IMG/VR virus record: IMGVR_UViG_3300020392_000018
Coordinates: 1-57,767 of that record
Source: a virus
Taxonomy: Duplodnaviria > Caudoviricetes
Length of the DNA stretch: 57,767 bases
Direction: 5' to 3' (one strand)
Below, piece after piece: positions 1 to 57,767 of this stretch. Each line of letters opens with the position of its first letter. The stretch's first letter is position 1. A program made the position numbers and the translations under genes. The notes beneath the pieces were generated by a model. That model ran no database searches. It had not been told where the DNA came from and saw nothing but the letters and a program-made list of their open reading frames with translations.

Positions 1-1179
1 CCTTCAGGTTTTTTTGCAAATCATTTAGATAATAAATTCTTTTTTCATAATGAAAAAGAAATGATAGAACACTTTATGGGAACTATGATGGTTAAAGACC
101 CCGATATGTTAATTGCATGGTTTGGTCTAAAATTCGACTTACCTAAGTTATTAGATAGAGCATGTGCTTTAGGTTTGAATCCTGTAGTTATGTCCCCTTA
201 TCATAAGATAGATGGAGTTAAGCAACTTAAGGATGGTTGTAGTTTCAAGAGACAGGATGGCTATTCCCCAATTGAACAACCTATTGGTGGTAGATTAACT
301 CTCAACTTAGACTTAGCATTTGAAAGACAATGGAATGATTCACAACGAGGAACATTACCGTCGTTAAGTCTTGATTATGTTTCTAAGATATTATTTAATG
401 AAGGTAAAGAAATGAATACTAAGTTTGAAGACCCTAACGAATTTTATCGTAGGGCATGGTTAGAAGATACAGAAGCATACTTACATTATGCTCTAGTAGA
501 TGTAGAACTATTAGTTAAGATAGACGAAACTAACTTTTGTAGTGAAGCAATAGTATCATTACAACGATTACTAAAAGCACCTTTCAAGGCATGCTTCTAT
601 GCTTCGCATATGGGTTCTATTTACTTTATGAGAAATGCTTGGTGGAAAGCACCAACAGGTATCAAGAGTGCTGATAGAAAAGAGTATGAAGGGGCTATGA
701 TTTATGACCCGCTTAGTGAAGATACTAACGGACTACATCTTAATGTAGCCGCTTTTGATTTTGCAGGTCTATATCCTTCGATGATGGTTGCTAGAAATAT
801 ATCTTGGGAAACTAAATCAAACGACCCCACTGCCTTTGCTGTAAATATATCTACCCCTAGAGATTTTAGTGAAGTAACTACAAGTAATATGATGTATTAT
901 TCTACAACTGAATTAGGTCTTTTACCGAAAGCAGTATTAGAATTAAAGGAGTTAAGAAACGATTACAAAAAAAGAATGAAAAACGCAGAGAATAAGTTAG
1001 AATATCAAAAGTGGTATAATAACCAAATGGCGGTCAAGAGATTGATGGCCTCATTTTACGGTGTATTGGCGTTTCAAGGCTTTGGTTGGGCTGATGTAGA
1101 CCTAGCCGCCTCGATTACAGCAAGTGCGAGAGAAGCCATTAGATTAGCCGCATTCAAGGCGAAGGAGTTGGAGGTTTGA
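1..1179 (+). CDS. polB: Family B DNA polymerase, N-terminal subunit (exonuclease + motifs A and B); 5'-truncated by window
   Basis: Frame is open from base 1 (..NEKEMIEHF). Exo motifs FDLPKL and YALVDV; motif A AAFDFAGLYPSMM; motif B KRLMASFYG. Ends before motif C. Confidence 0.95.
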   Translation, partial: PSGFFANHLDNKFFFHNEKEMIEHFMGTMMVKDPDMLIAWFGLKFDLPKLLDRACALGLNPVVMSPYHKIDGVKQLKDGCSFKRQDGYSPIEQPIGGRLTLNLDLAFERQWNDSQRGTLPSLSLDYVSKILFNEGKEMNTKFEDPNEFYRRAWLEDTEAYLHYALVDVELLVKIDETNFCSEAIVSLQRLLKAPFKACFYASHMGSIYFMRNAWWKAPTGIKSADRKEYEGAMIYDPLSEDTNGLHLNVAAFDFAGLYPSMMVARNISWETKSNDPTAFAVNISTPRDFSEVTTSNMMYYSTTELGLLPKAVLELKELRNDYKKRMKNAENKLEYQKWYNNQMAVKRLMASFYGVLAFQGFGWADVDLAASITASAREAIRLAAFKAKELEV

Positions 1180-1949
1180 CCTACTTGATGGAGTTTGGTA
1201 AATACAAGGGTTTTCCTTTGCATCTAATACCAAATCAATATTTTACTTTCTTATTTGAAAGCAAAGATAATATGGCTTTAATTAAATACCCCACGCTCTA
1301 TTGTAAAACACACAAAGAATTAGCAAAAATAAAACCCGACTTTGAACAAAGATTAAATTTACAATGTGAGTGTAGAAAAAAATCATATAGTGTTGGCTAT
1401 CTAACTAGAAGAAAAGACTACAAAGGAGACTATGAAAATATAGTCAAAATAATATGTGCTAAATGCCGTAAAGACCAATTTAGAAGAACAAACAATGATT
1501 CTTTTTATGAAGTCGGTGCGGTTTTTGGTAAAATGTGCAATACTAATGGTTGTGGTGAAGATATGACAGTAGTTATAGTTCCTTCAATTAACACCATAGT
1601 TAAAAGAAATAAAAAATACCAAAGAGCATTGAATAGAGCATTAAGAGCAAAAATAGATACTAAAATAACAGATTTACCTTATACTAGTAATGAATTAAAA
1701 GAGCATCTCTCCTCTTTATTTGTTGAAGGTATGAGTTTGGAAAATTATGGTAGTTGGCACATAGACCATATCAAGCCAATATCGTCTTTCATCTTTTTAG
1801 ATGAAGAAGACTTTACTAAATGTTGGTCGCTAGATAATTTACAGCCATTGTGGGCCTATGATAATATAATAAAAGGCGGCTTCAATAGAAAAAAAGAGAG
1901 ACATAAATATAAAATGAGGAATAAAAATGAGTATAACAACAATATGTAG
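1176..1949 (+). CDS. HNH endonuclease (putative homing endonuclease) with Cys pairs
   Basis: WHIDHIKP...LDNLQPLWAYDNIIKG HNH motif; N-terminal FGKYKG..L..IP..Y module; several Cys pairs. Start may be ATG 1188. Confidence 0.8.
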   Translation: MTYLMEFGKYKGFPLHLIPNQYFTFLFESKDNMALIKYPTLYCKTHKELAKIKPDFEQRLNLQCECRKKSYSVGYLTRRKDYKGDYENIVKIICAKCRKDQFRRTNNDSFYEVGAVFGKMCNTNGCGEDMTVVIVPSINTIVKRNKKYQRALNRALRAKIDTKITDLPYTSNELKEHLSSLFVEGMSLENYGSWHIDHIKPISSFIFLDEEDFTKCWSLDNLQPLWAYDNIIKGGFNRKKERHKYKMRNKNEYNNNM

Positions 1950-2370
1950 GGCGTGTGGAGTAACTTTTAGAAAGTTCTCTATGAAATCAAGAGAGCAGAT
2001 TTGTGAATCTTGTAGAGGAACTAAAGGAAAAAACCGATATAGGGTTATGACTAATAAAACTATGAATGCTATAGGAACTATAGAAACTTTAGATAAGAAG
2101 GTTGCAGAACTTTCAACTTCAATTGATGTATTACATAGCACCATTGCAGTTGAGGTTCAGCATCAAATAACTAAAGGTCTTGAGCCAATTATAGAGAAAC
2201 TAATAGAAGAAAAGAATAACGAATTAAAAGATATTATTATTTCTTCTATGACCAAAGCACAGAAAGCCCAAGAAGAAGTTAAAAAACTGACTAAACTAAT
2301 AAAGGGCTATAAGAGTTCTAACACAAGAATGAAAAACAAAATAAAAGAATTTGAGGAGAAATTGAAATGA
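1927..2370 (+). CDS. Zinc-finger plus coiled-coil hypothetical protein
   Basis: CRAC..CESC N-terminus, heptad-like C-terminus; GAGG upstream. Confidence 0.7.
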   Translation: MSITTICRACGVTFRKFSMKSREQICESCRGTKGKNRYRVMTNKTMNAIGTIETLDKKVAELSTSIDVLHSTIAVEVQHQITKGLEPIIEKLIEEKNNELKDIIISSMTKAQKAQEEVKKLTKLIKGYKSSNTRMKNKIKEFEEKLK

Positions 2371-2543
2371 AATATACAAAATATATAACGGCAAAAATAG
2401 AATATGATGATGATGAAACTTGGGAGGAAACTGAAAAAGACATCAATGATATAATAGAAATGCTCACTAACTTAAAGCGTAGAGCAACTATTATTGAAAT
2501 AAAACAAGGAGTGAACAACGATGTCAATGATGGACAAGACTAA
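2367..2543 (+). CDS. Small hypothetical protein (58 aa, not in ORF track)
   Basis: Hand translation MKYTKYITAKIEYDDDETW...GQD*; ATGA overlap with upstream stop; GAGGAG upstream. Confidence 0.6.
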   Translation: MKYTKYITAKIEYDDDETWEETEKDINDIIEMLTNLKRRATIIEIKQGVNNDVNDGQD

Positions 2544-2655
2544 TGAACTCCTAGAAGACTTACTTGCTATGATAGCAAGAAGCAACAAGATATTGATGAT
2601 GGTAAATATCGTGAACATAATAACCATTATAACTATAGTAACGGTGATAATATGA
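2521..2655 (+). CDS. Small protein with C-terminal transmembrane helix (44 aa, not in track)
   Basis: MSMMDKTNELLEDLLAMIARSNKILMMVNIVNIITIITIVTVII*; GGAGTG RBS; ATGA overlap with next gene. Confidence 0.6.
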   Translation: MSMMDKTNELLEDLLAMIARSNKILMMVNIVNIITIITIVTVII

Positions 2656-2873
2656 ATAATGAAGATAAGAAAGAAAAAGAAATAAAGCAATTGAAGTATA
2701 AAATAGAAGTATTAGAGGAAAGAATTGAAGGCTTAGAAAAAGACTTGGAGTATATCGTAGAGAATAGTCCCGACTTTGGAATGATAAAATATTGTATTGA
2801 AGAATTACAAGAAGAAGTCGCTAAGTTAGCAAATCAACCTGTTGGAATACTATTTACTCGATTAAAGAAGTGA
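2652..2873 (+). CDS. Coiled-coil hypothetical protein
   Basis: ORF track; GGTGA RBS; coupled to upstream stop. Confidence 0.65.
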   Translation: MNNEDKKEKEIKQLKYKIEVLEERIEGLEKDLEYIVENSPDFGMIKYCIEELQEEVAKLANQPVGILFTRLKK

Positions 2874-2877
2874 TAAT

Positions 2878-3081
2878 ATGACAGATAATGCTCAAAAAAT
2901 AGCAATGGCTATTATTAACGATAAAAAAGCATTTAACAACATAAAGAAGTCTATCGCTTGGAGAGTGGGAGATGTAGTTCTCGATGAACAAATAAACTTA
3001 AGAGATACTATTAGGGCTATTATAATAGAAGAATTACCTAATGCCTTAGATGTCTTTCTCGCTATGTCGGAGGATGAATAA
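2878..3081 (+). CDS. Hypothetical protein
   Basis: ORF track; fills gap, abuts second polB gene. Confidence 0.6.
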   Translation: MTDNAQKIAMAIINDKKAFNNIKKSIAWRVGDVVLDEQINLRDTIRAIIIEELPNALDVFLAMSEDE

Positions 3082-3963
3082 ATGAAAGTAGTTTACGGAC
3101 ACACAGATTCAATCTATGTGCAGATAGATACTGTAGCGAAAGCACAGATGATTTGTGCAGACATACAGGATAGTGTAAGAAAGCATTTTCCTAATGTCAT
3201 GGGATTGAAACAACATCCTGTTGTATTAGAGTTTGAGAAATACTATTCAGCATTAGGTGTTGGCACAACTAAGAATAGAAATGCAGGTATGATTACATGG
3301 AAAGACGGTGAGTGGTTAGACGAGCCGGAATTTGTAATGACAGGTTTTACTGCTAAGAGAGTTAGTGAAACTAAACTTGCTAAGGGAGTTCAAACTGATG
3401 TATTGACTATGTGGGTGAATGAAAAGTCTATGACTGAAATCAATAAATATCTACATGATAAATACAATAGTGTGCTAAATGGTGATATTCCTATCGAGGA
3501 TATTATCAAAAGAAGCAGACTTCGAGAAGATAGATTTACTGTAAGATGTAATGGTTGTAGAAAGAAACACAAGTTACATGAGTGTCTTGCTATCAAGTGG
3601 TGTTTAAAGTGCGGAGAAGACACTTCTAAGTTTACTACATTAGAAGGTAGAAGACCCTCGATAGGTTCGGGTATTGCAGGAGTTGTTCATGCTAAACAGA
3701 ATGGCATTAACTTCGATGATTCTTACCTGTATCTAAAAGTAAAGTCCAACGAAACATATACTAACCCACTTACTAAGGAAGTAAAGACAGTAGATTATGT
3801 TGCAGGTTCACGCTATGTTGATTTTGATAAGCATAAACCCGATTATCAACATTATGCAAACCAAGTAATAAAGAAAGCAGAACCAATTTATAAGGCTATG
3901 AATTGGGATTTGTCTAACATTAAAACGGGCAAGATACAAACTAAATTGGAGGAATGGTTTTGA
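3082..3963 (+). CDS. polB: Family B DNA polymerase, C-terminal subunit (motif C, thumb) with Zn-ribbon insertion
   Basis: Starts MKVVYGHTDSIYV (motif C); LEFEKYY, KNRNAG, GFTAKR, DYQHYANQ, QTKLEEWF (PIP-box-like); own GGAGG RBS. Confidence 0.93.
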   Translation: MKVVYGHTDSIYVQIDTVAKAQMICADIQDSVRKHFPNVMGLKQHPVVLEFEKYYSALGVGTTKNRNAGMITWKDGEWLDEPEFVMTGFTAKRVSETKLAKGVQTDVLTMWVNEKSMTEINKYLHDKYNSVLNGDIPIEDIIKRSRLREDRFTVRCNGCRKKHKLHECLAIKWCLKCGEDTSKFTTLEGRRPSIGSGIAGVVHAKQNGINFDDSYLYLKVKSNETYTNPLTKEVKTVDYVAGSRYVDFDKHKPDYQHYANQVIKKAEPIYKAMNWDLSNIKTGKIQTKLEEWF

Positions 3964-4865
3964 ATAACGATGAAAAATATAATGCTATAATAAATAGCAT
4001 GAGTGAATATACTTATGATTGGAAGCCGGAAAATTATGATGACCCAACAGAACCTATATTGAAGATTAGTAAATCTTCTTTAGGTAGTTTTGATTGGTGT
4101 CCTAAGAAATATACTTTTAGTTATATTCAAAGATTACCACAAGACCAAACAGAAGCAATGCGTAAAGGAACAATCTTGCATATTCACAGAGAAAACTTCT
4201 TTGATAACTTTGACATCAAGAAAGCAGAACATATGTCAGCAGACGAGTTACATGATTATTGTGCAAGTTTGACACCTATTGATGAATACTTTGACATATC
4301 TATGACTGTTGCGGCATTTGAAGCAGAACGCTTTTTAGATGCTAAGGCAGAAGATAAGGTATATGAGTATTTGCCTGTATGTAACGAAGGTTTATTTGAC
4401 GCAGAAATAACAATACCTGCTGATACTAACCCTAAGTTTCCATTAAGTAGGGACTACAAAATACATATTCAAGGTATCATAGATAGAATTTTCATGGAGA
4501 ATGGTGGGTATGTTCCTTTTGAATATAAGACAGGAGCATGGAAAGATTACAAGGCAACAATGATGAGAAAAGAAATGGCTTTCTATCAAATGCTTATAGA
4601 GAATGCAGAAGATGAGGTGTTAATTAAGAATGGCTTACGACCCAATGTTCCTGTAACACATTGGGGTTGGTATTATCCTGTCTCCAATTATGTATTTGCA
4701 GAAGAAGCAAAGGCTAGAACGATGAAGTCAGTATTGAAAAATATTGCTAAGTTAATTCATTCCTATGAAAATAAGACATTTCCAACTAAGTTTTTCTTTA
4801 AGACCTGTTCTCATTGTAGTTACTTTAGTTTGTGTGATGCGGCTGAAGAGGATTCGTGGGTGTGA
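3954..4865 (+). CDS. Cas4-like PD-(D/E)xK exonuclease with Fe-S cluster
   Basis: ISKSSL..FDWCPKKY, GTILH, GIIDRI, EYKTG, C-terminal CSHCSYFSLC; exact start uncertain. Confidence 0.88.
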   Translation: MVLNNDEKYNAIINSMSEYTYDWKPENYDDPTEPILKISKSSLGSFDWCPKKYTFSYIQRLPQDQTEAMRKGTILHIHRENFFDNFDIKKAEHMSADELHDYCASLTPIDEYFDISMTVAAFEAERFLDAKAEDKVYEYLPVCNEGLFDAEITIPADTNPKFPLSRDYKIHIQGIIDRIFMENGGYVPFEYKTGAWKDYKATMMRKEMAFYQMLIENAEDEVLIKNGLRPNVPVTHWGWYYPVSNYVFAEEAKARTMKSVLKNIAKLIHSYENKTFPTKFFFKTCSHCSYFSLCDAAEEDSWV

Positions 4866-4869
4866 TAGT

Positions 4870-5109
4870 ATGAATTATAAATTTAACAACGGAGATATAG
4901 AAGTAAAGTTTGCTAAGTCACCTAACGGACAAAGATATGCTAGAATAGATTTGAATGCTAAGGATGTAACTAAGACTACACCTTTATTCAATGAAGTTAG
5001 TGAATGGGTAAAAACTCAAAGGTTAGATGGTAAAGAATGTGAGCATACTATTTTACTCAACAAAAATTACACCCCTTACATTATAGTTTTCAAGAAGGTG
5101 AATGTATGA
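4870..5109 (+). CDS. Hypothetical protein
   Basis: Start moved to ATG 4870 (MNYKFNN) after GGTGTGA. Confidence 0.6.
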   Translation: MNYKFNNGDIEVKFAKSPNGQRYARIDLNAKDVTKTTPLFNEVSEWVKTQRLDGKECEHTILLNKNYTPYIIVFKKVNV

Positions 5110-5489
5110 AAACAGTAGATTATATTTCTGAAATAATAAAACAAAAAGTATTGTCTAAGAATTGGACATTTAATGAAATAGCAGATTTAAACAGAACAAT
5201 CGAAAACCTCGCTACTGATGTATATGAAGAGATGAAACTAATAGAAAGATTTGATTTAATTAGAGAAATTAGAATCAGCGAATCTTTTGTGGGTCATGTC
5301 TTTGAAGATGTAATGAGAGAAACTGTAATGATTTCTCTTAGAGCAGAAGTAGCAGATACGGTGAGAAATATGTTAAATAACGCAACAGTTAATTTTGGTG
5401 GTAATAAAAATGAAGTTTCCGAGAGAAGTGTGGTCGGGGAGTCAAATGAAGAACGCTCCTCCACTACCAAGAAGAATAGTAAGAAGTAA
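5106..5489 (+). CDS. Hypothetical protein
   Basis: ORF track; GGTGA RBS; ATGA overlap. Confidence 0.65.
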   Translation: MKTVDYISEIIKQKVLSKNWTFNEIADLNRTIENLATDVYEEMKLIERFDLIREIRISESFVGHVFEDVMRETVMISLRAEVADTVRNMLNNATVNFGGNKNEVSERSVVGESNEERSSTTKKNSKK

Positions 5490-6471
5490 AGAAGAATACT
5501 TGAGTTATGTAAAGGCTCAAAATAATAGGACTAATGTTTACACTAGTGTTTATGATTTTGCTGAATTTGCAGAAAAAGCCAAGATAGATTCATCAGTTAT
5601 ACTCGATAGAATCTTTCTTGATTTTGATGCTCATGGTGGAAGTATATTAGACGCATGGAGAGATGTAAAAATAGTTATGCGCTATGTCTTAGAAAGAGAT
5701 TATCAATACACTCTTTTCTTTTCCGGTAGAGGTTTTCACTTGTTTATTTTTGGTGAGGTCACAGACACAATTAGAAACATACAGGTTTTCTTTAGAGAAA
5801 TAAAAGCCTATCTAATATCCCAAGTCGCACAGCATTTGGGAGGGGACATTACACTTGATGATAGAGTAGGCCAAGCAACAAGACTTAGAAGAATACCTAA
5901 TACAGTAAACATGAGTTCTAGGGATGAGAATGGAAATCCATATTTCTGTATTCCTTTGTTAGAAGAAGACTTACGGAAAGACATTATATCAATACTTGAG
6001 TTAGCCAAAAAACCTAGAAAAATACCATTTAGAATAAGTGGCAAAAACTTGGCTGTATTTCCCGAAGCACCACCTATGCAACAAGTAAGTGGCGAGATAA
6101 GTGTTCCTAAAACAACAGGTAGACTACCTATGTTGCCTTGCTTACATAATGCTATTATGACCGAGAATCCTTCTCATATGGCTAGAGCATATCTAGTTTC
6201 ATGGTATAGAGATTTACTGTCCGGTTGTAGTAGTGTAGAAAGCACCGAAGACAAGAACAAAATACTTGATGCTATTGTAGATGAGATAAGACACTTGGTA
6301 GAAACTAATGAAGAAATATGGTTAGATTGGAATGAGAGAGAAACTAGGAAACATGCGAGGTTTACTGTGCATGGTAATTATAGTAGTCCACACTGTAAGA
6401 CTGTATTGATTCCTAATGGCTATTGTGTCGGTAAGTGTTGGAGATACCCCGAACATGCGGAGGAAGCATAA
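5410..6471 (+). CDS. Archaeo-eukaryotic primase, PriS catalytic domain fused to PriL-like Fe-S domain
   Basis: IFLDFD, FSGRGFH, RLRRIPNT (AEP motifs); LPC...PHC..L...GYCVGKC Cys set; start taken at ATG 5410. Confidence 0.9.
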   Translation: MKFPREVWSGSQMKNAPPLPRRIVRSKEEYLSYVKAQNNRTNVYTSVYDFAEFAEKAKIDSSVILDRIFLDFDAHGGSILDAWRDVKIVMRYVLERDYQYTLFFSGRGFHLFIFGEVTDTIRNIQVFFREIKAYLISQVAQHLGGDITLDDRVGQATRLRRIPNTVNMSSRDENGNPYFCIPLLEEDLRKDIISILELAKKPRKIPFRISGKNLAVFPEAPPMQQVSGEISVPKTTGRLPMLPCLHNAIMTENPSHMARAYLVSWYRDLLSGCSSVESTEDKNKILDAIVDEIRHLVETNEEIWLDWNERETRKHARFTVHGNYSSPHCKTVLIPNGYCVGKCWRYPEHAEEA

Positions 6472-7181
6472 TGTTAGTAATAGATAGTAGAGAGAAAAAA
6501 GGTTCTAGGTTAGTAGAACTAGTAGAGAGCGAAGCACTAAAAATGAAAGTGCCTTATGAAAAGAAGTGGATAGAGATAGGAGATTATGTTTACGATGATG
6601 TATGTTTTGAGGCTAAGTCAGCACATGATTTTTTAGCATCAGTAATGAATAAAAGATTGTGGACTCAATTAGATAACATGGATAGACACTATCAAACTAA
6701 TGTGGTTATTATCTATGGTAGTATTGATGAAGGAGTTACTCAATATAAAAAATACATTAAGACAGATAAAAAATTTACTAACGCACAACACGCCAATTGG
6801 TCTAATAAACTTAGAAGTAAGTTTCTAGGTGCGATTGGCAGAATAACATTAGATACTGATGCAAAAGCATTTTGGGTATCTAGTGAACAAGAAGCCGCTT
6901 TGATAATTGCTTCTATATGCAAGATGAAACCTATCAAGCGAGAAGTTATCAAACCGGAGATATTCAAAAGAATATCAACAGATGATTTGAGGATAGACAC
7001 CCTCATAACTATAAAGGGCTTATCAGTAGACAAAGCGAATGCGCTGATAAAGCAATATGGTTCGATTATGGAAATAGGCGAACAAACAGAAAAAGAACTT
7101 CAAGAAATGGATGGCATAGGAAAAACCCTAGCCCGAAGAATCTTGAATGTTTTGCATTCCGAAGAAAAGGTGAAAATATGA
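6471..7181 (+). CDS. XPF/ERCC4-family structure-specific nuclease with tandem HhH
   Basis: VIDSRE, GDY, EAKS..DF..S; IKGLSVDKA and MDGIGKTLA HhH; TAATG overlap. Confidence 0.9.
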   Translation: MLVIDSREKKGSRLVELVESEALKMKVPYEKKWIEIGDYVYDDVCFEAKSAHDFLASVMNKRLWTQLDNMDRHYQTNVVIIYGSIDEGVTQYKKYIKTDKKFTNAQHANWSNKLRSKFLGAIGRITLDTDAKAFWVSSEQEAALIIASICKMKPIKREVIKPEIFKRISTDDLRIDTLITIKGLSVDKANALIKQYGSIMEIGEQTEKELQEMDGIGKTLARRILNVLHSEEKVKI

Positions 7182-8818
7182 ATGAAGATGAAAATATAAA
7201 TGAAGAAGCATTGAACTATGAAGAGTTTGAATTAAGTAAAGAGCAAGAAGAATACTTGTATAAGATTGAAGAAAATACTAAAATTTTCAATACCAATCTA
7301 CCGAGTTTCATTAGGCGTTTTCAAGAAGACGCTGTGAAAGTTTCTTTTAAGAATGATATACCTGCGGCACTAAGTTGTTTTGTAATATTAGGGCAAATTT
7401 GTAAAGACTTTGTTCTAATACCAAACGGTAGAAGTATAGAAGATAGTAGAGTTCATTTCTGTCAAATACAAACTTCCGGTTCGGGTAAATCAACCCTATG
7501 GAATTTTGTCGGGCCAGTTTCAAAGAAACTATTTGAAAAGATAAATGACCCTACGAATAATATTCATGTGATGAATTACAACATTCCCTTGTCTACTGAT
7601 GAAGAAGGGCAGGAAGAATACGGAACTAAGAAGTTCGATGTGATGTCTACAACTGAATATACCGATGCCGCATTGATAGGCGGCTATGAAGAAATTTTTG
7701 CCGATGTTCCTGTTAAGGATAATGCAGGGCATTTAATCAAACAAGACGAAAACGGAAGAGAGATTCGTCACGGTCAAGATGGCTATGATGAAGCCTATAC
7801 TAAAACTAAAAGAGAATTGACATGGGTTAGAGAAGCGGGTTTGTTAGAAGGTAGTGGATTAGCACATTGGGATGAATTTGAATACTCCGGTATTTTCAAA
7901 CAAAGCCAAAACAAGGAACAGGCCATCGTTTATCTAAATACATTGATGAATACATTAGCCGGTGAATCGTGGATTATTAGTAAGAAACTAAAGCGTGGAG
8001 ATATAATGGAATGCTTTTGCGAGCGTTCTATTCTAGCCATGACTTATCCACCGGAAAAACTAGTCAAGGTTGTTGCTAACAAAGGTGTATTACAAAGAAT
8101 GATTCTATTTATTTGGGATGTTCCCGAAGCAATATTAGACAAAATGAGAAGAATGCAGATACTAAAGGCAGGTCAATTAGAAGAAATCAATCAACCTATT
8201 GACGAGTTTGCTGATGAGTTCTATGAGATTTATAAATTAGTCCAAGAAAGATTCAATCAAGTTGGTAAAGACCCATTAAAGACCATGAAATTCACTAAAG
8301 ACTTCAACGAGAATCTAATGCTAGAATACGAAACAATGCAGGAGTTCATTCAAGATACCGAGCCTGTAGTTAGAAAGATTGCATCTAACTTTACAACTAG
8401 AATGCTTAAGATTCTAATTAAGATGGCTGTTCTGTGTTCTATTGCAGAAGCAAAGACCATAGAGAATCCTAGTAGGAGATTTACTGTTAGTGGTAGAAAT
8501 GTTAGACAGGCAGGAAATGTAGTGCGACAATGTTATAACACATTGGTATTGTGGTTAGAGCGAAGCCTAAAGGTTAGCAGGAGGGTCGGAACACAAACTC
8601 AATCACCCAATGAACAATTATTCTTGGAGAAAATTAGAGAGTCAAAGAAAGATGAAAGTGGTTTCTTTAGTAAGAAATTAGTGATAGAAGAATTACAGAA
8701 ATCTATGGCAAGAGCAACAATACACCGGCTGTTTGCTAAATATAAAACTAAAAATATGTTTGAGGAAAATAAAGTGGGTCGTTCTGTTTACTTGAAATTG
8801 AAGGAGGAGAAGAAATGA
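7178..8818 (+). CDS. MCM-like AAA+ ATPase (putative replicative helicase)
   Basis: Walker A QTSGSGKS, GLLEGSGLAHWDEF Walker B, GVLQRM Arg finger, VSGRNV sensor-2-like, C-terminal winged-helix-like region. Confidence 0.7.
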   Translation: MNEDENINEEALNYEEFELSKEQEEYLYKIEENTKIFNTNLPSFIRRFQEDAVKVSFKNDIPAALSCFVILGQICKDFVLIPNGRSIEDSRVHFCQIQTSGSGKSTLWNFVGPVSKKLFEKINDPTNNIHVMNYNIPLSTDEEGQEEYGTKKFDVMSTTEYTDAALIGGYEEIFADVPVKDNAGHLIKQDENGREIRHGQDGYDEAYTKTKRELTWVREAGLLEGSGLAHWDEFEYSGIFKQSQNKEQAIVYLNTLMNTLAGESWIISKKLKRGDIMECFCERSILAMTYPPEKLVKVVANKGVLQRMILFIWDVPEAILDKMRRMQILKAGQLEEINQPIDEFADEFYEIYKLVQERFNQVGKDPLKTMKFTKDFNENLMLEYETMQEFIQDTEPVVRKIASNFTTRMLKILIKMAVLCSIAEAKTIENPSRRFTVSGRNVRQAGNVVRQCYNTLVLWLERSLKVSRRVGTQTQSPNEQLFLEKIRESKKDESGFFSKKLVIEELQKSMARATIHRLFAKYKTKNMFEENKVGRSVYLKLKEEKK

Positions 8819-9036
8819 AATACGAAAATACATATGTTGTGTTTGATGTGACAAAAGGGCCAAAAGTAATAATAGAAACATTAGATACTTATGGTGATGA
8901 AGGTTGGGAATGTTGTTCCATGCTAAGTATAGCAGGAACTAACATTGTCGCCTTTTTGAAAAGAAGAATTGGCGCAGATGAACCAACAGTAGATGAAGAA
9001 AGCGAAAAGATTAGCAAACTTTGGTCTAGTGATTAA
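8815..9036 (+). CDS. Small DUF4177-like protein
   Basis: KYE....LDTYGDEGWECCS...AFLKR pattern. Confidence 0.6.
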   Translation: MKYENTYVVFDVTKGPKVIIETLDTYGDEGWECCSMLSIAGTNIVAFLKRRIGADEPTVDEESEKISKLWSSD

Positions 9037-9038
9037 GC

Positions 9039-9632
9039 ATGTCAGTATTAGCGTTAGATATTGAAACAAAAAATATGTCGCATGAAATAGGCGGCTTTGG
9101 TAATACCCATATGTTTCAAGTTTCTACCGTTGCTACTTGGGATGGAAATACAGGAACAGTCTATGTGGATGAACCTGTAGATTCATTTGCTAAGTCCGGC
9201 CATGTTGTCAAAGGGTTAAGTGAACTAAAATATGATTTAGATGACCACTTATCTAAAGGTGGTAAAGTCTTGGGTCATAATATAGCAGTATTTGACCTGC
9301 CTATACTTAGAGATTCTATGGATATATATTGTATTCATAAATATCTAAATGAAGAAAGTTATATTGATACTAGTAAAATATTATTAAAAGAACATGGTGA
9401 AAGATTCCAGTTGAAGAATCTTGTGAAATGCACTATGGATGACTTCAAACTTATGGATAGTGCCGACGCACCTAAGTTATGGAAGATGGGTCAATATGAT
9501 GAAGTAGTAGAATATTGCATGAAAGACACCCAATTAGTTTATGACCTTTGGCAATATGGTAAAGAACATGGGATTGTTAAAGCATTCTCAATAGAAAAAG
9601 AAGAATTTGTAGATTTGGAGGTAGATTGGTAA
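9039..9632 (+). CDS. DEDD/RNase H-like 3'-5' exonuclease
   Basis: LDIET, GHNIAVFDLP, EYCMKDT. Confidence 0.85.
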   Translation: MSVLALDIETKNMSHEIGGFGNTHMFQVSTVATWDGNTGTVYVDEPVDSFAKSGHVVKGLSELKYDLDDHLSKGGKVLGHNIAVFDLPILRDSMDIYCIHKYLNEESYIDTSKILLKEHGERFQLKNLVKCTMDDFKLMDSADAPKLWKMGQYDEVVEYCMKDTQLVYDLWQYGKEHGIVKAFSIEKEEFVDLEVDW

Positions 9633-9781
9633 TGTCCACAGCAGAATGGATTGGCTTATTTATCTTCTTGATAATCTTGACACTATTGTTTTTTGCCGCA
9701 TTCGGTGGCACTAATATAACAGAACAAAGTGTTGATGATTACATCAAGAGGCTAATGGGTCAAACGGAAGAGAAGAAATGA
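9632..9781 (+). CDS. Small membrane protein (49 aa, not in track)
   Basis: MSTAEWIGLFIFLIILTLLFFAAFGG...; TAATG overlap; GGAGG upstream. Confidence 0.7.
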   Translation: MSTAEWIGLFIFLIILTLLFFAAFGGTNITEQSVDDYIKRLMGQTEEKK

Positions 9782-9933
9782 GTTTGAAACAAAAATGTCC
9801 TTATTGTAAGGATAAAACGCTAGCAAAGAGAATCTTAGGATTCTATGTTGGCTCTAGCGAACAAGTAAAACTTTGGGAATGTCGTTCTTGTAAAGGCGTG
9901 TGGTCGGTAGGCACAAAAATAGAGGGAGAGTAG
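9778..9933 (+). CDS. TFS/TFIIS-like zinc-ribbon protein (51 aa, not in track)
   Basis: CPYC-x24-CRSC-KGVW; ATGA overlap. Confidence 0.65.
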   Translation: MSLKQKCPYCKDKTLAKRILGFYVGSSEQVKLWECRSCKGVWSVGTKIEGE

Positions 9934-9964
9934 TTTAGGCTACTCTCCTTCTAAATTTTTTTTT
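9921..9964 (+). terminator. Hairpin plus T-tract terminator closing the + strand module
   Basis: AGAGGGAGAGTAG-tttagg-CTACTCTCCTTCT (13 bp, one G-U) followed by aaa and a T run. Confidence 0.75.
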
Positions 9965-10141
9965 GGTCTTTTTTTCAAAAATTTTCTAAAAAAGCAAAAA
10001 AAAATTTTCTGAATAGGCGAAAGTTATTCGTCGTTTGAATTTAAAATAATAAAACCTAATGGTTTATCTTCAACGAATAATGCGCTAATGGTTAAATAAC
10101 CAATAGCGAAACTAAGACAGAACAAGAAAATTAAAAACATT

Positions 10142-10651
10142 TTAATAAAAAGTTATATTTTTTAAATCATAATCAATTAATCGTGTTCCTATTTTACCAC
10201 AAAATGTTCCATATTTATTTTTCATAGCATTAAGATGAGCAGTAAAAGATAAAGGATTTTCGCCATACCAAACATCAAACCATCCAATATCCCAATATGA
10301 ATCAACAGGAATATTCCATGTTTCTATGTCTGCTTTTATTAAAGTAAATCTATCATCTCTCGCACAGTAAGGCCAAACTAAATCTATTACATCTTGTGAA
10401 TTTTCTATGATTGTAATAGAATTAAAATTATGATTATCAATTAATTCTTTATTTAGAAAACCTATTCCTAAACCCGCTACTAATATATCTCCTGTCGCAT
10501 TATGCCAAAGCCATTCATGGCACATATATTCATAAGAACTATCTCTCATAACAGATGGCTGAAAAGTATTTTTAAACAAAGAACATTCTCCATTAATTGT
10601 TTCTATTTTCCAATCGCCTATTTCATTTTCTGGTATATTTATTCCTAACAT
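10142..10651 (-). CDS. SAM-dependent methyltransferase-like (spermidine-synthase-like fold)
   Basis: DILVAGLGIG motif I, TIIE, IKADI, DIGWFDVW. Confidence 0.75.
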   Translation of the reverse strand: MLGINIPENEIGDWKIETINGECSLFKNTFQPSVMRDSSYEYMCHEWLWHNATGDILVAGLGIGFLNKELIDNHNFNSITIIENSQDVIDLVWPYCARDDRFTLIKADIETWNIPVDSYWDIGWFDVWYGENPLSFTAHLNAMKNKYGTFCGKIGTRLIDYDLKNITFY

Positions 10652-10660
10652 TTTATCGCC

Positions 10661-11515
10661 TCATGCTAATGTTAATACAACTCGATGAGTTGTTTTTTCT
10701 AACTGTCCTGCGGTATTATTAATGCTAACTTGATATTCAACCGTATAGGTTTGTCCTGCCGTTGGGTTTTGTCCTAACTTTGCCCTAACATCAATAACAT
10801 TTGCCATTATAAGTGTTTGAGTTTGCCCGTTAGGAGGGGGATTAAATTGGCTATATCCGGTTAATAAACCTGTTCCTAAAATTCCAAAATCGCCTGATGT
10901 TCCTTGAAATACTGAATTTTCAGCAAAAGGATAAGTCGTGCTTATAGCCAAAGAATTTACTAAAGGATAATTTGCGGCAATAGTTATTTCAGGGGGAACA
11001 AATGTAATAATTCCGGTCATGTTAGTTGAAGCCGAAACTAATCTAAAAAAGTTTATATTTGAAACTCCATTAGGAGTTTGTAGAAATGTGCCTATATTAA
11101 AAAATATCTGTTCATTTCTCGTTTTGCCTGTAAATGGGTCAGTAATAGCCGCATTAAAGGCAGAATCTAAAAAAGCAATCCAAGTAGCAGTAGGTATAGT
11201 ATAATCACTTTGAACTTCGTCAGCCGCTATTTGTGTAACAGTTGGAGAACTTAATCCTGTTATACTTGTTCCTGTCATAGATATAGTAGGAAAAGGCTGA
11301 CTGCCTACACCAAAACCAAGAAACCCCGCATTTCTAAATATATTAGGAACAATTCCTGCATTTGCTCCACTTACCGCACTATCGGAAAAATAGACTTGAT
11401 TTAATGTAACTCCCCCCGCAGGAGGCGTTCCTCCACCACCTGCATTAGCCTTATCTTCAGCACAAGCCCCTGCAACAGCAAGATAAATGATAATCACACT
11501 CCTAATGCAATCCAA
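10661..11515 (-). CDS. Putative tail fibre-associated/receptor-binding protein
   Basis: G/T/S/N-rich beta-type composition, next to fibre gene; true start probably near 11497. Confidence 0.5.
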   Translation of the reverse strand: MDCIRSVIIIYLAVAGACAEDKANAGGGGTPPAGGVTLNQVYFSDSAVSGANAGIVPNIFRNAGFLGFGVGSQPFPTISMTGTSITGLSSPTVTQIAADEVQSDYTIPTATWIAFLDSAFNAAITDPFTGKTRNEQIFFNIGTFLQTPNGVSNINFFRLVSASTNMTGIITFVPPEITIAANYPLVNSLAISTTYPFAENSVFQGTSGDFGILGTGLLTGYSQFNPPPNGQTQTLIMANVIDVRAKLGQNPTAGQTYTVEYQVSINNTAGQLEKTTHRVVLTLA

Positions 11516-12894
11516 TTATTACTGCCAATAGCAATACAAGTTACACCATTAAATGTTCCAACGGTAATATCGGAAGCCGCATTGTTGATATTATTACCAT
11601 TTCTAGCAACGGTAATATTACCACCTGTTGTATTTAGAATAGTAAAATGCAATCCTGTAGCGGAGGTAGAAGGTAGCGTTACATTTCCTGCACAAATCAA
11701 ATATTTTCCTGCGTGAGTTGCTTCTGTTAAAGTAGTGCTTGCACTTACAGAAACCGTCGCTAATCTACGGCTTGTGAATGTTTCACAGACAAGTGATTGA
11801 CCACTATCAACTGCGACATTTCCTGTAAATATTCCACCTGCTAATGGCATAGCCCCAATATCCGATAATGTTTGAGCCGCAGTTCTACCTTCTATTTGTG
11901 TTCCATCTACTCTTAAGAAATCATCATCCGCTAAGTTAGCATTAGCCTGTAATATGTTATTGTTTGCTATGCCGAATGTTCCTGTCAATGCTCCTATATC
12001 CGACGCTAATTCGCTTGCGCTTCTACCTTCTATCTGTGTGCCGTCAACTCTCAAGAAGTCGTTATCAACTACATTTGCATTGGCTCTTAATATGTTATTA
12101 TTACCGATACCAAAAGCCGCACCACTTAACAATGCTAATTCAGTAGAAGTCACTGAACTTGCTGTAATATTTTTACTAGAATCTGTTACTAACGCCCTAC
12201 TAGCAGTAAGGTCTGTAGTTAATGTTCCATCCCCAGTTACAGCAAATTGTAGTTGGTCTGCGCTATCTGTAACTTGAAAAGCGTTAGAAGAACCAGTGCC
12301 GTTAAGTTTTAGCACCACTTGATTTTCTTCGGATAAAAGCGTTGTCTTCCCACTACCTCCTGTAATAGACATTGTTTGGTCATAGCCCGAATTATTGTAG
12401 CCAATGCTTAGGGCATTGGATGTCTTGTCAGTCGTTAAATATTGAACAGTCATACTACCGAATCCTGTAGTATAAGTTATTACCGCAATTATTACATCAT
12501 TACCATCTGCATAGTCCGGTATTCTGTTTGCTGTATTAGAACCATGAGGAATAATTTTCAATCTATTTGCTTGTGCTTCTGCAACATCAGCAACTAATAA
12601 ATGACTAACATTGGCAGGACTAGTAGTAAAAAGAGAAGCATCGAAGTTCTTAGCGTCACATGGAAAAAGATTTCCATTAGCAAAAACAAAACCGCTAGTT
12701 ACTTGAATTACATTTCCACTACCTGCTTGAGTTATATTAAATCCATTAGTAGTCTTTACTGCATAATTCCCTCGCATTCCCAATGATAGCGATTTGATTA
12801 AACCACTATGAGGAAAATCTACTGCATCTGTTATGTGGCCTAGTGTTCCACTTGTTCCGGCTGTGCTAAATCTATTCGGGTTTGTTAATGTCAT
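11494..12894 (-). CDS. Tail fibre protein with internal tandem repeat
   Basis: Two ~45-aa repeats (FGI.NNNIL.ANAN..D.DFLRVDGTQIEGR); C-terminal VTLP...G.....W fibre-tip pattern. Confidence 0.75.
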   Translation of the reverse strand: MTLTNPNRFSTAGTSGTLGHITDAVDFPHSGLIKSLSLGMRGNYAVKTTNGFNITQAGSGNVIQVTSGFVFANGNLFPCDAKNFDASLFTTSPANVSHLLVADVAEAQANRLKIIPHGSNTANRIPDYADGNDVIIAVITYTTGFGSMTVQYLTTDKTSNALSIGYNNSGYDQTMSITGGSGKTTLLSEENQVVLKLNGTGSSNAFQVTDSADQLQFAVTGDGTLTTDLTASRALVTDSSKNITASSVTSTELALLSGAAFGIGNNNILRANANVVDNDFLRVDGTQIEGRSASELASDIGALTGTFGIANNNILQANANLADDDFLRVDGTQIEGRTAAQTLSDIGAMPLAGGIFTGNVAVDSGQSLVCETFTSRRLATVSVSASTTLTEATHAGKYLICAGNVTLPSTSATGLHFTILNTTGGNITVARNGNNINNAASDITVGTFNGVTCIAIGSNNWIALGV

Positions 12895-12895
12895 T

Positions 12896-13240
12896 TTATT
12901 CTACCTCTAAAAATATAAAAAATTCTATTGTATCATTTGAAGAGAATGGCCCAATTCCATCAAAATTTTCTCTAAACAACATATTAGAACTTGCGTCAAA
13001 AACTCCAACTTCTCTAAGGACTTGCCCCGTCATGGCCGCAGTTGCGCCACTAACTGTTAGTTTTATTTGAACAACATTGGCATCGGATTGGGTAGCCGTA
13101 GCGGTAGCGGTCGCTACAAGAGGAACATCTAAATCTGTTTGAGAAGAAAAGGTAGAGTTTCCACCTAAGCCAACCTTACCGTTATTTACTAGGCTGACCA
13201 AATGCGTAGCCAACAAATTCTGCATTTTTTCAGTTATCAA
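12896..13240 (-). CDS. Tail collar/fibre-attachment-like protein
   Basis: LREVGVFDASSNMLFR motif; position next to fibre. Confidence 0.55.
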   Translation of the reverse strand: MITEKMQNLLATHLVSLVNNGKVGLGGNSTFSSQTDLDVPLVATATATATQSDANVVQIKLTVSGATAAMTGQVLREVGVFDASSNMLFRENFDGIGPFSSNDTIEFFIFLEVE

Positions 13241-16200
13241 AATTCTTCCTCCAATAATGTAGTAAAAGTGGTCACTCCTATATTCAGTGCATTGGTATTT
13301 GTATTTAGCGTTTCCGAATCTGTCGAGTTAGTTCCCAATGTAAATGCTCCGGCAGGGGTTGATTTTTTCTGTATTTTAAACTTGATAGGTTTTACATTAA
13401 TTTCTTCTATAAAATCAAAAATATTTTGATTATCATTAAATGAGTCTTCTCTTATTTTATTATTTACATTTCTATTTTCTATCGCTAGTTCAGCAAATCT
13501 ATCTTCTAATCCTTTGGTATAACTTCCTAACTCCAAGTCCATAGTTCCTCTAAGGTTATGTTGTATTTCTAAAACAATGAACTCGCTTTTAGGTATGTTT
13601 TCTTCGGGTATTTCTACCGTAATAATATCACCAACTCTAAGTTGAGAAACTCCTTTATGCCCTACATTTATCTTTAATCCAAAGCCTTCATCGTTGTGTA
13701 TTCTAAGAAGTTCGGTTGCCCTTTTATCAACATCTTCTTGAGTAATTAATTCATTTTCAAATACTTGTAAAGTTTTCCTGCCTTTCTTTTCTATGCTTCT
13801 AAGTTCTTTTCGTATTGCTCTATGGGTTCTACCAAATACTATAATTTCATTAAATAAATCGAATTGGCTTTTTTCTCTACTGTAAGAGTAAATCCTAGTG
13901 TCTGTATTTGCTGTGGTAAAAAGTATGTTAGGGAAGAAGTTAGAACTCGCAGATTCTTCAACTGTAAATTGTTCATTATTTTCTATTAAAATTTTGTCTT
14001 TTTTATTCATTAAGAATTTTATTGCAGAAAATAAATCCACTCCTCTATAATTAGGAGCAACAAAGTAAGGATAGGTTGATTCAGTTAAATTAAATTCAAC
14101 ATCATTTTCCTCTAGTATTTCATTGATTAGTTTATCAGCATCTTGACAAACGGAAACAGCAGAACCTATTATTGCTCTTTTTGCATTTATGCTATCATTA
14201 GTCCCCACTAAAACATCCATAGTCTCGGAAACAGAAACTATACCTAATAATTCTTTTTGATTTTCAAGGGTCATTTCAAAACCAATTTCATTACCCGCAT
14301 CAGTGAAATCTACTGTTGTAAAGTTATTGTTATCCCCATCACTAAAGTTCATCTGCAACTTACCTTCTGTCATTATATTATCTTTCATATTGACAGGATT
14401 TGTAATCACTATGTTATTTTCACTAGTTTGTCCATCTACATCTACTGCTACATACATGGAAAGAACCCCCTCATTGTTTCCTTCATCATTCCTACTGCCT
14501 AATTTATCTCCGTAAATGAAATTATTTATTGTAGTATAAGTTAAATTATCTTTAGGTTTTTTTGTATATTGTGAAGATAGTTGATTTAATCTAATTTTTT
14601 TAGGACTAAAATCATAAAAACAAGTATGGTTAGGTTGCATTATCCTAAATGTTTTCAATCTACTTGGGTCTAAAGCAGACGATTTTTCTGAAGGGAAATT
14701 ACCACTTACTGTTAATATATGAGTTCTGTCTCTTCTTGTCGTGTCTATTTCATGTGATATAACATAGAGAATATACTTAGGAGTTCCTAAATCAATAGAT
14801 GCGTTGTGTGAAAGCACATTATCTATTGACCTGCTTCCCCCCTTATTTGCTGTTTCGTAGTCTTCTACCCCTCCATCTCCATCATCAACCTTAACTTCTT
14901 CCGATACCAAATAACATCCTGTTAAGTCTACATGGCTTAACCAAAGAGGATTATCTGCTCTAATGTGGGTTTCACTAGTATTATTGCTACCTGCGTTGGT
15001 GGTTAAAAAATAATCAGTGAATGCTAATACCGTGACATCGGTTCCATTAGTTGCTTTTTTAGTCCCTACTTTATTTCTACTAAATGTAGTATCTGCTGTT
15101 CCCGATATTGTAGCATTGTTAGACATAGTAACAGTATCGGGCGTTGGGAATGTGCTGATTTCATGTGTTCTGGTAAAGAAAGGAACATTAGGGCTATCTA
15201 CATACAAATAAACTTCACTACCCCCTCCTAATGAAGTAAACTCTTCGTCATCATGAATTCGATTATCTGTGTCTTCTAATCTAGCGGCTGTTGCCGTTAC
15301 AGTATTGAAGACGCAAGGCGTTTTAAAACCTACATCAATTCTTAATGTCGGCTTGAATCCACCAAACACACCATCTGCATCATCATCATATTCTTTATCT
15401 GTATTAAAATCAGTAGGCGTTCCCGACGCAGGTCTTCCTCCATTGAATCTGTCTGTGCTAAGTGTTTTAGTGGCGAAACCTATTTGGTCGCCAATTACAC
15501 TTCCTTCAGTATCTCTAGTTCTAGTTACTGTAGATAATCCATATCTAATTTCTTGCTTAATACTACCATCTATGTTTAGGTTTCTAGCAGAACCAATTTT
15601 AGTAGCGGCCATGCCAATATCTACTTTAGCCCCATTGCCTCCGGTTATTCCCCACCTGTCTAAAAATACAGGAATAAAACCTTGATATTTTCTAACAGTC
15701 GCTTTATGAACCATATTTTGAAAATTTGACGCATTATGTTTAGTTACTCCAAATGCGCTTTGCGTAGACTGCGGAGTTGATAAAGTATTAGCCAACTCCG
15801 ACATCATTGGAAATGGTGAAAAGTTAGTCATTGACGCTAAACTAGTAGTGCCTGTAAATTTACTAAATTCTGCTAGCCAAGAAAAGTAAGAAAATCTTTC
15901 ACTTGTTAATACCATAGGCAATATAATACTATTATCTTGAGCAAAATTAGTCACTGACCCTCCCATAGCATTTACTCCAACTCTATCGCTAAATGAAGTA
16001 TCGCAGAAATTTGCACTGTTTCCACCATAGCCACTATCATTATTTCCTCTTGCCGCACCAGTTCCCGTTCCTTGACCTTGCGGAGTAAATGCCGAAACAT
16101 AGTTATTAGGAAAACCACCCCCATCACTCGCTAATCCTCGCATCGTTACAAATTGCATTGGGTTAATATCACCATCACCTTGAATGAAATCATTTTGAGT

Positions 16201-19200
16201 ATTATATCCCGAAATATTAGCAGTTCCTTGTTTATTTCTAAAGGTTAAATTTGTTGGGTTTTGAGAAGAATTCGAGTTAAACAATAATTCAAATTGATTG
16301 CTAGCAAAGTCTATGCTTGCTACTCTATCAGTAAAAGTCGTTTGAACTCCACTTCCTGTAACTGTCATTCCAACATGAATTTTATCCATATTACCTGCAA
16401 CAAGAACAGTAACGGTCTTACTTCCATTTACAGTTTGACATGCTATTACTTGTTCGAGTGCTTGGTTGGTAGTTGCATGTTTTATCACACAAATATACAT
16501 AATCGCTCCATTAGGCGCACTACCATCCTGTCTAGGAACAGTAGGCTGATAGTGAGCAACAGCGTTTGTTGCACCACTTATTATTGTTCTATGTGGTTTA
16601 TCTATTAATGTTATACTATTACTTGATGTGCTTGCTACTACTCCAATAAATCTACCTGCCCTGTCTACAATTATATCTTCGGGTTGAACTGTAGTGGTGG
16701 GGTTTGCGGCAACGGTTAGCACTTTTCCACTAACATTTGTAACATGCATGTTTAGCGAAGTAATGGTATGTTGTGGATATAGATTAATAGAGCCTATATT
16801 TTTAGTGCTTTCCGGTATATTTTCGGGGTCAAATTGATTATAGAAACAATCGAAAACTAACTCGGTTAATCTCATAATACTAAATCTTCTTAGTTTATTT
16901 ATCTCTTTATTATCAAAAGCAGAAAGAATATTATGTTGTCTATAAGAATCATCTAAAGCACTAATAGTATTAGTTATTCCTTTAGAACCTTCTTTCAATT
17001 CCGAATGATTTGTAATATTTAATTCACCTACAGTCAATAAAGAGTAGTTCACTATATTTCTATCTTTAGTTCTATTCAGTAGGCTATCCTTTCTTGTGGA
17101 AGAATAAGGCAATAAATCACTATTACTAAACAAAAACATTCTAGCAATTTTAGGGTCTATTTGTTCAAACTTATCTCTATATTGGTGAGAGTTTAAGTGC
17201 TTAACTTTATTGTTATTTGTTGGCCTTAAGTTAGGATATGAAGATGGGCCATATGTAGCCAATTTAGTATGAGCGTGGGGTGTATAGAATATTTTAGGTT
17301 TACCTCCCTGTCTAAATTGTGTTAATTCAAATGGGTTTGAGTGAAACTGCTCTAATGTTGTTGGTTCAAAAAATCTATCTCCGATGCTAGGTAAAAATCC
17401 TCTTGATTCTAATATTCTTTTATTGTCAAAAGAAAAGAAACTTGCCGTTATTGATGTATTAGAAGCGGTTGCGTTTACTGCCGTTCCTTCTAGTGTAACA
17501 AGTTTGGCCTGTAATACAAGGTCGCCCGAAGCACCGTCACCAACTGTAGCACCAATAAATGTATTATCGGGTATTCCTGTGCCTGTTATTTTTTGACCCA
17601 CTTTAAATACATTATGAAAGAAACTATTTGTGCTTCCCGAAATGAATGCTTCTACTGTTATATCTATTACAGAATTACCGCTAACGGTTTCTATTCTACC
17701 TTCTCCTATGAAGTTTCTTTGACATATATCTGTCCCTATTATATTATCTTGACGAATACCATCAACATATTGTCCCGCATTATATCTATATGCACTAGCA
17801 TAATATTTTATTTTACTAGTTTGGTCTTCATACATTGTAGAATTATCGAATAAAAGTTGTTTTGATTTGTTAAAATTACCTTTCTCTAAATTAATCAATC
17901 TATAATTAGAAGAACCAAATTGGGATTGATAACTCCCTAATCTATCAACTCTAGCACTAGTTGAAAGTCCATGCGCCCTAGTTCCGCTTTGATACATCAC
18001 GGGATGCTCGGCTTCCAGTTTAAAATCTAAGACACTAGTAATGTTATTTACATTTAGTTGATTGACCTGTGGATGTAACAATGCAATGTTTTTTCCTCCA
18101 TGTAAGTGACCACCATTTAATAAATTCAGTTCATGCGTAAACTTAGTAGTTTCTCTCACATCGTCTTGATTATGATGTCCTTCTAATCTATCTATTGGCA
18201 TTCCACTTTGGAAAGAAGCGGTGAATGCAGTTGTTATATTGATAGTAAGTTCCGCATTGTTGTCTAAAGTGATAGACCTTTCTTCTTTGTTTATGCTTTC
18301 AATTAAGTAAGTAGTTCCAACTGCTAAACCTGTGCCTACCACTTTCATGCCAACAAATAACTTTTCAGTATCTACATTTTTTATTACAGGAGAACCTGCA
18401 ACTATTGATGCTCTTATGAAAGTATGAACACCAACTTCTCGGTCTAATATTATTCTACATTGATTACTAGCCAATGAAAATTCAGTAGGGATATTTAAAT
18501 GACCGCTAGGGTCAGTATTATCGGCATCATTGCTCATTTCAACGCTATCGCTCCCTACGACAGTTATAGTGGTGGATGAAGGAATGTTAGAATGAGTTGT
18601 ATCATCTATTACCATACCCACTGATAATTTACTTGTATTTACGGTTAATGTAGCGTCACCATCTGCCGTTGATGCACTTATTGTAATATTAATATCCTTT
18701 TCAACTTGTAATATGTTTGCCAAAAACTTACCATTAACAAACAAAGGCTTACCGTGTAAATTCTTTTCTCCTCTAATATTATTAAAAGAAGATAGAGCAG
18801 TATCACTATCTACTTCTATAAATCTTCTAGCAATAGTCATATTATGTGTTAATTTACCAACCAAAGTAAAATCAGTATCTTGAGTGTTAGCATAATTAAT
18901 ATCAACTCTACCTAGAGTTAATGGATTATATGGAGCGATAGTTACAATAGTTCCTTTATTTTCACCTGCGGATTTGGTATTAACTATTTCAAAATCAATA
19001 AGAGTATTTACAGTATCAAAGGTTGCTTTATTAGAAAAAGTTAAACTTACTCCGGTTGCACTTCCTGTTGCGTTTGCGCTCAACTCTAAAGTGTTACTAT
19101 TCGTGATGCTACTGACTGTTGTTCCTGTTGGTATATTAGTTCCCAAAACTTCCATCCCTGCAAACAAATTAACAGTTGATGATAGGGCTGTTATTGTCGC

Positions 19201-21933
19201 ATCTCCCGAAACAGTAGTTCCTGTTAAGACAACATCGTTATGTAAGCGAGATTGAAAGTGTGCATCATTTAACATATTAGAAACATCGCTTATTTCATAT
19301 CCAATTGCATTTTCATGTGTGCTTCCGCTACTACCAACTAATCCATCTCCTTCTTCTCCTGTAGAAGTAATCTTAACACCGGAGTTAAAGAACAGACCTT
19401 TGTTAGAAGCACCGCTTAAACTAGTTGTTGAATCTACTAATGTGCTTGTAGCCAATGCTTTGTTTAGTAAATAATTTTTATTAGTTTCTTTATATCCTTC
19501 TAGTGCCGTTCCTTCTGCTCTAGCATTATCTACTAAAGTAAAGCCTGTTCCTGTTAGAGTAGAGGCAATCTCACCAATATAACTCATCATACCCGATGAG
19601 TGTTTTAGATGAACTTTAGTTCCTGCTGTTAATGTTATACTGCTCGACGAAGTTAGTGTTTTATTAGCAAAACTACAAGTAAAGTTAGCACCAACACTTT
19701 GTAATTTATTGTATGGGCTTTGGGTTGAATAAATGATGTCTTGAGAAAATAATGTGTTCTTAGTTATAACAGGAGAAATCAACTTTCTAATATTACTTCT
19801 CCCTGCTAATTTTACTTGTGTTAGACCGTTTTCCTTGAAGTTGTCTATTCTTTCTACTGCCCCATGTAATTTTTCAACTAGAATAGCATACTTTCCTTTC
19901 ATGTAGTCTAACATAGTTCCTTGAGAATGATAGGCCGCTTCATTGCTTGTGCTACCATCCGAATCAAAATATGCTTTATCAGAAAAAGATAAAGTTAGTA
20001 ATTTTTTATCAACATCTACTGCGCTTACTATGGCATACAAAAAGGAAAATTCTTTCGAGAAAAACTTTACCCGAAGCGCACTATCTCTATTTGCTACCAA
20101 TGGAAAATCTGTAAGTAATGTTTTATCTTTTTTATTGTAAGCCCTTCTTTCAAGAACGCTATCATTTGCTAAAGTGTAAGAGCCTGTTGTGAATATTGAT
20201 TCAGTTTCTAATCTATTTTCACTTCTAAAAGTAATACTTTGAGTCTTACCACTAATAGACGCTATGCTTTGCACAATAACTATTCTTGTGCCAACTCTAA
20301 CTTCATCCCCAACATTTAGATAACTTCCTAAATCATGGTCTGTTGTTGTAGCATAAGTATTGCCGCTAGTGTTGGAAGTTATTACAGCACCTATTGACTT
20401 AAATTCGTTCATATTACTACTAAATAATTGATGTCTAATTCTAAGAGGTTCTTCATCTCCTATCTTCTTTGTTAATATTCTAAACGGGTCTGCTAATTTA
20501 ACTTCGGCCAATGTTCCTTTTGCTCCCATAGATTCAAACAACAATTGGTCTAATACATTACTTGATAGATTGGCTTTATCTTTAGAAAGAGCATATGACA
20601 AATATCTATATGGGCCATTATAGTCTTGTGTTGATGTAGTGTTAGTTAAAGCATCATTATCATCTCTTCTAGCATTAGTAAAACATGCGTCACTTGTAAA
20701 TGGAGTATATGCTAATATTGTTTTTCCTTCATTACTAGTGTGTGTCGCAGGATTATCTTGATTTTTTAAGTTATCAACAAGTTTAGTTTTTAGAGTGTAT
20801 TTACTATAATCTATAATATCTGTTCCGAAATCGGGAGTAGTTGTAAAAAAACTTCTAGTGTTTATTGCATCACTACTAGCCGATACTCCAACAAAGTCTA
20901 GTTCAGAAAATAACATATTATATTTTTTGTTATGGTCGAGTTCATTTTTTTTATCTAAGTTTTCGTTGAAAAAATAAAACAGTGGCCTCGCTACTGAAAC
21001 AGAAGCAGAAAGAGAGTTTTTAATTCCTAAACCAATTGCCGCTATTGTTTTATCTGTCGGTATGGGCGTAGAATATAGTTTAAACTTAACATTCTTTGCT
21101 ATCTCATTCCCTAACTTTGGTCTAAACTCAAACGAGTCTCCGCTAATATCATCAGTAAATATTTCCGAAACTTTAGCAAAATGGTGTTTATTTTCATCAT
21201 CGGAATGAATCATTACAAATAAATGGGTAGTCGTTAAATCAATACTGTTTAGTCTCACTCCTGTTTGACTTATAACATCAAAACACTTTATTCTAATTCC
21301 TTCTGTTGTCTCTAAATTTCTGTGTTCTATTCCCAAAACAAGGATAGCACCAGTGGCACTAGTTGTTGCTTTTTCTGTTAATGTAAATTCTGTGCTAGAA
21401 CTTATGGACTTTATTCTAGCATTTTCTGTAGCAAAACCTGTGCCTTGAACAGATTGCCCTACATACAAATTATTGGTATTGCCACTAGATAAGACTACAG
21501 TTGCACTACCTTGAGTAACATTACAATTTGCTAATGTTGTTCTACCAACGGCTGTTAAATTAATACTACCGGAGTTTTCTTCTATTATCGCTACTCCGAA
21601 ATTATCTACTGTAGAACCATTAGAAGTGGGAGATAGCGCACTAACACAAAGTTGTGGGTTGGTTGGAACATCAAACGCTGTTCTAGTAAATGTAAGAGTT
21701 CCAGTAGCACCACTACCGCTTGCTTCCCTACTCATTGTTATGTTAGTGTTAGTTGAGATAGCAGTAACTATTGCGTTATTCTCTATGTTAGTTCCACTCA
21801 CTTTCATGCCTATTAGTATATTACTAGTATCACTAATCGGTAAAGTTTCACTACCCGATGTAGCAGTCGTTGTAGATTTAGTTACCGTAGCGGTTGGCCT
21901 ACTCAATGCAACTAAAGTAGAAACTTCTGTCAT
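13237..21933 (-). CDS. Giant tail protein (2898 aa; hub/central-fibre-like)
   Basis: Repeated [LI]xVGMxVxGTxI beta modules; C-terminal FNEIIVFG...SIEKKGRKT...A..LL...VGDIITV hub-like region; tail module position. Confidence 0.75.
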   Translation of the reverse strand: MTEVSTLVALSRPTATVTKSTTTATSGSETLPISDTSNILIGMKVSGTNIENNAIVTAISTNTNITMSREASGSGATGTLTFTRTAFDVPTNPQLCVSALSPTSNGSTVDNFGVAIIEENSGSINLTAVGRTTLANCNVTQGSATVVLSSGNTNNLYVGQSVQGTGFATENARIKSISSSTEFTLTEKATTSATGAILVLGIEHRNLETTEGIRIKCFDVISQTGVRLNSIDLTTTHLFVMIHSDDENKHHFAKVSEIFTDDISGDSFEFRPKLGNEIAKNVKFKLYSTPIPTDKTIAAIGLGIKNSLSASVSVARPLFYFFNENLDKKNELDHNKKYNMLFSELDFVGVSASSDAINTRSFFTTTPDFGTDIIDYSKYTLKTKLVDNLKNQDNPATHTSNEGKTILAYTPFTSDACFTNARRDDNDALTNTTSTQDYNGPYRYLSYALSKDKANLSSNVLDQLLFESMGAKGTLAEVKLADPFRILTKKIGDEEPLRIRHQLFSSNMNEFKSIGAVITSNTSGNTYATTTDHDLGSYLNVGDEVRVGTRIVIVQSIASISGKTQSITFRSENRLETESIFTTGSYTLANDSVLERRAYNKKDKTLLTDFPLVANRDSALRVKFFSKEFSFLYAIVSAVDVDKKLLTLSFSDKAYFDSDGSTSNEAAYHSQGTMLDYMKGKYAILVEKLHGAVERIDNFKENGLTQVKLAGRSNIRKLISPVITKNTLFSQDIIYSTQSPYNKLQSVGANFTCSFANKTLTSSSSITLTAGTKVHLKHSSGMMSYIGEIASTLTGTGFTLVDNARAEGTALEGYKETNKNYLLNKALATSTLVDSTTSLSGASNKGLFFNSGVKITSTGEEGDGLVGSSGSTHENAIGYEISDVSNMLNDAHFQSRLHNDVVLTGTTVSGDATITALSSTVNLFAGMEVLGTNIPTGTTVSSITNSNTLELSANATGSATGVSLTFSNKATFDTVNTLIDFEIVNTKSAGENKGTIVTIAPYNPLTLGRVDINYANTQDTDFTLVGKLTHNMTIARRFIEVDSDTALSSFNNIRGEKNLHGKPLFVNGKFLANILQVEKDINITISASTADGDATLTVNTSKLSVGMVIDDTTHSNIPSSTTITVVGSDSVEMSNDADNTDPSGHLNIPTEFSLASNQCRIILDREVGVHTFIRASIVAGSPVIKNVDTEKLFVGMKVVGTGLAVGTTYLIESINKEERSITLDNNAELTINITTAFTASFQSGMPIDRLEGHHNQDDVRETTKFTHELNLLNGGHLHGGKNIALLHPQVNQLNVNNITSVLDFKLEAEHPVMYQSGTRAHGLSTSARVDRLGSYQSQFGSSNYRLINLEKGNFNKSKQLLFDNSTMYEDQTSKIKYYASAYRYNAGQYVDGIRQDNIIGTDICQRNFIGEGRIETVSGNSVIDITVEAFISGSTNSFFHNVFKVGQKITGTGIPDNTFIGATVGDGASGDLVLQAKLVTLEGTAVNATASNTSITASFFSFDNKRILESRGFLPSIGDRFFEPTTLEQFHSNPFELTQFRQGGKPKIFYTPHAHTKLATYGPSSYPNLRPTNNNKVKHLNSHQYRDKFEQIDPKIARMFLFSNSDLLPYSSTRKDSLLNRTKDRNIVNYSLLTVGELNITNHSELKEGSKGITNTISALDDSYRQHNILSAFDNKEINKLRRFSIMRLTELVFDCFYNQFDPENIPESTKNIGSINLYPQHTITSLNMHVTNVSGKVLTVAANPTTTVQPEDIIVDRAGRFIGVVASTSSNSITLIDKPHRTIISGATNAVAHYQPTVPRQDGSAPNGAIMYICVIKHATTNQALEQVIACQTVNGSKTVTVLVAGNMDKIHVGMTVTGSGVQTTFTDRVASIDFASNQFELLFNSNSSQNPTNLTFRNKQGTANISGYNTQNDFIQGDGDINPMQFVTMRGLASDGGGFPNNYVSAFTPQGQGTGTGAARGNNDSGYGGNSANFCDTSFSDRVGVNAMGGSVTNFAQDNSIILPMVLTSERFSYFSWLAEFSKFTGTTSLASMTNFSPFPMMSELANTLSTPQSTQSAFGVTKHNASNFQNMVHKATVRKYQGFIPVFLDRWGITGGNGAKVDIGMAATKIGSARNLNIDGSIKQEIRYGLSTVTRTRDTEGSVIGDQIGFATKTLSTDRFNGGRPASGTPTDFNTDKEYDDDADGVFGGFKPTLRIDVGFKTPCVFNTVTATAARLEDTDNRIHDDEEFTSLGGGSEVYLYVDSPNVPFFTRTHEISTFPTPDTVTMSNNATISGTADTTFSRNKVGTKKATNGTDVTVLAFTDYFLTTNAGSNNTSETHIRADNPLWLSHVDLTGCYLVSEEVKVDDGDGGVEDYETANKGGSRSIDNVLSHNASIDLGTPKYILYVISHEIDTTRRDRTHILTVSGNFPSEKSSALDPSRLKTFRIMQPNHTCFYDFSPKKIRLNQLSSQYTKKPKDNLTYTTINNFIYGDKLGSRNDEGNNEGVLSMYVAVDVDGQTSENNIVITNPVNMKDNIMTEGKLQMNFSDGDNNNFTTVDFTDAGNEIGFEMTLENQKELLGIVSVSETMDVLVGTNDSINAKRAIIGSAVSVCQDADKLINEILEENDVEFNLTESTYPYFVAPNYRGVDLFSAIKFLMNKKDKILIENNEQFTVEESASSNFFPNILFTTANTDTRIYSYSREKSQFDLFNEIIVFGRTHRAIRKELRSIEKKGRKTLQVFENELITQEDVDKRATELLRIHNDEGFGLKINVGHKGVSQLRVGDIITVEIPEENIPKSEFIVLEIQHNLRGTMDLELGSYTKGLEDRFAELAIENRNVNNKIREDSFNDNQNIFDFIEEINVKPIKFKIQKKSTPAGAFTLGTNSTDSETLNTNTNALNIGVTTFTTLLEEEF

Positions 21934-23036
21934 TCATCTACCTCCTCGAATCTAAAATAGAATAATGCATTATCTAAATTGGGTAATAAGTTGTTTACAA
22001 AAAATTGTTTTTTGGTGGTATTAACCATAGACATTTCGTGTAGTTCGCCCATAAATTGCTTATTGGCAGTAGCACTTCCCGCCCCCGTTCCATTATTGCT
22101 AGAAGCACCGATAAAGTAATCTTCTTGCGCCATAGAAAAACTACTGGTTGTAGAAATAGTTTCTTTTTTTTGCACAATACCATTCAAAAATAATTGAAGT
22201 TCTTTTGTGTTATTATCATAAACACATGCTATATGAAATTGATTATTGATATAACTAGCGTCTTTGAAAGCAGGAATAAAAATATTAGTGCTACTACTAA
22301 TACTACTAGAAGGTGCAGTATTCAATATAATTCTATTAGGGCTAGAGGCTAAAGAAGAGATAGTTCCTAACGAAGTAAAATTAAAACCATCTCTTATGAA
22401 TACTTCTTGGTCTTCGTGAAACTTAGCAGTTGAAGCGACAGGTATTGTTTCTGCGCTGTTTGTTCCATTAGTTACTCCTCCGACAACATGAGTTATTCTT
22501 CCTGCATTATCAAACCCTTCTAAAGTATCGGCAGTATAGAACCAACCGACTCCTGTTGTAGCATTAATAACCGTGTCATCAGTTGATACACTGTGAACAG
22601 TTCCTCCTATTTTCAAATCTACTTTAATTTTATATTCCGATGGTTGATTTTCATTATGTAATGTAGAATTAACTAAAGAAATTGTGAAATTAGTGCTAGA
22701 AAAAATATTCATTTCATGCACTAATCTATTAGCAATTGGCATATATTCATTACTTTGAAAGTCTGCACTAGAAGCATTACTAAAAATTACAGTAGGCATG
22801 ACCTTTTGGGTGCTAGTTGTCGTGGGTCTTGCTGTTGCTGAATATTGCCCGAATCCATTTATGTCATAAGGCGTTAAAATAGCCTCAAATGTAAAACTAC
22901 CTGTATGAGAAAATATGCCGTATGCTTGATTATCTGAAGTGCTAGGAACATTGTCGCTATAATCTATTCTAACATGACCATTACACATGACAGGGAAGAT
23001 TAATCCTCGCTGTTTTCCAATAAGCACATCATACAT
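21930..23036 (-). CDS. LamG/concanavalin A-like tail protein
   Basis: FTFEAILTP, FHIACVYD, LFLNG, FMGELHE. Confidence 0.7.
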   Translation of the reverse strand: MYDVLIGKQRGLIFPVMCNGHVRIDYSDNVPSTSDNQAYGIFSHTGSFTFEAILTPYDINGFGQYSATARPTTTSTQKVMPTVIFSNASSADFQSNEYMPIANRLVHEMNIFSSTNFTISLVNSTLHNENQPSEYKIKVDLKIGGTVHSVSTDDTVINATTGVGWFYTADTLEGFDNAGRITHVVGGVTNGTNSAETIPVASTAKFHEDQEVFIRDGFNFTSLGTISSLASSPNRIILNTAPSSSISSSTNIFIPAFKDASYINNQFHIACVYDNNTKELQLFLNGIVQKKETISTTSSFSMAQEDYFIGASSNNGTGAGSATANKQFMGELHEMSMVNTTKKQFFVNNLLPNLDNALFYFRFEEVDE

Positions 23037-23044
23037 ATTATCAC

Positions 23045-23704
23045 CTATGGAACTATAATTGCTGTTTCAAATTCTAAATTAAAAGTCAATTCAAAAGTTT
23101 CTGCACTAATATCGCAAGAGAAACTTCTAACGAAGCCTGTTAATCCTGTGTCTGTAGCAGAATCGGGGAAAGAAGATATTTTACTCGGAACATTAGTATT
23201 ATCTAATTCATTATCATCTCCTCTTGAAGCAAAATTAAAAGGAACGAAAGTGCCTTCATCTCTATCACTTGTCGCATCTATTGTAGTTCCGCTATTTACT
23301 CCTGTTCTTTGATTATAGTTAGAATCAACAAACGATGGAATTAATATAACTAACTCATTAAATGCTTGATTCTCAGCAAAACCTGTAGAATCTACGCCCG
23401 AAGAAATCATTTGTGCAACTTCGTGCGCTGTAAAAAATCTATCTTTTAATGTTCCATCAAATGTTTTTTTGATTCTTTGGTCTAATATTACTCCACTAAC
23501 CGATATTGTTTTTTGAGCCATACCTAAATCCAAAGCCGCAGTTATGGACTCTCCGGTAAATACACCGGAAAGGGGAACAGGGAAAGCGGGTATAGTTTTA
23601 CTAACAGAAATACCAACAGAATTAGCCAACAATTCTATTACATTTGTTTCAAAACCATTTGAAGAACTATGCGATTGTAATTTTAAGAAAACACCTTGAG
23701 CCAT
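23045..23704 (-). CDS. Putative distal tail protein
   Basis: Directly downstream of tape measure; beta-rich. Confidence 0.5.
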   Translation of the reverse strand: MAQGVFLKLQSHSSSNGFETNVIELLANSVGISVSKTIPAFPVPLSGVFTGESITAALDLGMAQKTISVSGVILDQRIKKTFDGTLKDRFFTAHEVAQMISSGVDSTGFAENQAFNELVILIPSFVDSNYNQRTGVNSGTTIDATSDRDEGTFVPFNFASRGDDNELDNTNVPSKISSFPDSATDTGLTGFVRSFSCDISAETFELTFNLEFETAIIVP

Positions 23705-23708
23705 TTTA

Positions 23709-25382
23709 TCACCTCAACATTCCGCTAGAAGATACACTTCTGTTAATCTTATTTGTTATCATATTACCAACTTGGTCTGCTATTCTTCTAAGTTCCGCAT
23801 CGGAGGTATCTTTAGCATTAATTGTAACATTGACATGATTATTTACCGTATTACTTTTCATCATTCCAGAACTTTGAGTATTGTTATGAACTCTAGCACC
23901 CGCAGGTAAACTTACTAATTCCGGCCCACCTTCACCAACAACTGCCATACCACCACTAGAAACACCACCGCTAGCAAAGAATGGTATGCTACCTGTTAGT
24001 TTTTTAATAGCCGCCATAATAAAAGCCCCAACTGCAACTGCTATCAATAAAGGTATAGCATAAATAGCGGCTACTGTTAGCATTTGAATCGCTATTTGTT
24101 TAACAACATACGCCGCTAAAAAGATAAATAGTGCTTTCTTTGCTATGTTAAATACGGCACTTCTAAAATCGTCGTCGGTAAAGAACCTATGAATAATATC
24201 TAATCCTGTATAAAATACTCCTATTGCTAATGCTAGTAATCCTTTCAACACTACTTTAATTATTCCTAGTCCTATTAACATTAAGTTATCAACAAACTGT
24301 AAAGCATAATCTATGAATGTATAAATATCTCCCGATAATAAAGCACCTATCATACTAAATACTAACATAATATTTTCTAATACTAATGAAGCAATATTCT
24401 TTATGTCATCCACCACTCCCATTTCACTTAATATTCCTAAAGCATCATGGATGAACTTAGCCAAAACTAAGAATGCCAATATGCCTAACATTAACATTAT
24501 TAAAACTTTAAATGCATAATTAAGAACAGGCTTCATAGTTTTTTGAAGACCAACCATTCCTTTCCTATACCTTAAAGTTTTTTTAGCCATTTTTTCTTGA
24601 AATTTTTTCAATTTATCTCCTTGTTTGAAACTAGCAAGCATGTTATCTCTCATGTCTTCAAATAGAGTTTTCTCAACTTCTGCCGTTCCCTCTTTTGTTG
24701 CTATTGTTTTTGTTCCTCTTTTTTTACTCAAAAAGAAATCAGTTTTTCTTAGTGCTTCTTGTTCTGCTTTTATGTCGGCACTTATGCCTGCTCTACCTGC
24801 TTCAGTTTTCATTCCTTTTTGAAACTGTGCAACTTTTTGTGCTTCTTCGAAAACCTGCGCTTGTTGTTTTCCTTTTTCTATAAGTTCGTCTAATCCTTTT
24901 ATCATTGCTTCATTAACATCAACACCCTCTAATATTGCTACATTATACGCTAGAGTTCCTTTGATTGCTTCTCTTATTTGTTCATTTTCTTCGGCATGCT
25001 TTAGACTAATTATTCCGGCTTGTGTGCTTTGTTGTTCCCTCAATGCGTTTAGTTTTTCTAACTGAGGTTCAAGAGTTTTAAATGCTTGAACTTGTTGTAT
25101 AACTGCGTCATTTTGTTCTTTTGCTAACTTAGCATTTTGTTGTGACGCTTGTTCTATCTGTCCTAAAATGTCAACAAACGCTCTAAATTTATTTTGTAGT
25201 CTCCATAATGGACTACCGGAAACAAGCCTAGCAAAAATAGTCCATTTTTTACCTGCTTTACTAGTAGCATCCGATACTTCAATAAGTCTCTTTGTAAAAC
25301 CTTTGAACTCAACGCCAGCAGTTAAAGTGACCTTATTTAAATCACTAAGATTACCTGCTAGTTTTTCGATTTCATCGGCCAT
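23709..25382 (-). CDS. Tape measure protein
   Basis: Helical and hydrophobic; C-terminal FASGG...VVGEGGPELV motif; follows tail chaperones. Confidence 0.75.
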   Translation of the reverse strand: MADEIEKLAGNLSDLNKVTLTAGVEFKGFTKRLIEVSDATSKAGKKWTIFARLVSGSPLWRLQNKFRAFVDILGQIEQASQQNAKLAKEQNDAVIQQVQAFKTLEPQLEKLNALREQQSTQAGIISLKHAEENEQIREAIKGTLAYNVAILEGVDVNEAMIKGLDELIEKGKQQAQVFEEAQKVAQFQKGMKTEAGRAGISADIKAEQEALRKTDFFLSKKRGTKTIATKEGTAEVEKTLFEDMRDNMLASFKQGDKLKKFQEKMAKKTLRYRKGMVGLQKTMKPVLNYAFKVLIMLMLGILAFLVLAKFIHDALGILSEMGVVDDIKNIASLVLENIMLVFSMIGALLSGDIYTFIDYALQFVDNLMLIGLGIIKVVLKGLLALAIGVFYTGLDIIHRFFTDDDFRSAVFNIAKKALFIFLAAYVVKQIAIQMLTVAAIYAIPLLIAVAVGAFIMAAIKKLTGSIPFFASGGVSSGGMAVVGEGGPELVSLPAGARVHNNTQSSGMMKSNTVNNHVNVTINAKDTSDAELRRIADQVGNMITNKINRSVSSSGMLR

Positions 25383-25383
25383 G

Positions 25384-25596
25384 CTACTTACCTGCGTTCT
25401 TTTTTACTTTGTCAAGTTCTTCTTGTTTAACTTTTTCCATATTAAAGTGAACCATTAATAAATCCATCACTAGACTCGATGGCATTTTATAAATTTCTAA
25501 TGGACTTATAGATAGTGCCGTAGCCAATGTATAAGTCATAATTAAGAATACTGTTTTGGGATTACTCTTTTTTCCCTTAATAGCATTCTCAATCAT
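25384..25596 (-). CDS. Tail assembly chaperone, frameshift extension (gpT-like)
   Basis: Lies in the -1 frame from slippery site A AAA AAC; directly upstream of tape measure. Confidence 0.7.
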   Translation of the reverse strand: MIENAIKGKKSNPKTVFLIMTYTLATALSISPLEIYKMPSSLVMDLLMVHFNMEKVKQEELDKVKKNAGK

Positions 25597-25958
25597 TCGT
25601 TTTTTTCTTCATCCTCCTGTAAAGCATTCATAGGATTTGGTAAAATTTCTTTTAATTGATTGCCAACATAAGGGCTTAGCCTTAGCATATCAAGTGTTGA
25701 GAGTGATGGTTCTGTTTTTGAAATAAAATTTTCGACCATATAACGATACATAGCATTAATATCAATATCTACATTTTGTGTTCTAGTGTCTATTTTCATA
25801 ACGCTATTCATGGCTTTTTCAGCCTCTAGCCATGTGGGTTCTTTTACCCACACTTTTAGATATTCTTCTTGGTCGGGTGCTACTTTAACATAGTGTAGCG
25901 TAGGCTCTTGTAGCGCAAATAGCGCATCTTTATTCTGTATTACTTTCTTTTCAGTCAT
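25593..25958 (-). CDS. Tail assembly chaperone (gpG-like)
   Basis: Between tail tube and tape measure; ATG 25958 after GGTGGA; ends GAA AAA AAC GAA TGA. Confidence 0.72.
   Translation of the reverse strand: MTEKKVIQNKDALFALQEPTLHYVKVAPDQEEYLKVWVKEPTWLEAEKAMNSVMKIDTRTQNVDIDINAMYRYMVENFISKTEPSLSTLDMLRLSPYVGNQLKEILPNPMNALQEDEEKNE
25599..25605 (-). other. -1 programmed ribosomal frameshift heptamer A AAA AAC
   Basis: Correct codon phase; -1 frame reads K-R-M-I-E-N-A-I-K into ORF 25384..25596. Confidence 0.75.
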
Positions 25959-26012
25959 ATTATCCACCTTCAAAACCAACAAACAAACAAACGGTGTTGG
26001 TGGAATTTATGT

Positions 26013-26138
26013 TTATTCGGCCTTTGGAGTTTCTTTTTTTGCCTCCTTAGCCTTCTTTTTTGCATCAGCCTTTTGTTGGGCTTTTGTCTTTTTTAGTCTT
26101 TCAGCGACTAGTTTTCTTTTTTCTTCTTTAGAAACCAC
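26013..26138 (-). CDS. Small Lys/Ala-rich protein (41 aa, not in track)
   Basis: GTG start after GGTGA; MVSKEEKRKLVAERLKKTKAQQKADAKKKAKEAKKETPKAE*. Confidence 0.55.
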   Translation of the reverse strand: MVSKEEKRKLVAERLKKTKAQQKADAKKKAKEAKKETPKAE

Positions 26139-26142
26139 TTAA

Positions 26143-27786
26143 TCACCCCTGTAAGACCCAATGAGTTTTAACTGTGCAAGACTCTAATGTTCTTGGCATA
26201 ACTGTTCCTTCTACTGTAATTGGCCCTTTATCATCAGGTATTGTAAAGTTAGCCGCACTTAAATAGTAATCTTGTAATTTGATTAATATTTGCTCTCCAT
26301 TTGCTTTATCGAATTGTAGAGTAAGAAGAGTATCACTTGGACTACCTACTTCTGTTTGTTCTAATAGTTCTTCGAATAACCTATCATCTGTTACCATAGC
26401 AGTAAAAGAAACTTCATATGTTCTTTGAGCAGGTATAGCATCTTTAATTGATTTATTACCAATACCAATAAATCTTTTATCTTGTAGATTGTTATTTATT
26501 GTTAGGGTCAAGTTTGTAACCTTTAGGAATTGTTGTCCAAATACACTAAACAAACCACTTGAGAAAAAGAATGGTTCTAAAAATTCTTCATCAAAGTCAG
26601 TAGTGCTATTATCATTGGCTTGTTCAAAGTTAAACAATTGTCTATTATCCGATATACCGCCTCTTGCTTCATACGACTCTTGTTTTCCTAATTTATGAAC
26701 TGCCCTTGAATTTAAATCTAAAGTCATTTTAACTTCTTCATTTTCATTAGCCGTCATAGTTAATGTATTGACTCTATTGCCTCTTGCTATTCTAACAAAA
26801 GTAGTGTCTTCAAAATCATTAGCAGTATTTGTAGTTAATGTGCTAGATTTAGCCATAGTTTGTTCTAAAGCAAAAGAAGGTAGTTTTTCTCCATTTGCTT
26901 CTTTGAAAGTATATGTAATCAAATGGTCTGTTCCTGCACCCGTAGTTCCGTCAGTTATCGCTCTTTGTAATAATTCTAAATCACTTGTAGCGTCTAAAGG
27001 ATGAAGGATAGGAGGCATTAGCGTAGTTCCACTTCTAATTGATTTGTAAAATATTGGCCCTTGTTCTAAAAATTCGGTAACATCATGGTCGCTAGCCGCG
27101 CCACCATTTGCGGCATCAATATAAACAAACCTTCTATCATCAACAGAACTTGTGTCGTGAGCAGTAAATAAACTACCTGCGGCTTGATTTTCTAAAGTAG
27201 CATTAACATTAGTGCAACGACCTAAAGCGTAATACAAAAATGCACCGTGATTAGTCACTAGTGCTAGATTACCTCCACTAGCAGTTTCGATACCTTTGTA
27301 TTGATGAGTAAAGTTTCTTGAACTACCCAAAGATAAGTTAAGTTGTTTCATTTCAACTTCTAAGTTAGGAAATGTAGCACTTTCTAAAAGACCTAGCCAA
27401 TTATCAGCATTTAATCTTTTAACAGAAGCATTTTTTGGACCAACACAAGGCGCACCATATCCTCTAATGTGTATAAAATCACCATTTGCTAGAGTGATTG
27501 AGTGAGCAGGACTAATTGTTATATCTTGATGGTCGTTAGCAGTAATAGTATGAGTTGATGCAGGAGTGGTTGTTGAAACATCATTGTCATATAATTCAAG
27601 AGTGCAACCAACATACAAATTGTTTACTAATAAATATAAATTTTCAAAATCTCCATGAGTTCTAAGTTTGACTTTATTTGTAAAGCCTGTTCCCGATGCG
27701 CTATGGTCTATATTGATAAATAAATCTACTTCGGGTATCATTGTTAAACTTGCTTGGCTTCCTAAAAATATGTCTTCTGTTGTCAT
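26143..27786 (-). CDS. Major tail tube protein
   Basis: LPSFALE, RVNTLTMT, LTINNNL...RTYEVSFT tube-like pattern; synteny. Confidence 0.72.
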   Translation of the reverse strand: MTTEDIFLGSQASLTMIPEVDLFINIDHSASGTGFTNKVKLRTHGDFENLYLLVNNLYVGCTLELYDNDVSTTTPASTHTITANDHQDITISPAHSITLANGDFIHIRGYGAPCVGPKNASVKRLNADNWLGLLESATFPNLEVEMKQLNLSLGSSRNFTHQYKGIETASGGNLALVTNHGAFLYYALGRCTNVNATLENQAAGSLFTAHDTSSVDDRRFVYIDAANGGAASDHDVTEFLEQGPIFYKSIRSGTTLMPPILHPLDATSDLELLQRAITDGTTGAGTDHLITYTFKEANGEKLPSFALEQTMAKSSTLTTNTANDFEDTTFVRIARGNRVNTLTMTANENEEVKMTLDLNSRAVHKLGKQESYEARGGISDNRQLFNFEQANDNSTTDFDEEFLEPFFFSSGLFSVFGQQFLKVTNLTLTINNNLQDKRFIGIGNKSIKDAIPAQRTYEVSFTAMVTDDRLFEELLEQTEVGSPSDTLLTLQFDKANGEQILIKLQDYYLSAANFTIPDDKGPITVEGTVMPRTLESCTVKTHWVLQG

Positions 27787-27815
27787 GCTTTATCTCCCCT
27801 CTCCTTACAAACTTA

Positions 27816-28325
27816 CTAGGGAATACTTAATGCGAATCGTTTTGTCTCTACTGTCAATTTATATCCAAATAACCTCTTTGCCCTGTCGTTACTTTCACTT
27901 CTTGACCCTACAAACACTTGATGAAATTTAGAACCATCACTTGCAGTATATCCTCTACGACCTCGCTCAAGCGTATGACGGGCTATCAAGTATAAAGCCT
28001 TTAGCCTGTCTTTACCAAAGGCGGCATCTGTTCCTGCTCTTTCATCATGTATTGTTCTTATGTGCATTGTAAATGAATGTGTTTCATTTCTCACATCAAA
28101 GTGGACTGTTGGATATTCTAAACTTTGTGAGTCTTCAAAAAATACAATCACATCTTTAGCAGTTAAATCATATCTAACTCCTCTATTCTTATCTAGTGTT
28201 CTAACATCAACGAAATTAGGAGTCCCTGCATGGTCAGCAGTTATCTTTCCTTCGCTAATTAAAGTTGTAACAGAAGAACTCCATTTACTTGAAACTAAAT
28301 CTATAAGTAAACTTACTTCATCCAT
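27816..28325 (-). CDS. Putative tail terminator/completion protein
   Basis: Size and position between adaptor and tail tube. Confidence 0.5.
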   Translation of the reverse strand: MDEVSLLIDLVSSKWSSSVTTLISEGKITADHAGTPNFVDVRTLDKNRGVRYDLTAKDVIVFFEDSQSLEYPTVHFDVRNETHSFTMHIRTIHDERAGTDAAFGKDRLKALYLIARHTLERGRRGYTASDGSKFHQVFVGSRSESNDRAKRLFGYKLTVETKRFALSIP

Positions 28326-28326
28326 A

Positions 28327-28533
28327 TTAAATCCTCAATGCTTTTTGTAAGTCTTCATTTATTCTTTGTGATATTGCTTTTACAAAACTATCCTGTGCGT
28401 TTTTTAGCATTTCTTCATTGCTAAATGATACATCTATTCCTAATGTTTCCGAAAGTTCCTGCATGGCTTTTTGTCTTTCCATTTCTATCTCTAAAAATTT
28501 CTTGAACAATTGTATCTCTTGCATAGCAATCAC
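28327..28533 (-). CDS. Hypothetical protein
   Basis: ORF track; operon-coupled. Confidence 0.55.
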   Translation of the reverse strand: MIAMQEIQLFKKFLEIEMERQKAMQELSETLGIDVSFSNEEMLKNAQDSFVKAISQRINEDLQKALRI

Positions 28534-29648
28534 TCAAGTAAATAAACCAAATCGCCCTTTCCTTTCAGTATATCCATAGCCTCTTTAGTTAGAATATCGT
28601 ATTTTTCTTTAGTGGTAATATTACCACCTGTTTCAGCAATCATAATTGTTTGGTCATCATGTCGTAACAATTCAGCCGCCACTAGCATTGTTGTGGCTTT
28701 ATGTATAGCCGAAGGAACTCTTGAAGAACCCGCAACATAAGTAATTATAATTGAGTTTTGAGTATGATACGGATAATCTCTTAAGAAAAATATCCTACCA
28801 TCATCCTTGATACTCCAAAAACTGCCTAGTCTTTTCATATCCTGTTTGTCAGTAAATATCTCCGAAGTTGATTGTGAATTTTGACCTGCTTTATCTGTAA
28901 CTGTTATCGTGCATCCCGAACCATCTTCTCCTGCTAAAAGACTTGAAATATTAATTTTATATCCATCATCGGGGTCAATAGAAGCATAAAAGAAATCACT
29001 TATGCTTAGGTTATTAGGCGAAGAAGTCCTCTCTTTTTCTCTATTTGCCCCTGTAAATTGAGCAGTATTAGCAGGAAACTCTTCATTAATTAAATGACAA
29101 ATATCTCTTGCCGTCGTTTTTGCTCCAAACCTACTATCGAATGTATTATGTGCGGCCATCGTTCCTTCTCCTTGAAAGAACAACTCAAAGGTATCTCCGT
29201 TATTTGGTAATTGTAAAGTTATCTTTCTAAGATGTTGAAAGTTGTCGGGGTCTAATGTAACGCTTGCCTGAGCCGATGCTAATTCAAGGTAACTATTACC
29301 TTGCCAAACTTTCAAAGATATTACTTTCTTTAGTTTCATTGTGGCTAATTGTATAAATCCAACATAGCCACCATAATATGCTTGCATTGGGTGTCTAACA
29401 AATTCAAAGTCATGGAACTCATCTTTGTGAATAATTGGTCTGTATGACCTCTTTACTTTATCATCAACTATGCCCTCTATGTTTTTTATTATCTTACCGA
29501 CTTGCGCTTGACTAGGAAAAGTAGAAGATGTAAATGCAGGTATCTGTAACATATCCGATACTGCGTCTTTGTCGGTATAGAATCCTTTACCTGTTGAATA
29601 ATCAACATCAATAGATGTGTAGTCGCTTGGGGATGATGCTATTGCCAT
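28530..29648 (-). CDS. Head-tail adaptor (gp6/gp15-like) with insertion
   Basis: YTDKDAV N-terminus; ITYVAGSSRVPSAIHKATTMLVA C-terminal motif. Confidence 0.7.
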   Translation of the reverse strand: MAIASSPSDYTSIDVDYSTGKGFYTDKDAVSDMLQIPAFTSSTFPSQAQVGKIIKNIEGIVDDKVKRSYRPIIHKDEFHDFEFVRHPMQAYYGGYVGFIQLATMKLKKVISLKVWQGNSYLELASAQASVTLDPDNFQHLRKITLQLPNNGDTFELFFQGEGTMAAHNTFDSRFGAKTTARDICHLINEEFPANTAQFTGANREKERTSSPNNLSISDFFYASIDPDDGYKINISSLLAGEDGSGCTITVTDKAGQNSQSTSEIFTDKQDMKRLGSFWSIKDDGRIFFLRDYPYHTQNSIIITYVAGSSRVPSAIHKATTMLVAAELLRHDDQTIMIAETGGNITTKEKYDILTKEAMDILKGKGDLVYLLE

Positions 29649-29658
29649 ATTATTACCT

Positions 29659-31473
29659 CTACAATTTTATTATTGCTAACTCTCGTTTTATCTCATTGAT
29701 GAATTTTTTTACTTTGGCTATTTTTATATATTGTCCTTTTGGTTTCTTCTCAGACTCAGGAGTTCTTTCAGCAACCTTACTTCCATACCTATCAAGTAAA
29801 ATCTTTTTGCTAAACACAAACGATTTTGGCCCCTTTTTAGGAGATTTGATAGCATAGTTTGTGCCACTCTTTGTTTCTGTTGCCTTTATTACTATTTGAA
29901 TATTATACACTTTATTTAAATCTCTTAATAAGTTTCCAAATAAATCAATTAGAGTCTTTTCACCATTATATATTTCTTCAGCAAAATTAGTTAGTTTACC
30001 TTCTGCTAATTTCTTTCTTGTATCGTCTCTAATTTCATCGGACTCAAGTTCGTTTATCTGTTGTTCAATATATTCTCTTTTGGCTATTCTAATTTCTTTC
30101 AGTTTATCTAAAACCTCTAAGTTATCAATATTTACTTTATACTCATCGGGTGTTGTTAGACTAGATAGTAAGTCCTTTTCTTCTCTATTACCTACCATAA
30201 TAAAATTATTTAACACTAAAGAATGCGTAGCATATGTATCTACTCCGGCAATTTTAGCCATTCTTTCTCTTAATTGTTTTTCCGTAGAGTTATCTCCGAA
30301 CTTAGTTCTTTTTATTTTAGTAAGGAATTCTTCTTTTTCTTTGTCAGTAACATCGTCTAAATCCTCGCCATATTCATCTTTAAACAACTTAATTAAATAT
30401 CTTCTATATGATTCCAAAACGGGTTTCATTTCTCTAAGAGGTTGGCTTAGTTGCCTATATCTCTTAACATCTTCTTTATTTTCTTGCTCCCATTTGCCAC
30501 CGTATAATATAAACAATGTATCGGGTATGGTTGATAATATTTCTCCGGTTTTTGATGATAGGTCTACAACTTGATTTTTTGCAGAAAAGTCCGGTGTTCG
30601 CATTTGTTTCATAGGAACTTTAACCGGCCCTTTTCCTTGAGTGTCTTCTGCGACTTGAATATCTTTAACATCTTTTACTTGTCTTGGAAAACGGGCGGCT
30701 GTTGATATAGGTCGTGCGCTATCAAGGTCTTTTTTATCGTTGAATTTATATTTACCCGCAGGAGCAAAAACTTCTCCAATTTCATTCAAAGGCAACCTTC
30801 CATCACCGCTTCCAAAAACAGAACCCTCGCTTTTTCCCTCATCTCCACCTGCTGTAGATAGCCCTATATTTTTGAAGCCTAATTTTTTTAAGGTTTGATA
30901 TTTAATATTATTTCTTTTGCCAAACAACTCCATGCCATCTAACTTAAAAATTCTAAACCCTTTTCTATTTTCTACTTCTATTCTATCTGTAAAATATTCG
31001 TCTACTTCTGCGGTAGTTAATCCTCTTTCTAATTTCATTTCTGCTTTTCTTGAAAGTTCTGTATCTTCAAACAACTCGCCAAGTGTGTCACCTACTAGTT
31101 CACTGATACTAAGTTTTTTCAATTCTTCGCCTTTTTTGCTATTCATGAATTCAGTCATATCTTCATTCAATTGAATTTTACCATCTTCTAGCAATTTACC
31201 AATAGATTCATCTTCTATTTTTTCTATGGCTTGTTTGTATATAGTAACGAATTCAGTTTTAGTATATCCCTTTGTTCCTTTAGTGTTCCTATCTACGGTT
31301 TTGGGTTTATACTTTCTGTTGTATTTTTTTATTCCCTCCAATTCATCAGAATATTTCGCTTTATTTAAAAAATCAGCAAAAATGAATTCTGTTAATTTTT
31401 TCTTAGCGATTGTAGCATTCCATGTTTCGGCAACAACTCTCTCCGAGCCTATTGGTTTAACTCGAATTTCCAA
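29659..31473 (-). CDS. K/E-rich hypothetical protein
   Basis: 604-aa ORF, no recognised motif. Confidence 0.7.
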   Translation of the reverse strand: MEIRVKPIGSERVVAETWNATIAKKKLTEFIFADFLNKAKYSDELEGIKKYNRKYKPKTVDRNTKGTKGYTKTEFVTIYKQAIEKIEDESIGKLLEDGKIQLNEDMTEFMNSKKGEELKKLSISELVGDTLGELFEDTELSRKAEMKLERGLTTAEVDEYFTDRIEVENRKGFRIFKLDGMELFGKRNNIKYQTLKKLGFKNIGLSTAGGDEGKSEGSVFGSGDGRLPLNEIGEVFAPAGKYKFNDKKDLDSARPISTAARFPRQVKDVKDIQVAEDTQGKGPVKVPMKQMRTPDFSAKNQVVDLSSKTGEILSTIPDTLFILYGGKWEQENKEDVKRYRQLSQPLREMKPVLESYRRYLIKLFKDEYGEDLDDVTDKEKEEFLTKIKRTKFGDNSTEKQLRERMAKIAGVDTYATHSLVLNNFIMVGNREEKDLLSSLTTPDEYKVNIDNLEVLDKLKEIRIAKREYIEQQINELESDEIRDDTRKKLAEGKLTNFAEEIYNGEKTLIDLFGNLLRDLNKVYNIQIVIKATETKSGTNYAIKSPKKGPKSFVFSKKILLDRYGSKVAERTPESEKKPKGQYIKIAKVKKFINEIKRELAIIKL

Positions 31474-31485
31474 ATTTAATCACCT

Positions 31486-32169
31486 TCACATTAACCATTT
31501 AGCCCAAGCCGCACCTTTTTGTATAGCACTACCTAAACCTAATCCGCTTTGTGGAGGTTCGTAACTCATTTGTCCTTGAGCATCTATCCAATATGGTCTT
31601 CCATAATTATCAGTTCCCGATGGTGGAATAGGATAGCCACTACCATTATTCATAGCACCTTGCATTTGTTGATATTGTTGAGTTTGTCCTGTTATTCCTG
31701 CTATCGCCATACCTGCTGTCGGTTGCACCATTTGTTGTGTTTGCATACCACCGCCGCCACTAAATCCTTGAGATTCTAGGTATTGTTGTTTTGCTAACTT
31801 TCTTTGATTGACAACTTCTGTATTGATTGCCGCATCTAATATATTCTTAATATCCAACTCAATGTTCTCTTGAGTAATTTTCTCAAACTCTCTCATAGCA
31901 TCGTTATGAATCTTTAACATGCCTGTTGTAGAATCAGTTGTAAATTGTAACTTAGCCAACATTTTACTAACTACTCTTTCTACAACATCTTCCATAAGTT
32001 TCTCCATCTGTGTCAAAAACATTTGACCATGATATTGAAAGAACTCTTCGACATGATTATCTTGTAAAGAAAGTAAGTTATTTACATTCTTGAATTGTTG
32101 GTCACTCTGTTGTTGAACTGCTCCTAAAACTGTCCCATTACTTGTTCCGAATATTCCCATATTACTCAC
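31486..32169 (-). CDS. Hypothetical protein, coiled-coil + Q/G/P-rich tail + C-terminal amphipathic helix
   Basis: Ends GLGLGSAIQKGAAWAKWLM. Confidence 0.7.
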   Translation of the reverse strand: MSNMGIFGTSNGTVLGAVQQQSDQQFKNVNNLLSLQDNHVEEFFQYHGQMFLTQMEKLMEDVVERVVSKMLAKLQFTTDSTTGMLKIHNDAMREFEKITQENIELDIKNILDAAINTEVVNQRKLAKQQYLESQGFSGGGGMQTQQMVQPTAGMAIAGITGQTQQYQQMQGAMNNGSGYPIPPSGTDNYGRPYWIDAQGQMSYEPPQSGLGLGSAIQKGAAWAKWLM

Positions 32170-32794
32170 CTTTCGCTCCCTTTAATAAATGATTTATCCT
32201 TTCTGTATTTAATTGTATTTCAGTATTCAATCTAACTATTTCTGCCAGTTGTGTTTCTTCGTCTGCTATTGGTGTTGGTGGCGTTATAGTCCATCCCATG
32301 CTAGTCAGCCTCATAACATCTTCTTTTGTTAAGTCAGTTATTTGTTGTCTTTTTAACATAGATGGCATTTTCGCTTTAGGAATAAATGCTTTAAAATCTA
32401 ATCCGTGTTCATCAGCCAGTATTTGTTGTTGTAGCATTTCCATTTGCTTATGGATAGCCGCATGTCTAGGACAGTAAGTTCCTCTAAGTGGCCTACCCTT
32501 CTCTACTTTATCTAGTGGTATTGGTGGTCTTAAATAATCACCGGACTCCCAAATATGATGAGTTCCACATACTACACACCTATCTTTAAAGTTAAACTTG
32601 TGACCATATCTTATGAAAAGAACCTTCTTCTTTTCCGGCAACAACACTTTTCTTATTTCTTTCATTTGCTTCTTTGGTTTTAGCGCATCAAACTTATAAT
32701 CTTCGATTGCCCCAACTGCTCTATACTGTTGTAGTTTAGGCAAAAAGGCATTCTTCGCTTGTTGCGTATTTATCAAATTCGGTTGCTGATACAT
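32162..32794 (-). CDS. Zn-binding hypothetical protein
   Basis: CVVCGTHH...YCPRH. Confidence 0.7.
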   Translation of the reverse strand: MYQQPNLINTQQAKNAFLPKLQQYRAVGAIEDYKFDALKPKKQMKEIRKVLLPEKKKVLFIRYGHKFNFKDRCVVCGTHHIWESGDYLRPPIPLDKVEKGRPLRGTYCPRHAAIHKQMEMLQQQILADEHGLDFKAFIPKAKMPSMLKRQQITDLTKEDVMRLTSMGWTITPPTPIADEETQLAEIVRLNTEIQLNTERINHLLKGAKGE

Positions 32795-32797
32795 CTT

Positions 32798-33358
32798 TCA
32801 TTCCTCTAAGTTTTTTCTCCAATTTTCCGACTCTTCCATTTCTTCTTCTTGTTCGGGGGTAAGGTGCATAGCAGGGTTAATATTTGGTTCAAGCACCTTG
32901 AATCTTTCAATAATCTTTTTTTGTTCTTTATCAACAAATTGTGCTACTTGTGAATTTGGTTCATGGGTATGTATTTCAATATGAGGGGGGTCGCCATACT
33001 GACCTAGAAAATATATCCATATACTGCTTGAGGGAAGATTAAATAAATATTCTTCTCCTAATTTTTTCCATTCATCTTCTTTAATATCAATTTTATACCA
33101 TTCCGCCCCACTTGCCATCATTTCTGATTTAAAAGTATCGTCTCCGCCAAACTCACCATTCACTATATCGTCTAGGGTAAACCAAGCGATATTAAGCGTG
33201 TATTCCTTTGACATATAGACTTGACCTGAAAACCCTTCAACTAACTTGGCATCCTTTCCATATATTTTTTCAAGTTCGTCTAATATTTTTTTGGTCAAAT
33301 TATCAAGATATTTTTGAGCCGAATACCTACCCATGCTCTTTATAATTTTAAACCACAT
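32798..33358 (-). CDS. Hypothetical protein with W-x-x-I-I-K leader
   Basis: Likely start MWFKIIKS at 33358. Confidence 0.65.
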   Translation of the reverse strand: MWFKIIKSMGRYSAQKYLDNLTKKILDELEKIYGKDAKLVEGFSGQVYMSKEYTLNIAWFTLDDIVNGEFGGDDTFKSEMMASGAEWYKIDIKEDEWKKLGEEYLFNLPSSSIWIYFLGQYGDPPHIEIHTHEPNSQVAQFVDKEQKKIIERFKVLEPNINPAMHLTPEQEEEMEESENWRKNLEE

Positions 33359-33363
33359 AATAA

Positions 33364-34026
33364 TCAATAATCCTTTATCATACTAGTAATTCCTTTATAC
33401 ACCATTTCGGGGTCGGACTTTGCTGATACTATATATTTGAAACAAGGTATGCCCTTGTCATTCAACTGCCTCATCCCGTATGTAAATGGTTCAAATATTT
33501 CATGTTTATCTATGGACTTATCACTCTTGTATTTATCTCCCCACATATCATATTTGTTAGCCCATATACCAACAGCCATAGGATAGTCTGCCTCTTTCTT
33601 CTTTCTACCCGAAGGCCACCTGTCTGCTACAATAGTATCTACTAAAAACTTCCATGCTAATTGATGGTCTAAATTAGAAGGTGAATCTAAATGCCTGTGG
33701 TCTATCATGAAAATAATATACTTTACTCTACGCTTCTGCATATCCTTAACCCATTCTTTCCAATAGATTGCCTCTCCTCCTAAGTCAGCACTTTTAATTG
33801 TATGAGAGTCACCATCAATCTTTACATTTTTTCTAGTGGCTCTATGTAAACCAACAGTTCTATCGTTTATTGTGGGAACTTCGCCCCTTGTTCTAAGTTG
33901 ATGACTCAAAGTTGTTTTACCAACCATTGTAGAACCATAGACTCCAAAATTAATTGCGTGAACTCTTTTGTAGAAACCTATTATGGCTTCACCAACTAAT
34001 ATGGCAAAGCCTGTCATTATTGACAT
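33364..34026 (-). CDS. Ras-superfamily small GTPase (Arf/Sar1-like)
   Basis: G1 GSTMVGKTT, G2 RTVG, G3 DLGGE, G4 NKYD, G5 SAK; start at ATG 34026 (TAATG overlap). Confidence 0.9.
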   Translation of the reverse strand: MSIMTGFAILVGEAIIGFYKRVHAINFGVYGSTMVGKTTLSHQLRTRGEVPTINDRTVGLHRATRKNVKIDGDSHTIKSADLGGEAIYWKEWVKDMQKRRVKYIIFMIDHRHLDSPSNLDHQLAWKFLVDTIVADRWPSGRKKKEADYPMAVGIWANKYDMWGDKYKSDKSIDKHEIFEPFTYGMRQLNDKGIPCFKYIVSAKSDPEMVYKGITSMIKDY

Positions 34027-34316
34027 TAAACAATCACTAATCCCTTTCCTTCCATGCGTTCCCAAAAAGTAATTGCTTCATCTACAGGCATATGAACTAG
34101 AGGAATATCATTAGTTTCAATTTCTCCTTCTAAATAATCAATAAATTCTCTTAGGTATTTTTCACCTAAGCCCTTATTTCTATATCCCTTTTTTAAACCA
34201 AATTGATTAATTTGCCAATAAGTTCCATATTCTCCATCAATTAATTCTGCTTCTCCATCACTTATTCTATCGTTAGAAATCCAAGAATAAGTGCTTTTGA
34301 GAACATCTTTCCACAT
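34026..34316 (-). CDS. GNAT acetyltransferase-like protein with W-x-x-V-L-K leader
   Basis: YRNKGLGEKYL acetyl-CoA motif A; EAITFWERM. Confidence 0.65.
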   Translation of the reverse strand: MWKDVLKSTYSWISNDRISDGEAELIDGEYGTYWQINQFGLKKGYRNKGLGEKYLREFIDYLEGEIETNDIPLVHMPVDEAITFWERMEGKGLVIV

Positions 34317-34317
34317 A

Positions 34318-34536
34318 TTAATGCCCCCAAATATCTTTAGCCCTCTCTATAATCCAACCCATTATATTAATGTCAAAGACTCCCATTATATTACCAATCA
34401 AAAAGGCTGATAGTGCCGCACAAGAACCCCAAAAATACATCTTCATTTTTATGAAGAACATATCTGCTGAATGCGCTCGACTTTGATTATATACATAGTC
34501 GGACTCACTAAAGCCCATTATGTCGCCAAAGACCAA
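34318..34536 (-). CDS. Small membrane protein
   Basis: Hydrophobic MYFWGSCAALSAFLIGNIMGVF. Confidence 0.65.
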   Translation of the reverse strand: MVFGDIMGFSESDYVYNQSRAHSADMFFIKMKMYFWGSCAALSAFLIGNIMGVFDINIMGWIIERAKDIWGH

Positions 34537-34547
34537 ATGACCACAAC

Positions 34548-34955
34548 CTACTGTTGTATAGTCGCTAAGAATTCATTTCCTATTGTGTTGTCGTCGTATT
34601 CTTCAGCCGCCATAACATTACTGCGCCAATTTTCACGCCTTACTGTTCCGAACTGTTTCATGCTTTCTTGTAGTTTAGACTTGATTTGTTCTTCTCTTTG
34701 TAATCTTTGGAAATGGTTTTCTATTTGTCTATCTAACAATCTAATCTCAATCTTGTCGTTTAATGATAAGTCAAATAGTGCTTTCATAACCATGATTGCT
34801 CCTACTGTAATAAGTCCAAATAAGACAGAATGCGCTAATGCTCCGTAGGGGAAACCTAGACCGTATGCTGAATAAAAATATACATTCGCTCCGCTAACCG
34901 TTCCGACAAATAGAATTGTCATAACCAACCTTGTATCTTGACTTAGTGCCGCCAT
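34548..34955 (-). CDS. Two-TM membrane protein with C-terminal coiled coil (holin-like topology)
   Basis: Two hydrophobic segments followed by charged helix. Confidence 0.65.
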   Translation of the reverse strand: MAALSQDTRLVMTILFVGTVSGANVYFYSAYGLGFPYGALAHSVLFGLITVGAIMVMKALFDLSLNDKIEIRLLDRQIENHFQRLQREEQIKSKLQESMKQFGTVRRENWRSNVMAAEEYDDNTIGNEFLATIQQ

Positions 34956-34964
34956 AATAAAACC

Positions 34965-35270
34965 TCAATTGAACTCAACGGAGATATTAGCCGTAGAACT
35001 TCCCGCTTCAGTTATTTCTAGGAATATTCCGTTCCTACACAAAACCCCATGCATATCATATTCTAAGTTATAGTGACCATTAGTTGCTTGATGTATTCTA
35101 GCAATTTCTGTTCCTGTGTTGTCTGTTCCATTGAAAACTTTAACCGTTACTGCATCTCCACCGGAGATTGAGATTGCCGCATGGATGCTAATTAACTTAG
35201 AATTCTCCTTGCTTACAACCGCACTTGCACCTAAAACGCCACTACTTCTGCAACCGCCTATACCCGCCAT
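34965..35270 (-). CDS. Putative virion beta-protein
   Basis: GGTGA RBS; small beta-rich; downstream of capsid genes. Confidence 0.55.
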   Translation of the reverse strand: MAGIGGCRSSGVLGASAVVSKENSKLISIHAAISISGGDAVTVKVFNGTDNTGTEIARIHQATNGHYNLEYDMHGVLCRNGIFLEITEAGSSTANISVEFN

Positions 35271-35322
35271 ACTCTCACCTGTTCAATTGATGGAGATAGA
35301 CTCCACCTATTTAATGTAGCGA

Positions 35323-35667
35323 TTACTCTTTCTTTGTTTTAGAAGGAGTTTTTGCTTTTGGTTTAGGCTTTGGTTTAGGTTTAGGTTTAGACTTCTCTTT
35401 CTTAGGAAGAAGTTCATCTGCTAATTCTTTGACAGTTGAAATGTCCTTACCTATTTCCCTACAGCCTATTAGAACTAGTTTTTCATTAAGTCCTAATAAC
35501 TCTTCACGGTCTTCTTCGTCAAACCTAAAAAACAAGTTTGGGTCGGAAAGACGAACAACCGACCATTTTACTGAAACGGTTGCTTCGTCTTTCCTTGTTA
35601 TTTCTTGTTTTGGTGTAATGTTAAGCCTACCGATTTTTGAATCATCAGTTAATCTAACTGTTACCAA
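35323..35667 (-). CDS. Hypothetical protein with KP-repeat basic tail
   Basis: KSKPKPKPKPKPKAK. Confidence 0.65.
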   Translation of the reverse strand: MVTVRLTDDSKIGRLNITPKQEITRKDEATVSVKWSVVRLSDPNLFFRFDEEDREELLGLNEKLVLIGCREIGKDISTVKELADELLPKKEKSKPKPKPKPKPKAKTPSKTKKE

Positions 35668-35677
35668 TCAAGCCACC

Positions 35678-36031
35678 TCAAAGGTTGCCCCAAACTCTTA
35701 GTCTAACAGAACCACCGTTGCCATCATCGGAAACGGTAGCGTTTGTTCCATCAAGTGAAGTGAACATTAGAGCAAGAGAAGTGCTTGATTCATAAGCCCC
35801 TGTTGCTGAACACTCGATTTGAGGTTGTATTCCGTTAGCGTTATCAAAACCTGTAATTGTTGCACAATGTATTGTAGACAATCCAAAGTCAGCCGCAGGT
35901 ATAACTGAACCTGCCGCAACAATGGAAGTTACATCAACTAGTGCATCAACAACATATTCATCACCGCTTACTTTAGGTCTAGTGATTCCCTTGTGGTCTG
36001 CTAGTAAAGTTACTGTAAATGCCAATGCCAT
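35678..36031 (-). CDS. Putative capsid decoration protein
   Basis: Small G/S/T-rich protein downstream of MCP; GGTGA RBS. Confidence 0.55.
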   Translation of the reverse strand: MALAFTVTLLADHKGITRPKVSGDEYVVDALVDVTSIVAAGSVIPAADFGLSTIHCATITGFDNANGIQPQIECSATGAYESSTSLALMFTSLDGTNATVSDDGNGGSVRLRVWGNL

Positions 36032-36042
36032 TTAAAATCACC

Positions 36043-36363
36043 TTACTGTCCAATTGCGAAAAATGTTCCAACTTCATTAGAACCAGTAACAATTGTTACT
36101 TGAACATTCGCTACTGCGTTTGCATCAGAACTTCTTTCATCTGTTCCATCACCCGAAAACAGTAGTGGTAATGTTTCATTCACTACGGGTTGGTTTGCAG
36201 AAACAGAAGAACCCTTTGGTTGTAGTTGAACATGGAAAATTTCTTCCGTATTAGGGAAAGTAATATCCCCGCCTGTGCTACTACTAGTGTTCGTGTATGT
36301 TCCAAAAAACAACTTTAAGTTTCCTAGCGTTAATTCATTTTCTATTGTTGTGCTAAATGCCAT
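36043..36363 (-). CDS. Putative capsid decoration protein
   Basis: Immediately downstream of MCP; strong GGAGAGG RBS. Confidence 0.55.
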   Translation of the reverse strand: MAFSTTIENELTLGNLKLFFGTYTNTSSSTGGDITFPNTEEIFHVQLQPKGSSVSANQPVVNETLPLLFSGDGTDERSSDANAVANVQVTIVTGSNEVGTFFAIGQ

Positions 36364-36384
36364 ATATATCCTCTCCTTTTTTCC

Positions 36385-37722
36385 TCACTGTATGTTTGTT
36401 ATCTTTCCTTGTCCTCTAAAGAATGAACATCCTACTTCACCTATTGTTCGGTATAATGCCCTGTTACCTAGAGTTCCAACACCGAATGGGTTTCCGTTAG
36501 CAATACCATCTTCAAAGTATTGAGTTGGCTTCATAACGGATAGCCATAGGTGGTCTGTATCAAGGAATAGTAAATCACTTATTTTTTCCGAACCGTTACC
36601 TGTTTGACACATATCCTTTACAGGAATAAGTGGCAAGTCATAGTAAGTAGCGACTCTAAATCCAACTTCTTGACCCTTTACACCACGAACACCATTTACA
36701 GTTGGGACAATTTCTTTTCTGTCCATGAATCTTTCTTGGCTTTGTAGCAAGTCAGCAATTGTTTGAATAGTATCATATCCGGTTAGAATAACCTTTGGAG
36801 AACCACCGGCTAGTCTTAGGTTTCTAATCATATCATTCAATCTTGTTAGAGTTAGTGAACGGACATCTCCTGCCGCATAACCACTACCAAAGTCTACTTC
36901 TGCATCAAGGAAAGAAGCGGCGGTAAATCTCTCTCTACCGTAAATCTTTCCTAGAGCGTTAGAAGCGGAAGTAACATCAGTTGCGATAGCCCCATCGTCA
37001 ATTGCTAGTAGTTCTGCTCTTGAGGTAATAACCTTGTTTAGAGAAGTATAGTTGTTACCGATGCTTGGCATAGCGGCTGATTCACCATAATGTTCTAGTG
37101 GCATAACCAACATCTTGTTTTGAACTTCAGCGTGATGCTTACCCATATCTTCACGCATTTGCGCTCTAATATCGCCAATACCATCATCAATTTGTGCCAT
37201 TTCCATAGCAAGTTCGCTGAAATCAAATTGGTGTGCAACTACTTTAGGACTCATGTTGAGTTGTGCATAAGTTGGTGCAATTGGGCCAAGTCCATCAGCC
37301 GCAGTTGAAAGTCCTGCGTTTTCAGGGACACCACCAATAAGGTCTGCTCTTGGACTATCCGAACCTAATTCGCCTAGTGATGCAGTTCCGCTTGTATCAA
37401 CAGTAAACAAATTACCGCTTCCACCGGCAGGTCGTGATTGTAGAACTCTCCATCCACTAGAAGAATATGGCCTCTTTGAAATCATTGAAAGAGCATTAAC
37501 TTCTCTATTCAACATTGACCAAACTTTTTGTCCGTAAACAATGTTGTAAAGTGCTGATACATCACTAATGCCACTACCGGAGAATGCCGGAGAACCATCA
37601 TGTCCTGTGTGTATTCCACCTACAGCACCGGCTTGCTTCAAAAGAGCGTTACCGGCAGGTAGATTGCTTATTCCATATGTGCTTGCTTCTAAATCTGCGA
37701 TTGTGTTAATATAACCTGTCAT
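36385..37722 (-). CDS. Major capsid protein (HK97 fold)
   Basis: Follows protease-scaffold; PKVVAHQFDFSE, DMGKHHAE, YYDLPLIP, FLDTDHL, QGKITNI patterns. Confidence 0.88.
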   Translation of the reverse strand: MTGYINTIADLEASTYGISNLPAGNALLKQAGAVGGIHTGHDGSPAFSGSGISDVSALYNIVYGQKVWSMLNREVNALSMISKRPYSSSGWRVLQSRPAGGSGNLFTVDTSGTASLGELGSDSPRADLIGGVPENAGLSTAADGLGPIAPTYAQLNMSPKVVAHQFDFSELAMEMAQIDDGIGDIRAQMREDMGKHHAEVQNKMLVMPLEHYGESAAMPSIGNNYTSLNKVITSRAELLAIDDGAIATDVTSASNALGKIYGRERFTAASFLDAEVDFGSGYAAGDVRSLTLTRLNDMIRNLRLAGGSPKVILTGYDTIQTIADLLQSQERFMDRKEIVPTVNGVRGVKGQEVGFRVATYYDLPLIPVKDMCQTGNGSEKISDLLFLDTDHLWLSVMKPTQYFEDGIANGNPFGVGTLGNRALYRTIGEVGCSFFRGQGKITNIQ

Positions 37723-37723
37723 C

Positions 37724-38968
37724 TTAAATTCCTCCTACCATTTTGTGAATGTCCGACCAATCCATTTCAGCCATCTCTTCCATACTTGGGAGTTTAATTG
37801 CGGATTCTTCTTGTGCCTTTAGAATAGTTTCCTTTTCTGCTGTCAAAGATTTCCTTAGTTGGGTAAATTCATCCTTAAGAGAAGCAATCTCGCTTTGTGC
37901 ATCATAGTTTTGCTTTGCGATAACATCCTCTCTTGTTGAAACTTCTCTTGCGAATCTTGCTTCAAAAGACTTCTTTAGGTTGTCGTAAGCAAGTGCTTCA
38001 AGTTGTTCTTGTCGGAAAGCCTCATATGCTTTCTCAATGTTTCCAACAGACAAATCAAGAGTATCAAACTCTCCATTGTTAAATGCCTTTACAACAGGCA
38101 TATCGGAAGCAGTCGGTTTACCGTTGTTGATAACAATACGGTCAGCAGGTTCTCCAATTTGATTACCCGCACCATCAACAGTTCTCAAGTAAGCCTTTGC
38201 CTCTTCATCTTGATATTCTGCATGTTCCATGTCTTCTTCATCTTCTTTCATGTCCATTTCTTTCATTTCCATGTTTTCATCATCTTCTTTCATGTCCATT
38301 TCCTTCTCTTCATTCATTTCTTTTTCATACATGCTCTTTTCATCGTCGAGCATCTCTTCTTCTTTACGAAGCGTATTTACCTCTTCTAGCAAAGTATCTA
38401 ACTCCGCCAGTGCTTTTTCCAGTTTATTACTCATGTTTTTTTCTCCTTTATCTTGTTTCAAAATATCGAACCTCGCTTCGGGGTTAATTCCTTTTTCGCA
38501 TATAGTAATTTCATGCAATTCTAACTTGCTGATTTCATTATATTCACCCAAGTTTTCATTACTTTTCTTTACTTTTTGGAGGGCTTGTCCTCCTATGCTA
38601 AAAGACCTCAACGACCCCTTGCGAATGTTTCTACCAACTTCTTTGGCTTTTTCTATATCATCTCGTAGTTTAATTACTACAAAGAAACCAACATCATCTA
38701 CTTCGGATTTCCAAAGTCTGCCAGTGCTGTCTCTATAAGAATCTACAACTTCTCCAACTTGAACATTGGAATGATTTGTCATGACATTTCTAAATTTAGA
38801 ATCTTTCATGAACTTAAGAACTGCTTCCTTCAAAGCAGGTAATGTAATTAGGTCGTTTTGCTTATCTACAATTTCAATGCTAGCATAACCACCAATCATT
38901 AAATCGTCACTTCTAGCCTTAAGAATGGTAAACCCATCATTCCTAGTTGCTAGAACTGCTGATGTCAT
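37724..38968 (-). CDS. Prohead protease fused to acidic coiled-coil scaffold
   Basis: IGGYAS..VDKQNDLI, NHSNVQVG, RSFSIGG, HEITICEKGINPEA; C-terminal E/K/M-rich scaffold; start likely ATG 38968. Confidence 0.9.
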   Translation of the reverse strand: MTSAVLATRNDGFTILKARSDDLMIGGYASIEIVDKQNDLITLPALKEAVLKFMKDSKFRNVMTNHSNVQVGEVVDSYRDSTGRLWKSEVDDVGFFVVIKLRDDIEKAKEVGRNIRKGSLRSFSIGGQALQKVKKSNENLGEYNEISKLELHEITICEKGINPEARFDILKQDKGEKNMSNKLEKALAELDTLLEEVNTLRKEEEMLDDEKSMYEKEMNEEKEMDMKEDDENMEMKEMDMKEDEEDMEHAEYQDEEAKAYLRTVDGAGNQIGEPADRIVINNGKPTASDMPVVKAFNNGEFDTLDLSVGNIEKAYEAFRQEQLEALAYDNLKKSFEARFAREVSTREDVIAKQNYDAQSEIASLKDEFTQLRKSLTAEKETILKAQEESAIKLPSMEEMAEMDWSDIHKMVGGI

Positions 38969-38991
38969 TGCGCTCGTATGGAAAAAATTTA

Positions 38992-39007
38992 CTTTTAATA
39001 TATAATA
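38992..39007 (-). promoter_or_regulatory. Putative archaeal TATA-type (late) promoter
   Basis: TATTATATATTAAAAG ~30 nt upstream of ATG 38968 in intergenic gap. Confidence 0.5.
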
Positions 39008-39027
39008 CACACGGTCATTTTAAACTA

Positions 39028-41577
39028 TTAATCCTCTTTTGGAGGCAATTTAAGAACGCTGTATTTATCTTCATAAATATTCCAAAGCCCCTTATCTGCA
39101 TCAGTGTCAGCAGGTTTTTGTTCATAGCCTGTCCACGCTAACCACATCTTTTTTCCTTTAACTTCAAGCATTCTAACATGAAGTTTAGTTTCAAACTTGT
39201 TTCCATCTAAGAAGTATTCATGATAGCCTTCTTTTTGAACACCTAATTTAACATCACCACTATCAATTAATTTACGCTTAGAAATATTCTTAGCAACAAT
39301 AGCAGGGAACTTACCTGCTTTTCCAAATAATTCAAAAATGTCATCTTGTGAATCTAATCTAACCATCCAGTTGATGCTCTCATCACCTAACTTCATTACT
39401 ATATTTAGATTATCGTCATCTCTAAGATATATCTTAAACTCACCACTTCTATATTTTTCGGGTGTTTTGTATTCTTTTTTGATAGTGTCCATCAGTATCT
39501 TATCATTTTCTGCGAACAACTTTTTTGTTTTAACATCAAAAGATATACCATCTCTATTTTCAAACCAATCTTTTACTCTACTTTCTTTACTTTCCAGTAT
39601 ATCTTGATACTTCTTTTTGTGATTTTTAACTAAAAAGTTGTGAACTTCTTTTGGTGTTTTAGCACCTTTTTGTTTTAAGAAATTAAATATAGCAACAGTA
39701 AGTTTAGATTGTTTTGTTTTCATTATTTCTTCTGCTTGCTCTTTCCACAAGTCTAAATCCATTAATGCATTTTTAGACATTAAATTGTCTTGCTCAAAAC
39801 CATAAATAGTAAAGCCATCCATATCTCCCTTAATTATTATATTAGCCTCACCGTGAATATGGTCAGTAACTATAATCCCTTTTTCTACTTCTTCTACATT
39901 ATATTTTAGAGACTTATCAGTATCGTTAATTAACATCTGCAAAGTCACTAACTTATCCGGTGTTTTACATTCAGCAATCTCATTTATCTTTGCTGAGTAA
40001 ACTACAGGCTTACCCTTTACCTCCTTTACTTTATCAATAGAAACTCTAACTACTTCTCCAACATCTGCTGAAACTTTAGTATTAGTAGCACTACCCACAT
40101 CAAGATAGTTTATACCTTCTATTTTTTCCCCATCCTCTTCAATTGGCCCTGCTCCTAATTTGTATGAAAAGTTAGAACCGCTTTTCTTTTTATCAAGAAC
40201 AATTAAATCTAATTCTACAACAGGTTTCCATCTAATCCATTTAGGATTCTTCTTTGTTCCTAAGAAATATGTAGAAGTTGCATCTTTAATCATAGCCCCT
40301 TCTGCTGTTGGCATTTCCATAATTTTCTTAGCATACTCATCTACATCTTTTAGATTGTCTGCTACTCTAGTATCTTTTTTAGAAGGAAATGTCAATGCTT
40401 CACTAGAATGTATAGAATAATTATTAAACATTATTTGCATTCTGTTTTGTAATGTGTCTTCCATGAGGTTTTCTTCATTGTGTCTCATAATGTCAAATAC
40501 ATGGATTCTTGGCTTACCATCTCTTTTTCCTGCTAAATACTCAACCGCTTCTTTTCTTTTAAGAGAGTCATCTTCATCAAACAGAACAAAAGAAGCATCC
40601 AAGATACAATCACCAAAATGTTTTTTGTTTAGTTCTTCAACTGCTTCTTTACATTTTGATGTAATATCTTTACCTGTATAATCATAGACTTTTATGTTCT
40701 TATCTATTTTATGTAGTTGAATTCTAAAACCATCATACTTTTCTTGAACATAGAACTCACCACTAAATCCTTTTAGTTCATTCATGTCTTCTATTGTAAA
40801 TATTCTATACATTGGTTTGTTAGGAATTATGAAATCACTTTGGGCTTTTTCTTCATCTGATTTTTCCTCTTTTAGAATAGTTTTTTTATTATCATTTTTT
40901 TCTTCTTTAGCCTTAGCCTCATCTAAATCTGTATCTATGTCTTCTAATTCAGCCCACTCTTCTTTGCTATTATTAGATAAGAATATTAATTCTAGCATAT
41001 TCATAGCGGCTTTTACTTTTGTTTCTACTTTCTTAGAGTCTTTACCATCACCATAATGTTCTATGATGTAAAGTGCAACATCATCAACTTCTAAATCTAA
41101 TCCTGTTAAACCGTCTGTAATATTATCGGGTTTCATATCTTTAATTGAATATGCTTCTTTTGGTAGTGCTTTATCATCTTCTCTAATAGCATAGTGAACA
41201 AATTTAATCATAAGTTCAGGTGAATCCAACAGTGCTTCTAAAACATCACCTTTAAATTTTTTAGCGAAAGGGTCGCTAACTTCTTCCGAAGAATATCTTA
41301 ATGCCTTGATTCCTTCGTATAATTTTTCAGCATTATTAGTGCTAACATCGGAAACATCATTTGCTTCTAGTAAATCATCATCAATAAAATCTTTAAGTTC
41401 ATTTGAAAGAGCATCAGTCATTTCATATGCTTCTTTGATTTTGTTTACTGCGTTTCTCCATTTAGAACCGTATTCCTTTGGGTCGGTTCTTGCTGAAAGA
41501 TAAGCAACTCTTGTTCTCTCAAAGAGTCTTAGAATATCTGTGGATATTGACTTATCCTTCTCAATAAGAAGTGGCAT
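39028..41577 (-). CDS. ATP-dependent DNA ligase-like multidomain protein
   Basis: Motif I QEKYDG, IIIa VFDIM, IV EGAMIKD, V WIRWKP..ELDLIV, OB region; long N- and C-terminal extensions. Confidence 0.85.
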   Translation of the reverse strand: MPLLIEKDKSISTDILRLFERTRVAYLSARTDPKEYGSKWRNAVNKIKEAYEMTDALSNELKDFIDDDLLEANDVSDVSTNNAEKLYEGIKALRYSSEEVSDPFAKKFKGDVLEALLDSPELMIKFVHYAIREDDKALPKEAYSIKDMKPDNITDGLTGLDLEVDDVALYIIEHYGDGKDSKKVETKVKAAMNMLELIFLSNNSKEEWAELEDIDTDLDEAKAKEEKNDNKKTILKEEKSDEEKAQSDFIIPNKPMYRIFTIEDMNELKGFSGEFYVQEKYDGFRIQLHKIDKNIKVYDYTGKDITSKCKEAVEELNKKHFGDCILDASFVLFDEDDSLKRKEAVEYLAGKRDGKPRIHVFDIMRHNEENLMEDTLQNRMQIMFNNYSIHSSEALTFPSKKDTRVADNLKDVDEYAKKIMEMPTAEGAMIKDATSTYFLGTKKNPKWIRWKPVVELDLIVLDKKKSGSNFSYKLGAGPIEEDGEKIEGINYLDVGSATNTKVSADVGEVVRVSIDKVKEVKGKPVVYSAKINEIAECKTPDKLVTLQMLINDTDKSLKYNVEEVEKGIIVTDHIHGEANIIIKGDMDGFTIYGFEQDNLMSKNALMDLDLWKEQAEEIMKTKQSKLTVAIFNFLKQKGAKTPKEVHNFLVKNHKKKYQDILESKESRVKDWFENRDGISFDVKTKKLFAENDKILMDTIKKEYKTPEKYRSGEFKIYLRDDDNLNIVMKLGDESINWMVRLDSQDDIFELFGKAGKFPAIVAKNISKRKLIDSGDVKLGVQKEGYHEYFLDGNKFETKLHVRMLEVKGKKMWLAWTGYEQKPADTDADKGLWNIYEDKYSVLKLPPKED

Positions 41578-41583
41578 GAAACA

Positions 41584-42123
41584 TCACTTTTTCATAAACT
41601 CTATTTTTTTGATAGTATAGTCTTCCGAATCTCCCCTAGTAGATTCAGCATAAATAATTAAATTTATAGGAACAATAAAACTAGGGTAGTATGAAGAAGT
41701 AGAACCGTCTGTTACTTTGCCGAACTCTTTTTCAATCATATCCTGTATTTCATCAACTGCTCCTGTTTTACCAATTAATTTTTCTACATTTAAGGGTTTT
41801 TTATCTTTATATGATTCAGCACTCCTTACATCTTTAGTAGTATTTTTGAAACTTACCATTTTTTTTGGTTTATCTTGTTTCTTTAAACTCTCACCTGCTA
41901 AACCATATCCCGAATGTGTGCCGTCATTGTTAGTAATTTTAGTTTTAACATCTTGCACCTTTGGCCTCTTAATCTTTTCAACTTCGGGGTCTGTATTTAT
42001 TTCCAATACTTGAGTTGGCTCAATGTTCTTTCTCTTTTTTGCGCTTAATTCTTCTTTAGCCTTTCTTGCTTTTTCAATAGCAAGGCTAACCATCCTTTCT
42101 TCTCTTGTTACTCTTTCCGGCAT
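41584..42123 (-). CDS. Hypothetical protein
   Basis: ORF track. Confidence 0.65.
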   Translation of the reverse strand: MPERVTREERMVSLAIEKARKAKEELSAKKRKNIEPTQVLEINTDPEVEKIKRPKVQDVKTKITNNDGTHSGYGLAGESLKKQDKPKKMVSFKNTTKDVRSAESYKDKKPLNVEKLIGKTGAVDEIQDMIEKEFGKVTDGSTSSYYPSFIVPINLIIYAESTRGDSEDYTIKKIEFMKK

Positions 42124-42137
42124 TATATCAACTCTCT

Positions 42138-42503
42138 TTATATTTCATCTTCTTCGGGTGGTTCTTTTATTCCCTCAAATCTTATCTCTTTATCCATGAT
42201 TACTACCTTATCTGCTTGATATTCTTGGGCTAATTTTTGCTCTAGCATTTGTTTTATTTTTTGGGGTTGTCCTCTAAATCTAAATTTTTGAGAAATTCTA
42301 TTAAAAATAGGGGAGGGAACTGTGTATGTTGTTTGGTCGGGATTTGCTCTAACTGCTTTTCCTAATTTTTTATTTAGCCTATCAGTATATTTAGTCTCTT
42401 TAATTAATTTATTCACGATATTGCTTAAATTACTTTCTGTATCTCTTTGCATTTGTCCTATCGGCATTGCCGCCTTCAATATTTCTTTCCAATTTTCAGC
42501 CAT
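42138..42503 (-). CDS. Hypothetical protein with WKEILKA leader
   Basis: MAENWKEILKAA; GGAGG RBS. Confidence 0.65.
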   Translation of the reverse strand: MAENWKEILKAAMPIGQMQRDTESNLSNIVNKLIKETKYTDRLNKKLGKAVRANPDQTTYTVPSPIFNRISQKFRFRGQPQKIKQMLEQKLAQEYQADKVVIMDKEIRFEGIKEPPEEDEI

Positions 42504-42504
42504 A

Positions 42505-42780
42505 TTATTTTGCCTCCCTTAATTCTTTTCTAACTGTATCAAAAGCCGAAAGTATTTCTAATTTAGCATCATAAGATATATAATCGGTTTGATGCAAAGC
42601 ATCTATTAGTTCCTCTACTTCATCTTCCATCTTATCAAGTCTTTTCATAAATTCTTCTTTGCTTATATAGGCGGAAAAACCCCTACCATCAGTAGGAACA
42701 TTAGGGTCAGTAAATTTTTTACTTGCTCCGTATCTATCGGGGTTTCGGAATGCATTTTTCAATATTTTATCCCATGTCAT
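42505..42780 (-). CDS. Hypothetical protein with WDKILKN leader
   Basis: MTWDKILKNA; TAATG overlap. Confidence 0.65.
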   Translation of the reverse strand: MTWDKILKNAFRNPDRYGASKKFTDPNVPTDGRGFSAYISKEEFMKRLDKMEDEVEELIDALHQTDYISYDAKLEILSAFDTVRKELREAK

Positions 42781-43028
42781 TATTGTCCACCTACATTTTC
42801 TACCATCTTATGAATGTCTTTCCAATCCATACTACCCACATCTTTCAATGGTGAACCACCAATAGTTCCATGATTCATCTTAGGAGTTGGACTATCAACA
42901 ACAACAAAGCCGGACTTCATTAGTAGATTATCGTCATTGTAAACTGCTTTCTCTAAACTTTCTATCTTAGCACTAAGGGCTTTAATGATTTCAAGTAGTT
43001 CTTCATTAATCGTATTTTCTTCACTCAT
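42780..43028 (-). CDS. Mini-scaffold-like protein
   Basis: Coiled coil plus C-terminal MDWKDIHKMV shared with scaffold. Confidence 0.65.
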   Translation of the reverse strand: MSEENTINEELLEIIKALSAKIESLEKAVYNDDNLLMKSGFVVVDSPTPKMNHGTIGGSPLKDVGSMDWKDIHKMVENVGGQ

Positions 43029-43384
43029 CTCTTTTCCTCCTTTGGTGGATATACTAAATCTCTTAATTGTCTGTAAAGCAATTCATAGTCCTTACGAAGT
43101 TCCGTAGCCGAAGCGACTATATCTACATTCCGTTCTTCCATAGATTTCATTTTCTTTGTGAGTTTTTTATCTGATTTAACTAGTTCAACATCCTTTAATG
43201 CTGATACTAATTCACCCAACTTAGTAAAATCTTGACCAAAAAATTCTGTTGGTTGTGCGGCTTGTAGTGTTTTCTTTAGACGCTTAGTTTGTTTTTTATC
43301 TAATGAGTCTAATATATTCTTCTTTACCTTTTCTTGCTTTTTTATGGTAAACTCTTTACCTTCTTCATAATAATCCCATGTCAT
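43025..43384 (-). CDS. Hypothetical protein
   Basis: ORF track; ATGA overlaps. Confidence 0.65.
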   Translation of the reverse strand: MTWDYYEEGKEFTIKKQEKVKKNILDSLDKKQTKRLKKTLQAAQPTEFFGQDFTKLGELVSALKDVELVKSDKKLTKKMKSMEERNVDIVASATELRKDYELLYRQLRDLVYPPKEEKR

Positions 43385-46300
43385 TTTTCAGCCTCCATCT
43401 CTCTTCTTTGTTCTTCTAAGAATCTTAATCTTTCTTGTTCTTTTTGGTCTTCTTCTTGCTTTTGTGCTTTGAAATCCTCTAATAGTTCTTTGAATGTTCC
43501 TTGTTTCTTGCTATCATTATACTTTAGTTCATAACTATCCCTTGTATCTTCTTTAGCAAATTTTTCAGCAAACTTAGGATTGTTTTCTGCTAATACTCGC
43601 ATGCGGCCTCTTTTCATAAACTGTATTCTAATCTTAAAAGTTTCATATTTTTCATCTTTTTCTTCTTCAATGGTTGGCCTTTCTTCTGTAGAAACTAAAT
43701 CCATATCAAAACTACCTCTAAAGTTTTTAATTATATCTGCCAAAGAGTCATCTGCTTCTTTTTGAATTTTTTTCTGTCCTTCTATATTTTCTAAATGTTT
43801 TTCTTGCACTTTCTTGTGTTGTTTTCTGTAAGCATCAAAAGCATCTGTTAAATCAATCATCTCTGCAAATTCCTTTCCTATTATTTCATTGGCCAACAAT
43901 TCTTTTATGTTATCCTGCGAAGCATCTATTTTCAATTTACTAAAATCAAAAACTTTAGTCTTAGTTTTGAAAGTTTTAACTAGTGCGTCAAAGGCTTTTT
44001 CTGCTTCAGCAACTTCTTTAACTTCTTCTGCAAATGTTTCAACATCACCTCTTGCTCTAGTGGTGGCTAGTTTATCATAGTCTTCCTTTGAAACTACTTT
44101 AGTAGCCTCTAAAATAATCTCTCTTGCTAAACCTTCATCAGTCATGTTTGAATCAAATAACTCTTGTAGTGAATCCTTTTCATTGGCTCTAGCAGTATCT
44201 TCTAATATTTTTTCGCTTTGTTTTGCTGATAGTCTTATGATTCCTTCAAACTTAAATAAATTAGGAAGAGTCTCTTTTGCTTTTTTATTTTGTTCTTTAA
44301 GACGAGCCTCTACTTTTTTATATTCACTAAGTTTTTTATCTTCTTTACCTTCTGCCAAGAATCTTTCTTCTGCGCTTACTAAATCAACCTTATTAGTTCT
44401 AGCCCACATTGCCATTGCTTCGCCCACATCAACTTCTTTTGGTATTTTCATACCTTTATCTATGAAATCATCAAACCTATCTATCATAGTATCTGCATAT
44501 TCTTTCAATGCTTCTGCGTAGTTTGGTTGCTTAGTTGGCTCTAAAGCATCGGCCTTGCTTGCGAAAGACTTTCTAAGTTTAGTAATTTTATCTACAAACA
44601 CTTCTACTTCTCGCATTACTGTGAGTATTTCTTGTTTTTCATCCATCAATTCTATGAATTGTTCCATCTGTTTCTCGATTTCTTCTTGTTCCTTTGTTTT
44701 AATACTTAGATTATTTAGTGCTTCTATTACAGTTCCAAACCGTTCTTCGCTTGGTTCTTTAGCATCTTCTAATTGTTTTATAGCATCTGCTTTAACCCTG
44801 ACCTTATCGAATAAAACATCCCAATAGTCTTTGACTTGCTGAACTCCAATTTCTTTTGTCTTACCGACCTTTACATCTTCTTCTATTTGTTTTAAGTTCC
44901 TAGTAAACTCCGAATGAATTATCATAGGGAATATAGGTGCAAACTTTTGACCCTCTATAGTGACTTTCTTTCTTTCCATTTCACTTAACTTCCAAGTCCT
45001 AGTATCTTCAACACCAAAAGACATTGGACTATTATCATCTATTAACCCAACAAGACTTAGATTTTTTAGAGCAGAAAGTAAACCTGTTGAAAGTTCTGCT
45101 TCTTTCTTTAGCATATCTTTTACAATGAAGTCGGGGATGGGTGAAAGCATTTCTTTCATTTCAACCCTTCTTCTAACAAAGTCAGGTAATTGGTCTAAGG
45201 CTCGCTTAAGTTGCTTTTTCTTATCAGTAGTAGTGGTGTCTTGTTCAAAAACAGTTTTTCCTGTGAGTTTTTTATATGTTCCTCTAATTGCATTTATAAT
45301 TTTATCATCTTCTAATATTTCTTGTATTTTCTTTACTACTGTTTCTAAATCATCGAATCCTTCTATTTCACCAAACATCGGGAACTCTCTTCTAGCAAAA
45401 TAATAATCTCCACTAGTCGGCATAATAACATCAAAGTGCTTGTATGCTTCTTTACCAATTAGGTCTGCTTTCTTGAAATAATACTTTGGTTTCTTATCCT
45501 GTCTTCTTTTAGCGTCAGAAACTTCAACCTCGCTCAGTAATTTTGGCAAACTCTTTAGCCTTCTATCAATGTCTTTCTTCATACCTCTTAGTTTCTTTTC
45601 GTTTCCTTGTATTTTTTCATCTAATTCAGCCACTTTACTTCTTATTTTATTTGCGACTTCATTTTTCTTATCCTTTCTTTGTGGTGCAGGAAGTGACATT
45701 AATTTTTGTTGTTCTTTTTCTCTTCCCTTTCTTTGCTTATCTATTTTTTTAGTTAGTTCTGTAATTTTTTGTCTTATTTCTAGTAGAGCCTTTCTAGTTT
45801 TATCTAAGTCTTCTTTACTCTTTTTTCCTTTTTCTGTCAAAGACTTTGCCTCTCTTTCTTCTAACCTTTCTAACTTATCATTACTTACACTATCTCCTTG
45901 TAATATGGTAATGGCATCTCTTATCATCTCCAATCCATATTTTGTGCCTTCAAATATTTGTTTAGCAACCAACATTCTTTTTTCGTCGCTAGTTCCTTTT
46001 AGTCTTGAAATATCCTTTAACTCATTCAATTCAGATAATAGTGTTTCATAGAATGGTTTAGTGTATTTTGTTAATCCTTCAGTTTCTCTTTGTTGTAAAC
46101 TTGCTAATACTTTTTTATTTTGTGCAGTTAGTAATCTTTGTAGATTTTCTATTTTCTTGCGAGTAGTTCCTTCTTCTTCTTCTTGTATAGAATTTAGTAG
46201 GTAACTTAAATAATTGAATACTCTTTGTATTGCTTCTTTTTGAACACCTTTACCATCAGTTATCATAGCACCCTTTCTGCCCTTAGATTGCTTTATTCCC

Positions 46301-47652
46301 CTTGCTTTGGCATCAGTTTCTAAAAATGCTCGTAATTTTTCGTCAGTATATTTTCCTTTGAACGATATAGAATGATAAGGTAATACAATGTTTGGTATTC
46401 TAGGAGGTATTTTTTTTCCTTCTTCTGTAGTTCTCTTTCCTAGCACAGCCTTTACTCTTTCATCTTCTAATATTTCTTTTAAATCCTTTATAGGCTGTCC
46501 GGTATTTTCTTTCGTATTCTGTAAGACTTTCAACGAACTGACTCTAATAGTATTAAAGTTATCTTTAGCAATTTTTTTCCTGTTTTTGTTTACTTTATCA
46601 GTTAATTCTTTTATTTTTGCTTGAGTTTCTTTTATTTCTTTAGCAGTTGCTTGTCTATTCACTAATAAATCGGGCCTACCTTTTTCATCGAGAGCAAAAC
46701 CTCTTTCTTTCCAATCTTCTGCAAACTCTTTTTCTGCATTTTGTAGTTGCTCCTTGAGTTTCTTTTCTTTTTCATTCAGTTTCTTGGCTTGCTTTTCTCT
46801 TTCTTTGTCGTCTTCTATGTAAGGTTTTATTCTGTTTTTAGTTTTCTTTTTATCTTGAAGTTCTGTTTGCTCAATTACTAAATTAGCAAGTTGCTTTCTC
46901 AATCTTTCTCGCTTGCCTACAAAAGCGGCTATTCTTTTTCCTTCTTTACTACTAGGAGCATACTCGCCAAATCTTGTCTTAGGTGCAGGAACATCGAATT
47001 CATCCTTGTTGGTAAATTTGAAACCTAGCCGAGACTTAGGCTTAACTCTTCTATCCTTTTGTTGAAACGCCGCAAGTTCATTCTGCAATTGAGTTAGTTT
47101 AATTGTGTCAGCCCTCAATTCTTCTCTTGCTAAAAATAACTTTCTGCTATTGGTATATTCTTTCCAAGTGTTTTTTATTTCATCAACCGTGTAAGAATAT
47201 TCAGTTTCTCCTAGTTTAAACTCCATTGGTTTATCTTCTTGTATGAATTTGTCGTAATATTTCTTTCTAACTTTGTAGACAATATCTAATTTTTCTTTTT
47301 GAGTCAAGTCTTTATTCTTTTTTGCTTTATCTAATTCTCTTTTTACTTCGGGATAGAAACCAGAACTGAACATTAATTTTTTTTCGGTTTCATCTTCTTC
47401 ATCAAGAACTTCTTTTGGTTTGTCAAATTCACTATTTTCAATCGCTTCTTGCTCAAGTTGTTCAAACTCATCTTGTGAATCAAAAATTTCATCTTCTAAA
47501 GCATCATTAGCATTACTATCTACATCAAGATAATTTTTGTCTTCGTCTTCATCTGCTTTTATGATGGCTTTATCTTCTAACTCTTCAACTAAGCATTTCA
47601 AAAGAAAATGAAGGTCATCTTCTTTATTGTATAAGATAGCCTTCACAAACAT
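43381..47652 (-). CDS. Large K/E-rich coiled-coil protein (possible internal head protein)
   Basis: 1423-aa ORF between portal and protease; GAGG RBS. Confidence 0.75.
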   Translation of the reverse strand: MFVKAILYNKEDDLHFLLKCLVEELEDKAIIKADEDEDKNYLDVDSNANDALEDEIFDSQDEFEQLEQEAIENSEFDKPKEVLDEEDETEKKLMFSSGFYPEVKRELDKAKKNKDLTQKEKLDIVYKVRKKYYDKFIQEDKPMEFKLGETEYSYTVDEIKNTWKEYTNSRKLFLAREELRADTIKLTQLQNELAAFQQKDRRVKPKSRLGFKFTNKDEFDVPAPKTRFGEYAPSSKEGKRIAAFVGKRERLRKQLANLVIEQTELQDKKKTKNRIKPYIEDDKEREKQAKKLNEKEKKLKEQLQNAEKEFAEDWKERGFALDEKGRPDLLVNRQATAKEIKETQAKIKELTDKVNKNRKKIAKDNFNTIRVSSLKVLQNTKENTGQPIKDLKEILEDERVKAVLGKRTTEEGKKIPPRIPNIVLPYHSISFKGKYTDEKLRAFLETDAKARGIKQSKGRKGAMITDGKGVQKEAIQRVFNYLSYLLNSIQEEEEGTTRKKIENLQRLLTAQNKKVLASLQQRETEGLTKYTKPFYETLLSELNELKDISRLKGTSDEKRMLVAKQIFEGTKYGLEMIRDAITILQGDSVSNDKLERLEEREAKSLTEKGKKSKEDLDKTRKALLEIRQKITELTKKIDKQRKGREKEQQKLMSLPAPQRKDKKNEVANKIRSKVAELDEKIQGNEKKLRGMKKDIDRRLKSLPKLLSEVEVSDAKRRQDKKPKYYFKKADLIGKEAYKHFDVIMPTSGDYYFARREFPMFGEIEGFDDLETVVKKIQEILEDDKIINAIRGTYKKLTGKTVFEQDTTTTDKKKQLKRALDQLPDFVRRRVEMKEMLSPIPDFIVKDMLKKEAELSTGLLSALKNLSLVGLIDDNSPMSFGVEDTRTWKLSEMERKKVTIEGQKFAPIFPMIIHSEFTRNLKQIEEDVKVGKTKEIGVQQVKDYWDVLFDKVRVKADAIKQLEDAKEPSEERFGTVIEALNNLSIKTKEQEEIEKQMEQFIELMDEKQEILTVMREVEVFVDKITKLRKSFASKADALEPTKQPNYAEALKEYADTMIDRFDDFIDKGMKIPKEVDVGEAMAMWARTNKVDLVSAEERFLAEGKEDKKLSEYKKVEARLKEQNKKAKETLPNLFKFEGIIRLSAKQSEKILEDTARANEKDSLQELFDSNMTDEGLAREIILEATKVVSKEDYDKLATTRARGDVETFAEEVKEVAEAEKAFDALVKTFKTKTKVFDFSKLKIDASQDNIKELLANEIIGKEFAEMIDLTDAFDAYRKQHKKVQEKHLENIEGQKKIQKEADDSLADIIKNFRGSFDMDLVSTEERPTIEEEKDEKYETFKIRIQFMKRGRMRVLAENNPKFAEKFAKEDTRDSYELKYNDSKKQGTFKELLEDFKAQKQEEDQKEQERLRFLEEQRREMEAEK

Positions 47653-47661
47653 ATTATAGCC

Positions 47662-47889
47662 TCAAAATGGAATATTCTCTTTCTTACCTCTCCTTTTTTG
47701 TGGGGGTAAGATAACATCGGGAACATCATTAGATGCTCTTGTTGGTTTGTGAGTTGTGTCCGGTGGTAATCCACCGATAGAAAAATCACGATTCTTCGTA
47801 GTCTTTCTAGTTTCATTTGCATTCTGCGTTCTAACCTTTGCTAGTTCTTTCTTTAGTCTAATCTCTTTCTGTCTATTATCTTCTGTCAT
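47662..47889 (-). CDS. Hypothetical basic protein
   Basis: TAATG overlap with portal stop; GGAGG RBS. Confidence 0.6.
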   Translation of the reverse strand: MTEDNRQKEIRLKKELAKVRTQNANETRKTTKNRDFSIGGLPPDTTHKPTRASNDVPDVILPPQKRRGKKENIPF

Positions 47890-49535
47890 TAACCTGTCCT
47901 CCTTTCACTCCTTCTATCTACATTTTGATTACCTGCGTCTTCCGGTAATCCGCTTAATCTTTTATCCGGTCCAACACTCATAGAGGGTTTATTTCTAGTA
48001 GCCGGTGGATTTTCTTGTGGCTTACTACCGCCACCTTCTGCAAACATTCTTGCTTGTTCATTTAAATCCCTTTGGTCTAAATTAGAACCTGCTAGTGGGT
48101 CTTTTTCCATTTGTCTATCTTCGCCTTTTGGTTGTTGTTCTTCTTCTTTTGGTTCGGGTTTCTTGTAAGTAAAGTTACCATCCTCATCCATATCAACTTC
48201 AAATCCTAAGTTCTTTATTGAAGCCGCAATATTAACTTCAATTTCTTTCTTTCTTAGTCCTGCAATCTCATCTTCTTCTTCACTCGGAGGTAACTTTAAT
48301 TTCCAATCTGTGATTCCAAATTGCTTTACAAGATAAGGAAATACATATTCATTGTAAACATTTTGTGCCATTTGAACGGCTCTATTAGTTACAAGTATTT
48401 GCATGCCTTCGTTATTTAATCCACCACTTGTAGTATTATCAGCCATGAAGACTTTACTTACTCCATAAAACGCTGATATTCTATCTCTTAAATCATCCTT
48501 AACAGAAATATAATCCATTTCTTTTAGGCTGTCCATGAACTTAATCCATTCAACAGCACCTTTACCACCTTCTGCTTCTATACCCATAACAGGAATAAAG
48601 TGTGGGTCTGCCTCCATCTTTTCTTTTACTCCTCTCCAAAAGGCTCTCATCGAATCCATGTTCCTAGTTTGAACCGCTAATAAGCCTCTTGGCATTCTGC
48701 TCTTAGTATAGGCTGAATTGACATAGTTCTCCATAGCAATCAAAGTCATGATATGATTATACAATGTAATTACAGGCGAGAAGCCATAGAGCCTTGATGG
48801 ACTATACTTACTAAAATGTAATACTTCTCCTTCAATGAAATACTGTTCATCACCTTTTGCTCGATTAACATAATGAATAGGCATAAGAGGAGAGCCACAA
48901 GTTTCACAACTTTCGTGTGGTTCTTTTGAAATAATATCTCTATGATGAACACAAGTAAATCCCTTGTTACCTTTTACACCATCTTCATCAGCATAAATAA
49001 ACATAGTAACAGGGTCGCCACGATAGACTTCTTTAACACGGTGCATTCTAATTTTACCGTTACCATCTAAGAAATATTCTTTGACCATAACTATGTATGC
49101 GTCATCCATAATATTCAAGTCGTCTTCTAATTCTTTTAGAACATCAATAAATAATTGCTCAGATGAGTTTACATAACCTTCTAAGAATTTTTCAGCGTAT
49201 TGTAATTGTTTAACATCGGGTATCTTCAAATCAATGGACTTACATCTCGAACACTCTTGAACAGGTCTAGTATGTTCTTTACCACAATCATTACATCGTG
49301 CTTCAAATGCCTTTTCCCAAACATAGCCTCTTCTGTAGACTTCTTGTTTTAATTGAGTTATACAAGTTCTAACAATTACTGATTGTTGAACCATAGAGTA
49401 GATGATGGGGGCTGTCATCATGTAATTATTCTGCCTTTCTTGAATACCCATGTTGTAGATATTCCGGTCAGCAGGTTTCGGAGTAGTGCGTCTGAAAAGA
49501 TTAGTGAAAGAGAACCGCCTTCTTTTTTCTGCCAC
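47889..49535 (-). CDS. Portal protein with two Zn-ribbon insertions
   Basis: IVRTCI, DLNIMDDAY, LYGFSPV, PRGLL, RISAFYGV portal patterns; CNDC..CSRC and CVHH..CETC. Confidence 0.88.
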   Translation of the reverse strand: MAEKRRRFSFTNLFRRTTPKPADRNIYNMGIQERQNNYMMTAPIIYSMVQQSVIVRTCITQLKQEVYRRGYVWEKAFEARCNDCGKEHTRPVQECSRCKSIDLKIPDVKQLQYAEKFLEGYVNSSEQLFIDVLKELEDDLNIMDDAYIVMVKEYFLDGNGKIRMHRVKEVYRGDPVTMFIYADEDGVKGNKGFTCVHHRDIISKEPHESCETCGSPLMPIHYVNRAKGDEQYFIEGEVLHFSKYSPSRLYGFSPVITLYNHIMTLIAMENYVNSAYTKSRMPRGLLAVQTRNMDSMRAFWRGVKEKMEADPHFIPVMGIEAEGGKGAVEWIKFMDSLKEMDYISVKDDLRDRISAFYGVSKVFMADNTTSGGLNNEGMQILVTNRAVQMAQNVYNEYVFPYLVKQFGITDWKLKLPPSEEEDEIAGLRKKEIEVNIAASIKNLGFEVDMDEDGNFTYKKPEPKEEEQQPKGEDRQMEKDPLAGSNLDQRDLNEQARMFAEGGGSKPQENPPATRNKPSMSVGPDKRLSGLPEDAGNQNVDRRSERRTG

Positions 49536-49565
49536 GACAACAACCCCCGTTTACTTTGGACTATT

Positions 49566-49577
49566 CTATATATTATA
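49566..49577 (-). promoter_or_regulatory. Putative TATA-type (late) promoter upstream of portal
   Basis: TATAATATATAG ~30 nt upstream of portal GTG; resembles element before protease gene. Confidence 0.45.
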
Positions 49578-49821
49578 GAATCTTCGCAAACGCTTTTTTC
49601 AAAACTCTACGCCATCCACCCTGTATGCTTTTTTTTCTTTTAGGTTTAGCATCATATTTTTTTGTGCTTTTATTAGCATACAAAGCGGCCATGTATCTTT
49701 TTGCCTTTGACTTTGACATACCCCGTTTATTTTTTCTTTTGTTAGTATCGGTATTCACTACATAATAGCCGTTTTTACCAACTCTTAGTTCAAACGGCAT
49801 AGTTACGACCCCTTTCGCCAC
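49573..49821 (-). CDS. Small basic protein with C-terminal WRRVLKK
   Basis: MPFELR...KAKRYMAALYAN; start probably ATG 49800. Confidence 0.6.
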   Translation of the reverse strand: MAKGVVTMPFELRVGKNGYYVVNTDTNKRKNKRGMSKSKAKRYMAALYANKSTKKYDAKPKRKKSIQGGWRRVLKKAFAKIL

Positions 49822-50141
49822 TTCTTGTTTTTCTTTTCTTTAGTTTTCTTTGGACTCCATTTAACTTTATCAGCCCAATAAGCGGCAGACATTTTACCTC
49901 TTTTGATATTTTTTCTATGCCTACTTTTGAAAGCCCTTCGTTGCCCTGCTGTTTGATTTGTTTTAACTCCTTTTTGACCAAACCTAATAGTCTTAACTTT
50001 ATCACCATCTTTGACAACTACAATATGTGATTTGGTTTTGTGTTTTATTCTCTTTGGTTTACTAAAACCACTAACACCTGCTCTTACTAAAGCAGGGTGT
50101 CTTTTTCTTTTTTTTGTTTTAAGAATATCTTGCCAAGTCAT
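49803..50141 (-). CDS. Basic protein with WQDILK leader
   Basis: KTIRFGQKG...RRAFKSRH...SAAYWADKVKW. Confidence 0.7.
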   Translation of the reverse strand: MTWQDILKTKKRKRHPALVRAGVSGFSKPKRIKHKTKSHIVVVKDGDKVKTIRFGQKGVKTNQTAGQRRAFKSRHRKNIKRGKMSAAYWADKVKWSPKKTKEKKNKKWRKGS

Positions 50142-50407
50142 TTCTTATCCCTTTTCTTTTCCATTTCGGGATGAAATTTCATTGTGACTTTTTTCGCATC
50201 TTTCTTAATTGACTTACCATCAACTAAAACTTCAACGGGATAGGGTTTATGTTCACCCGCCCAATATGCCATTTCATATCCACCATTTTTTAATAACTTA
50301 ACAAGAAGCCCTCTATCATAATCTTTATCTTCTGCTTTGAGAACTTTTTGCTTCCCTCTAGGCAAAACTAAATCTATGTCTTTTTTTATGATTTTTTTCC
50401 AAGACAT
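50138..50407 (-). CDS. Hypothetical protein with WKKIIK leader
   Basis: MSWKKIIKK. Confidence 0.65.
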   Translation of the reverse strand: MSWKKIIKKDIDLVLPRGKQKVLKAEDKDYDRGLLVKLLKNGGYEMAYWAGEHKPYPVEVLVDGKSIKKDAKKVTMKFHPEMEKKRDKK

Positions 50408-50422
50408 AGTTAATCAACTCGC

Positions 50423-50827
50423 TTATCTCTTAGGCTTGTGAGTGTAGAAATCACCATTAGTATGTTCGTGAATAGTTCCTCTCTTTTTCATATCTGCAAG
50501 AACCATCCTTAGTTTTTTAGGAGAGCCTATTCCTTTTAGATTTTTCATACCTAAAGCCCCTCCTTCTTTCTTTACTTCTGCTAGAATCTTTCTTTCCATG
50601 TCTTTACATTCATCATGACTAATAGTAGTGCTACCCTCTTTTAATTCTCTTTTGTTTATTTTCTCTCTTCTAAGCATAGCAAAATCTTTACCTGTTATTT
50701 TACCGTCTTTGTCTTTGTCAATTCTTTTTTGATTTCCATACAATGCTTTTTCTTCTTCATTGTCATCTTCATCTGCTTTTTCTCTATTGCCACCGCAATG
50801 CATTTTTAATATATCTTTCCAACTCAT
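50423..50827 (-). CDS. EF-hand-containing protein with WKDILK leader
   Basis: IDKDKDGKITGKDF EF-hand loop; C-terminal winged-helix-like segment. Confidence 0.65.
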   Translation of the reverse strand: MSWKDILKMHCGGNREKADEDDNEEEKALYGNQKRIDKDKDGKITGKDFAMLRREKINKRELKEGSTTISHDECKDMERKILAEVKKEGGALGMKNLKGIGSPKKLRMVLADMKKRGTIHEHTNGDFYTHKPKR

Positions 50828-51267
50828 CTTGTAAACGCTCCTCTACTTCTGCTTTTTGTTTTTTGCTTACTCGCTTCCTTTCTTTGCTTGGCGTAAGTAT
50901 GTGCCGTTTTTAGCCTTTTCTTTGTTTTAGGGTCTTTAGCATTTTTAACGGCGGCTCGTAATCTTTGTTCCACTAAGTTAATTATTTGTGATTGTCTTTT
51001 GTGTGATTTAGATTTAAATGCACTACTGCTAAATGTTTCTTGAACATCTTTTCTTGTTTTAAATTTTACAGGAACAGTATCTTTTGGGTTTTCATCTGTG
51101 TATAATCTTCTTGCTGAACCTTTTGGTTTTTTACCCGTTCCTTTTTTCGGGTCAGCCTTTTTCATTTCTTTACTTCGACAATGTGCTTTACAAGTAAATC
51201 CTTTAGTTTTATTTGGCCCACTACAAACGCAGTAAGACATATCTTTTTTTAGGATTTGTTGCCACAT
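50824..51267 (-). CDS. Basic protein with WQQILK leader
   Basis: MWQQILKK; GTGKKPKGSARRLYTDENPKDTV. Confidence 0.65.
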   Translation of the reverse strand: MWQQILKKDMSYCVCSGPNKTKGFTCKAHCRSKEMKKADPKKGTGKKPKGSARRLYTDENPKDTVPVKFKTRKDVQETFSSSAFKSKSHKRQSQIINLVEQRLRAAVKNAKDPKTKKRLKTAHTYAKQRKEASKQKTKSRSRGAFTR

Positions 51268-51272
51268 AATAA

Positions 51273-51557
51273 TCACTTTTGACTAAACTTTTTTCCTGTT
51301 GGCACATGCTGAATGCCCTTCTTACGACCCTTTCTTTTCTTAGCATCTTGATACCTTAGAGTCTTTTTATCTGTTCTTTGATAAGTTGCTCTTGGCATAT
51401 ATCTTCCTTTAGTTTTTGATTTAGGTTTTTTTCCTTTTGCTTTCGCTCTATGTTGTTCGGCACTTCCCCAATCTTCTTGTGTCCATTGGGTCAAATCCTG
51501 TTGCCTTTTTGACTTGGCTTTTAGGATATTCCACCACTTAATTACGATAGCCGCCAC
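51273..51557 (-). CDS. Basic protein with WWNILK leader (DUF5872-like C-half)
   Basis: QQDLTQWTQEDW...RYMP; start uncertain. Confidence 0.6.
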   Translation of the reverse strand: MAAIVIKWWNILKAKSKRQQDLTQWTQEDWGSAEQHRAKAKGKKPKSKTKGRYMPRATYQRTDKKTLRYQDAKKRKGRKKGIQHVPTGKKFSQK

Positions 51558-51744
51558 CTGCCTTTTTGTAGGCTTGTGCTAACATCTGTGCTTTTCTAGC
51601 CGACCATTGACCTGCCGCACCACCTTTAGTTCCTCTCTTTATTCTATTGAAGATTCTTTTACGCATAGCAGGTTTAGTATAATTACCCGCTTGGTTTACA
51701 GTGGATTTTTTCTTTTTCTTTTTTAATATATCTTGCCAACTCAT
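51538..51744 (-). CDS. Basic protein with WQDILK leader (DUF5872-like N-half)
   Basis: YTKP..RKR....GTKGG..GQWSARKAQMLA..YKKAGGGY. Confidence 0.65.
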   Translation of the reverse strand: MSWQDILKKKKKKSTVNQAGNYTKPAMRKRIFNRIKRGTKGGAAGQWSARKAQMLAQAYKKAGGGYRN

Positions 51745-51887
51745 TTCTTCATCACCTTTGGCTTATCTGCCTGTTTCCAACATCTTCTACAAAAACCAAA
51801 TGGGTGAACATCTCTTGTCACATAACATCTACCGCAATACTTGAATTGTAGTTTTTGTTTACTGATTACCCAATCTTCTGTGTTCAT
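51741..51887 (-). CDS. Small Zn-finger protein (48 aa, not in track)
   Basis: MNTEDW...YCGRC...FCRRCW..; ATGA overlaps at both ends. Confidence 0.65.
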   Translation of the reverse strand: MNTEDWVISKQKLQFKYCGRCYVTRDVHPFGFCRRCWKQADKPKVMKK

Positions 51888-53239
51888 GCCAGTATGCCCC
51901 CTATGTTTTCCATACTATCCATTAAAGACATTTTACAGTTGTCTTTGTATTTCTGTATATTGTCGAGATATATTCCTTCTTTTAACCAATCAAAACCAAC
52001 ATGGTCTTTATGATTCTCCCACTTCATTAATTTAAAAATTTCATCACAACGACCCTTATACCAATCTTCTTTTTTGTAAGATTTTTTCATTCGTATAAGT
52101 TCCATGAGTAATTTAGCATTACCTTTCTTTAGTTTGAAATGAGGTAAACATTTTTCTAACAAACTATAGACATCATTTTGAGAATAGAAATTTAGTCTTT
52201 GAACAGGTCTAGTTTGTTGAGGAGACTTTTGGTTTAGGTGTAATTTACCAAAACCTATACTCTTGTGCATTTCCTCCATAAATGCCCTACCTCTCTCTCC
52301 TGTAGCAATAAGACCAACTCTAGGATTGTGGTTTCTATCCATTGTAATGTAGCCATCCGAATCAATAAATGCCGCAGTATAAGCCCAAATATTTTTCTTA
52401 AGCATTGTTGGTAATTTGTAGTATGCTCCATCAACATTAGCAACATCTAACTTCTTTACCATTTTAGAAATCATATTTGTTGTTGTGCTTTTATGTAAAG
52501 TATTTGGCATTCTGTCATGTATTTGTTTAGCACCAATAGAAGGACTCTTAATGATTTCACTTTCAATGAAAGACATAATTCTTTCTTTCTTGCTTTTAGT
52601 AATAGATTGGTCTGTAATGCTTTTTATTTGTTGCTTATAATCTCTTTTAGCAAGACGGCATTCTTTTTCTAATTGAGCATATTCTTTAGAGTAAACCATG
52701 TCTGTTTTCTTTAAGTCACACTCCCAATACTTACATATTGCATCAATAATATTTCTTCTACCATTTACAGAATCAATCTTGTTTATTTTCATAAGGTCTT
52801 TCTCACTGAAGCCCATCTTAAGTATTGCAGGCTTGTATGGTTTAATCCAATAGATAGAATCTATACATTTGTTGATGTGGTCGGAATAACCATCAATGAC
52901 AGTATCAATAGCCTTAGCCATTCTTTCTCTTTGTTCGCCTTTTAATTGTCTTCGAGCCTTTCGCATTTTCTTTACAAGGTCGGGTATATTTTCACCATCA
53001 ATAGAATATTCACTAGGGAAAGAACTTAATTGTTTTCTAGCATCACTAGCATTAATATTTAGATTTTTAGAAAGTAAATTTACTGCTTCATAATCGGACA
53101 TAATATAATCATTTACAGAAGTCAATTTAGTTCCTAATGTTTCCTCTATTTCATCTTTAGTTTCATCTTCTTCTCTTTGAAGTTCAGCAAGCCTAGCCAT
53201 GTTTCGTGAACCTTCTTCATACTCTTCTGCTGTTGGCAT
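51884..53239 (-). CDS. Protein with C-terminal single LAGLIDADG domain
   Basis: AYTAAFIDSDGYI...LPHFKLKK; ~280-aa helical/HTH-like N-terminal part. Confidence 0.8.
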   Translation of the reverse strand: MPTAEEYEEGSRNMARLAELQREEDETKDEIEETLGTKLTSVNDYIMSDYEAVNLLSKNLNINASDARKQLSSFPSEYSIDGENIPDLVKKMRKARRQLKGEQRERMAKAIDTVIDGYSDHINKCIDSIYWIKPYKPAILKMGFSEKDLMKINKIDSVNGRRNIIDAICKYWECDLKKTDMVYSKEYAQLEKECRLAKRDYKQQIKSITDQSITKSKKERIMSFIESEIIKSPSIGAKQIHDRMPNTLHKSTTTNMISKMVKKLDVANVDGAYYKLPTMLKKNIWAYTAAFIDSDGYITMDRNHNPRVGLIATGERGRAFMEEMHKSIGFGKLHLNQKSPQQTRPVQRLNFYSQNDVYSLLEKCLPHFKLKKGNAKLLMELIRMKKSYKKEDWYKGRCDEIFKLMKWENHKDHVGFDWLKEGIYLDNIQKYKDNCKMSLMDSMENIGGILA

Positions 53240-53248
53240 TCACATCAC

Positions 53249-54691
53249 CTAAAAGTTAATTCCTATGACTCCTTGAGAGCGTTTATACTTATTGACCTTT
53301 GGCGGGTCAAATAATCCCATGTCATCTAAGAGTATGAATGTTTCACTCATTGTATGAGTAGCGGCATTTGCCAATGCTAAACTCATAACCATGTCATCAT
53401 GCGCTCCTATTCCCTCAAATTTTCCTTTGTCGGTTATAGCAAACATAGATAATTCTTCTATCAAAGTAGAGGTAACTCTACGACTTTCTTCATTAGCGTA
53501 AGGTAATATTATCTTACCGTTTTCAAAGTTCATTTGTAAACTTAGAATAATCTCTTCTTTCTTTTTTCTAGTGGTGTTAAAGTCATGAACATTTAAGTCT
53601 GTAACATTTCTAATTTCTTGTGTAAATGATTTAGCAAATGTATTTGTTTCAAACAATATTGCTTCGGGCTGAAATACTTTACCAATCAATTTTACTTTCT
53701 GTATGTTTTCTCTAAACTCTACATTCTTAGAACGGTCAATGAACACAATGGTTTTATTATCATTTTCATCTACTTCTAATACAGTAATTACATTGTAATC
53801 ACCATCGGTAGAAATAGCAGGGTCAATACCGACATAATATTTGTAGCCTTCTCTACGCATTGGTTTCAAAACATGGTCTTTGCTCTTTGCCGCTTCCAAA
53901 TATTCGGGATTAAATAGAGAAGTTCCTGTAGATATTGGAACGCACATATATTCTCTTGTAAACATTAGAGAGCCGACTTCAGCCTTTCTTGCCATAAGAG
54001 CATCATAATCCCATCTGTTCGGCCATAGCGGTTCATTAAGAGCATTAAGACAGGGATATGTTCTAAGTGTATATGCAGGATTTTCAGCGAGTTGTTGGTA
54101 AATATCTGTATAACTAAATGGAGTTCCAATAACTCTTAGAGAAGCAGTATGGTGAAGTGTTGGTATCATGTCACCATAAAACCAATCTGTAACCTTTTGA
54201 ATTCCTGTCATGCTAAACTCTTTCAAAGGGTCGTCAATGATAATCTCTTGAGGGTGAAGTCCACGAATCTGTGAACCGACAGAACGCTCTAAGATTTGAT
54301 TACCATTAGTCAATGTAATATTTCCTATCGCCCATCCCTTAGCAGGTTTGAATTTTTTAAGCATAGGATGATTGAATAGTTTATCTATATCTCTCATGTG
54401 AACCAAAGTCTGCTTTTGGTTAGAAGAAATGTATAGCATTTGATATGGTGGTTCTCTAAAAACTAAATTCCATACAACCCAACTGTGCATAAATACTGAT
54501 TTACCGTGACCTCTTGAACAAATGATAACAGTTCTTTGTGTATCATTCATTAATTCATGCCATTCCTGTTGATGGGTAGCAAACTCCCAACCTAATACAT
54601 TTTGAAAGAAGTATGGAAATGAATTTTTAGATAACTCCATATCCATTTGATGTTCAAAATTAAAATTATCTAAATCCATGTTATCACCCAA
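53249..54691 (-). CDS. terL: Terminase large subunit
   Basis: HQQEW Q-motif, Walker A SRGHGKS, Walker B IIIDD, IGTP, VGIDPA, HDDMVMS. Confidence 0.95.
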   Translation of the reverse strand: MGDNMDLDNFNFEHQMDMELSKNSFPYFFQNVLGWEFATHQQEWHELMNDTQRTVIICSRGHGKSVFMHSWVVWNLVFREPPYQMLYISSNQKQTLVHMRDIDKLFNHPMLKKFKPAKGWAIGNITLTNGNQILERSVGSQIRGLHPQEIIIDDPLKEFSMTGIQKVTDWFYGDMIPTLHHTASLRVIGTPFSYTDIYQQLAENPAYTLRTYPCLNALNEPLWPNRWDYDALMARKAEVGSLMFTREYMCVPISTGTSLFNPEYLEAAKSKDHVLKPMRREGYKYYVGIDPAISTDGDYNVITVLEVDENDNKTIVFIDRSKNVEFRENIQKVKLIGKVFQPEAILFETNTFAKSFTQEIRNVTDLNVHDFNTTRKKKEEIILSLQMNFENGKIILPYANEESRRVTSTLIEELSMFAITDKGKFEGIGAHDDMVMSLALANAATHTMSETFILLDDMGLFDPPKVNKYKRSQGVIGINF

Positions 54692-55496
54692 ATACTCTTC
54701 TCAAAAAAGTTTTATTTTCTTCTGACAAATTCTGCATACCATATCTTCTATAAGCATCGTTTACATTTCTTATTATTGGTTCTCTAAATTCTCTACCCCT
54801 CATGCCTTCATTCCTTGCTCTAAGACCTAACTCAAGTGCAACTATTTTGTTTTTATCTTTTAGAGGTAGTGGCTTTATAGTTCTTTTAGATTTAACTTTT
54901 AATGAATCTACCCATTGAATTAATTGTGCCATAGCCTTAGTATTTTTCTTAAATGGAACAACACCTACGCCCGTTGAACCGAAATAACTATCAATAAATT
55001 TAGCCTTTGTCTTGTCGCTTGTTGCAGGGTGTTTTAGATAGTTCTTTATTTTTAGATATGGATTCTTTGGAAACTCCGAAGTGTATGCGGCATATTCCTG
55101 TCTTTCGGGATTCTCAAAATATTCTCTAAATAAATTAGGTGTGTCTAAATCTCTAGCATAGAAATATCCTTCATGCCCTGCTTCGTGGGATATAAGTCTC
55201 TTAATTATTTCTTCCATTGCTTTTTCTTTTTCCTCATCAGTTATTTTTATTTTTTCTCCGCCTTTTTTGTAGTCGAGTTCTTTCTTACGAGCCATCATGT
55301 CTACTGCTTTTTTTATTCTAGTAAGATAGATTCTAATAATTCCTTCATGAGTAAAATCATTGTAATCATTGTTTATAGTTGGATGGACATATTCTGCTAA
55401 AGCACCACTAGGAACTCTCAACTTTTTTTCATTAAGTTGCTTATCAGTGAGGTATTTGACCTCACCCTTTCTAATAACGCCCCACCACTTTAGCAT
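54684..55496 (-). CDS. Zincin-like metallopeptidase with WWGVIRK leader
   Basis: LISHEAGHE (HExxH) and downstream QEYAAY. Confidence 0.6.
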   Translation of the reverse strand: MLKWWGVIRKGEVKYLTDKQLNEKKLRVPSGALAEYVHPTINNDYNDFTHEGIIRIYLTRIKKAVDMMARKKELDYKKGGEKIKITDEEKEKAMEEIIKRLISHEAGHEGYFYARDLDTPNLFREYFENPERQEYAAYTSEFPKNPYLKIKNYLKHPATSDKTKAKFIDSYFGSTGVGVVPFKKNTKAMAQLIQWVDSLKVKSKRTIKPLPLKDKNKIVALELGLRARNEGMRGREFREPIIRNVNDAYRRYGMQNLSEENKTFLRRVFG

Positions 55497-56473
55497 TATC
55501 TTCGCCTACTTCTTGTTTGATTCAAAGCAAAAACATTTTCCGGCTTATCTCCTTGTCTTTTTCTTCTGCTACCCATTTTTTCTCTATGCTTTGGTTTTGT
55601 TTGCCCAGTATAATTAAACGGTATTGGGTCATATTGACTAAAATAATCATGCCCGTCATCTATATGATGGAAAACGAAAGCACCTTCTATTGTTTCACCA
55701 TCCCTCAATGATAGATTCTCTAATTTCATTCCAGTTTGTTTTATGTTATCGCTTGGATTAGTTATGTAATCAAATAGAACCTGTGAAAAATCCTTAGCAT
55801 CATCTTTAATATACATTCTATATGTTTTACCTGCAACTATTTCTCCCGATTCAACTTTTCTTATTAACTTTCTAATAGAACTAGCAGTAAAGGCTTCGTA
55901 TCTTATTGCTCTCCTTTTATCATAATCATCCAAATATTTTCCTGTAAATATACCAAGGTAGCCATCCACTAATAGTATTTTCAATTTACCTAGAGTATCA
56001 AATCCCGTCGGAACAAATTTTAGAATATCAAACCATTTCTTTATGCCGAAGTCTTCTCCATATCTATTTCTAAACTGTTCTATTAATTTAGGGTCTATTC
56101 CCATTTCATCTTCGGGAGGTATATCAAAATTATACACTTGTCTATTCTTTTCTTTCCATGCTTCATTAGGAATAGTTTTTGCCTTAAATCCCGCTATCTT
56201 GGGTTTATCTCCTATTAGTTCTAATCTTTTTTCGGACATCGGCCTCCAACTTTTTGAGCCTTTTTTAGATTTCATTCCTCCCATTATAGCATAAGTTCCC
56301 TTATCACTATATCCTGCAATGCCAACCACTTTACCATCTACTCTTCTTATAACATACTTATCCAAGTCATACCAAACAGGAACATTCCTATTTATTTTAT
56401 CATCGGGATTATCATTATTCCAAGCACCTTCCGCTTCTATTTTAGAATGTGGGCCGGTTACTTCATCGGTCAT
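55496..56473 (-). CDS. Two-part protein: GNAT-like N-terminus plus domain starting WFDILK
   Basis: YVIRRVDGKVVGIAG GNAT-like strand; internal KKWFDILKF. Confidence 0.55.
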   Translation of the reverse strand: MTDEVTGPHSKIEAEGAWNNDNPDDKINRNVPVWYDLDKYVIRRVDGKVVGIAGYSDKGTYAIMGGMKSKKGSKSWRPMSEKRLELIGDKPKIAGFKAKTIPNEAWKEKNRQVYNFDIPPEDEMGIDPKLIEQFRNRYGEDFGIKKWFDILKFVPTGFDTLGKLKILLVDGYLGIFTGKYLDDYDKRRAIRYEAFTASSIRKLIRKVESGEIVAGKTYRMYIKDDAKDFSQVLFDYITNPSDNIKQTGMKLENLSLRDGETIEGAFVFHHIDDGHDYFSQYDPIPFNYTGQTKPKHREKMGSRRKRQGDKPENVFALNQTRSRRR

Positions 56474-56477
56474 ATTA

Positions 56478-57767
56478 TCACCTAAAGTTAGCCTTGATTA
56501 AATATACATGCTCACTACTAATCCCATACGCTTTACTTATGCTATCAAACGAATTTACTTCATTAACCACACCAACTAACTCACTAGCGGTCATATCTAA
56601 ATTGTGTTCTGTTTGCATTTTTGCTAGCATGTCTTCTACATGCTCAAAGTTATCTTCATTCATAGTGCCATAATGTATGGTTTTTCCTTTCAATATTCTC
56701 AAAGAATCATGTGCTTCTAGCAACTTATAGTAAATATCGGATTTCATTAATTTTTTAGCCTCGCTCAAAAAGTCATCTACTGCTTCTATTAAGTTTTTAT
56801 TTGCATCGGATTGTTTGATAAATTCATCTCTTCTATCTTCTAAAGCATCTATCAATGTGCTTATTGATGTCAATTCACTAGCGTTAGATATATCCATTTT
56901 ACTATATTCTTCGTCAGCATCAAAGTTCTCATATTCGGTAATTATTTTTTTGTTTGTTATTCGATTTATTGCACCAAATATAGAGGCAATTTCTTTTTGT
57001 GCCAACTTTTCTATTTTATCATTGTTTTTTGTAGAGGTTGCGTATATTTCTACTAGAGTTTCAACAAAATCGTCGGCTAATGCCAATGTCTTTTTCTTGT
57101 CACTAAATATACCGCCCCTGTTCAAGTCATTCAAGAAAGGTATAAGTTCTCTTAGTTTTGAAGGTTTAACAAATTCATTCTGCGAGTCCACTATTTTTTG
57201 ATTTATTATTTTGTATGGCAAAAAACCATCTTTACCTATCCTACCCTGCCCACCTTTCAAGTCTATTAGTGTGCTGACTATTCTTAGGTTTCCACTCTTA
57301 GCAAAAGGTAACTTTTGTCCTGCGTTTACACTTGGTAAATTTATAGGAGCAATAAATAATTCACCAATCAATTCTCCTATTTTGTTTAGGGTTGTAGCCA
57401 AACTTCCTAGATTTCTTCTTACTCCTTTCTTACCGGACAAAAGCCTAATTATCTTTTCAGTTCCTCGACCTTCATCAGTTGTTTGAAAACCTCTAGGTGG
57501 AGGGTCTTTCTTTTGTCCTCCCTCTTTACCAAATAATTCTAGGTTAGTAAATGTTTCAAGGGCAGACTTAGTTTCTCCTTCTAATATCATAGCCAATGCC
57601 CTAAATAAATCCTTTATGGCTGTTAAAGATTTATTTGCCTTCGATGTCGCATCTTGGGGGAGATATTCTTGTAGTTCTTTTGCCTTGAATAAAAACTTAG
57701 GTAGATACATTTCACTAGCATTATAATCTTCTATTTTTTCAAATGTCATCATTAGTTTTTGTATTAA
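56478..57767 (-). CDS. Large hypothetical protein, possibly 5'-truncated by window
   Basis: Frame has no stop between ATG 57752 and the window end. Confidence 0.7.
   Translation of the reverse strand, partial: LIQKLMMTFEKIEDYNASEMYLPKFLFKAKELQEYLPQDATSKANKSLTAIKDLFRALAMILEGETKSALETFTNLELFGKEGGQKKDPPPRGFQTTDEGRGTEKIIRLLSGKKGVRRNLGSLATTLNKIGELIGELFIAPINLPSVNAGQKLPFAKSGNLRIVSTLIDLKGGQGRIGKDGFLPYKIINQKIVDSQNEFVKPSKLRELIPFLNDLNRGGIFSDKKKTLALADDFVETLVEIYATSTKNNDKIEKLAQKEIASIFGAINRITNKKIITEYENFDADEEYSKMDISNASELTSISTLIDALEDRRDEFIKQSDANKNLIEAVDDFLSEAKKLMKSDIYYKLLEAHDSLRILKGKTIHYGTMNEDNFEHVEDMLAKMQTEHNLDMTASELVGVVNEVNSFDSISKAYGISSEHVYLIKANFR

Follow-up and report, generated by a model that had tools for sequence, protein, structure and literature searches.

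What does a small GTPase do among the structural genes of a tailed virus, and do the genes packed around it form a unit with it? The question is raised by positions 31,486 to 34,955 of a 57,767-nucleotide viral sequence (IMGVR_UViG_3300020392_000018:1-57767), the whole of which we refer to as the window. The window represents part of the genome of a magrovirus-like tailed virus infecting marine archaea. It encodes a split family-B polymerase and Cas4-like and ERCC4 nucleases, portal, terminase, protease and capsid genes are present, and a DNA ligase gene sits within the structural block, a gene set that agrees with the magrovirus description in the available text of Philosof 2017 (PMC5434244). 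The closest capsid proteins are those of the haloarchaeal Druskaviridae. The genes considered here lie 1.4 kb downstream of the capsid gene and are preceded by four small post-capsid genes, with a gene coding for a 372-aa protein beyond them. The labels of capsid decoration genes and head-tail adaptor attached to these flanks in the preliminary description of the locus are not established: family searches with the four small genes gave no match, and the 372-aa gene matches only phrog_17057 (function unknown) and gp125 of the haloarchaeal relative HVTV-1 (annotated as hypothetical). HVTV-1 has the same order of capsid gene, four small genes and gp125, without the GTPase and its neighbours at that spot.

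Seven open reading frames occupy the interval, all on the minus strand, at coordinates that agree with the preliminary description, and tightly packed with intergenic gaps of -40 to +12 nt. From the first gene to the last they are:

34548..34955, minus strand: TM1, 135 aa, a two-transmembrane (TM) hairpin plus coiled coil by hydropathy, the first cassette gene.
34318..34536, minus strand: TM2, 72 aa, a soluble N-terminal part of ~32 residues and then one hydrophobic segment, by hydropathy.
34026..34316, minus strand: accessory insert outside the core, 96 aa, with an MWK-type N-terminal tag and a weak GNAT-like match.
33364..34026, minus strand: GTPase, 220 aa, starting at the ATG at 34026 (longest open reading frame, 33364..34065).
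32798..33367, minus strand: accessory insert outside the core, 186-189 aa, with an MWF-type tag from 33358 and no family.
32162..32794, minus strand: P1, 210 aa, basic at the N-terminus and with a Cys/His cluster; among the core genes it always comes next after the GTPase.
31486..32169, minus strand: P2, 227 aa, with a Q/N/G-rich N-terminus, a helical middle and a G/Q/P/M-rich C-terminal third.

Both tagged genes are variable insertions, and the preliminary description was right to set them aside. The 96-aa gene is present in one of 43 close loci spanning the region and in three of 32 loci picked by their capsid gene; its match to Pfam Acetyltransf_1 (E 7e-4, 20.3 bits) narrowly misses the 20.7-bit cut-off, and PADLOC gives a weak match to Csx20. 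RNA-library contigs of relatives join 34026 to 34318, exactly without this gene. The 186-189-aa gene is found in two of the 43 loci, other relatives have unrelated tagged genes at the same junction, and RNA-library contigs join 32804 to 33364 without it.

The co-oriented core consists of TM1, TM2, the GTPase, P1 (the Cys/His protein) and P2 (the Q/G-rich protein), and these five genes co-occur in relatives; the lack of co-occurrence that the preliminary description named as grounds for refutation is not what is seen. Counting only adequately covered close loci, the core order is kept in all 43 GTPase-picked loci that span from the capsid gene to the 372-aa gene, and all four partners of the GTPase are present in 51 of 51 loci with flanks; the order is likewise kept in loci picked by the capsid gene instead of the GTPase (32/32). 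It is kept in 73 of 77 distant loci, where sampled GTPases are 32-35% identical to that of the window, and the cassette is present in a third lineage (three of three long contigs). Its position differs among these groups. In the distant group it is ~20-23 kb upstream of the capsid gene, and in two distant genomes (L161 and L164) a thermosome gene immediately precedes it; in the third lineage it follows two glycosyltransferase genes (GT4/GT2) on the same strand, with a serine recombinase nearby. The cassette is intact at all three genomic addresses.

Among the genes tested the GTPase has the lowest dN/dS (0.058, with 0.178 for the capsid protein), and its median identity across close loci is 84%, compared with 67% for the capsid protein. 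TM1, TM2 and P2 are each present in 43 of 43 close loci, with median identities of 60%, 76% and 79% and dN/dS values of 0.068, 0.134 and 0.129, respectively. The presence of the five genes in hundreds of contigs under purifying selection excludes chance, and we take the five core genes to work together as a single cassette in magrovirus-like viruses of archaea, no published description of which was found in a literature search. Because the genes co-occur in order while their address changes, the GTPase-centred membrane module put forward in the preliminary description is supported, and we are highly confident that this is a real, membrane-associated GTPase cassette.

The changing address also bears on whether the cassette contributes to the virion. 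In this virus group the capsid gene cluster and the tail genes flank it on the same strand, and some phages encode TM-bearing ejection proteins within their structural modules, which is in keeping with morphogenetic or virion components such as an assembly chaperone or GTPase, a connector, or ejection proteins. We regard this as very unlikely. The position in the head-tail array is not conserved: in the distant group ~20-23 kb separate the cassette from the capsid gene, and in the third lineage its neighbours are glycosyltransferase genes; the relative HVTV-1 makes a virion without the cassette; and no PHROG structural family was found among the cassette proteins. The placement between presumed decoration genes and adaptor to which attention was first drawn holds for this virus group and not for the other lineages, and therefore carries no functional weight.

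The GTPase, with its longest open reading frame at 33364..34065, is confirmed, and translation almost certainly begins at the ATG at 34026: among 80 relatives listed, most align from about residue 14 of the longest open reading frame and a minority from residue 1, and the Atlas record begins at this ATG. Family members listed are 217-238 aa long. The window GTPase has the motifs G1 GSTMVGKT (GxxxxGKT), G3 DLGGE, G4 NKYD and G5 SAK, and among 134 unique family sequences G1 and NKxD are present in all and DxGG in 130. The residue after DxGG in those 130 sequences is E in 74, Q in 47, D in six and H in three. With Glu in the window GTPase at the position of the Arf catalytic Gln, and with this position variable in the family, intrinsic hydrolysis may be weak or partner-dependent.

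By both fold and profile, the GTPase is Arf-like, with the Arf family its nearest. Using the structure model (pLDDT 82.3, pTM 0.81), the best 36 rows in VIA-align are all Arf-family chains (Z 17.4-18.6, rmsd mostly 2.3-2.5), the best being ARF6 (2a5f_A; Z 18.6, rmsd 2.3 over 161 residues); the first non-Arf rows, an Asgard RagA-like protein and a mimivirus Rab, are at Z 17.4, a margin of only ~1 Z, and the Foldseek ranking mixes Rab, Arl and Ras. The family profile aligns with Arl3 in the PDB over its full length (E 4.6e-9, i-E 2.6e-6). Pfam Arf (PF00025) is matched by five of 15 aligned family members (best E 1.9e-15), the window GTPase itself giving no match to it at E <= 0.1, and the Pfam matches of the window protein are all sub-threshold (MMR_HSR1, 18.3 bits with a cut-off of 21.9; SRPRB; Roc). 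Three among 120 clusters listed have the JGI name 'GTPase SAR1 family protein'. There are no close cellular relatives, with only 65 matches at E <= 0.001 among 1.84 billion representatives.

The sub-threshold match to MMR_HSR1 (50S ribosome-binding GTPase), together with EngA as the top whole-sequence PDB match of the family profile, would suit a different account, in which a ribosome-associated or translation-related GTPase of the Era/EngA type sits among unrelated neighbours. The EngA score, however, is a sum over two G domains, the better of which has an i-E of 0.012 and is far weaker than the full-length Arl3 alignment. The Arf family is favoured by the DxGG type of G3, by the hydrophobic N-terminal helix and by the ranking of structures, and the same gene order at three addresses argues against chance neighbours, making this the most improbable of the accounts that we consider.

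At the N-terminus of the Arf-like GTPase a helix is predicted at residues 3-22 of the model, where local pLDDT is low (46-55). The segment is hydrophobic (KD 1.66, moment ~0.3; Eisenberg mean 0.72 in close relatives and 0.49 in distant ones) with basic residues directly after it, and a polybasic loop before strand 5 has a median of 7 K/R per 18 residues (137 sequences). From these sequence properties, helix and loop are predicted to be suited to binding a membrane. We note that the helix does not feature in the preliminary description.

The first two genes of the cassette encode putative membrane proteins, TM segments being called with a 19-residue Kyte-Doolittle (KD) window and a cut-off of 1.6. 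In TM1 the strong segment has its best window (2.09) at residues 43-61, with windows >=1.6 spanning residues 37-65; the first segment is weaker (residues 10-28, KD 1.53, under the cut-off), and the hydrophobic segments are followed by a charged helical C-terminal tail, the coiled coil of which is predicted to be cytoplasmic. The hairpin plus coiled coil recurs in the family alignment (A5), where TM1 is in register with the TM1 families of the other two lineages, and the two-TM plus coiled-coil architecture first proposed is borne out, its first TM segment being weak. TM2, proposed as a one-TM protein, has a hydrophobic segment with a KD of 1.67, as expected, and its positional analogue in the other lineages is a protein of 69-100 aa with a C-terminal TM segment (alignment A6). 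Both proteins carry TM segments in all three lineages. Cross-lineage hhalign probabilities are only 6-15% for TM1 and 2% for TM2, for which homology is not demonstrable in that way, and the case that either protein is homologous between lineages comes from architecture and position, the profile scores being short of significance. TM1 matches no Pfam or PHROG family, and none of the four partners of the GTPase could be assigned to a known family.

The Cys/His cluster of P1 consists of C73, C76, C108 and H111, with a conserved Gly-Arg just upstream. Among 138 unique family sequences the TYCPxH motif is kept in 125; at the upstream site 53 have CxxC, 54 have CxxxxC and 17 have one Cys. The Zn-binding label first given to P1 is only partly borne out by these residues, metal binding itself being a sequence-based suggestion. 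P1 aligns with the P1 family of the distant lineage (hhalign probability 96.8%, E 2.4e-10) and has 940 homologous clusters, all of them without a Pfam domain and without an informative name; it has no PDB or Pfam match, and its structure model is unusable (pLDDT 46.6). P2 is Q/G/P-rich as first described, with 18% G, 15% Q and 8% P in its last 92 residues, and ends in a short hydrophobic-basic tail. The amphipathic C-terminal helix attributed to it is visible as a weak signal (hydrophobic moment 0.33-0.40 over 11 residues) and is not kept in distant relatives, which end in a Gly-rich basic tail. Comparison of P2 with the distant P2 family gives an hhalign probability of 72.5%, and a P2 HMM matches the L164 counterpart at 1e-5; against Pfam there is only a sub-threshold Phasin_2 match, and against the PDB none.

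Taken as a whole, the cassette is best explained, tentatively, as a GTP-switched machine that remodels or breaches a membrane late in infection. It probably acts on the host membrane, and we put forward egress as its purpose with similar reserve. The cassette would be expressed alongside the late genes, and the small-GTPase switch would work at the cytoplasmic face of the host membrane, where the TM proteins may mark or prepare a site. GTP loading would expose the GTPase helix and lock the GTPase onto the marked site; the Cys/His protein, with its conserved Gly-Arg, could modulate the nucleotide cycle in a GAP-like manner, and the Q/G-rich protein could be a recruited effector or scaffold. The output would be a timed membrane deformation or breach, by which virions would leave a host that lacks a murein wall. 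We infer, as did the preliminary description, a late role in lysis or egress with the neighbours as candidate GEF, GAP or effector. The egress machinery of tailed archaeal viruses is called completely uncharacterized in the available text of Kuiper 2024 (PMC10791045), and the cassette may give an initial clue to the way in which these viruses exit the host cell.

No family match or fold speaks to the proposed function. No endolysin is visible, in agreement with the preliminary description, and none of the endolysin-like Pfam families was found in the 54 open reading frames scanned. Against the proposal, the partner proteins have no match to holin, lysis, coat, GEF or GAP families in Pfam, PHROGs, NCBIfam and PADLOC or to PDB sequences. 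Holin families of Pfam and PHROG were not found for the 135-aa and 72-aa proteins and their distant counterparts, the only matches being at chance level (DUF5862, E 0.031; phrog_30514, of unknown function, E 0.0074). We infer late expression of the cassette solely from gene orientation and position: a promoter scan found 30 sites with 39.9 expected, using a consensus that is a bacterial model for an archaeal virus, and the RNA-library contigs of relatives that cover the cassette are silent on timing and level, with DNA carry-over possible.

Some features are shared with cassettes for superinfection exclusion or host-envelope modification, which would alter the surface or block entry of competitors. 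Small TM proteins are typical of exclusion systems, the cassette behaves as a mobile block among genome positions with variable accessory genes inserted at its junctions, and its location after two glycosyltransferase genes in the third lineage fits surface modification as well as egress. Such a function is nonetheless doubtful and, in our view, unlikely, as within each lineage the cassette is both universal and highly conserved, with the lowest dN/dS tested, unlike patchy exclusion genes with fast turnover, and PADLOC matched no model among 14 proteins save the weak Csx20 match of the 96-aa accessory gene.

The proposed GTP-switched membrane machine can be compared with several known systems. 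As in holin-based lysis, TM1 and TM2 are small membrane proteins from adjacent genes of the putative late block, have one or two TM segments and end in charged tails, features that many non-holins share, and a holin-like function would fit a virus needing a timed membrane breach; we know of no holin system centred on a GTPase, and no report of a phage or archaeal virus encoding a small GTPase came up in a literature search. With the eukaryotic Arf/Sar1 proteins (Arf1, Arf6, Arl1, Arl3, Sar1) the viral GTPase has in common a DxGG-type G3 and a helix that precedes the G domain at the N-terminus. It differs in falling below the Pfam Arf threshold, in having Glu for the catalytic Gln, in an additional polybasic stretch inserted between G3 and G4, and in a helix that is more uniformly hydrophobic than the classic amphipathic one; no coat, GEF or GAP homologues were detected, and Rab, Rag and Ras folds are within ~1.2 Z. 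SR-beta, the beta subunit of the signal-recognition-particle receptor, likewise has an Arf-related G domain after an N-terminal hydrophobic anchor, and weak matches to Pfam SRPRB, all sub-threshold, come from the window GTPase (E 0.028, 14.3 bits with a cut-off of 25) and from two of 15 family members (best E 8.1e-5); no SR-alpha-like partner was recognised. The named GTPases in the best 50 viral structure-library matches are all Ras/Rab/Ran-like proteins of giant eukaryotic viruses, with the same fold; those are recent captures of eukaryotic Rab, Ran and Ras genes, whereas the present family belongs to tailed archaeal viruses, brings an N-terminal anchor of its own and comes with four dedicated partner genes.

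In function the nearest precedent is ArvA. According to the available text of Mills 2024 (PMC10927574), this archaeal GTPase is Arf-like, has an amphipathic N-terminal helix, controls the output of extracellular vesicles and drives membrane vesiculation; its operon has the order ArvA, then ArvB and the Zn-ribbon protein ArvC. As described there for Haloferax volcanii and other archaea, the ArvA/ArvB/ArvC (OapA/B/C) system shares with the viral cassette an Arf-like GTPase, an N-terminal membrane-binding helix and a compact operon, with small downstream partners including a Cys-rich Zn-type protein and, as predicted for the virus, action at the cytoplasmic membrane; compared by description only, the GTPases are also alike in a weak PF01926 match and a resemblance to Arf. 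A virus-encoded counterpart acting in vesicle budding, or as a membrane platform for replication or assembly rather than lysis, would accord with these likenesses in fold class, helix and downstream Cys/His protein, and the thermosome gene directly upstream in two distant genomes would fit an assembly site. The data do not separate vesiculation from lysis. However, six-frame searches at E <= 0.01 found OapB (PF09846) in none of five sequences (the window and four distant virus records), with controls matching in Haloferax volcanii and Methanosarcina acetivorans, and OapC (PF09845) was absent from the window (0/1) and the four distant records (0/4), with controls matching in three archaea. We see this as a somewhat unlikely alternative to the late membrane-breaching machine. 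At the downstream position the virus has a Cys/His protein of a different family where the archaeal system has the ArvC Zn-ribbon. Beyond what the ArvA system comprises, the virus-encoded cassette has a pair of TM proteins added upstream and a Q/G-rich one added downstream.

The window (57.8 kb, estimated to be 62% complete, GC about 0.32–0.40) agrees in gene content and arrangement with published magroviruses, including a split polymerase and a ligase in the structural module, as set out in the magrovirus paper (Philosof 2017; PMC5434244). The same paper assigns these tailed viruses to Marine Group II archaea, and the host assignment used here is taken from it. The genes identified by Pfam and PHROG scans, together with two giant ORFs that have no Pfam family, are:

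61..1179 and 3082..3963, plus strand: family-B DNA polymerase, split in two ORFs
13237..21933 and 43381..47652, minus strand: giant ORFs of 2,898 aa and 1,423 aa, with no Pfam family
26143-27786: tail-tube protein
36385-37722: HK97-type capsid protein
37724-39010: prohead protease
39028..41577, minus strand: 849 aa, ATP-dependent DNA ligase domain
47889-49535: portal
53249-54691: large terminase
Elsewhere in the window: Cas4-like PD-(D/E)XK nuclease and ERCC4 nuclease

Other ORFs lie in the roughly 1.9 kb that separates the polymerase halves, in agreement with the split polymerase of one magrovirus group. The ligase gene lies within the structural block, flanked by the protease and by portal-side genes, a published magrovirus oddity. 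No tRNA genes or Rfam families were found in the window. Within the phage collection, the window capsid protein comes nearest to those of haloarchaeal Druskaviridae (24–25% identity).

The cassette consists of five core genes, among which two tagged genes lie in this genome; the seven ORFs are tightly packed and all on the minus strand, as first described:

34548..34955, minus strand: TM1, 135-aa membrane protein
34318..34536, minus strand: TM2, 72-aa membrane protein
34026..34316, minus strand: 96-aa tagged gene, outside the core
33364..34026, minus strand: GTPase, 220 aa
32798..33367, minus strand: 189-aa tagged gene, outside the core
32162..32794, minus strand: P1, 210 aa
31486..32169, minus strand: P2, 227 aa

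TM1, originally described as a two-TM protein, contains two hydrophobic segments, one strong and the other borderline, with a charged helical tail after them, and TM2 has the single hydrophobic segment ascribed to it. P1, named as a Zn-binding protein, does contain a Cys/His cluster (C73, C76, C108, H111), but its upstream site is variable and metal binding is putative; the two ends of P2 are rich in Q, N and G and its middle is helical, but the amphipathic C-terminal helix attributed to it is weak and is absent from distant relatives. The labels 'capsid decoration' and 'head-tail adaptor' on the flanking genes obtained no confirmation. A 114-aa post-capsid protein (35323..35667, minus strand) ends in a tail that is a Lys-Pro dipeptide repeat, and the loose end of one RNA-library contig falls in this repeat.

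The GTPase almost certainly starts with the ATG at 34026, giving 220 aa, because most of the relatives listed align from about residue 14 and the Atlas record begins there; listed family members are 217–238 aa long, and the GTPase family counts 406 clusters. Only sub-threshold matches were obtained for it, to MMR_HSR1, SRPRB and Roc (Pfam) and small_GTP (NCBIfam), and it falls below the Pfam Arf threshold. The family profile aligns with Arl3 over the full length (E 4.6e-9), Pfam Arf is matched by 5 of 15 aligned family members (best E 1.9e-15), Atlas neighbours outside the family carry Arf annotations, and 3 of the 120 clusters listed have the JGI name 'GTPase SAR1 family protein'. Among 134 unique sequences the G1 and NKxD motifs are present in all 134 and DxGG in 130; the residue following DxGG is E, Q, D or H across the family and Glu in the window, where the catalytic Gln is absent. 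The AlphaFold model (pLDDT 82.3, pTM 0.81) has a low-confidence N-terminal helix (residues 3–22) and then a canonical G domain. Foldseek identifies this as a small-GTPase fold and leaves the subfamilies unseparated, while in VIA-align the first 36 rows are all Arf-family chains, headed by ARF6 (Z 18.6, rmsd 2.3, 161 residues) and followed by ARL1, ARF1 on membrane tubules, ARL3 and Asgard ArfR1; the Arf margin is about 1 Z, since the first Rag-like and Rab chains come at Z 17.4. Its modelled fold and its motifs place the GTPase, as a divergent member, in the Arf/Sar-like branch. Its N-terminal segment is uniformly hydrophobic with basic residues after it, and a conserved polybasic insertion (median 7 K/R in 18 residues) lies between G3 and G4, features that would suit binding to a lipid surface. 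All GTPases among the top 50 matches in the viral structure library are from giant viruses of eukaryotes, and 50,697 phage records gave no match. An antibody returned by a single-sequence PDB search (E 0.79) is a chance match only, and a search for longer fused GTPase forms, itself weak evidence, found none.

The four partners match no family in Pfam, PHROGs, NCBIfam or PADLOC. Profiles of P1 and P2 gave nothing credible against the PDB (best E 0.11 and E 0.17, respectively), P1 scores 0.84 or less in the Atlas with no family, and the P1 model (mean pLDDT 46.6, pTM 0.33) is too poor for a fold search. There are 940 clusters homologous to P1, without a Pfam domain or informative name; of 138 unique relatives, 125 contain TYCPxH and 124 have Gly-Arg/Lys just upstream of it, and at the upstream site 53 have CxxC, 54 have CxxxxC and 17 have a lone Cys. 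We rejected Phasin_2 for P2 (20 bits against a cut-off of 24.9), the sub-threshold CCDC-167 for TM1, and coatomer delta as a TM1 relative; the last matched the charged linker (E 0.002) and is judged compositional because the alignment is low-complexity and K/E/Q/R-rich.

A GTPase search of viral contigs yielded 317 related stretches, of which the best 80 were used as the close set. On one strand, all 43 loci spanning from the capsid gene to the 372-aa gene have the order capsid, 101-aa gene, TM1, TM2, GTPase, P1, P2, 372-aa gene, and the four partners are all found in 51 of 51 close loci with enough flank. The capsid protein was also used as a query, so that loci were picked independently of the GTPase, and the five genes are present in 32 of 32 such loci with at least 5.5 kb downstream. 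The decision to set the tagged genes aside is borne out by their rarity (the 96-aa gene in 1 and the 189-aa gene in 2 of 43 close loci). Spearman correlations of per-locus identities (0.62–0.85 among cassette genes, 0.48–0.59 with the capsid gene) were set aside because P1 correlates at 0.82–0.86 with downstream tail-side genes, and linkage confounds the comparison. The sole GTPase match in 185,579 species genomes is L166, a 12.2-kb contig (85% identity) in a MAG labelled Maricaulis; we do not take Maricaulis as a host, and read this short contig in a bacterial MAG as most likely a mis-binned virus fragment.

Purifying selection was compared as median dN/dS against relatives, using the NG86 approximation with saturated pairs left out:

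GTPase: 0.058
TM1: 0.068
P2: 0.129
TM2: 0.134
P1: 0.154
Capsid: 0.178
101-aa gene: 0.191

Across 43 genomes the median identity of the GTPase is 84%, against 67% for the capsid protein.

More distant relatives come from an exhaustive search of 1.84 billion representatives, in which 65 proteins match the GTPase at E <=0.001; two of these, 34–35% identical to the window GTPase, led to 84 further viral loci on contigs of up to 118 kb. Single distant proteins served as queries, no alignment stretch being conserved enough, and 77 of the 84 loci have adequate flanks. In 73 of the 77 the order is a 170–270-aa TM protein, a 78–100-aa TM protein, the GTPase, a P1 homologue and a Q/G-rich P2 homologue; the other four are the thermosome-adjacent genomes L161–L164, with positional counterparts. 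A small extra two-TM protein is usual at the end of distant cassettes: this two-segment protein (80–105 aa) is encoded after P2 at 73 of 77 distant loci and on one contig of the third lineage (e.g. L111:9372-9638, L155:9564-9833, L172:9411-9728), and the window group is without it. Viral-contig searches with four other distant proteins (P0046, P0058, P0013 and P0065) gave no match, and P0013 was later found in metagenome contigs. A third lineage, represented by metagenome contigs, has the same gene set plus an additional acidic protein, encoded between TM2 and the GTPase.

Profile comparison of the window and distant families supports homology of P1 (96.8%, E 2.4e-10), and P2 is probably homologous too (72.5%); for the TM proteins it gives 6% and 2%, and homology is unsupported. 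The third-lineage TM1 (137 aa) shows a clear relationship to the TM1 family of the distant group (98.4%) and matches the window 135-aa protein in length and layout, which is a TM segment, a Gly-Leu-aromatic loop, a second TM segment, a juxtamembrane Lys-x-x-Phe and a coiled coil. The five-gene synteny that the preliminary description put forward as its own check is kept in the close, distant and third lineages, and the cassette is a membrane-proximal Arf-like switch, synteny-locked with two membrane and two soluble proteins. That the five are unrelated neighbours of a ribosome-type GTPase is most improbable.

The genomic address of the cassette changes among these groups:

Window group: cassette 1.4 kb downstream of the capsid gene
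Three distant genomes (L111, L084, L155): cassette about 20–23 kb upstream of the capsid gene
L111 and L084: ORF of ~2,000 aa before the cassette
L155: 960-aa and 123-aa ORFs before the cassette
L111, L084, L155, L127 and L142: DNA-binding protein downstream of the cassette
L161 and L164: cassette directly preceded by a thermosome gene
Third lineage: cassette after GT4/GT2 glycosyltransferase genes, with a serine recombinase nearby

The thermosome (group II chaperonin) genes, L161:4250-5785 and L164:3820-5481, match Pfam Cpn60_TCP1 at E 1e-133 to 1e-140, and the ~2,000-aa ORF directly upstream of the L111 and L084 cassettes is rich in Cys motifs. In the third lineage (L176:1822-5117 and 13984-14721; L172; L167) the cassette comes after genes for a double-GT4 glycosyltransferase fusion (811 aa) and a GT2, and the serine recombinase is on the opposite strand a few kb away; these contigs may belong to another type of virus or to an integrating element. 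The glycosyltransferase neighbours speak for a role in superinfection exclusion or envelope modification, which we nevertheless consider distinctly unlikely.

In the haloarchaeal virus HVTV-1 the protease gene is followed in order by the capsid gene, four small genes and gp125, the last being homologous to the window 372-aa protein (hmmsearch E 7.8e-13), and nothing like the cassette is present. This is the same array without the cassette, and therefore the cassette and the adjoining 604-aa gene represent an insertion into a conserved head-to-tail array, which argues for an autonomous functional unit rather than a fixed part of the virion. A morphogenetic or virion role is very unlikely, given both the changing address and the cassette-free HVTV-1. 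The 604-aa K/E-rich gene (29659..31473, minus strand), just behind the cassette, occupies a hypervariable slot: some gene is present there, and only 2 of the 43 spanning relatives have a weak match to it (24–31% identity).

RNA-library contigs of relatives join 34026 to 34318 and 32804 to 33364, removing exactly both tagged genes, and these two are accessory inserts. Inserts (68–191 aa) are diverse and mutually unrelated and occur at exactly two junctions, after the TM2 stop and after the GTPase stop; nearly all those of at least 68 residues start with the same short Met-Trp-(Lys/Phe)-x-(Ile/Val/Leu)-(Leu/Ile)-Lys tag; immediately 5' of the tagged inserts the DNA is conserved. The 30 instances are all in the close group, with none in the distant or third lineage. 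Examples are:

34026..34316, minus strand: tagged insert, window
32798..33358, minus strand: tagged insert, window
L019:5156-6668, L053:6674-6985 and L031:5482-6692: tagged inserts in close relatives

The Met-Trp tag looks like a cassette-exchange or targeting signal. The 96-aa accessory gene has weak Csx20 matches, and PADLOC gave no other. A promoter and terminator consensus scan, using a bacterial model, found nothing above shuffles. In RNA runs, relatives' contigs cover small shares of the stretch and report presence only, not level, timing or strand.

A mechanism can be modelled on Arf/Sar1 and on archaeal ArvA, as described in PMC10927574. GTP loading would commit the N-terminal helix and polybasic loop of the GTPase to the membrane, at sites set by TM1, with its hairpin and coiled coil, and by the small TM2. 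P1 would tune hydrolysis through the conserved Gly-Arg beside its Cys/His site, a role that would explain the non-canonical residue following DxGG, and P2 would be a recruited scaffold or effector.

The archaeal host has no murein wall, and none of the 54 ORFs scanned has an endolysin-like family, consistent with the earlier observation that no endolysin is visible. The cassette may serve timed membrane disruption or remodelling for release, a tentative reading that we place somewhat short of even and favour because of the late-gene co-orientation, the lack of such a wall and the absence of another visible lysis function. It is favoured too because the egress players of tailed archaeal viruses are called 'completely uncharacterized' in a 2024 review (PMC10791045). 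Proteins of virus-associated pyramids, considered as a comparison, have no sequence-family match in support. We regard vesiculation, or a platform for assembly or replication, as rather unlikely uses of the cassette. In its most specific form, release would employ a self-contained, virus-encoded minimal Arf/Sar-type machine as a lysis-timing device, with TM1 as receptor or exchange factor, the GTPase as switch, P1 as GAP and P2 as polymerising effector; so complete an assignment is itself unlikely, and if true would mean that viruses in archaea invented or acquired membrane remodelling driven by a small GTPase, independently of ArvABC partners and eukaryotic coats.

Magroviruses infect some of the most abundant surface-ocean archaea (PMC5434244), and their release step therefore bears on carbon flow. 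The cassette, carried by all genomes with adequate coverage in the three lineages, offers a concrete, testable egress candidate under stronger constraint than the capsid protein, and its switch protein can be assayed (nucleotide binding, membrane binding, P-loop mutants) without host culture. The word 'GTPase' is absent from the searched main texts of Philosof 2017, Prabhu 2025 (and one supplement file), the 2023 Frontiers survey and Liu 2021, and full-text literature searches turned up no paper about small GTPases that phages or archaeal viruses encode; the gene may be listed in the Philosof 2017 supplementary tables. The cassette would be a small-GTPase membrane switch with an entirely new partner set in archaeal viruses, and its partners are four new protein families that probably control or carry out a membrane process driven by the GTPase.

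Among known systems, holin cassettes resemble this one only in their small-TM-protein architecture. Unlike eukaryotic and canonical Arf proteins, the window GTPase is below the Pfam Arf threshold and is without the catalytic Gln. ArvA/ArvB/ArvC is closest by behaviour, with an Arf-like GTPase bearing an N-terminal helix followed by small partners that include a Zn-type protein, ArvA being compared by its description in PMC10927574; it differs in its partners, as searches with positive controls found neither OapB nor OapC domains in the window or in four distant virus genomes. The cassette would extend Arf-like membrane-anchored GTPases to viruses of prokaryotes, and so stands beside ArvA and the Asgard Arf-like proteins as relevant to the origin of small-GTPase membrane trafficking.

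Follow-up and report, generated by a model that had tools for sequence, protein, structure and literature searches.

Members of the Arf family share a signature in switch II (DxGG and, after it, a conserved tryptophan), and myristoylation of Arf follows the rule of a glycine at residue 2. SRbeta is an Arf-related GTPase with a hydrophobic N-terminal segment as its transmembrane anchor, and heterotrimeric G-alpha subunits carry a helical domain inserted between the G1 and G2 motifs. The GTPases of giant viruses are recognisable copies of Rab, Ran and Ras from eukaryotic hosts. According to the accessible part of a preprint, an N-terminal amphipathic helix is the defining feature of the Arf family, and in GDP-bound Arf the corresponding helix is packed against the rest of the protein (bioRxiv 10.1101/2024.02.28.582541). 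In Haloferax, the Arf-like GTPase ArvA (OapA) has an N-terminal amphipathic helix, proposed to bind membrane, and drives vesicle formation; its operon includes a Zn-ribbon protein that was proposed to be a GAP. ArvA is found mainly in Halobacteriota, Methanobacteriota and DPANN, and the word 'Poseidoniales' is absent from the available sections of that paper (PMC10927574).

The window analysed here, i.e. the whole stretch of 57,767 nt, is a fragment of a magrovirus, one of the tailed viruses to which Poseidoniales (marine group II archaea) are assigned as hosts. It encodes a conserved small GTPase for which the best explanation as a whole, in a judgement that we regard as evenly balanced, is a membrane-acting switch that works with virus-encoded partners.

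33364..34026, minus strand: small GTPase gene, 220 residues plus stop (open reading frame, translation, homologues, dN/dS and AF2 model)

The reading frame starts with the ATG at 34026 and ends with the stop codon at 33364–33366. An alternative TTG start at 34065 yields a longer reading frame, which would run into the upstream gene. The stop codon of that gene and the ATG of the GTPase overlap (TAATG), and therefore the corrected start of the original prediction is right. Database searches returned 370 homologues at E ≤ 0.01, and among the matches listed most were 217–222 residues long. Two alignments were used: A2, with 23 sequences and identities down to 22%, and A4, which contains magrovirus sequences only. 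The N-terminal motif MS[ILV][ML][TA]GF is present in all 13 group-A-like rows of A2 that were examined; several of the called reading frames of this type begin a few residues upstream of the motif. In a survey of related loci, reading frames were picked by the presence of G1 plus NKxD, and 163 of the 165 loci gave one (the other two were unparsed). The dN/dS ratio had a median of 0.044 and a maximum of 0.065 (34 ungapped orthologue pairs); the gene is accordingly genuine and subject to strong purifying selection. Over 78 close loci the median identity was 86% for the GTPase versus 67% for the capsid protein. The gene is conserved and present in all three magrovirus groups sampled.

Among the 1.84 billion entries searched, only 65 cluster representatives were found at E ≤ 0.001. 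The sole match in a collection of genome contigs was a 12-kb contig that is 85% identical to the window and filed under a bacterial MAG. A tblastn search of a phage collection with two queries (P0001 and P0135) gave no match, which says little, and a profile search with A4 found no longer fused forms (463–2000 residues), which is weak evidence. The gene is unmentioned in the magrovirus literature searched, and the supplementary gene tables of PMC5434244 may still name it; in the automatic annotation of JGI, "GTPase SAR1 family" is the label of some copies. In the RNA libraries of one study, contigs span parts of the GTPase gene and connect it to both neighbours, and those of a second study cover only the region of the upstream 135-aa gene; neither is proof of transcription.

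The following elements were located in the GTPase gene (all on the minus strand):

33910..33936, minus strand: G1 (P-loop) GSTMVGKTT, residues 31–39; G31, G36, K37 and T39 invariant
33850..33861, minus strand: candidate G2 (switch I) RTVG, containing T57; aligned by HMMER to PTIGV of 8oun
33751..33786, minus strand: G3 (switch II), DLGGE to W92, residues 81–92; D81 and G84 invariant
33772..33786, minus strand: DLGGE itself, read at these coordinates
33547..33558, minus strand: G4 NKYD, residues 157–160, guanine specificity; N157, K158 and D160 invariant in A2 and A4
33418..33426, minus strand: G5 SAK, residues 201–203, read at these coordinates
33589..33615, minus strand: family-specific insertion, a basic loop (PSGRKKKEA) that joins helix 3 to strand 5

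The residues that remain invariant in A2 are G31, G36, K37, T39, D81, G84, D109, N157, K158 and D160. Across the 163 reading frames of the survey, GxxxxGK[ST]T is present in all, the motif itself being a criterion by which they were selected, and each of them has D-x-[GA]-G with a tryptophan at D+11. The G5 motif reads SAK in 79 loci and MAT in 80. A Lys/Arg-rich stretch is found at the position of the basic loop in all full-length magrovirus GTPases in the alignment. Where the original prediction listed all five G motifs, G1, G3, G4 and G5 are canonical and RTVG is a plausible G2, since T57 varies within the family and its region has a pLDDT of 52–65. Switch I and the interswitch, which in the Arf family acts as a toggle that couples helix release to the nucleotide state, have a pLDDT of 52–70 in the AF2 model. 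T64 in the sequence ATRK is an alternative G2 threonine.

The predicted phosphate-, Mg- and guanine-binding residues are thus conserved at the sequence level, and the protein would bind and hydrolyse GTP. It could be argued that the family consists of degenerate pseudo-GTPases, which have kept the fold but do not cycle and serve as scaffold only. The position of the catalytic glutamine is occupied by glutamate in the window, and the residue following DxxG varies across the 163 reading frames (E in 98, Q in 54, D in 6 and H in 5), which together with the uncertain G2 would fit such a role. Histidine (as in Sar1) or glutamate at this position would be compatible with hydrolysis, however, and the nucleotide-binding motifs are invariant down to 22% identity, so that we consider a non-cycling protein highly improbable.

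With high confidence, the protein is assigned as a divergent member of the Arf/Sar1/SRbeta/G-alpha branch of the Ras-like superfamily. The assignment follows from four lines of evidence: profile comparisons, an hhalign match with a relative that passes the Pfam Arf cut-off, the fold of the AF2 model, and the DxGG plus tryptophan of switch II. In profile searches of the PDB, A2 matched the Asgard Arf-like protein 8oun (6.3e-9) and Arl3 (5di3, 5.9e-8), followed by KRas and Rab33B (about 1e-7). The magrovirus-only profile A4 matched 8oun (5.3e-5), Rab33B (3.8e-4), Arl8 and Arl10 (7e-4 to 1e-3), and SRbeta and KRas (about 5e-3). The lead of the Arf-like proteins over Rab33B was about one order of magnitude in the latter case, and Rab and Ras follow the Arf-like chains closely in both profile and fold comparisons. 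The A4 listing was headed by RecA concatemer chains, which were dismissed, since their scores are sums of 17-residue P-loop matches and they are not relatives. A search of the PDB with the single sequence (phmmer) gave an antibody chain alone (E 0.72), taken as a chance match.

The window protein itself reached none of the Pfam small-GTPase cut-offs; the scores (and cut-offs) in bits were 18.5 (21.9) for MMR_HSR1, 14.4 (25) for SRPRB, 15 (27) for Roc and 12.7 (21.6) for Ras, and there was no match to Arf (PF00025, cut-off 22.3 bits) at E ≤ 1. Among the 23 family members, MMR_HSR1 was the commonest match at E ≤ 1 (20 members), followed by SRPRB in 15 and Arf in 9. The cut-off of Arf was passed by the three most distant members only, P0174 (57.2 bits), P0180 (36.5) and P0167 (27.2), which are singletons on contigs of 1.6–2.4 kb. 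P0122, which is 62% identical to the window GTPase, scored 16.8 bits. P0174 connects the family to Arf: hhalign of A4 against it gave a probability of 99% and an E of 3.3e-18 over 178 columns, and its own best PDB matches were mini-Gq (3.2e-12) and Arl3. A word-indexed search returned no relatives of P0174.

The AF2 model has the fold of a G domain (pLDDT 81.6, pTM 0.79), which together with the G motifs bears out that the virus encodes a small GTPase. Foldseek returned at least 500 PDB chains at E ≤ 0.001, and each of the best 50 contained a GTPase. This comparison had been suggested along with the original prediction, and it favoured Arf: among the matches listed, the target-normalised TM-scores were 0.69–0.79 for Arf/Arl (0.62 for 9edt_G, which we take to be Arl2) and 0.59–0.66 for Ras/Rab. 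VIA-align gave Z-scores up to 17.8 over 156–178 aligned residues (Arf6 17.8; SRbeta 17.2 and 15.9; Asgard RagA-like 17.2; Sar1 17.1; mimivirus Rab 5xc5 17.0; G-alpha 16.6–16.9). The nearest named clusters in the ESM Atlas were prokaryotic Arf-family clusters (0.92–0.96). The G-alpha matches of Foldseek are chains of 207–238 residues, which we take to be engineered forms without the helical domain. An identity as G-alpha was rejected, the helical domain being absent from the protein (220 residues in total, with 17 residues between T39 and T57).

The Arf/Arl/Sar1 proteins, including the Asgard ArfR of 8oun, thus provide the best or near-best profile matches and the highest fold scores. As in the Arf family, switch II has DxGG and a tryptophan, after which a hydrophobic strand ends in an aspartate. 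The proposed parallel with the DxGG...W...IIFxxD segment of Arf and Sar1 is indeed seen in the printed profile alignments, where switch II aligns with DLGGQ...W of 8oun and DIGGQ...W of Arl3. The NKxD and SA motifs, a helix before strand 1 and a size of about 200 residues without an extra domain are further similarities. The magrovirus GTPase differs from the Arf family in lacking a Pfam Arf match, in a far more hydrophobic helix that is not demonstrably amphipathic, in a longer and variable switch I/interswitch region, in the inserted basic loop, in the glutamate (window protein) at the position of the catalytic glutamine, and in being encoded by a tailed virus. Residue 2 is a serine, and the glycine for myristoylation is therefore absent. 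The Arf/Sar1-like character that had been predicted accordingly holds for the nearest profile, the fold and switch II, but it comes without a Pfam Arf match and with little distance from Rab. The resemblance to SRbeta lies in the fold scores, in the SRPRB matches of the family and in the near-transmembrane hydrophobicity of the helix of the window protein. The best SRPRB (PF09439, cut-off 25 bits) score in the family, 22.5 bits for P0167, is below the cut-off, and the score of the window protein is well short of it. In addition, the hydrophobic segment of two of the three magrovirus groups lacks the length or strength of a transmembrane helix, and no SRalpha-like partner was seen.

33961..34026, minus strand: N-terminal hydrophobic helix, residues 1–22 (MSIMTGFAILVGEAIIGFYKRV), followed by basic residues (AF2, Kyte-Doolittle)

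The AF2 model has a helix at residues 3–22 (pLDDT 51–54), and a hydrophobic N-terminal segment is present in 23/23 sequences of A2. The Kyte-Doolittle mean over 19 residues is 1.66 in the window, which is borderline, and 0.8–1.3 in the other groups, so that the transmembrane threshold is reached only in the group of the window. A conserved glutamate (Glu13) is located in the middle of the helix. At a mean hydrophobicity of 0.84, the window helix has a hydrophobic moment of 0.32, a value attained by 25% of its shuffled versions; across the 23 sequences this fraction ranges from 0.02 to 0.75. Of the hydrophobic and amphipathic N-terminus that had been predicted, the hydrophobic character is therefore confirmed and the amphipathic character is not. 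A signal peptide was rejected: the positively charged N-region is absent, and the GTPase needs cytoplasmic GTP. The N-terminal helix would hold the GTPase at the host membrane, or deliver it there, on the cytoplasmic side, either as an in-plane (monotopic) anchor as in Arf and Sar1 or as a true anchor as in SRbeta. We rate a membrane-associated switch at roughly equal chances of being right or wrong. The properties of the helix also bear on a different role, in which the GTPase is a soluble assembly factor that times or checks head completion or head-tail joining and the helix is a protein-docking or autoinhibitory element. The lack of significant amphipathicity, the weak hydrophobicity in two of the three groups and the packing of the Arf-GDP helix onto the protein itself, described in the accessible part of the preprint cited above, are all consistent with this role, which we nevertheless consider unlikely given the gene neighbourhood described below.

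The GTPase gene is part of a same-strand structural array with the genes for terminase (53249–54691), portal (47889–49535), protease (37724–39010), capsid (36385–37722) and tail tube (26143–27786). The predicted location in a virion operon is thereby confirmed as a position, between the capsid and tail-tube genes. The surrounding features are:

34548..34955, minus strand: 135-aa membrane protein with two hydrophobic segments and a charged C-terminal coiled region; 76/76 close loci
34318..34536, minus strand: 72-aa protein with one hydrophobic segment; 77/77 close loci
34026..34316, minus strand: accessory insertion (non-core), a 96-aa GNAT-like reading frame between the 72-aa gene and the GTPase; 5/77 close loci
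32798..33367, minus strand: accessory insertion (non-core), a 189-aa reading frame between the GTPase and the Cys/His gene; 2/74 close loci
32162..32794, minus strand: conserved partner, a 210-aa Cys/His protein with C73, C76, C108 and H111; GTYCPxH invariant in alignment A3
31486..32169, minus strand: 227-aa Gln/Met-rich protein; 59/59 close loci

The Cys/His gene was at the expected place in all 67 close loci with enough flank, and a plus-strand reading frame with TYCP.H was found in 141 of 164 loci. With hhalign probabilities of 92–100% between groups, comparison of the sequences identifies the downstream Cys/His protein as a homologous partner of the GTPase in all three magrovirus groups. 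A nearly invariant arginine adjoins its metal site. The protein matched no family in Pfam or PHROG and nothing above 0.84 in the ESM Atlas, and its AF2 model (pLDDT 59.6) is too poor for a structure search. A predicted complex of the GTPase, the Cys/His protein, GTP and Mg scored 0.17 and 0.00, with the mark at 0.32, which is evidence neither way. Upstream, a membrane protein is present in both distant groups at the position equivalent to that of the 135-aa gene, and hhalign detected no homology between them (probability 1–2%). A small protein with one segment is found at position −1 in 73 of 75 group B loci, and homology of the 72-aa protein between groups was likewise not demonstrated by hhalign. 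Small hydrophobic proteins are thus encoded upstream of the GTPase in all three groups, and in the absence of demonstrable homology between group A and the others, a 'cassette' beyond the GTPase and the Cys/His protein is a matter of architecture alone. The 227-aa protein has a blastp match to the +2 reading frame of locus L084 (2.7e-6), and its hhalign matches between groups are weak (probability 0.2–20%). The 96-aa reading frame scored 20.3 bits with Pfam Acetyltransf_1 (cut-off 20.7). Two runs of the RNA libraries gave contigs in which 34026 is followed by 34318, without the 291 bases of the 96-aa reading frame, and others in which 32804 is joined to 33364, without 559 bases (the 189-aa reading frame).

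The site between capsid and tail-tube genes is the usual one for connector and completion genes of tailed viruses, as a soluble assembly factor would have it. The small hydrophobic proteins directly upstream in all three groups argue against that role, as do the neighbours, which match no known connector or completion family, and the GTPase, which matches no PHROG; moreover, we are not aware that a Ras-like GTPase has been described in the assembly of tailed viruses. The same arrangement could point to an entry module carried in the virion, in which the particle carries the membrane proteins, the GTPase and the Cys/His protein and sets them free upon infection, where they help the DNA to cross the host envelope, with the ejection proteins of podoviruses as a model. 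The genes share the orientation of the virion genes and are closely spaced with them, down to the TAATG overlap, and structural arrays often include ejection or internal proteins with hydrophobic segments, as known from P22 and T7. GTP would be unavailable inside the virion, however, nothing in the sequence points to capsid targeting and, to our knowledge, no packaged small GTPase has been described; we regard entry as very unlikely.

The proposed membrane-acting switch can be compared with the ArvA system. The magrovirus family most commonly matches MMR_HSR1, which is the only Pfam label of ArvA in the available sections of the paper on that system, and the fixed Cys/His neighbour recalls the Zn-binding protein to which ArvA is linked there. 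The two systems differ in that no counterpart of OapB (PF09846) or OapC (PF09845) was found in the window. The profiles of ArvB (PF09846) and ArvC (PF09845) gave no match in the window at E ≤ 0.1, with positive controls in Haloferax volcanii, and PF09845 had no match in four magrovirus records.

A virus-encoded GTPase of this type could also be a host-manipulation factor that mimics a cellular Arf- or ArvA-like GTPase and redirects vesicle formation or envelope biogenesis of the host, for instance in a superinfection block or receptor shedding rather than in virion release. Giant viruses carry copies of Rab, Ran and Ras, the ArvA-family GTPases drive vesicle formation in Euryarchaeota (PMC10927574, available sections), and Arf-type GTPases have been found in a mobile-like region of an Asgard genome (PMC11529989, accessible part). 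On the other hand, every cellular sequence found is very distant from the magrovirus family, as its few representatives indicate, and those full-length representatives whose contigs could be traced lie on long ones, up to about 104 kb in length, the size of a magrovirus. The GTPase thus does not look like a recent copy from the host, and we consider host manipulation distinctly improbable. The GTPases of giant viruses, such as the mimivirus Rab, are virus-encoded members of the Ras superfamily with a comparable fold, but the magrovirus family is deeply divergent and is found in every sampled locus of a lineage of prokaryotic tailed viruses, within the structural array. Such a GTPase is, as predicted, unusual for a tailed virus: no PHROG family was matched beyond the P-loop (E 0.11), and the best 50 structural look-alikes among viral proteins in BFVD all come from giant eukaryotic viruses.

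For the membrane-acting switch we propose that the GTPase in its GTP state recruits or controls virus proteins at the host membrane. The Cys/His protein, with the nearly invariant arginine by its metal site, would be a candidate GAP-like regulator or effector. If a process is to be named, we would suggest release of the virions or a late assembly step linked to the membrane, because the genes lie in a late structural array beside a protein with holin-like architecture (two hydrophobic segments and a charged C-terminus). A role in egress specifically is a tentative suggestion that we hold to be rather doubtful. More doubtful still is the far-reaching possibility that the GTPase, the Cys/His partner and the adjacent membrane proteins form a virus-owned, GTP-switched membrane-remodelling system that opens the host envelope or changes its shape and so releases the progeny, as the virus's equivalent of the ArvA/ArvC vesiculation pair in archaea and of Arf/ArfGAP in eukaryotes.

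Most magrovirus genes are without an assigned function. The GTPase is more conserved than the capsid protein and is a recognisable molecular switch, which makes it an unusually testable entry point into magrovirus biology. The agents of lytic release in archaeal tailed viruses are described as "completely uncharacterized" in PMC10791045, a review, and a membrane-directed GTPase beside holin-like proteins would be a concrete candidate for this step. If the remodelling system were real, it would represent the missing egress machinery of archaeal tailed viruses, in a virus group that is among the most abundant of the surface ocean. With the magrovirus GTPase, the Arf/Sar1/SRbeta/G-alpha branch gains a deeply divergent lineage that is carried by viruses and lies outside the Asgard archaea. 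This bears on the spread of Arf-type membrane switches in archaea and their viruses, with neither a direction of transfer nor a link to the origin of eukaryotes implied.

The GTPase gene lies on the minus strand and runs from an ATG at 34026 to a stop codon at 33364–33366, encoding 220 amino acids. The ATG overlaps the stop codon of the upstream gene (TAATG); a TTG start at 34065, 13 codons earlier in the mechanical ORF list, was rejected because it overlaps the upstream gene. Homologues are mostly 217–222 residues long among the matches listed, and the N-terminal motif MS[ILV][ML][TA]GF is present in 13 of 13 group-A-like rows of a 23-sequence GTPase alignment (A2); several called ORFs start a few residues upstream. 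All five G motifs of the original prediction were found in the sequence:

33910–33936, minus strand: GSTMVGKTT
33850–33861, minus strand: RTVG
33772–33786, minus strand: DLGGE
33547–33558, minus strand: NKYD
33418–33426, minus strand: SAK

Across A2, which extends down to 22% identity, G31, G36, K37, T39, D81, G84, D109, N157, K158 and D160 are invariant. In 163 ORFs from 165 related loci, chosen by G1 plus NKxD (two loci were not parsed), G3 always reads D-x-[GA]-G, with a Trp at Asp+11 in 163/163; the residue directly after the motif is E (98), Q (54), D (6) or H (5). The protein also has a family-specific Lys/Arg loop.

The ORF is a real gene. Of 572 candidates from a word-indexed search, 370 proteins reached E ≤ 0.01, and the 120 homologues listed, including an NCBI entry (P0078, 77% identical), are 70–94% identical over 94–100% of the query. 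The family is narrow, since an exhaustive search of 1.84 billion cluster representatives yielded only 65 at E ≤ 0.001. The Nei-Gojobori dN/dS against the window gene, determined for 34 of the 35 orthologues on related viral contigs that span 220 codons without gaps, had a median of 0.044 and never exceeded 0.065. Over the 80 closest loci the median identity was 86% for the GTPase and 67% for the capsid protein. The observation at 33364–34026 is confirmed, and its original interpretation is supported in part. At the same 80 loci the GTPase was also better conserved than two of its neighbours, a 135-aa membrane protein (61%) and a 210-aa Cys/His protein (62%).

The window is a 57.8-kb fragment of a magrovirus (a tailed virus assigned to Poseidoniales), with an estimated completeness of 62% (CheckV). 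Replication genes on the plus strand occupy the left end (family B polymerase pieces, a PD-(D/E)XK nuclease and an ERCC4 nuclease), and a structural array on the minus strand extends from 57752 down to about 10142:

53249–54691, minus strand: terminase
47889–49535, minus strand: portal
43381–47652, minus strand: 1423-aa ORF, no Pfam match at E ≤ 0.01
39028–41577, minus strand: ATP-dependent DNA ligase domain in an 849-aa protein, between the portal and protease genes
37724–39010, minus strand: prohead protease
36385–37722, minus strand: major capsid protein, followed by several small ORFs and the GTPase neighbourhood
26143–27786, minus strand: tail-tube protein, beyond the GTPase neighbourhood
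13237–21933, minus strand: 2898-aa ORF, no Pfam match at E ≤ 0.001

The GTPase gene lies inside this same-strand array, and its placement "in the virion operon" is therefore correct as a statement of position. The ligase matches the structural-module ligase described for magrovirus groups A and B (Philosof et al., PMC5434244). A 134-aa ORF in the array (50423–50827, minus strand) gave weak, sub-threshold EF-hand matches (20.7 bits, cut-off 25.4). At the left end, family B DNA polymerase is matched by two separate plus-strand ORFs, 61–1179 and 3082–3963 (Pfam profile positions 38–193 and 222–366), about 1.9 kb apart, with ORFs 1176–1949 and 1927–2370 in between lacking clear family matches; either an inserted element (intein, intron or mobile gene) seems to have divided one polymerase gene, or there are two genes.

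Gene neighbourhoods were compared in three sets of loci: set A, the best 80 of 237 confirmed relatives of the window protein on viral contigs; set B, the best 80 of 127 relatives of P0135, a homologue about 34% identical to the window protein; and set C, four relatives of the homologue P0139. In set A, counting loci with enough flank, the neighbours were recovered as follows:

135-aa membrane protein: 76 of 76 loci
72-aa membrane protein: 77 of 77 loci
210-aa Cys/His protein: 67 of 67 loci
227-aa Gln/Met-rich protein: 59 of 59 loci
34026–34316, minus strand, 96-aa GNAT-like ORF: 5 of 77 loci
32798–33367, minus strand, 189-aa ORF: 2 of 74 loci

The last two, which flank the GTPase, are strain-specific insertions. 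Contigs of relatives in public RNA libraries join 34026 to 34318 and 32804 to 33364 exactly. They lack the two accessory ORFs (291 and 559 bases skipped) and connect the GTPase directly with its core neighbour on either side.

The gene order common to the three sets is a 129–239-aa protein with one or two hydrophobic segments (position −2), a 72–82-aa protein (−1), the GTPase, a 218–294-aa protein and a 205–272-aa protein (+2). The −1 protein contains a single hydrophobic segment in both A and B, but in only one of four set-C loci. In profile comparisons between sets, the homology probability was 99.8–100% for the GTPase and 92–100% for the next gene. The −2 membrane protein was homologous between B and C (98%); set A against B or C gave 1–2%, the level of mismatched controls, and for the −1 and +2 genes no homology was found (0.2–20%). 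The firm unit is thus the pair of GTPase and Cys/His protein, whereas for the upstream membrane proteins conservation is limited to position and architecture. Within the Cys/His protein there are invariant C73, G77, T106, Y107, C108, P109 and H111 and a nearly invariant R101; its second Cys is shifted or missing in some sequences. It matched no Pfam or PHROG family and nothing in the ESM Atlas, and its AF2 model was poor (pLDDT 59.6).

In the P0135-like group the −2 membrane proteins share a Lys-rich C-terminal tail with the pattern R/K-N-x-D-G-T-[FY]-K-K (plus strand; related loci L004 6221–6757, L048 6184–6744, L062 6130–6735). The sole genome-contig match (L086, NZMJ01000024.1, 12.2 kb, 85% identical) is filed in a bacterial Maricaulis sp. 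MAG; in all likelihood it is a misbinned magrovirus contig.

The window protein scored below every Pfam cut-off (MMR_HSR1 18.5 vs 21.9, SRPRB 14.4 vs 25, Roc 15 vs 27, Ras 12.7 vs 21.6) and had no match to Pfam Arf at E ≤ 1. NCBIfam gave only the generic small_GTP domain, below cut-off, and PHROGs nothing beyond a P-loop match (E 0.11). The A2 profile, searched against PDB sequences, ranked 8oun first (6.3e-9), an entry cited in a preprint on Asgard Arf-family GTPases, and Arl3 (5di3) next (5.9e-8), followed by many KRas/HRas and Rab33B chains at about 1e-7. The switch-II parallel to Arf that had been claimed is seen in these alignments: the DxGG, the Trp and a hydrophobic strand whose last residue is Asp match DLGGQ...W...IIFVMD of 8oun and DIGGQ...W...LIYVID of Arl3. 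A magrovirus-only alignment (A4) served as a control that the Arf signal does not come solely from the three most distant A2 sequences. It gave 8oun at 5.3e-5, Rab33B at 3.8e-4, Arl8/Arl10 at 7e-4 to 1.2e-3, and SRbeta and KRas at about 5e-3; Arf-like chains thus still lead, by only about one order of magnitude. RecA concatemer chains ranking above these with A4 were discarded, being summed 17-residue P-loop matches rather than relatives.

Among the 23 members, Pfam matches at E ≤ 1 were to MMR_HSR1 (20), Roc (17), SRPRB (15), Ras (14), Arf (9) and G-alpha (8). The cut-off for Arf, 22.3 bits, is exceeded by three distant members (P0174 57.2, P0180 36.5, P0167 27.2); these linkers are singletons on 1.6–2.4 kb contigs of unknown origin. 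The magrovirus-only profile aligned to P0174 with 99% probability (hhalign, E 3.3e-18, 178 columns). Among solved structures, P0174 comes closest to mini-Gq (3.2e-12), further G-alpha cores and Arl3, and the word-indexed search found no other relatives of it. In the ESM Atlas, leaving viral clusters aside, the nearest named clusters come from bacteria and Asgard archaea (scores 0.92–0.96), with Pfam Arf on 17–100% of their members.

AF2 on A2 (mean pLDDT 81.6, pTM 0.79) predicted a G domain of six strands and five helices, with a further helix ahead of it at residues 3–22. Foldseek against the PDB listed first G-alpha chains, 9edt_G (a tubulin-cofactor complex chain, presumably Arl2), Arl3, Arf1, Arl1 and Arf6; among the chains listed, target-normalised TM-scores were 0.69–0.79 for Arf/Arl (0.62 for 9edt_G) and 0.59–0.66 for Ras and Rab. 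VIA-align, a fold search independent of Foldseek, gave these Z scores:

Arf6 (two entries): 17.8
SRbeta: 17.2
Asgard RagA-like GTPase: 17.2
Sar1: 17.1
Mimivirus Rab: 17.0
G-alpha s and G-alpha i: 16.9 and 16.6
Arl13B: 16.5
other Rab, Ras and Rho: 14–16

Rows within one Z unit are ties, and the predicted fold therefore favours the Arf/Sar1/SRbeta/G-alpha set only modestly. Taken by sequence comparison, the protein carries a conserved, predicted nucleotide-binding G domain of the Arf-like branch. Profiles, linker, fold and switch II speak for the original assignment as an Arf/Sar1-like small GTPase; against it, the window protein reaches no Pfam cut-off and the Arf lead is small.

Before strand 1, all 23 A2 sequences have a hydrophobic Gly/Ala-rich segment with aromatics, followed by Lys/Arg. 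The Kyte-Doolittle 19-residue mean is about 1.5–1.9 in the window's group (homologues from the same Met), which has a conserved Glu mid-helix, and 0.8–1.3 in other groups; the window value, 1.66, lies at the classical transmembrane threshold. The best 18-residue stretch in the window (Fauchere-Pliska) has a moment of 0.32 and a mean hydrophobicity of 0.84; 25% of same-residue shuffles reach that moment, and over the 23 sequences the fraction of shuffles that do so ranges from 0.02 to 0.75. Of the "hydrophobic/amphipathic N-terminus" proposed originally, the first term holds and the second is not earned, so we refer to a hydrophobic helix. Its docking in the AF2 model is uninformative because its pLDDT is only 51–54. 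Such a helix could serve as an anchor lying in the plane of the membrane, as a monotopic or true anchor like that of SRbeta, or as an element packing onto a partner.

The G domain, the hydrophobic helix followed by basic residues, the Lys/Arg loop and the fixed Cys/His partner are the observed base for a possible mechanism. The GTPase may act as a GTP switch on the cytoplasmic face of the host membrane, where it would control or recruit virus proteins, and the Cys/His protein could be its regulator or effector. Hydrophobic proteins adjoin the GTPase in a late-type gene array, and the 135-aa neighbour combines two hydrophobic segments with a C-terminal region rich in charge, the architecture given for holins in a review (PMC10791045) that describes the egress players of archaeal tailed viruses as uncharacterised. 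Haloferax ArvA is an Arf-like GTPase for which Pfam gives no label beyond MMR_HSR1. It carries an amphipathic helix at its N-terminus and drives the formation of vesicles, and a Zn-ribbon protein linked to it has been proposed to act as its GAP (PMC10927574). The parallel, namely an Arf-like GTPase with an N-terminal helix and a linked metal-type partner (Zn-ribbon vs Cys/His), is suggestive but no more than an analogy. The OapC and OapB Pfam families were not found in the window, nor OapC in four magrovirus records.

The gene is not unknown to databases, because the JGI pipeline labels some copies (automatic name "GTPase SAR1 family protein" on five rows among the matches listed), and it appears undescribed in the literature. 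No paper combining magrovirus and GTPase stood among those listed when papers were ranked by how many of the terms they contain, and "GTPase" is absent from the main texts of PMC5434244, PMC10160649, PMC11706807 and PMC8651126 and from three PMC10160649 supplements; the supplements of PMC5434244, outside this scope, may list the gene. Three papers mention small GTPases together with archaeal viruses and Caudoviricetes; in two of them the GTPases are host ArvA (PMC10791045) and a pair of Arf-type genes from a mobile-like part of an Asgard genome (PMC11529989). Viral structural look-alikes came from giant eukaryotic viruses in 50 of 50 among the matches listed. Its helix, catalytic residue, insertions and setting distinguish the magrovirus GTPase from the known members of the Arf family. 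Through this gene, ideas about an abundant virus group that is uncultured, and about the way in which tailed viruses of archaea exit their hosts, can be put to the test.

Follow-up and report, generated by a model that had tools for sequence, protein, structure and literature searches.

Magroviruses are tailed viruses whose hosts are Marine Group II archaea. Among the viruses that infect archaea in the surface ocean they rank with the most abundant, and to our knowledge none has been cultured. The window analysed here (the whole stretch of DNA, 57,767 nucleotides) is from a magrovirus, an assignment made because of its minus-strand head genes, the matches of its major capsid protein (MCP) and a ligase gene inside its head module. 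The minus strand holds TerL, portal, S78 protease, MCP and tail tube, which together form the structural module. Among phage records, the MCP matches haloarchaeal tailed viruses and one Methanofastidiosa virus only, and a DNA ligase within the head module is described as a hallmark of magrovirus groups A and B (Philosof 2017, PMC5434244). The features of this module that concern us are as follows.

36385..37722, minus strand: HK97-type MCP (PF17236, phrog_24667 and halovirus MCP matches), the putative docking partner
37724..38968, minus strand: S78 prohead serine protease with an acidic, putatively helical scaffold domain (PF04586; PHROG head maturation protease)
37724..37765, minus strand: C-terminal motif of the scaffold, MDWSDIHKMVGGI, with stop codon; kept in relatives
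38432..38434, minus strand: codon of internal Met193 at the protease/scaffold boundary, a candidate nested start
39028..41577, minus strand: protein of 849 aa that includes an ATP-dependent DNA ligase domain (PF01068, E = 2.3e-22), between the small protein and the protease
42780..43028, minus strand: 82-aa small protein with a coiled-coil-like N-terminal helix, an invariant LLxKxGxV, a disordered Pro-rich linker and a C-terminal docking-type helix
42780..42830, minus strand: C-terminal motif of the small protein, MDWKDIHKMVENVGGQ, with stop codon (BLASTP, DNA alignment, profile comparison)
43025..43384, minus strand: protein of 119 aa, start MTWDYYEEGKEF; its translation is coupled to that of the 82-aa protein; found in 44/80 loci
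47889..49535, minus strand: portal protein (PF04860; phrog_18178, E = 9.6e-67), the alternative docking partner

The protease-scaffold gene lies directly upstream of the MCP gene, which starts 2 nt past the scaffold stop. Its protease part is an S78 domain (PF04586, residues 39-186; 37.9 bits where the cut-off is 21, E = 2.6e-9), and the PHROGs describe it as head maturation protease (phrog_23555, E = 3.4e-16); a search of PDB sequences with the protease-scaffold profile gave no matches. The C-terminal extension is acidic (pI 4.7, 22% D+E). The reading frame as a whole runs over 37724..39010 on the minus strand and ends in ...SMEEMAEMDWSDIHKMVGGI and a stop; its start is probably the ATG at 38968 (414 aa) rather than the GTG at 39010 (428 aa), because the database contains an identical 414-aa protein (P0001).

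An earlier note on this DNA had claimed that the end of this protein recurs at the end of the 82-aa protein (42780..43028, minus strand; C-terminus ...DVGSMDWKDIHKMVENVGGQ and a stop), and the two segments it gave, 37724..37765 and 42780..42830, are exact when the stop codons are counted in. In the window the two motif copies are identical at 9 of 10 residues, and BLASTP of scaffold against small protein returns E = 2e-5 (one comparison). The DNA similarity of the two ends was likewise borne out (over ATGGATTGG...ATGGTAG the copies agree at 26 of 31 bases), and it adds nothing beyond the peptide identity. The likeness is not chance, because the strict motif is confined to two protein classes: a scan for C-terminal [ML][SDT]-W-x-[DE]-[IV]-[HN]-x-[LM]-[AV] in the window and 373 related loci (374 sources; ORFs of 45 aa or more that have a stop, taken from either strand, 10,119 in all) found it in 290 protease-scaffolds, 155 small proteins and no other ORF.

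A lack of conservation at scaffold C-termini had been named beforehand as refuting the idea, and this test did not refute it. Counting only ORFs with a stop inside the locus, the W motif lies within the last 32 residues of the protease-scaffold in 74/75, 77/77, 69/69 and 72/73 cases (four locus sets). When 11 proteins with 34-56% identity were aligned (A2), the Trp was the sole invariant residue of the scaffold-domain segment downstream of A363. In a set of 150 cluster representatives (50% identity), many full-length protease-scaffolds have the ending M-[SDT]-W-x-[DE]-[IVL]-..., with MSWEEVHQLA, MDWNDINALV and MSWQELEAFV as instances, and many other rows, mostly distant S78 proteins, are without it. 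Counting against the docking reading put forward below, the motif was not found at the protease C-end or in neighbouring small ORFs of HVTV-1, a cultured haloarchaeal virus with a homologous MCP.

The small protein belongs to a family of 166 clusters, and its gene is one of the virus's conserved core genes. A hidden Markov model of the family detected it in 123/123 loci that extend at least 8 kb upstream of the protease, all of them recruited through the protease (31/31, 37/37, 27/27 and 28/28 in the four sets). All 177 of the 177 small-protein matches carry the W motif, a count that is partly circular since the model itself includes the motif. The invariant residues of the family alignment (A4) are L36, K38, G40, V42, W69, I72 and H73. 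Neither Pfam nor the PHROGs yielded a family for the 82-aa protein, and its profile gave only weak matches to coiled coils (GCN4/NEMO) among PDB sequences.

What keeps the two ends alike? One reading takes the likeness for a leftover of duplication or gene conversion that has no meaning, as the similar DNA of the two copies in the window might suggest. Synonymous codons give no sign of this: across 31 distinct genome pairs, the synonymous differences between motif copies are equal within and between genomes (0.283 against 0.295), and gene conversion was rejected on this ground as the source of the DNA likeness. Selection therefore acts on the peptide. The motif moreover persists in both proteins across lineages whose protease-scaffolds are only 34-56% identical, and we regard a remnant as highly improbable. 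The two copies also vary together. The 159 loci with both copies reduce to 87 distinct motif pairs, and pairs from the same genome match at 5.07 of 9 variable positions against 3.89 when shuffled, a value reached in 0 of 5000 shuffles by a statistic that ignores phylogeny. When each of the 30 scaffold tail classes contributes a single pair, with the same disregard of phylogeny, the figures are 4.37 and 3.40, again with 0 of 5000. Examples of such pairs are HKMV with HKMV, INALV with INNLV, and H.LA with H[EA][ML]A.

The shared peptide has the look of a short helix. Counted from the Trp, the spacing of W, +3, +4 and +7 would put these residues on one helix face; +4 is a polar H or N, +5 is variable, and +6 and +7 are conserved hydrophobic positions. 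AlphaFold2 (AF2), run on the small-protein family alignment, gives a helix at residues 3-30 (pLDDT 75-93), disorder at 40-62 and a C-terminal helix at 69-80 that begins at W69, the last with a pLDDT of only ~65. The predicted layout of the small protein is thus helix, linker and docking helix, as in CpmB of the satellite SaPI1. The earlier note had seen in the small ORF a second mini-scaffold, and part of this held up: it is a core gene that always has the motif, and its motif co-varies with that of the scaffold. As a duplicate of the scaffold it fares poorly, for when the two profiles are compared only the last 23 columns align; 'mini-scaffold' rests for this reason on architecture and not on descent. 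A classical scaffolding role is also doubtful, because 82 aa is too small to fill a capsid holding ~92 kb.

Several known systems are informative about what such a terminal helix could do. In herpesviruses, the protease-scaffold UL26/UL80 is accompanied by the nested UL26.5/UL80.5, a second product that bears the same C-terminal MCP-binding tail, and lambda C/Nu3 is built likewise. The magrovirus arrangement resembles this in having a protease-scaffold fusion and a second protein with the same C-terminal tail, but the herpesvirus second protein is an in-frame nested product, whereas the one here is encoded by a separate gene 3.8 kb upstream and has an unrelated N-terminal part. Two further cases are the C-terminal capsid-targeting tail of the HK97 protease and the cargo-loading peptides of encapsulins: each is a short peptide at a protein's end that attaches to the inside of an HK97-fold shell, as the magrovirus motif would do; we know of no second small carrier protein in either of those systems.

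The closest parallel is that of phage 80alpha and SaPI1, where, in the available text, the scaffold gp46 and CpmB have in common a C-terminal helix-and-hook that binds the N-arm of the capsid protein (PMC5644958). There, too, a large scaffold and a small protein (72 aa for CpmB) share a C-terminal helix motif, and the N-terminal helical dimerisation part of CpmB may have a counterpart in the predicted long helix 3-30 of the 82-aa protein. The two C-termini of gp46 and CpmB both bind the N-arm at the same site (PMC5644958); the magrovirus pair would likewise share one site. The differences are also plain: the 80alpha/CpmB helix-and-hook contains RIIK and has no sequence relationship to the magrovirus W-x-D-I-H, the magrovirus scaffold is fused to its protease, and CpmB is the product of a parasitic-island gene that redirects capsid size (PMC5644958), whereas the magrovirus small protein is encoded by the virus's own core gene (123/123 loci). 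Because no Pfam or PHROG family was matched and PDB matches are to coiled coils only, the 82-aa protein is, judged by sequence, an analogue of CpmB and not a family member. In P22, similarly, the coat-binding element lies at the extreme C-terminus of a helical scaffold (PMC5644958, PMC10275583), a position shared by the putatively coat-binding motif of the magrovirus; the P22 element is a basic helix-turn-helix with electrostatic contacts, and the one here is a predicted single short helix around an invariant Trp with an acidic residue at +2. In P22 and T7, the scaffold-binding domains are reported to sit beneath the capsomer, close to the spine helix as well as the N-arm (PMC10275583).

Given that the scaffolds of 80alpha, P22 and herpesviruses dock via their C-termini, we infer that the partner of the magrovirus motif is the MCP. 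We put it somewhat above even that the motif is a helix by which the scaffold docks on the shell, and that the small protein, a core component, is the second occupant of that site; by analogy, a shared Trp-containing helix most likely anchors scaffold and small protein inside the growing capsid. The last ~12 residues of the protease-scaffold would form a short amphipathic helix whose start is a capping box (at -2 the hydrophobic M, next S/D/T as N-cap, then W, x, D/E and I/V) and would dock the internal scaffold on the inner face of the HK97-fold shell, probably at the conserved N-terminal arm of the MCP. The 82-aa protein would sit at that site too, and could be a second scaffold of minimal size or else an adaptor through whose invariant LLxKxGxV something other is tethered to the shell.

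The N-end of the MCP is a candidate receptor: M..Y[IV].T..D[LM]E...YG is conserved in all lineages, with residues 1-17 conserved throughout and Y4, T7, D10, E12, Y16 and G17 invariant in the MCP alignment (A3). In HVTV-1 the Y..T..D element is present only after a 75-residue basic extension. Structure prediction says little about the contact: AF2 of the MCP alone has a mean pLDDT of 53, with the N-terminal 94 residues below 50, too poor to describe a pocket, and a complex prediction of MCP (A3, 55 rows) with the 82-aa protein (A4, 31 rows), run without controls, scored 0.00 and speaks neither for nor against a contact. If the shell-docking reading is correct, a 10-residue motif found on exactly two proteins per genome would make it possible to test how scaffold and shell recognise each other in an archaeal virus with the HK97 fold. 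In the literature compared, a small protein that shares the scaffold's docking peptide is known only from the satellite's CpmB, and its presence here in the virus's own core gene set suggests that the device is an ordinary part of assembly and was copied by satellites.

The sequence evidence shows two proteins with one constrained peptide and is silent on the target, so the helix could instead dock elsewhere than on the MCP: on the portal (in nucleation), on the scaffold/protease itself (in oligomerisation) or on another head-module protein, for which the 1423-aa, 119-aa and 179-aa products are candidates. The small protein has portal-proximal genes as neighbours, its translation is coupled to that of the 119-aa ORF, and scaffold-portal contacts, which count in the same direction, are described as common among tailed viruses in the available text of PMC10090080. 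The coat-binding part is, however, the extreme scaffold C-terminus in the solved or genetically mapped cases compared, and the portal, with 12 copies, is a poor fit to a motif carried by every scaffold molecule; we think such a partner unlikely.

Less likely still is that the motif, together with the N-terminal tags of accessory proteins described below, marks sites that the S78 prohead protease recognises or cuts, with cutting after h-[LH]-K, in analogy to the herpesvirus M-site or the L/I-x-E sites of T4. The h-L-K pattern does recur: tags end in I-L-K, the protease/scaffold junction reads RFDILKQDK, the small protein has its invariant LLxK, the scaffold motif of the window contains IHK, and the MCP of every lineage has [LI][LM]K[QSA] at about residue 27-34 after a Gly-rich linker (in the window, a conserved h-L-K at residues 27-29, positions 37636-37644). 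The scaffold motif does not conserve its K, though (+5 is N in 19%, K in 16%, A in 15% and R in 12%), and for this reason the C-terminal motif cannot be a conserved h-x-K site. As for the junction, the F-x-[IV]-[LI] with which the protease domain closes also occurs in distant S78 proteins with other residues after it and for that reason looks structural, a strand general to the family, which is also why FDILK was discarded as a tag-like site.

The tags are short N-terminal peptides of accessory proteins, and the window has nine ORFs that carry one.

32798..33358, minus strand: 186 aa from an internal Met, tag MWFKIIK
34026..34316, minus strand: 96 aa, tag MWKDVLK; weak GNAT match
42138..42503, minus strand: accessory ORF, 121 aa, tag MAENWKEILK; found in 3/80 loci
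42505..42780, minus strand: accessory ORF, 91 aa, tag MTWDKILK; no homologue in 80 related loci
49803..50141, minus strand: 112 aa, tag MTWQDILKTKKRKR, pI 11.8; the phrog_7595 profile matches from residue 13 on
50138..50407, minus strand: 89 aa, tag MSWKKIIK
50423..50827, minus strand: 134 aa, tag MSWKDILK; weak EF-hand match
50824..51267, minus strand: 147 aa, tag MWQQILKK, pI 10.6
51538..51744, minus strand: 68 aa, tag MSWQDILKKKKKK, pI 11.5; the phrog_17747 profile matches from residue 8 on

These tags are real. In tag-bearing lineages, 252 of 2712 distinct ORFs (~9%) begin with M-[ST]-W-x-D-I-L-K, and the same six-residue pattern occurs internally 163 times in 656,000 residues. Because tags are defined by L/I at +4 and K/R at +5, the frequencies at those positions (L/I 93%, K 99%) are imposed by the definition; independent of these is the share of W-start ORFs that fit the pattern at all (252/396). 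Of 82 DNA pattern matches to the tag in IMG/VR, 79 begin an ORF of 40 aa or more, and 67 are without an upstream in-frame Met. The sequences after the tag are diverse, so that one short N-terminal peptide is common to unrelated proteins of one virus, and the PHROG profiles of two tagged proteins start past it. In this the tags resemble the T4 capsid targeting sequence (CTS) and the P1 DarB signal, which are also short N-terminal peptides on unrelated proteins from head-module genes (PMC9024508). The CTS reportedly directs proteins to the capsid interior and lets them be processed proteolytically (PMC9024508); the magrovirus consensus differs from it, and targeting and processing are putative here. 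A literature search with the tag strings returned only frog dermaseptins and nothing on viruses. The motif, the small protein and the tags all go unmentioned in the available main text of two magrovirus papers (PMC5434244, PMC11706807), the second of which contains the words 'scaffold' and 'N-terminal' 0 times in that text, and in a literature search for magrovirus with scaffold or prohead protease.

The earlier note had proposed that the tags mimic the scaffold motif, so that cargo would be loaded into the same pocket, and had observed that W-x-D-I-H-K differs from the N-terminal W-x-[DE]-I-L-K at one residue, which is correct. Part of the proposal is supported. The helix start M-[ST]-W-x-[DE]-I, positions -2 to +3, is common to both, including the Met (the initiator Met in tags); +3 of the scaffold motif is I in all tag-bearing lineages and V in the tag-less clade; and the place of the tagged ORFs in the window (9/9 in the structural region, 32.8-51.8 kb) and their basicity (6/9, pI 9.3-11.8) are consistent with packaged internal proteins. 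Beyond the helix start the two diverge: tags have a hydrophobic L/I at +4 and K/R at +5 (by definition) and no conserved +6/+7, unlike the motif with its H/N followed by a variable residue. Nor do tags follow the scaffold motif across lineages, as they keep I-L-K where that motif is INALV, IHNLA or IHKAV, and the W-x-E-V-H-x-L-A clade has the motif on both scaffold and small protein with 8 W-starts in 1162 ORFs, none of them tag-like. A capping box with a hydrophobic staple, which the common part amounts to, is a generic signal for the start of a helix in any case. Mimicry is accordingly a possibility that we hold with some doubt. Were the tags loading signals, they would explain how many accessory proteins are carried, and would supply short encapsidation tags for HK97-fold nanocompartments.

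Mimicry and cleavage can be combined into a bolder proposal, which we consider rather improbable: one peptide address, the helix start M-[S/D/T]-W-x-[D/E]-I, for all procapsid contents, with cargo freed by the protease after I-L-K. The address would sit at the C-end of the protease-scaffold and of the core adaptor protein, and at the N-end of a large, fast-turning-over cargo set (~nine to a genome, with many small and very basic members); the prohead protease would cut the cargo at h-L-K, the same kind of site that would serve to trim the MCP N-arm. If true, this would amount to a natural, programmable capsid-loading code in archaeal viruses.

Two smaller observations belong here. Tag-bearing contigs of ~36 kb, considered as an independent virus group, were set aside as fragments (~40% complete by CheckV; 1/5 with an S78 protease). 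And a herpesvirus-type nested start may exist in the magrovirus scaffold in addition to the separate small gene: the Met193 codon has AGGAG 9 nt upstream, and the database proteins P0252, P0257, P0264 and P0283 start there, which makes Met193 a possible start of a scaffold-only protein.

The protease-scaffold of the window ends in ...EEMAEMDWSDIHKMVGGI, and the 82-aa ORF at 42780-43028 (minus strand) ends in ...DVGSMDWKDIHKMVENVGGQ. As the earlier note had claimed, with coordinates that proved correct for both C-ends, the end of the scaffold recurs in the small protein: the motifs are identical at 9/10 residues and 26/31 bases, and BLASTP of this single pair gives E = 2e-5. The "GG" that follows the motif in both proteins need not be a protein feature, because the terminal Gly codons double as Shine-Dalgarno sequences on the minus strand: GGAGG in the scaffold (GGAGGA, 37724-37740) for the MCP (major capsid protein) and GGTGG in the small protein (GGTGGA, 42780-42800) for a 91-aa ORF. 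Stop and start codons overlap from the 119-aa to the 82-aa to the 91-aa ORF, and a one-base gap separates the 91-aa from the 121-aa ORF. These small ORFs are part of a tailed-virus structural module that occupies the minus strand of the window from about 10 to 57 kb:

53249-54691, minus strand: large terminase
47889-49535, minus strand: portal
43381-47652, minus strand: 1423-aa K/E-rich ORF without family
39028-41577, minus strand: 849-aa protein with an ATP-dependent DNA ligase domain, amid head-assembly genes
37724-38968, minus strand: fusion of an S78 prohead protease with an acidic scaffold domain
36385-37722, minus strand: MCP, HK97-type
26143-27786, minus strand: tail tube protein
13237-21933, minus strand: 2898-aa ORF in the tail region, matching no Pfam family
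32798-33358, 34026-34316, 42138-42780 and 49803-51744, minus strand: ORFs with M-[ST]-W-x-[DE]-I-L-K-type starts (N-tags), all within 32.8-51.8 kb

Two nucleases, PD-(D/E)XK and ERCC4, and a family-B DNA polymerase in split form are encoded on the plus strand at 1-10 kb. The polymerase is divided between the ORFs at 61-1179 and 3082-3963 (plus strand), which further ORFs separate, and magrovirus group B1 has likewise been reported with a split family-B polymerase. The matches of the MCP in 50,697 phage records were confined to tailed viruses of haloarchaea (HVTV-1, HCTV-1, HCTV-5 and their relatives, at 24-25% identity) plus a single Methanofastidiosa virus. The protease-scaffold has more than 3700 marine-metagenome relatives, the longest of their contigs reaching about 92-95 kb. 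To our knowledge, magroviruses have no cultured member. The window is treated as a magrovirus because its ligase within the structural module and its split polymerase genes match features that Philosof et al. (PMC5434244) report for magroviruses, which are viruses of Marine Group II archaea.

Conservation of the motif at scaffold C-termini was followed in four IMG/VR locus sets (318 loci in total) obtained with protease-scaffold queries of falling similarity; ORFs were called mechanically and every locus was recruited through the protease. Where the ORF stop lay inside the locus, a Trp motif stood within the last 32 residues in 74/75, 77/77, 69/69 and 72/73 loci, which upholds the conservation expected in relatives; in the two loci without it, L053 and L402, the wrong ORF seems to have been picked. 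Among the best 150 representatives of 50%-identity clusters, many full-length fusions share this type of C-end (MSWEEVHQLA, MDWNDINALV, MSWDEIHGLF, MSWQELEAFV, MTWQEVEDY), and the many rows without it are mostly more distant S78 proteins or fragments. In an alignment of 11 protease-scaffolds, with 34-56% identity to its first row, no residue but the Trp is invariant downstream of A363, in the C-terminal segment of the scaffold domain. The protease of HVTV-1, a cultured relative, has no such motif at its C-end. A strict C-terminal pattern was applied to 10,119 ORFs from the window and 373 loci, both strands included; it matched 290 scaffolds, 155 small proteins and 0 others, so each genome has exactly two motif carriers.

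The second carrier is a core gene: an HMM built from an alignment of 31 small proteins matched in 31/31, 37/37, 27/27 and 28/28 loci that extend 8 kb or more upstream of the protease. All 177/177 matches carry the Trp motif, a count that is partly circular since the HMM includes it. The family comprises 166 database clusters of 74-100 aa, with longer versions (105-124 aa) in a second clade, and the alignment, which covers both clades, has seven invariant columns: L36, K38, G40 and V42 (LLxKxGxV), and W69, I72 and H73 in the motif. AlphaFold2 run with this alignment predicts two helices, a long one at residues 3-30 (pLDDT 75-93) and one at 69-80 that begins at the Trp (pLDDT about 65), with a disordered stretch at 40-62 between them; for the N-terminal helix the only matches were weak ones, to the coiled coils of GCN4 and NEMO. 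Profiles of the small-protein and scaffold families align over the last 23 columns only (probability 95%, E = 2e-8). The two proteins share the peptide, but their profiles do not align beyond those columns, and the proposal that the small ORF is a second mini-scaffold is weak as a claim of common descent.

The two motifs also vary together. In 159 loci with both proteins (87 distinct motif pairs), same-genome partners have 5.07 of the 9 variable positions in common, compared with 3.89 after shuffling, and with one pair per scaffold tail class (30 classes) 4.37 compared with 3.40; in each case 0/5000 shuffles reached the observed value, shared ancestry being ignored. Matching pairs include IHKMV/IHKMV, INALV/INNLV, INDVI/INDIV and VH.LA/IH[EA][ML]A, whereas IHKAV occurs with I[ED]KFV and IHNLA with IRKM[TA]. 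Gene conversion could uphold such likeness, but synonymous-codon differences between motif copies are equal within and between genomes (0.283 vs 0.295), which rules it out; the likeness is therefore maintained by selection on both peptides, as expected if both have to fit one partner.

The motif consists of a hydrophobic residue (Met in 70-95%), an N-cap (S/D/T/E), W, x, D/E, I/V, H/N, x, L/M and A/V, and reads as a putative helix start with W, +3, +4 and +7 (counted from W) on one face. In the published cases covered, an internal scaffold binds the coat by its extreme C-terminus. According to PMC5644958, the last 16-21 residues of the 80alpha scaffold fold into a helix-and-hook that sits on the capsid protein's N-arm, and the 72-aa SaPI1 protein CpmB, a dimerising helix with the C-terminal motif of that scaffold, binds the same place. 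In P22 and T7 the scaffold-binding domains are located beneath the capsomer, close to the spine helix and N-arm (PMC10275583, in part). By analogy, the magrovirus motif would be the shell-docking helix of the scaffold and the small protein a second occupant of its docking site. The small protein is as likely to act as an adaptor as to be a true scaffold, because it is tiny and has the second invariant element LLxKxGxV. The candidate receptor is the MCP N-end (residues 1-29, 37636-37722, minus strand), because its M..Y[IV].T..D[LM]E...YG element is conserved in every lineage examined; in the HVTV-1 MCP, Y..T..D is present only behind a 75-residue basic extension. The structure model of the MCP was poor. 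Where the protease meets the scaffold domain stands a conserved internal Met, Met193 (38432-38434, minus strand). AGGAG lies 9 nt upstream of it, and four database proteins (P0252, P0257, P0264 and P0283) begin exactly there; a nested scaffold-only product is possible, of the kind seen in lambda C/Nu3 and herpes UL26.5.

Nine unrelated ORFs of the window open with M-(0-3 residues)-W-x-x-[IV]-[LI]-K. Such tags occur on 252/2712 distinct ORFs (~9%) in tag-bearing lineages, and the hexapeptide pattern occurs inside proteins 163 times in 656,000 residues. At the DNA level, M-[ST]-W-x-D-I-[LF]-K with AAA as its Lys codon was found in at least 135 IMG/VR stretches; the 80 loci fetched (L162-L241) gave 82 matches, 79 of them opening an ORF of at least 40 aa. 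For 67, no further Met lies upstream in the open frame, the in-frame stop being mostly 0-13 codons upstream, and a GGAG/GGTG-like purine run precedes the tag in most stretches inspected; the tagged Met is almost always the first one after a Shine-Dalgarno-like sequence. Many tagged proteins are small and very basic (6/9 in the window have pI 9.3-11.8), and post-tag sequences are very diverse. Because PHROG profiles of two tagged proteins start past the tag and tagged neighbours of the small protein are rare in relatives (the adjacent tagged 91-aa ORF in 0/80 close relatives, the tagged 121-aa ORF in 3/80), the tags sit on fast-changing accessory genes.

The idea that these tags copy the scaffold motif holds for positions -2 to +3, Met included, but not beyond. 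The tags have L/I/V/M/F at +4 and K/R at +5 (fixed by the selection pattern, so frequencies there among the 247 tags arise by construction; as an unconstrained count, I-[LI]-K fits 252/396 ORFs starting M.{0,3}W), whereas the motif has polar H/N at +4, a variable +5 and a conserved +6/+7 pair absent from the tags. Tags keep I-L-K whichever motif the lineage has (IHKMV, INALV, IHNLA, IHKAV and others), and the W-x-E-V-H-x-L-A clade has both motif-bearing proteins and no tags (8 W-starts in 1162 ORFs, none tag-like). On these sequence differences, a pocket common to tags and motif is rather unlikely. A candidate alternative is that hydrophobic-L-K is a prohead protease cleavage site and the tag an address, like the T4 capsid targeting sequence, followed by a putative cleavage site. 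The tags end in I-L-K, and [LI][LM]K[QSA] follows a Gly-rich linker at residues 27-34 of every MCP examined, itself a candidate maturation cleavage site; T4 and P1 are precedents for a short address followed by cleavage (PMC9024508, in part). The 849-aa ligase-domain protein has neither N-tag nor C-terminal motif and, if packaged, goes by another route.

It is already known in principle that a scaffold can dock by a C-terminal peptide and that a second protein can share this peptide. What is new is such a system in an archaeal virus group, the Trp-centred motif, a second carrier that is a separately encoded core gene, neither nested product nor satellite's weapon, and a very abundant N-terminal tag, possibly linked to the motif. 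The parts covered of the literature on magrovirus scaffolds and prohead proteases and on the tag sequences, together with those of PMC5434244 and PMC11706807, contained no description of motif, small protein or tags.

Two further sequences resemble the tag. The 119-aa ORF (43025-43384, minus strand) starts MTWDYYEEGKEF(I/T)(I/L)K, a start kept in 44/80 close loci and perhaps a longer form related to the N-tag. A tag-like hexapeptide also lies internally, in KKWFDILKF (56018-56035, minus strand), within a 325-aa protein that has no known family (ORF 55496-56473), at about residue 147.
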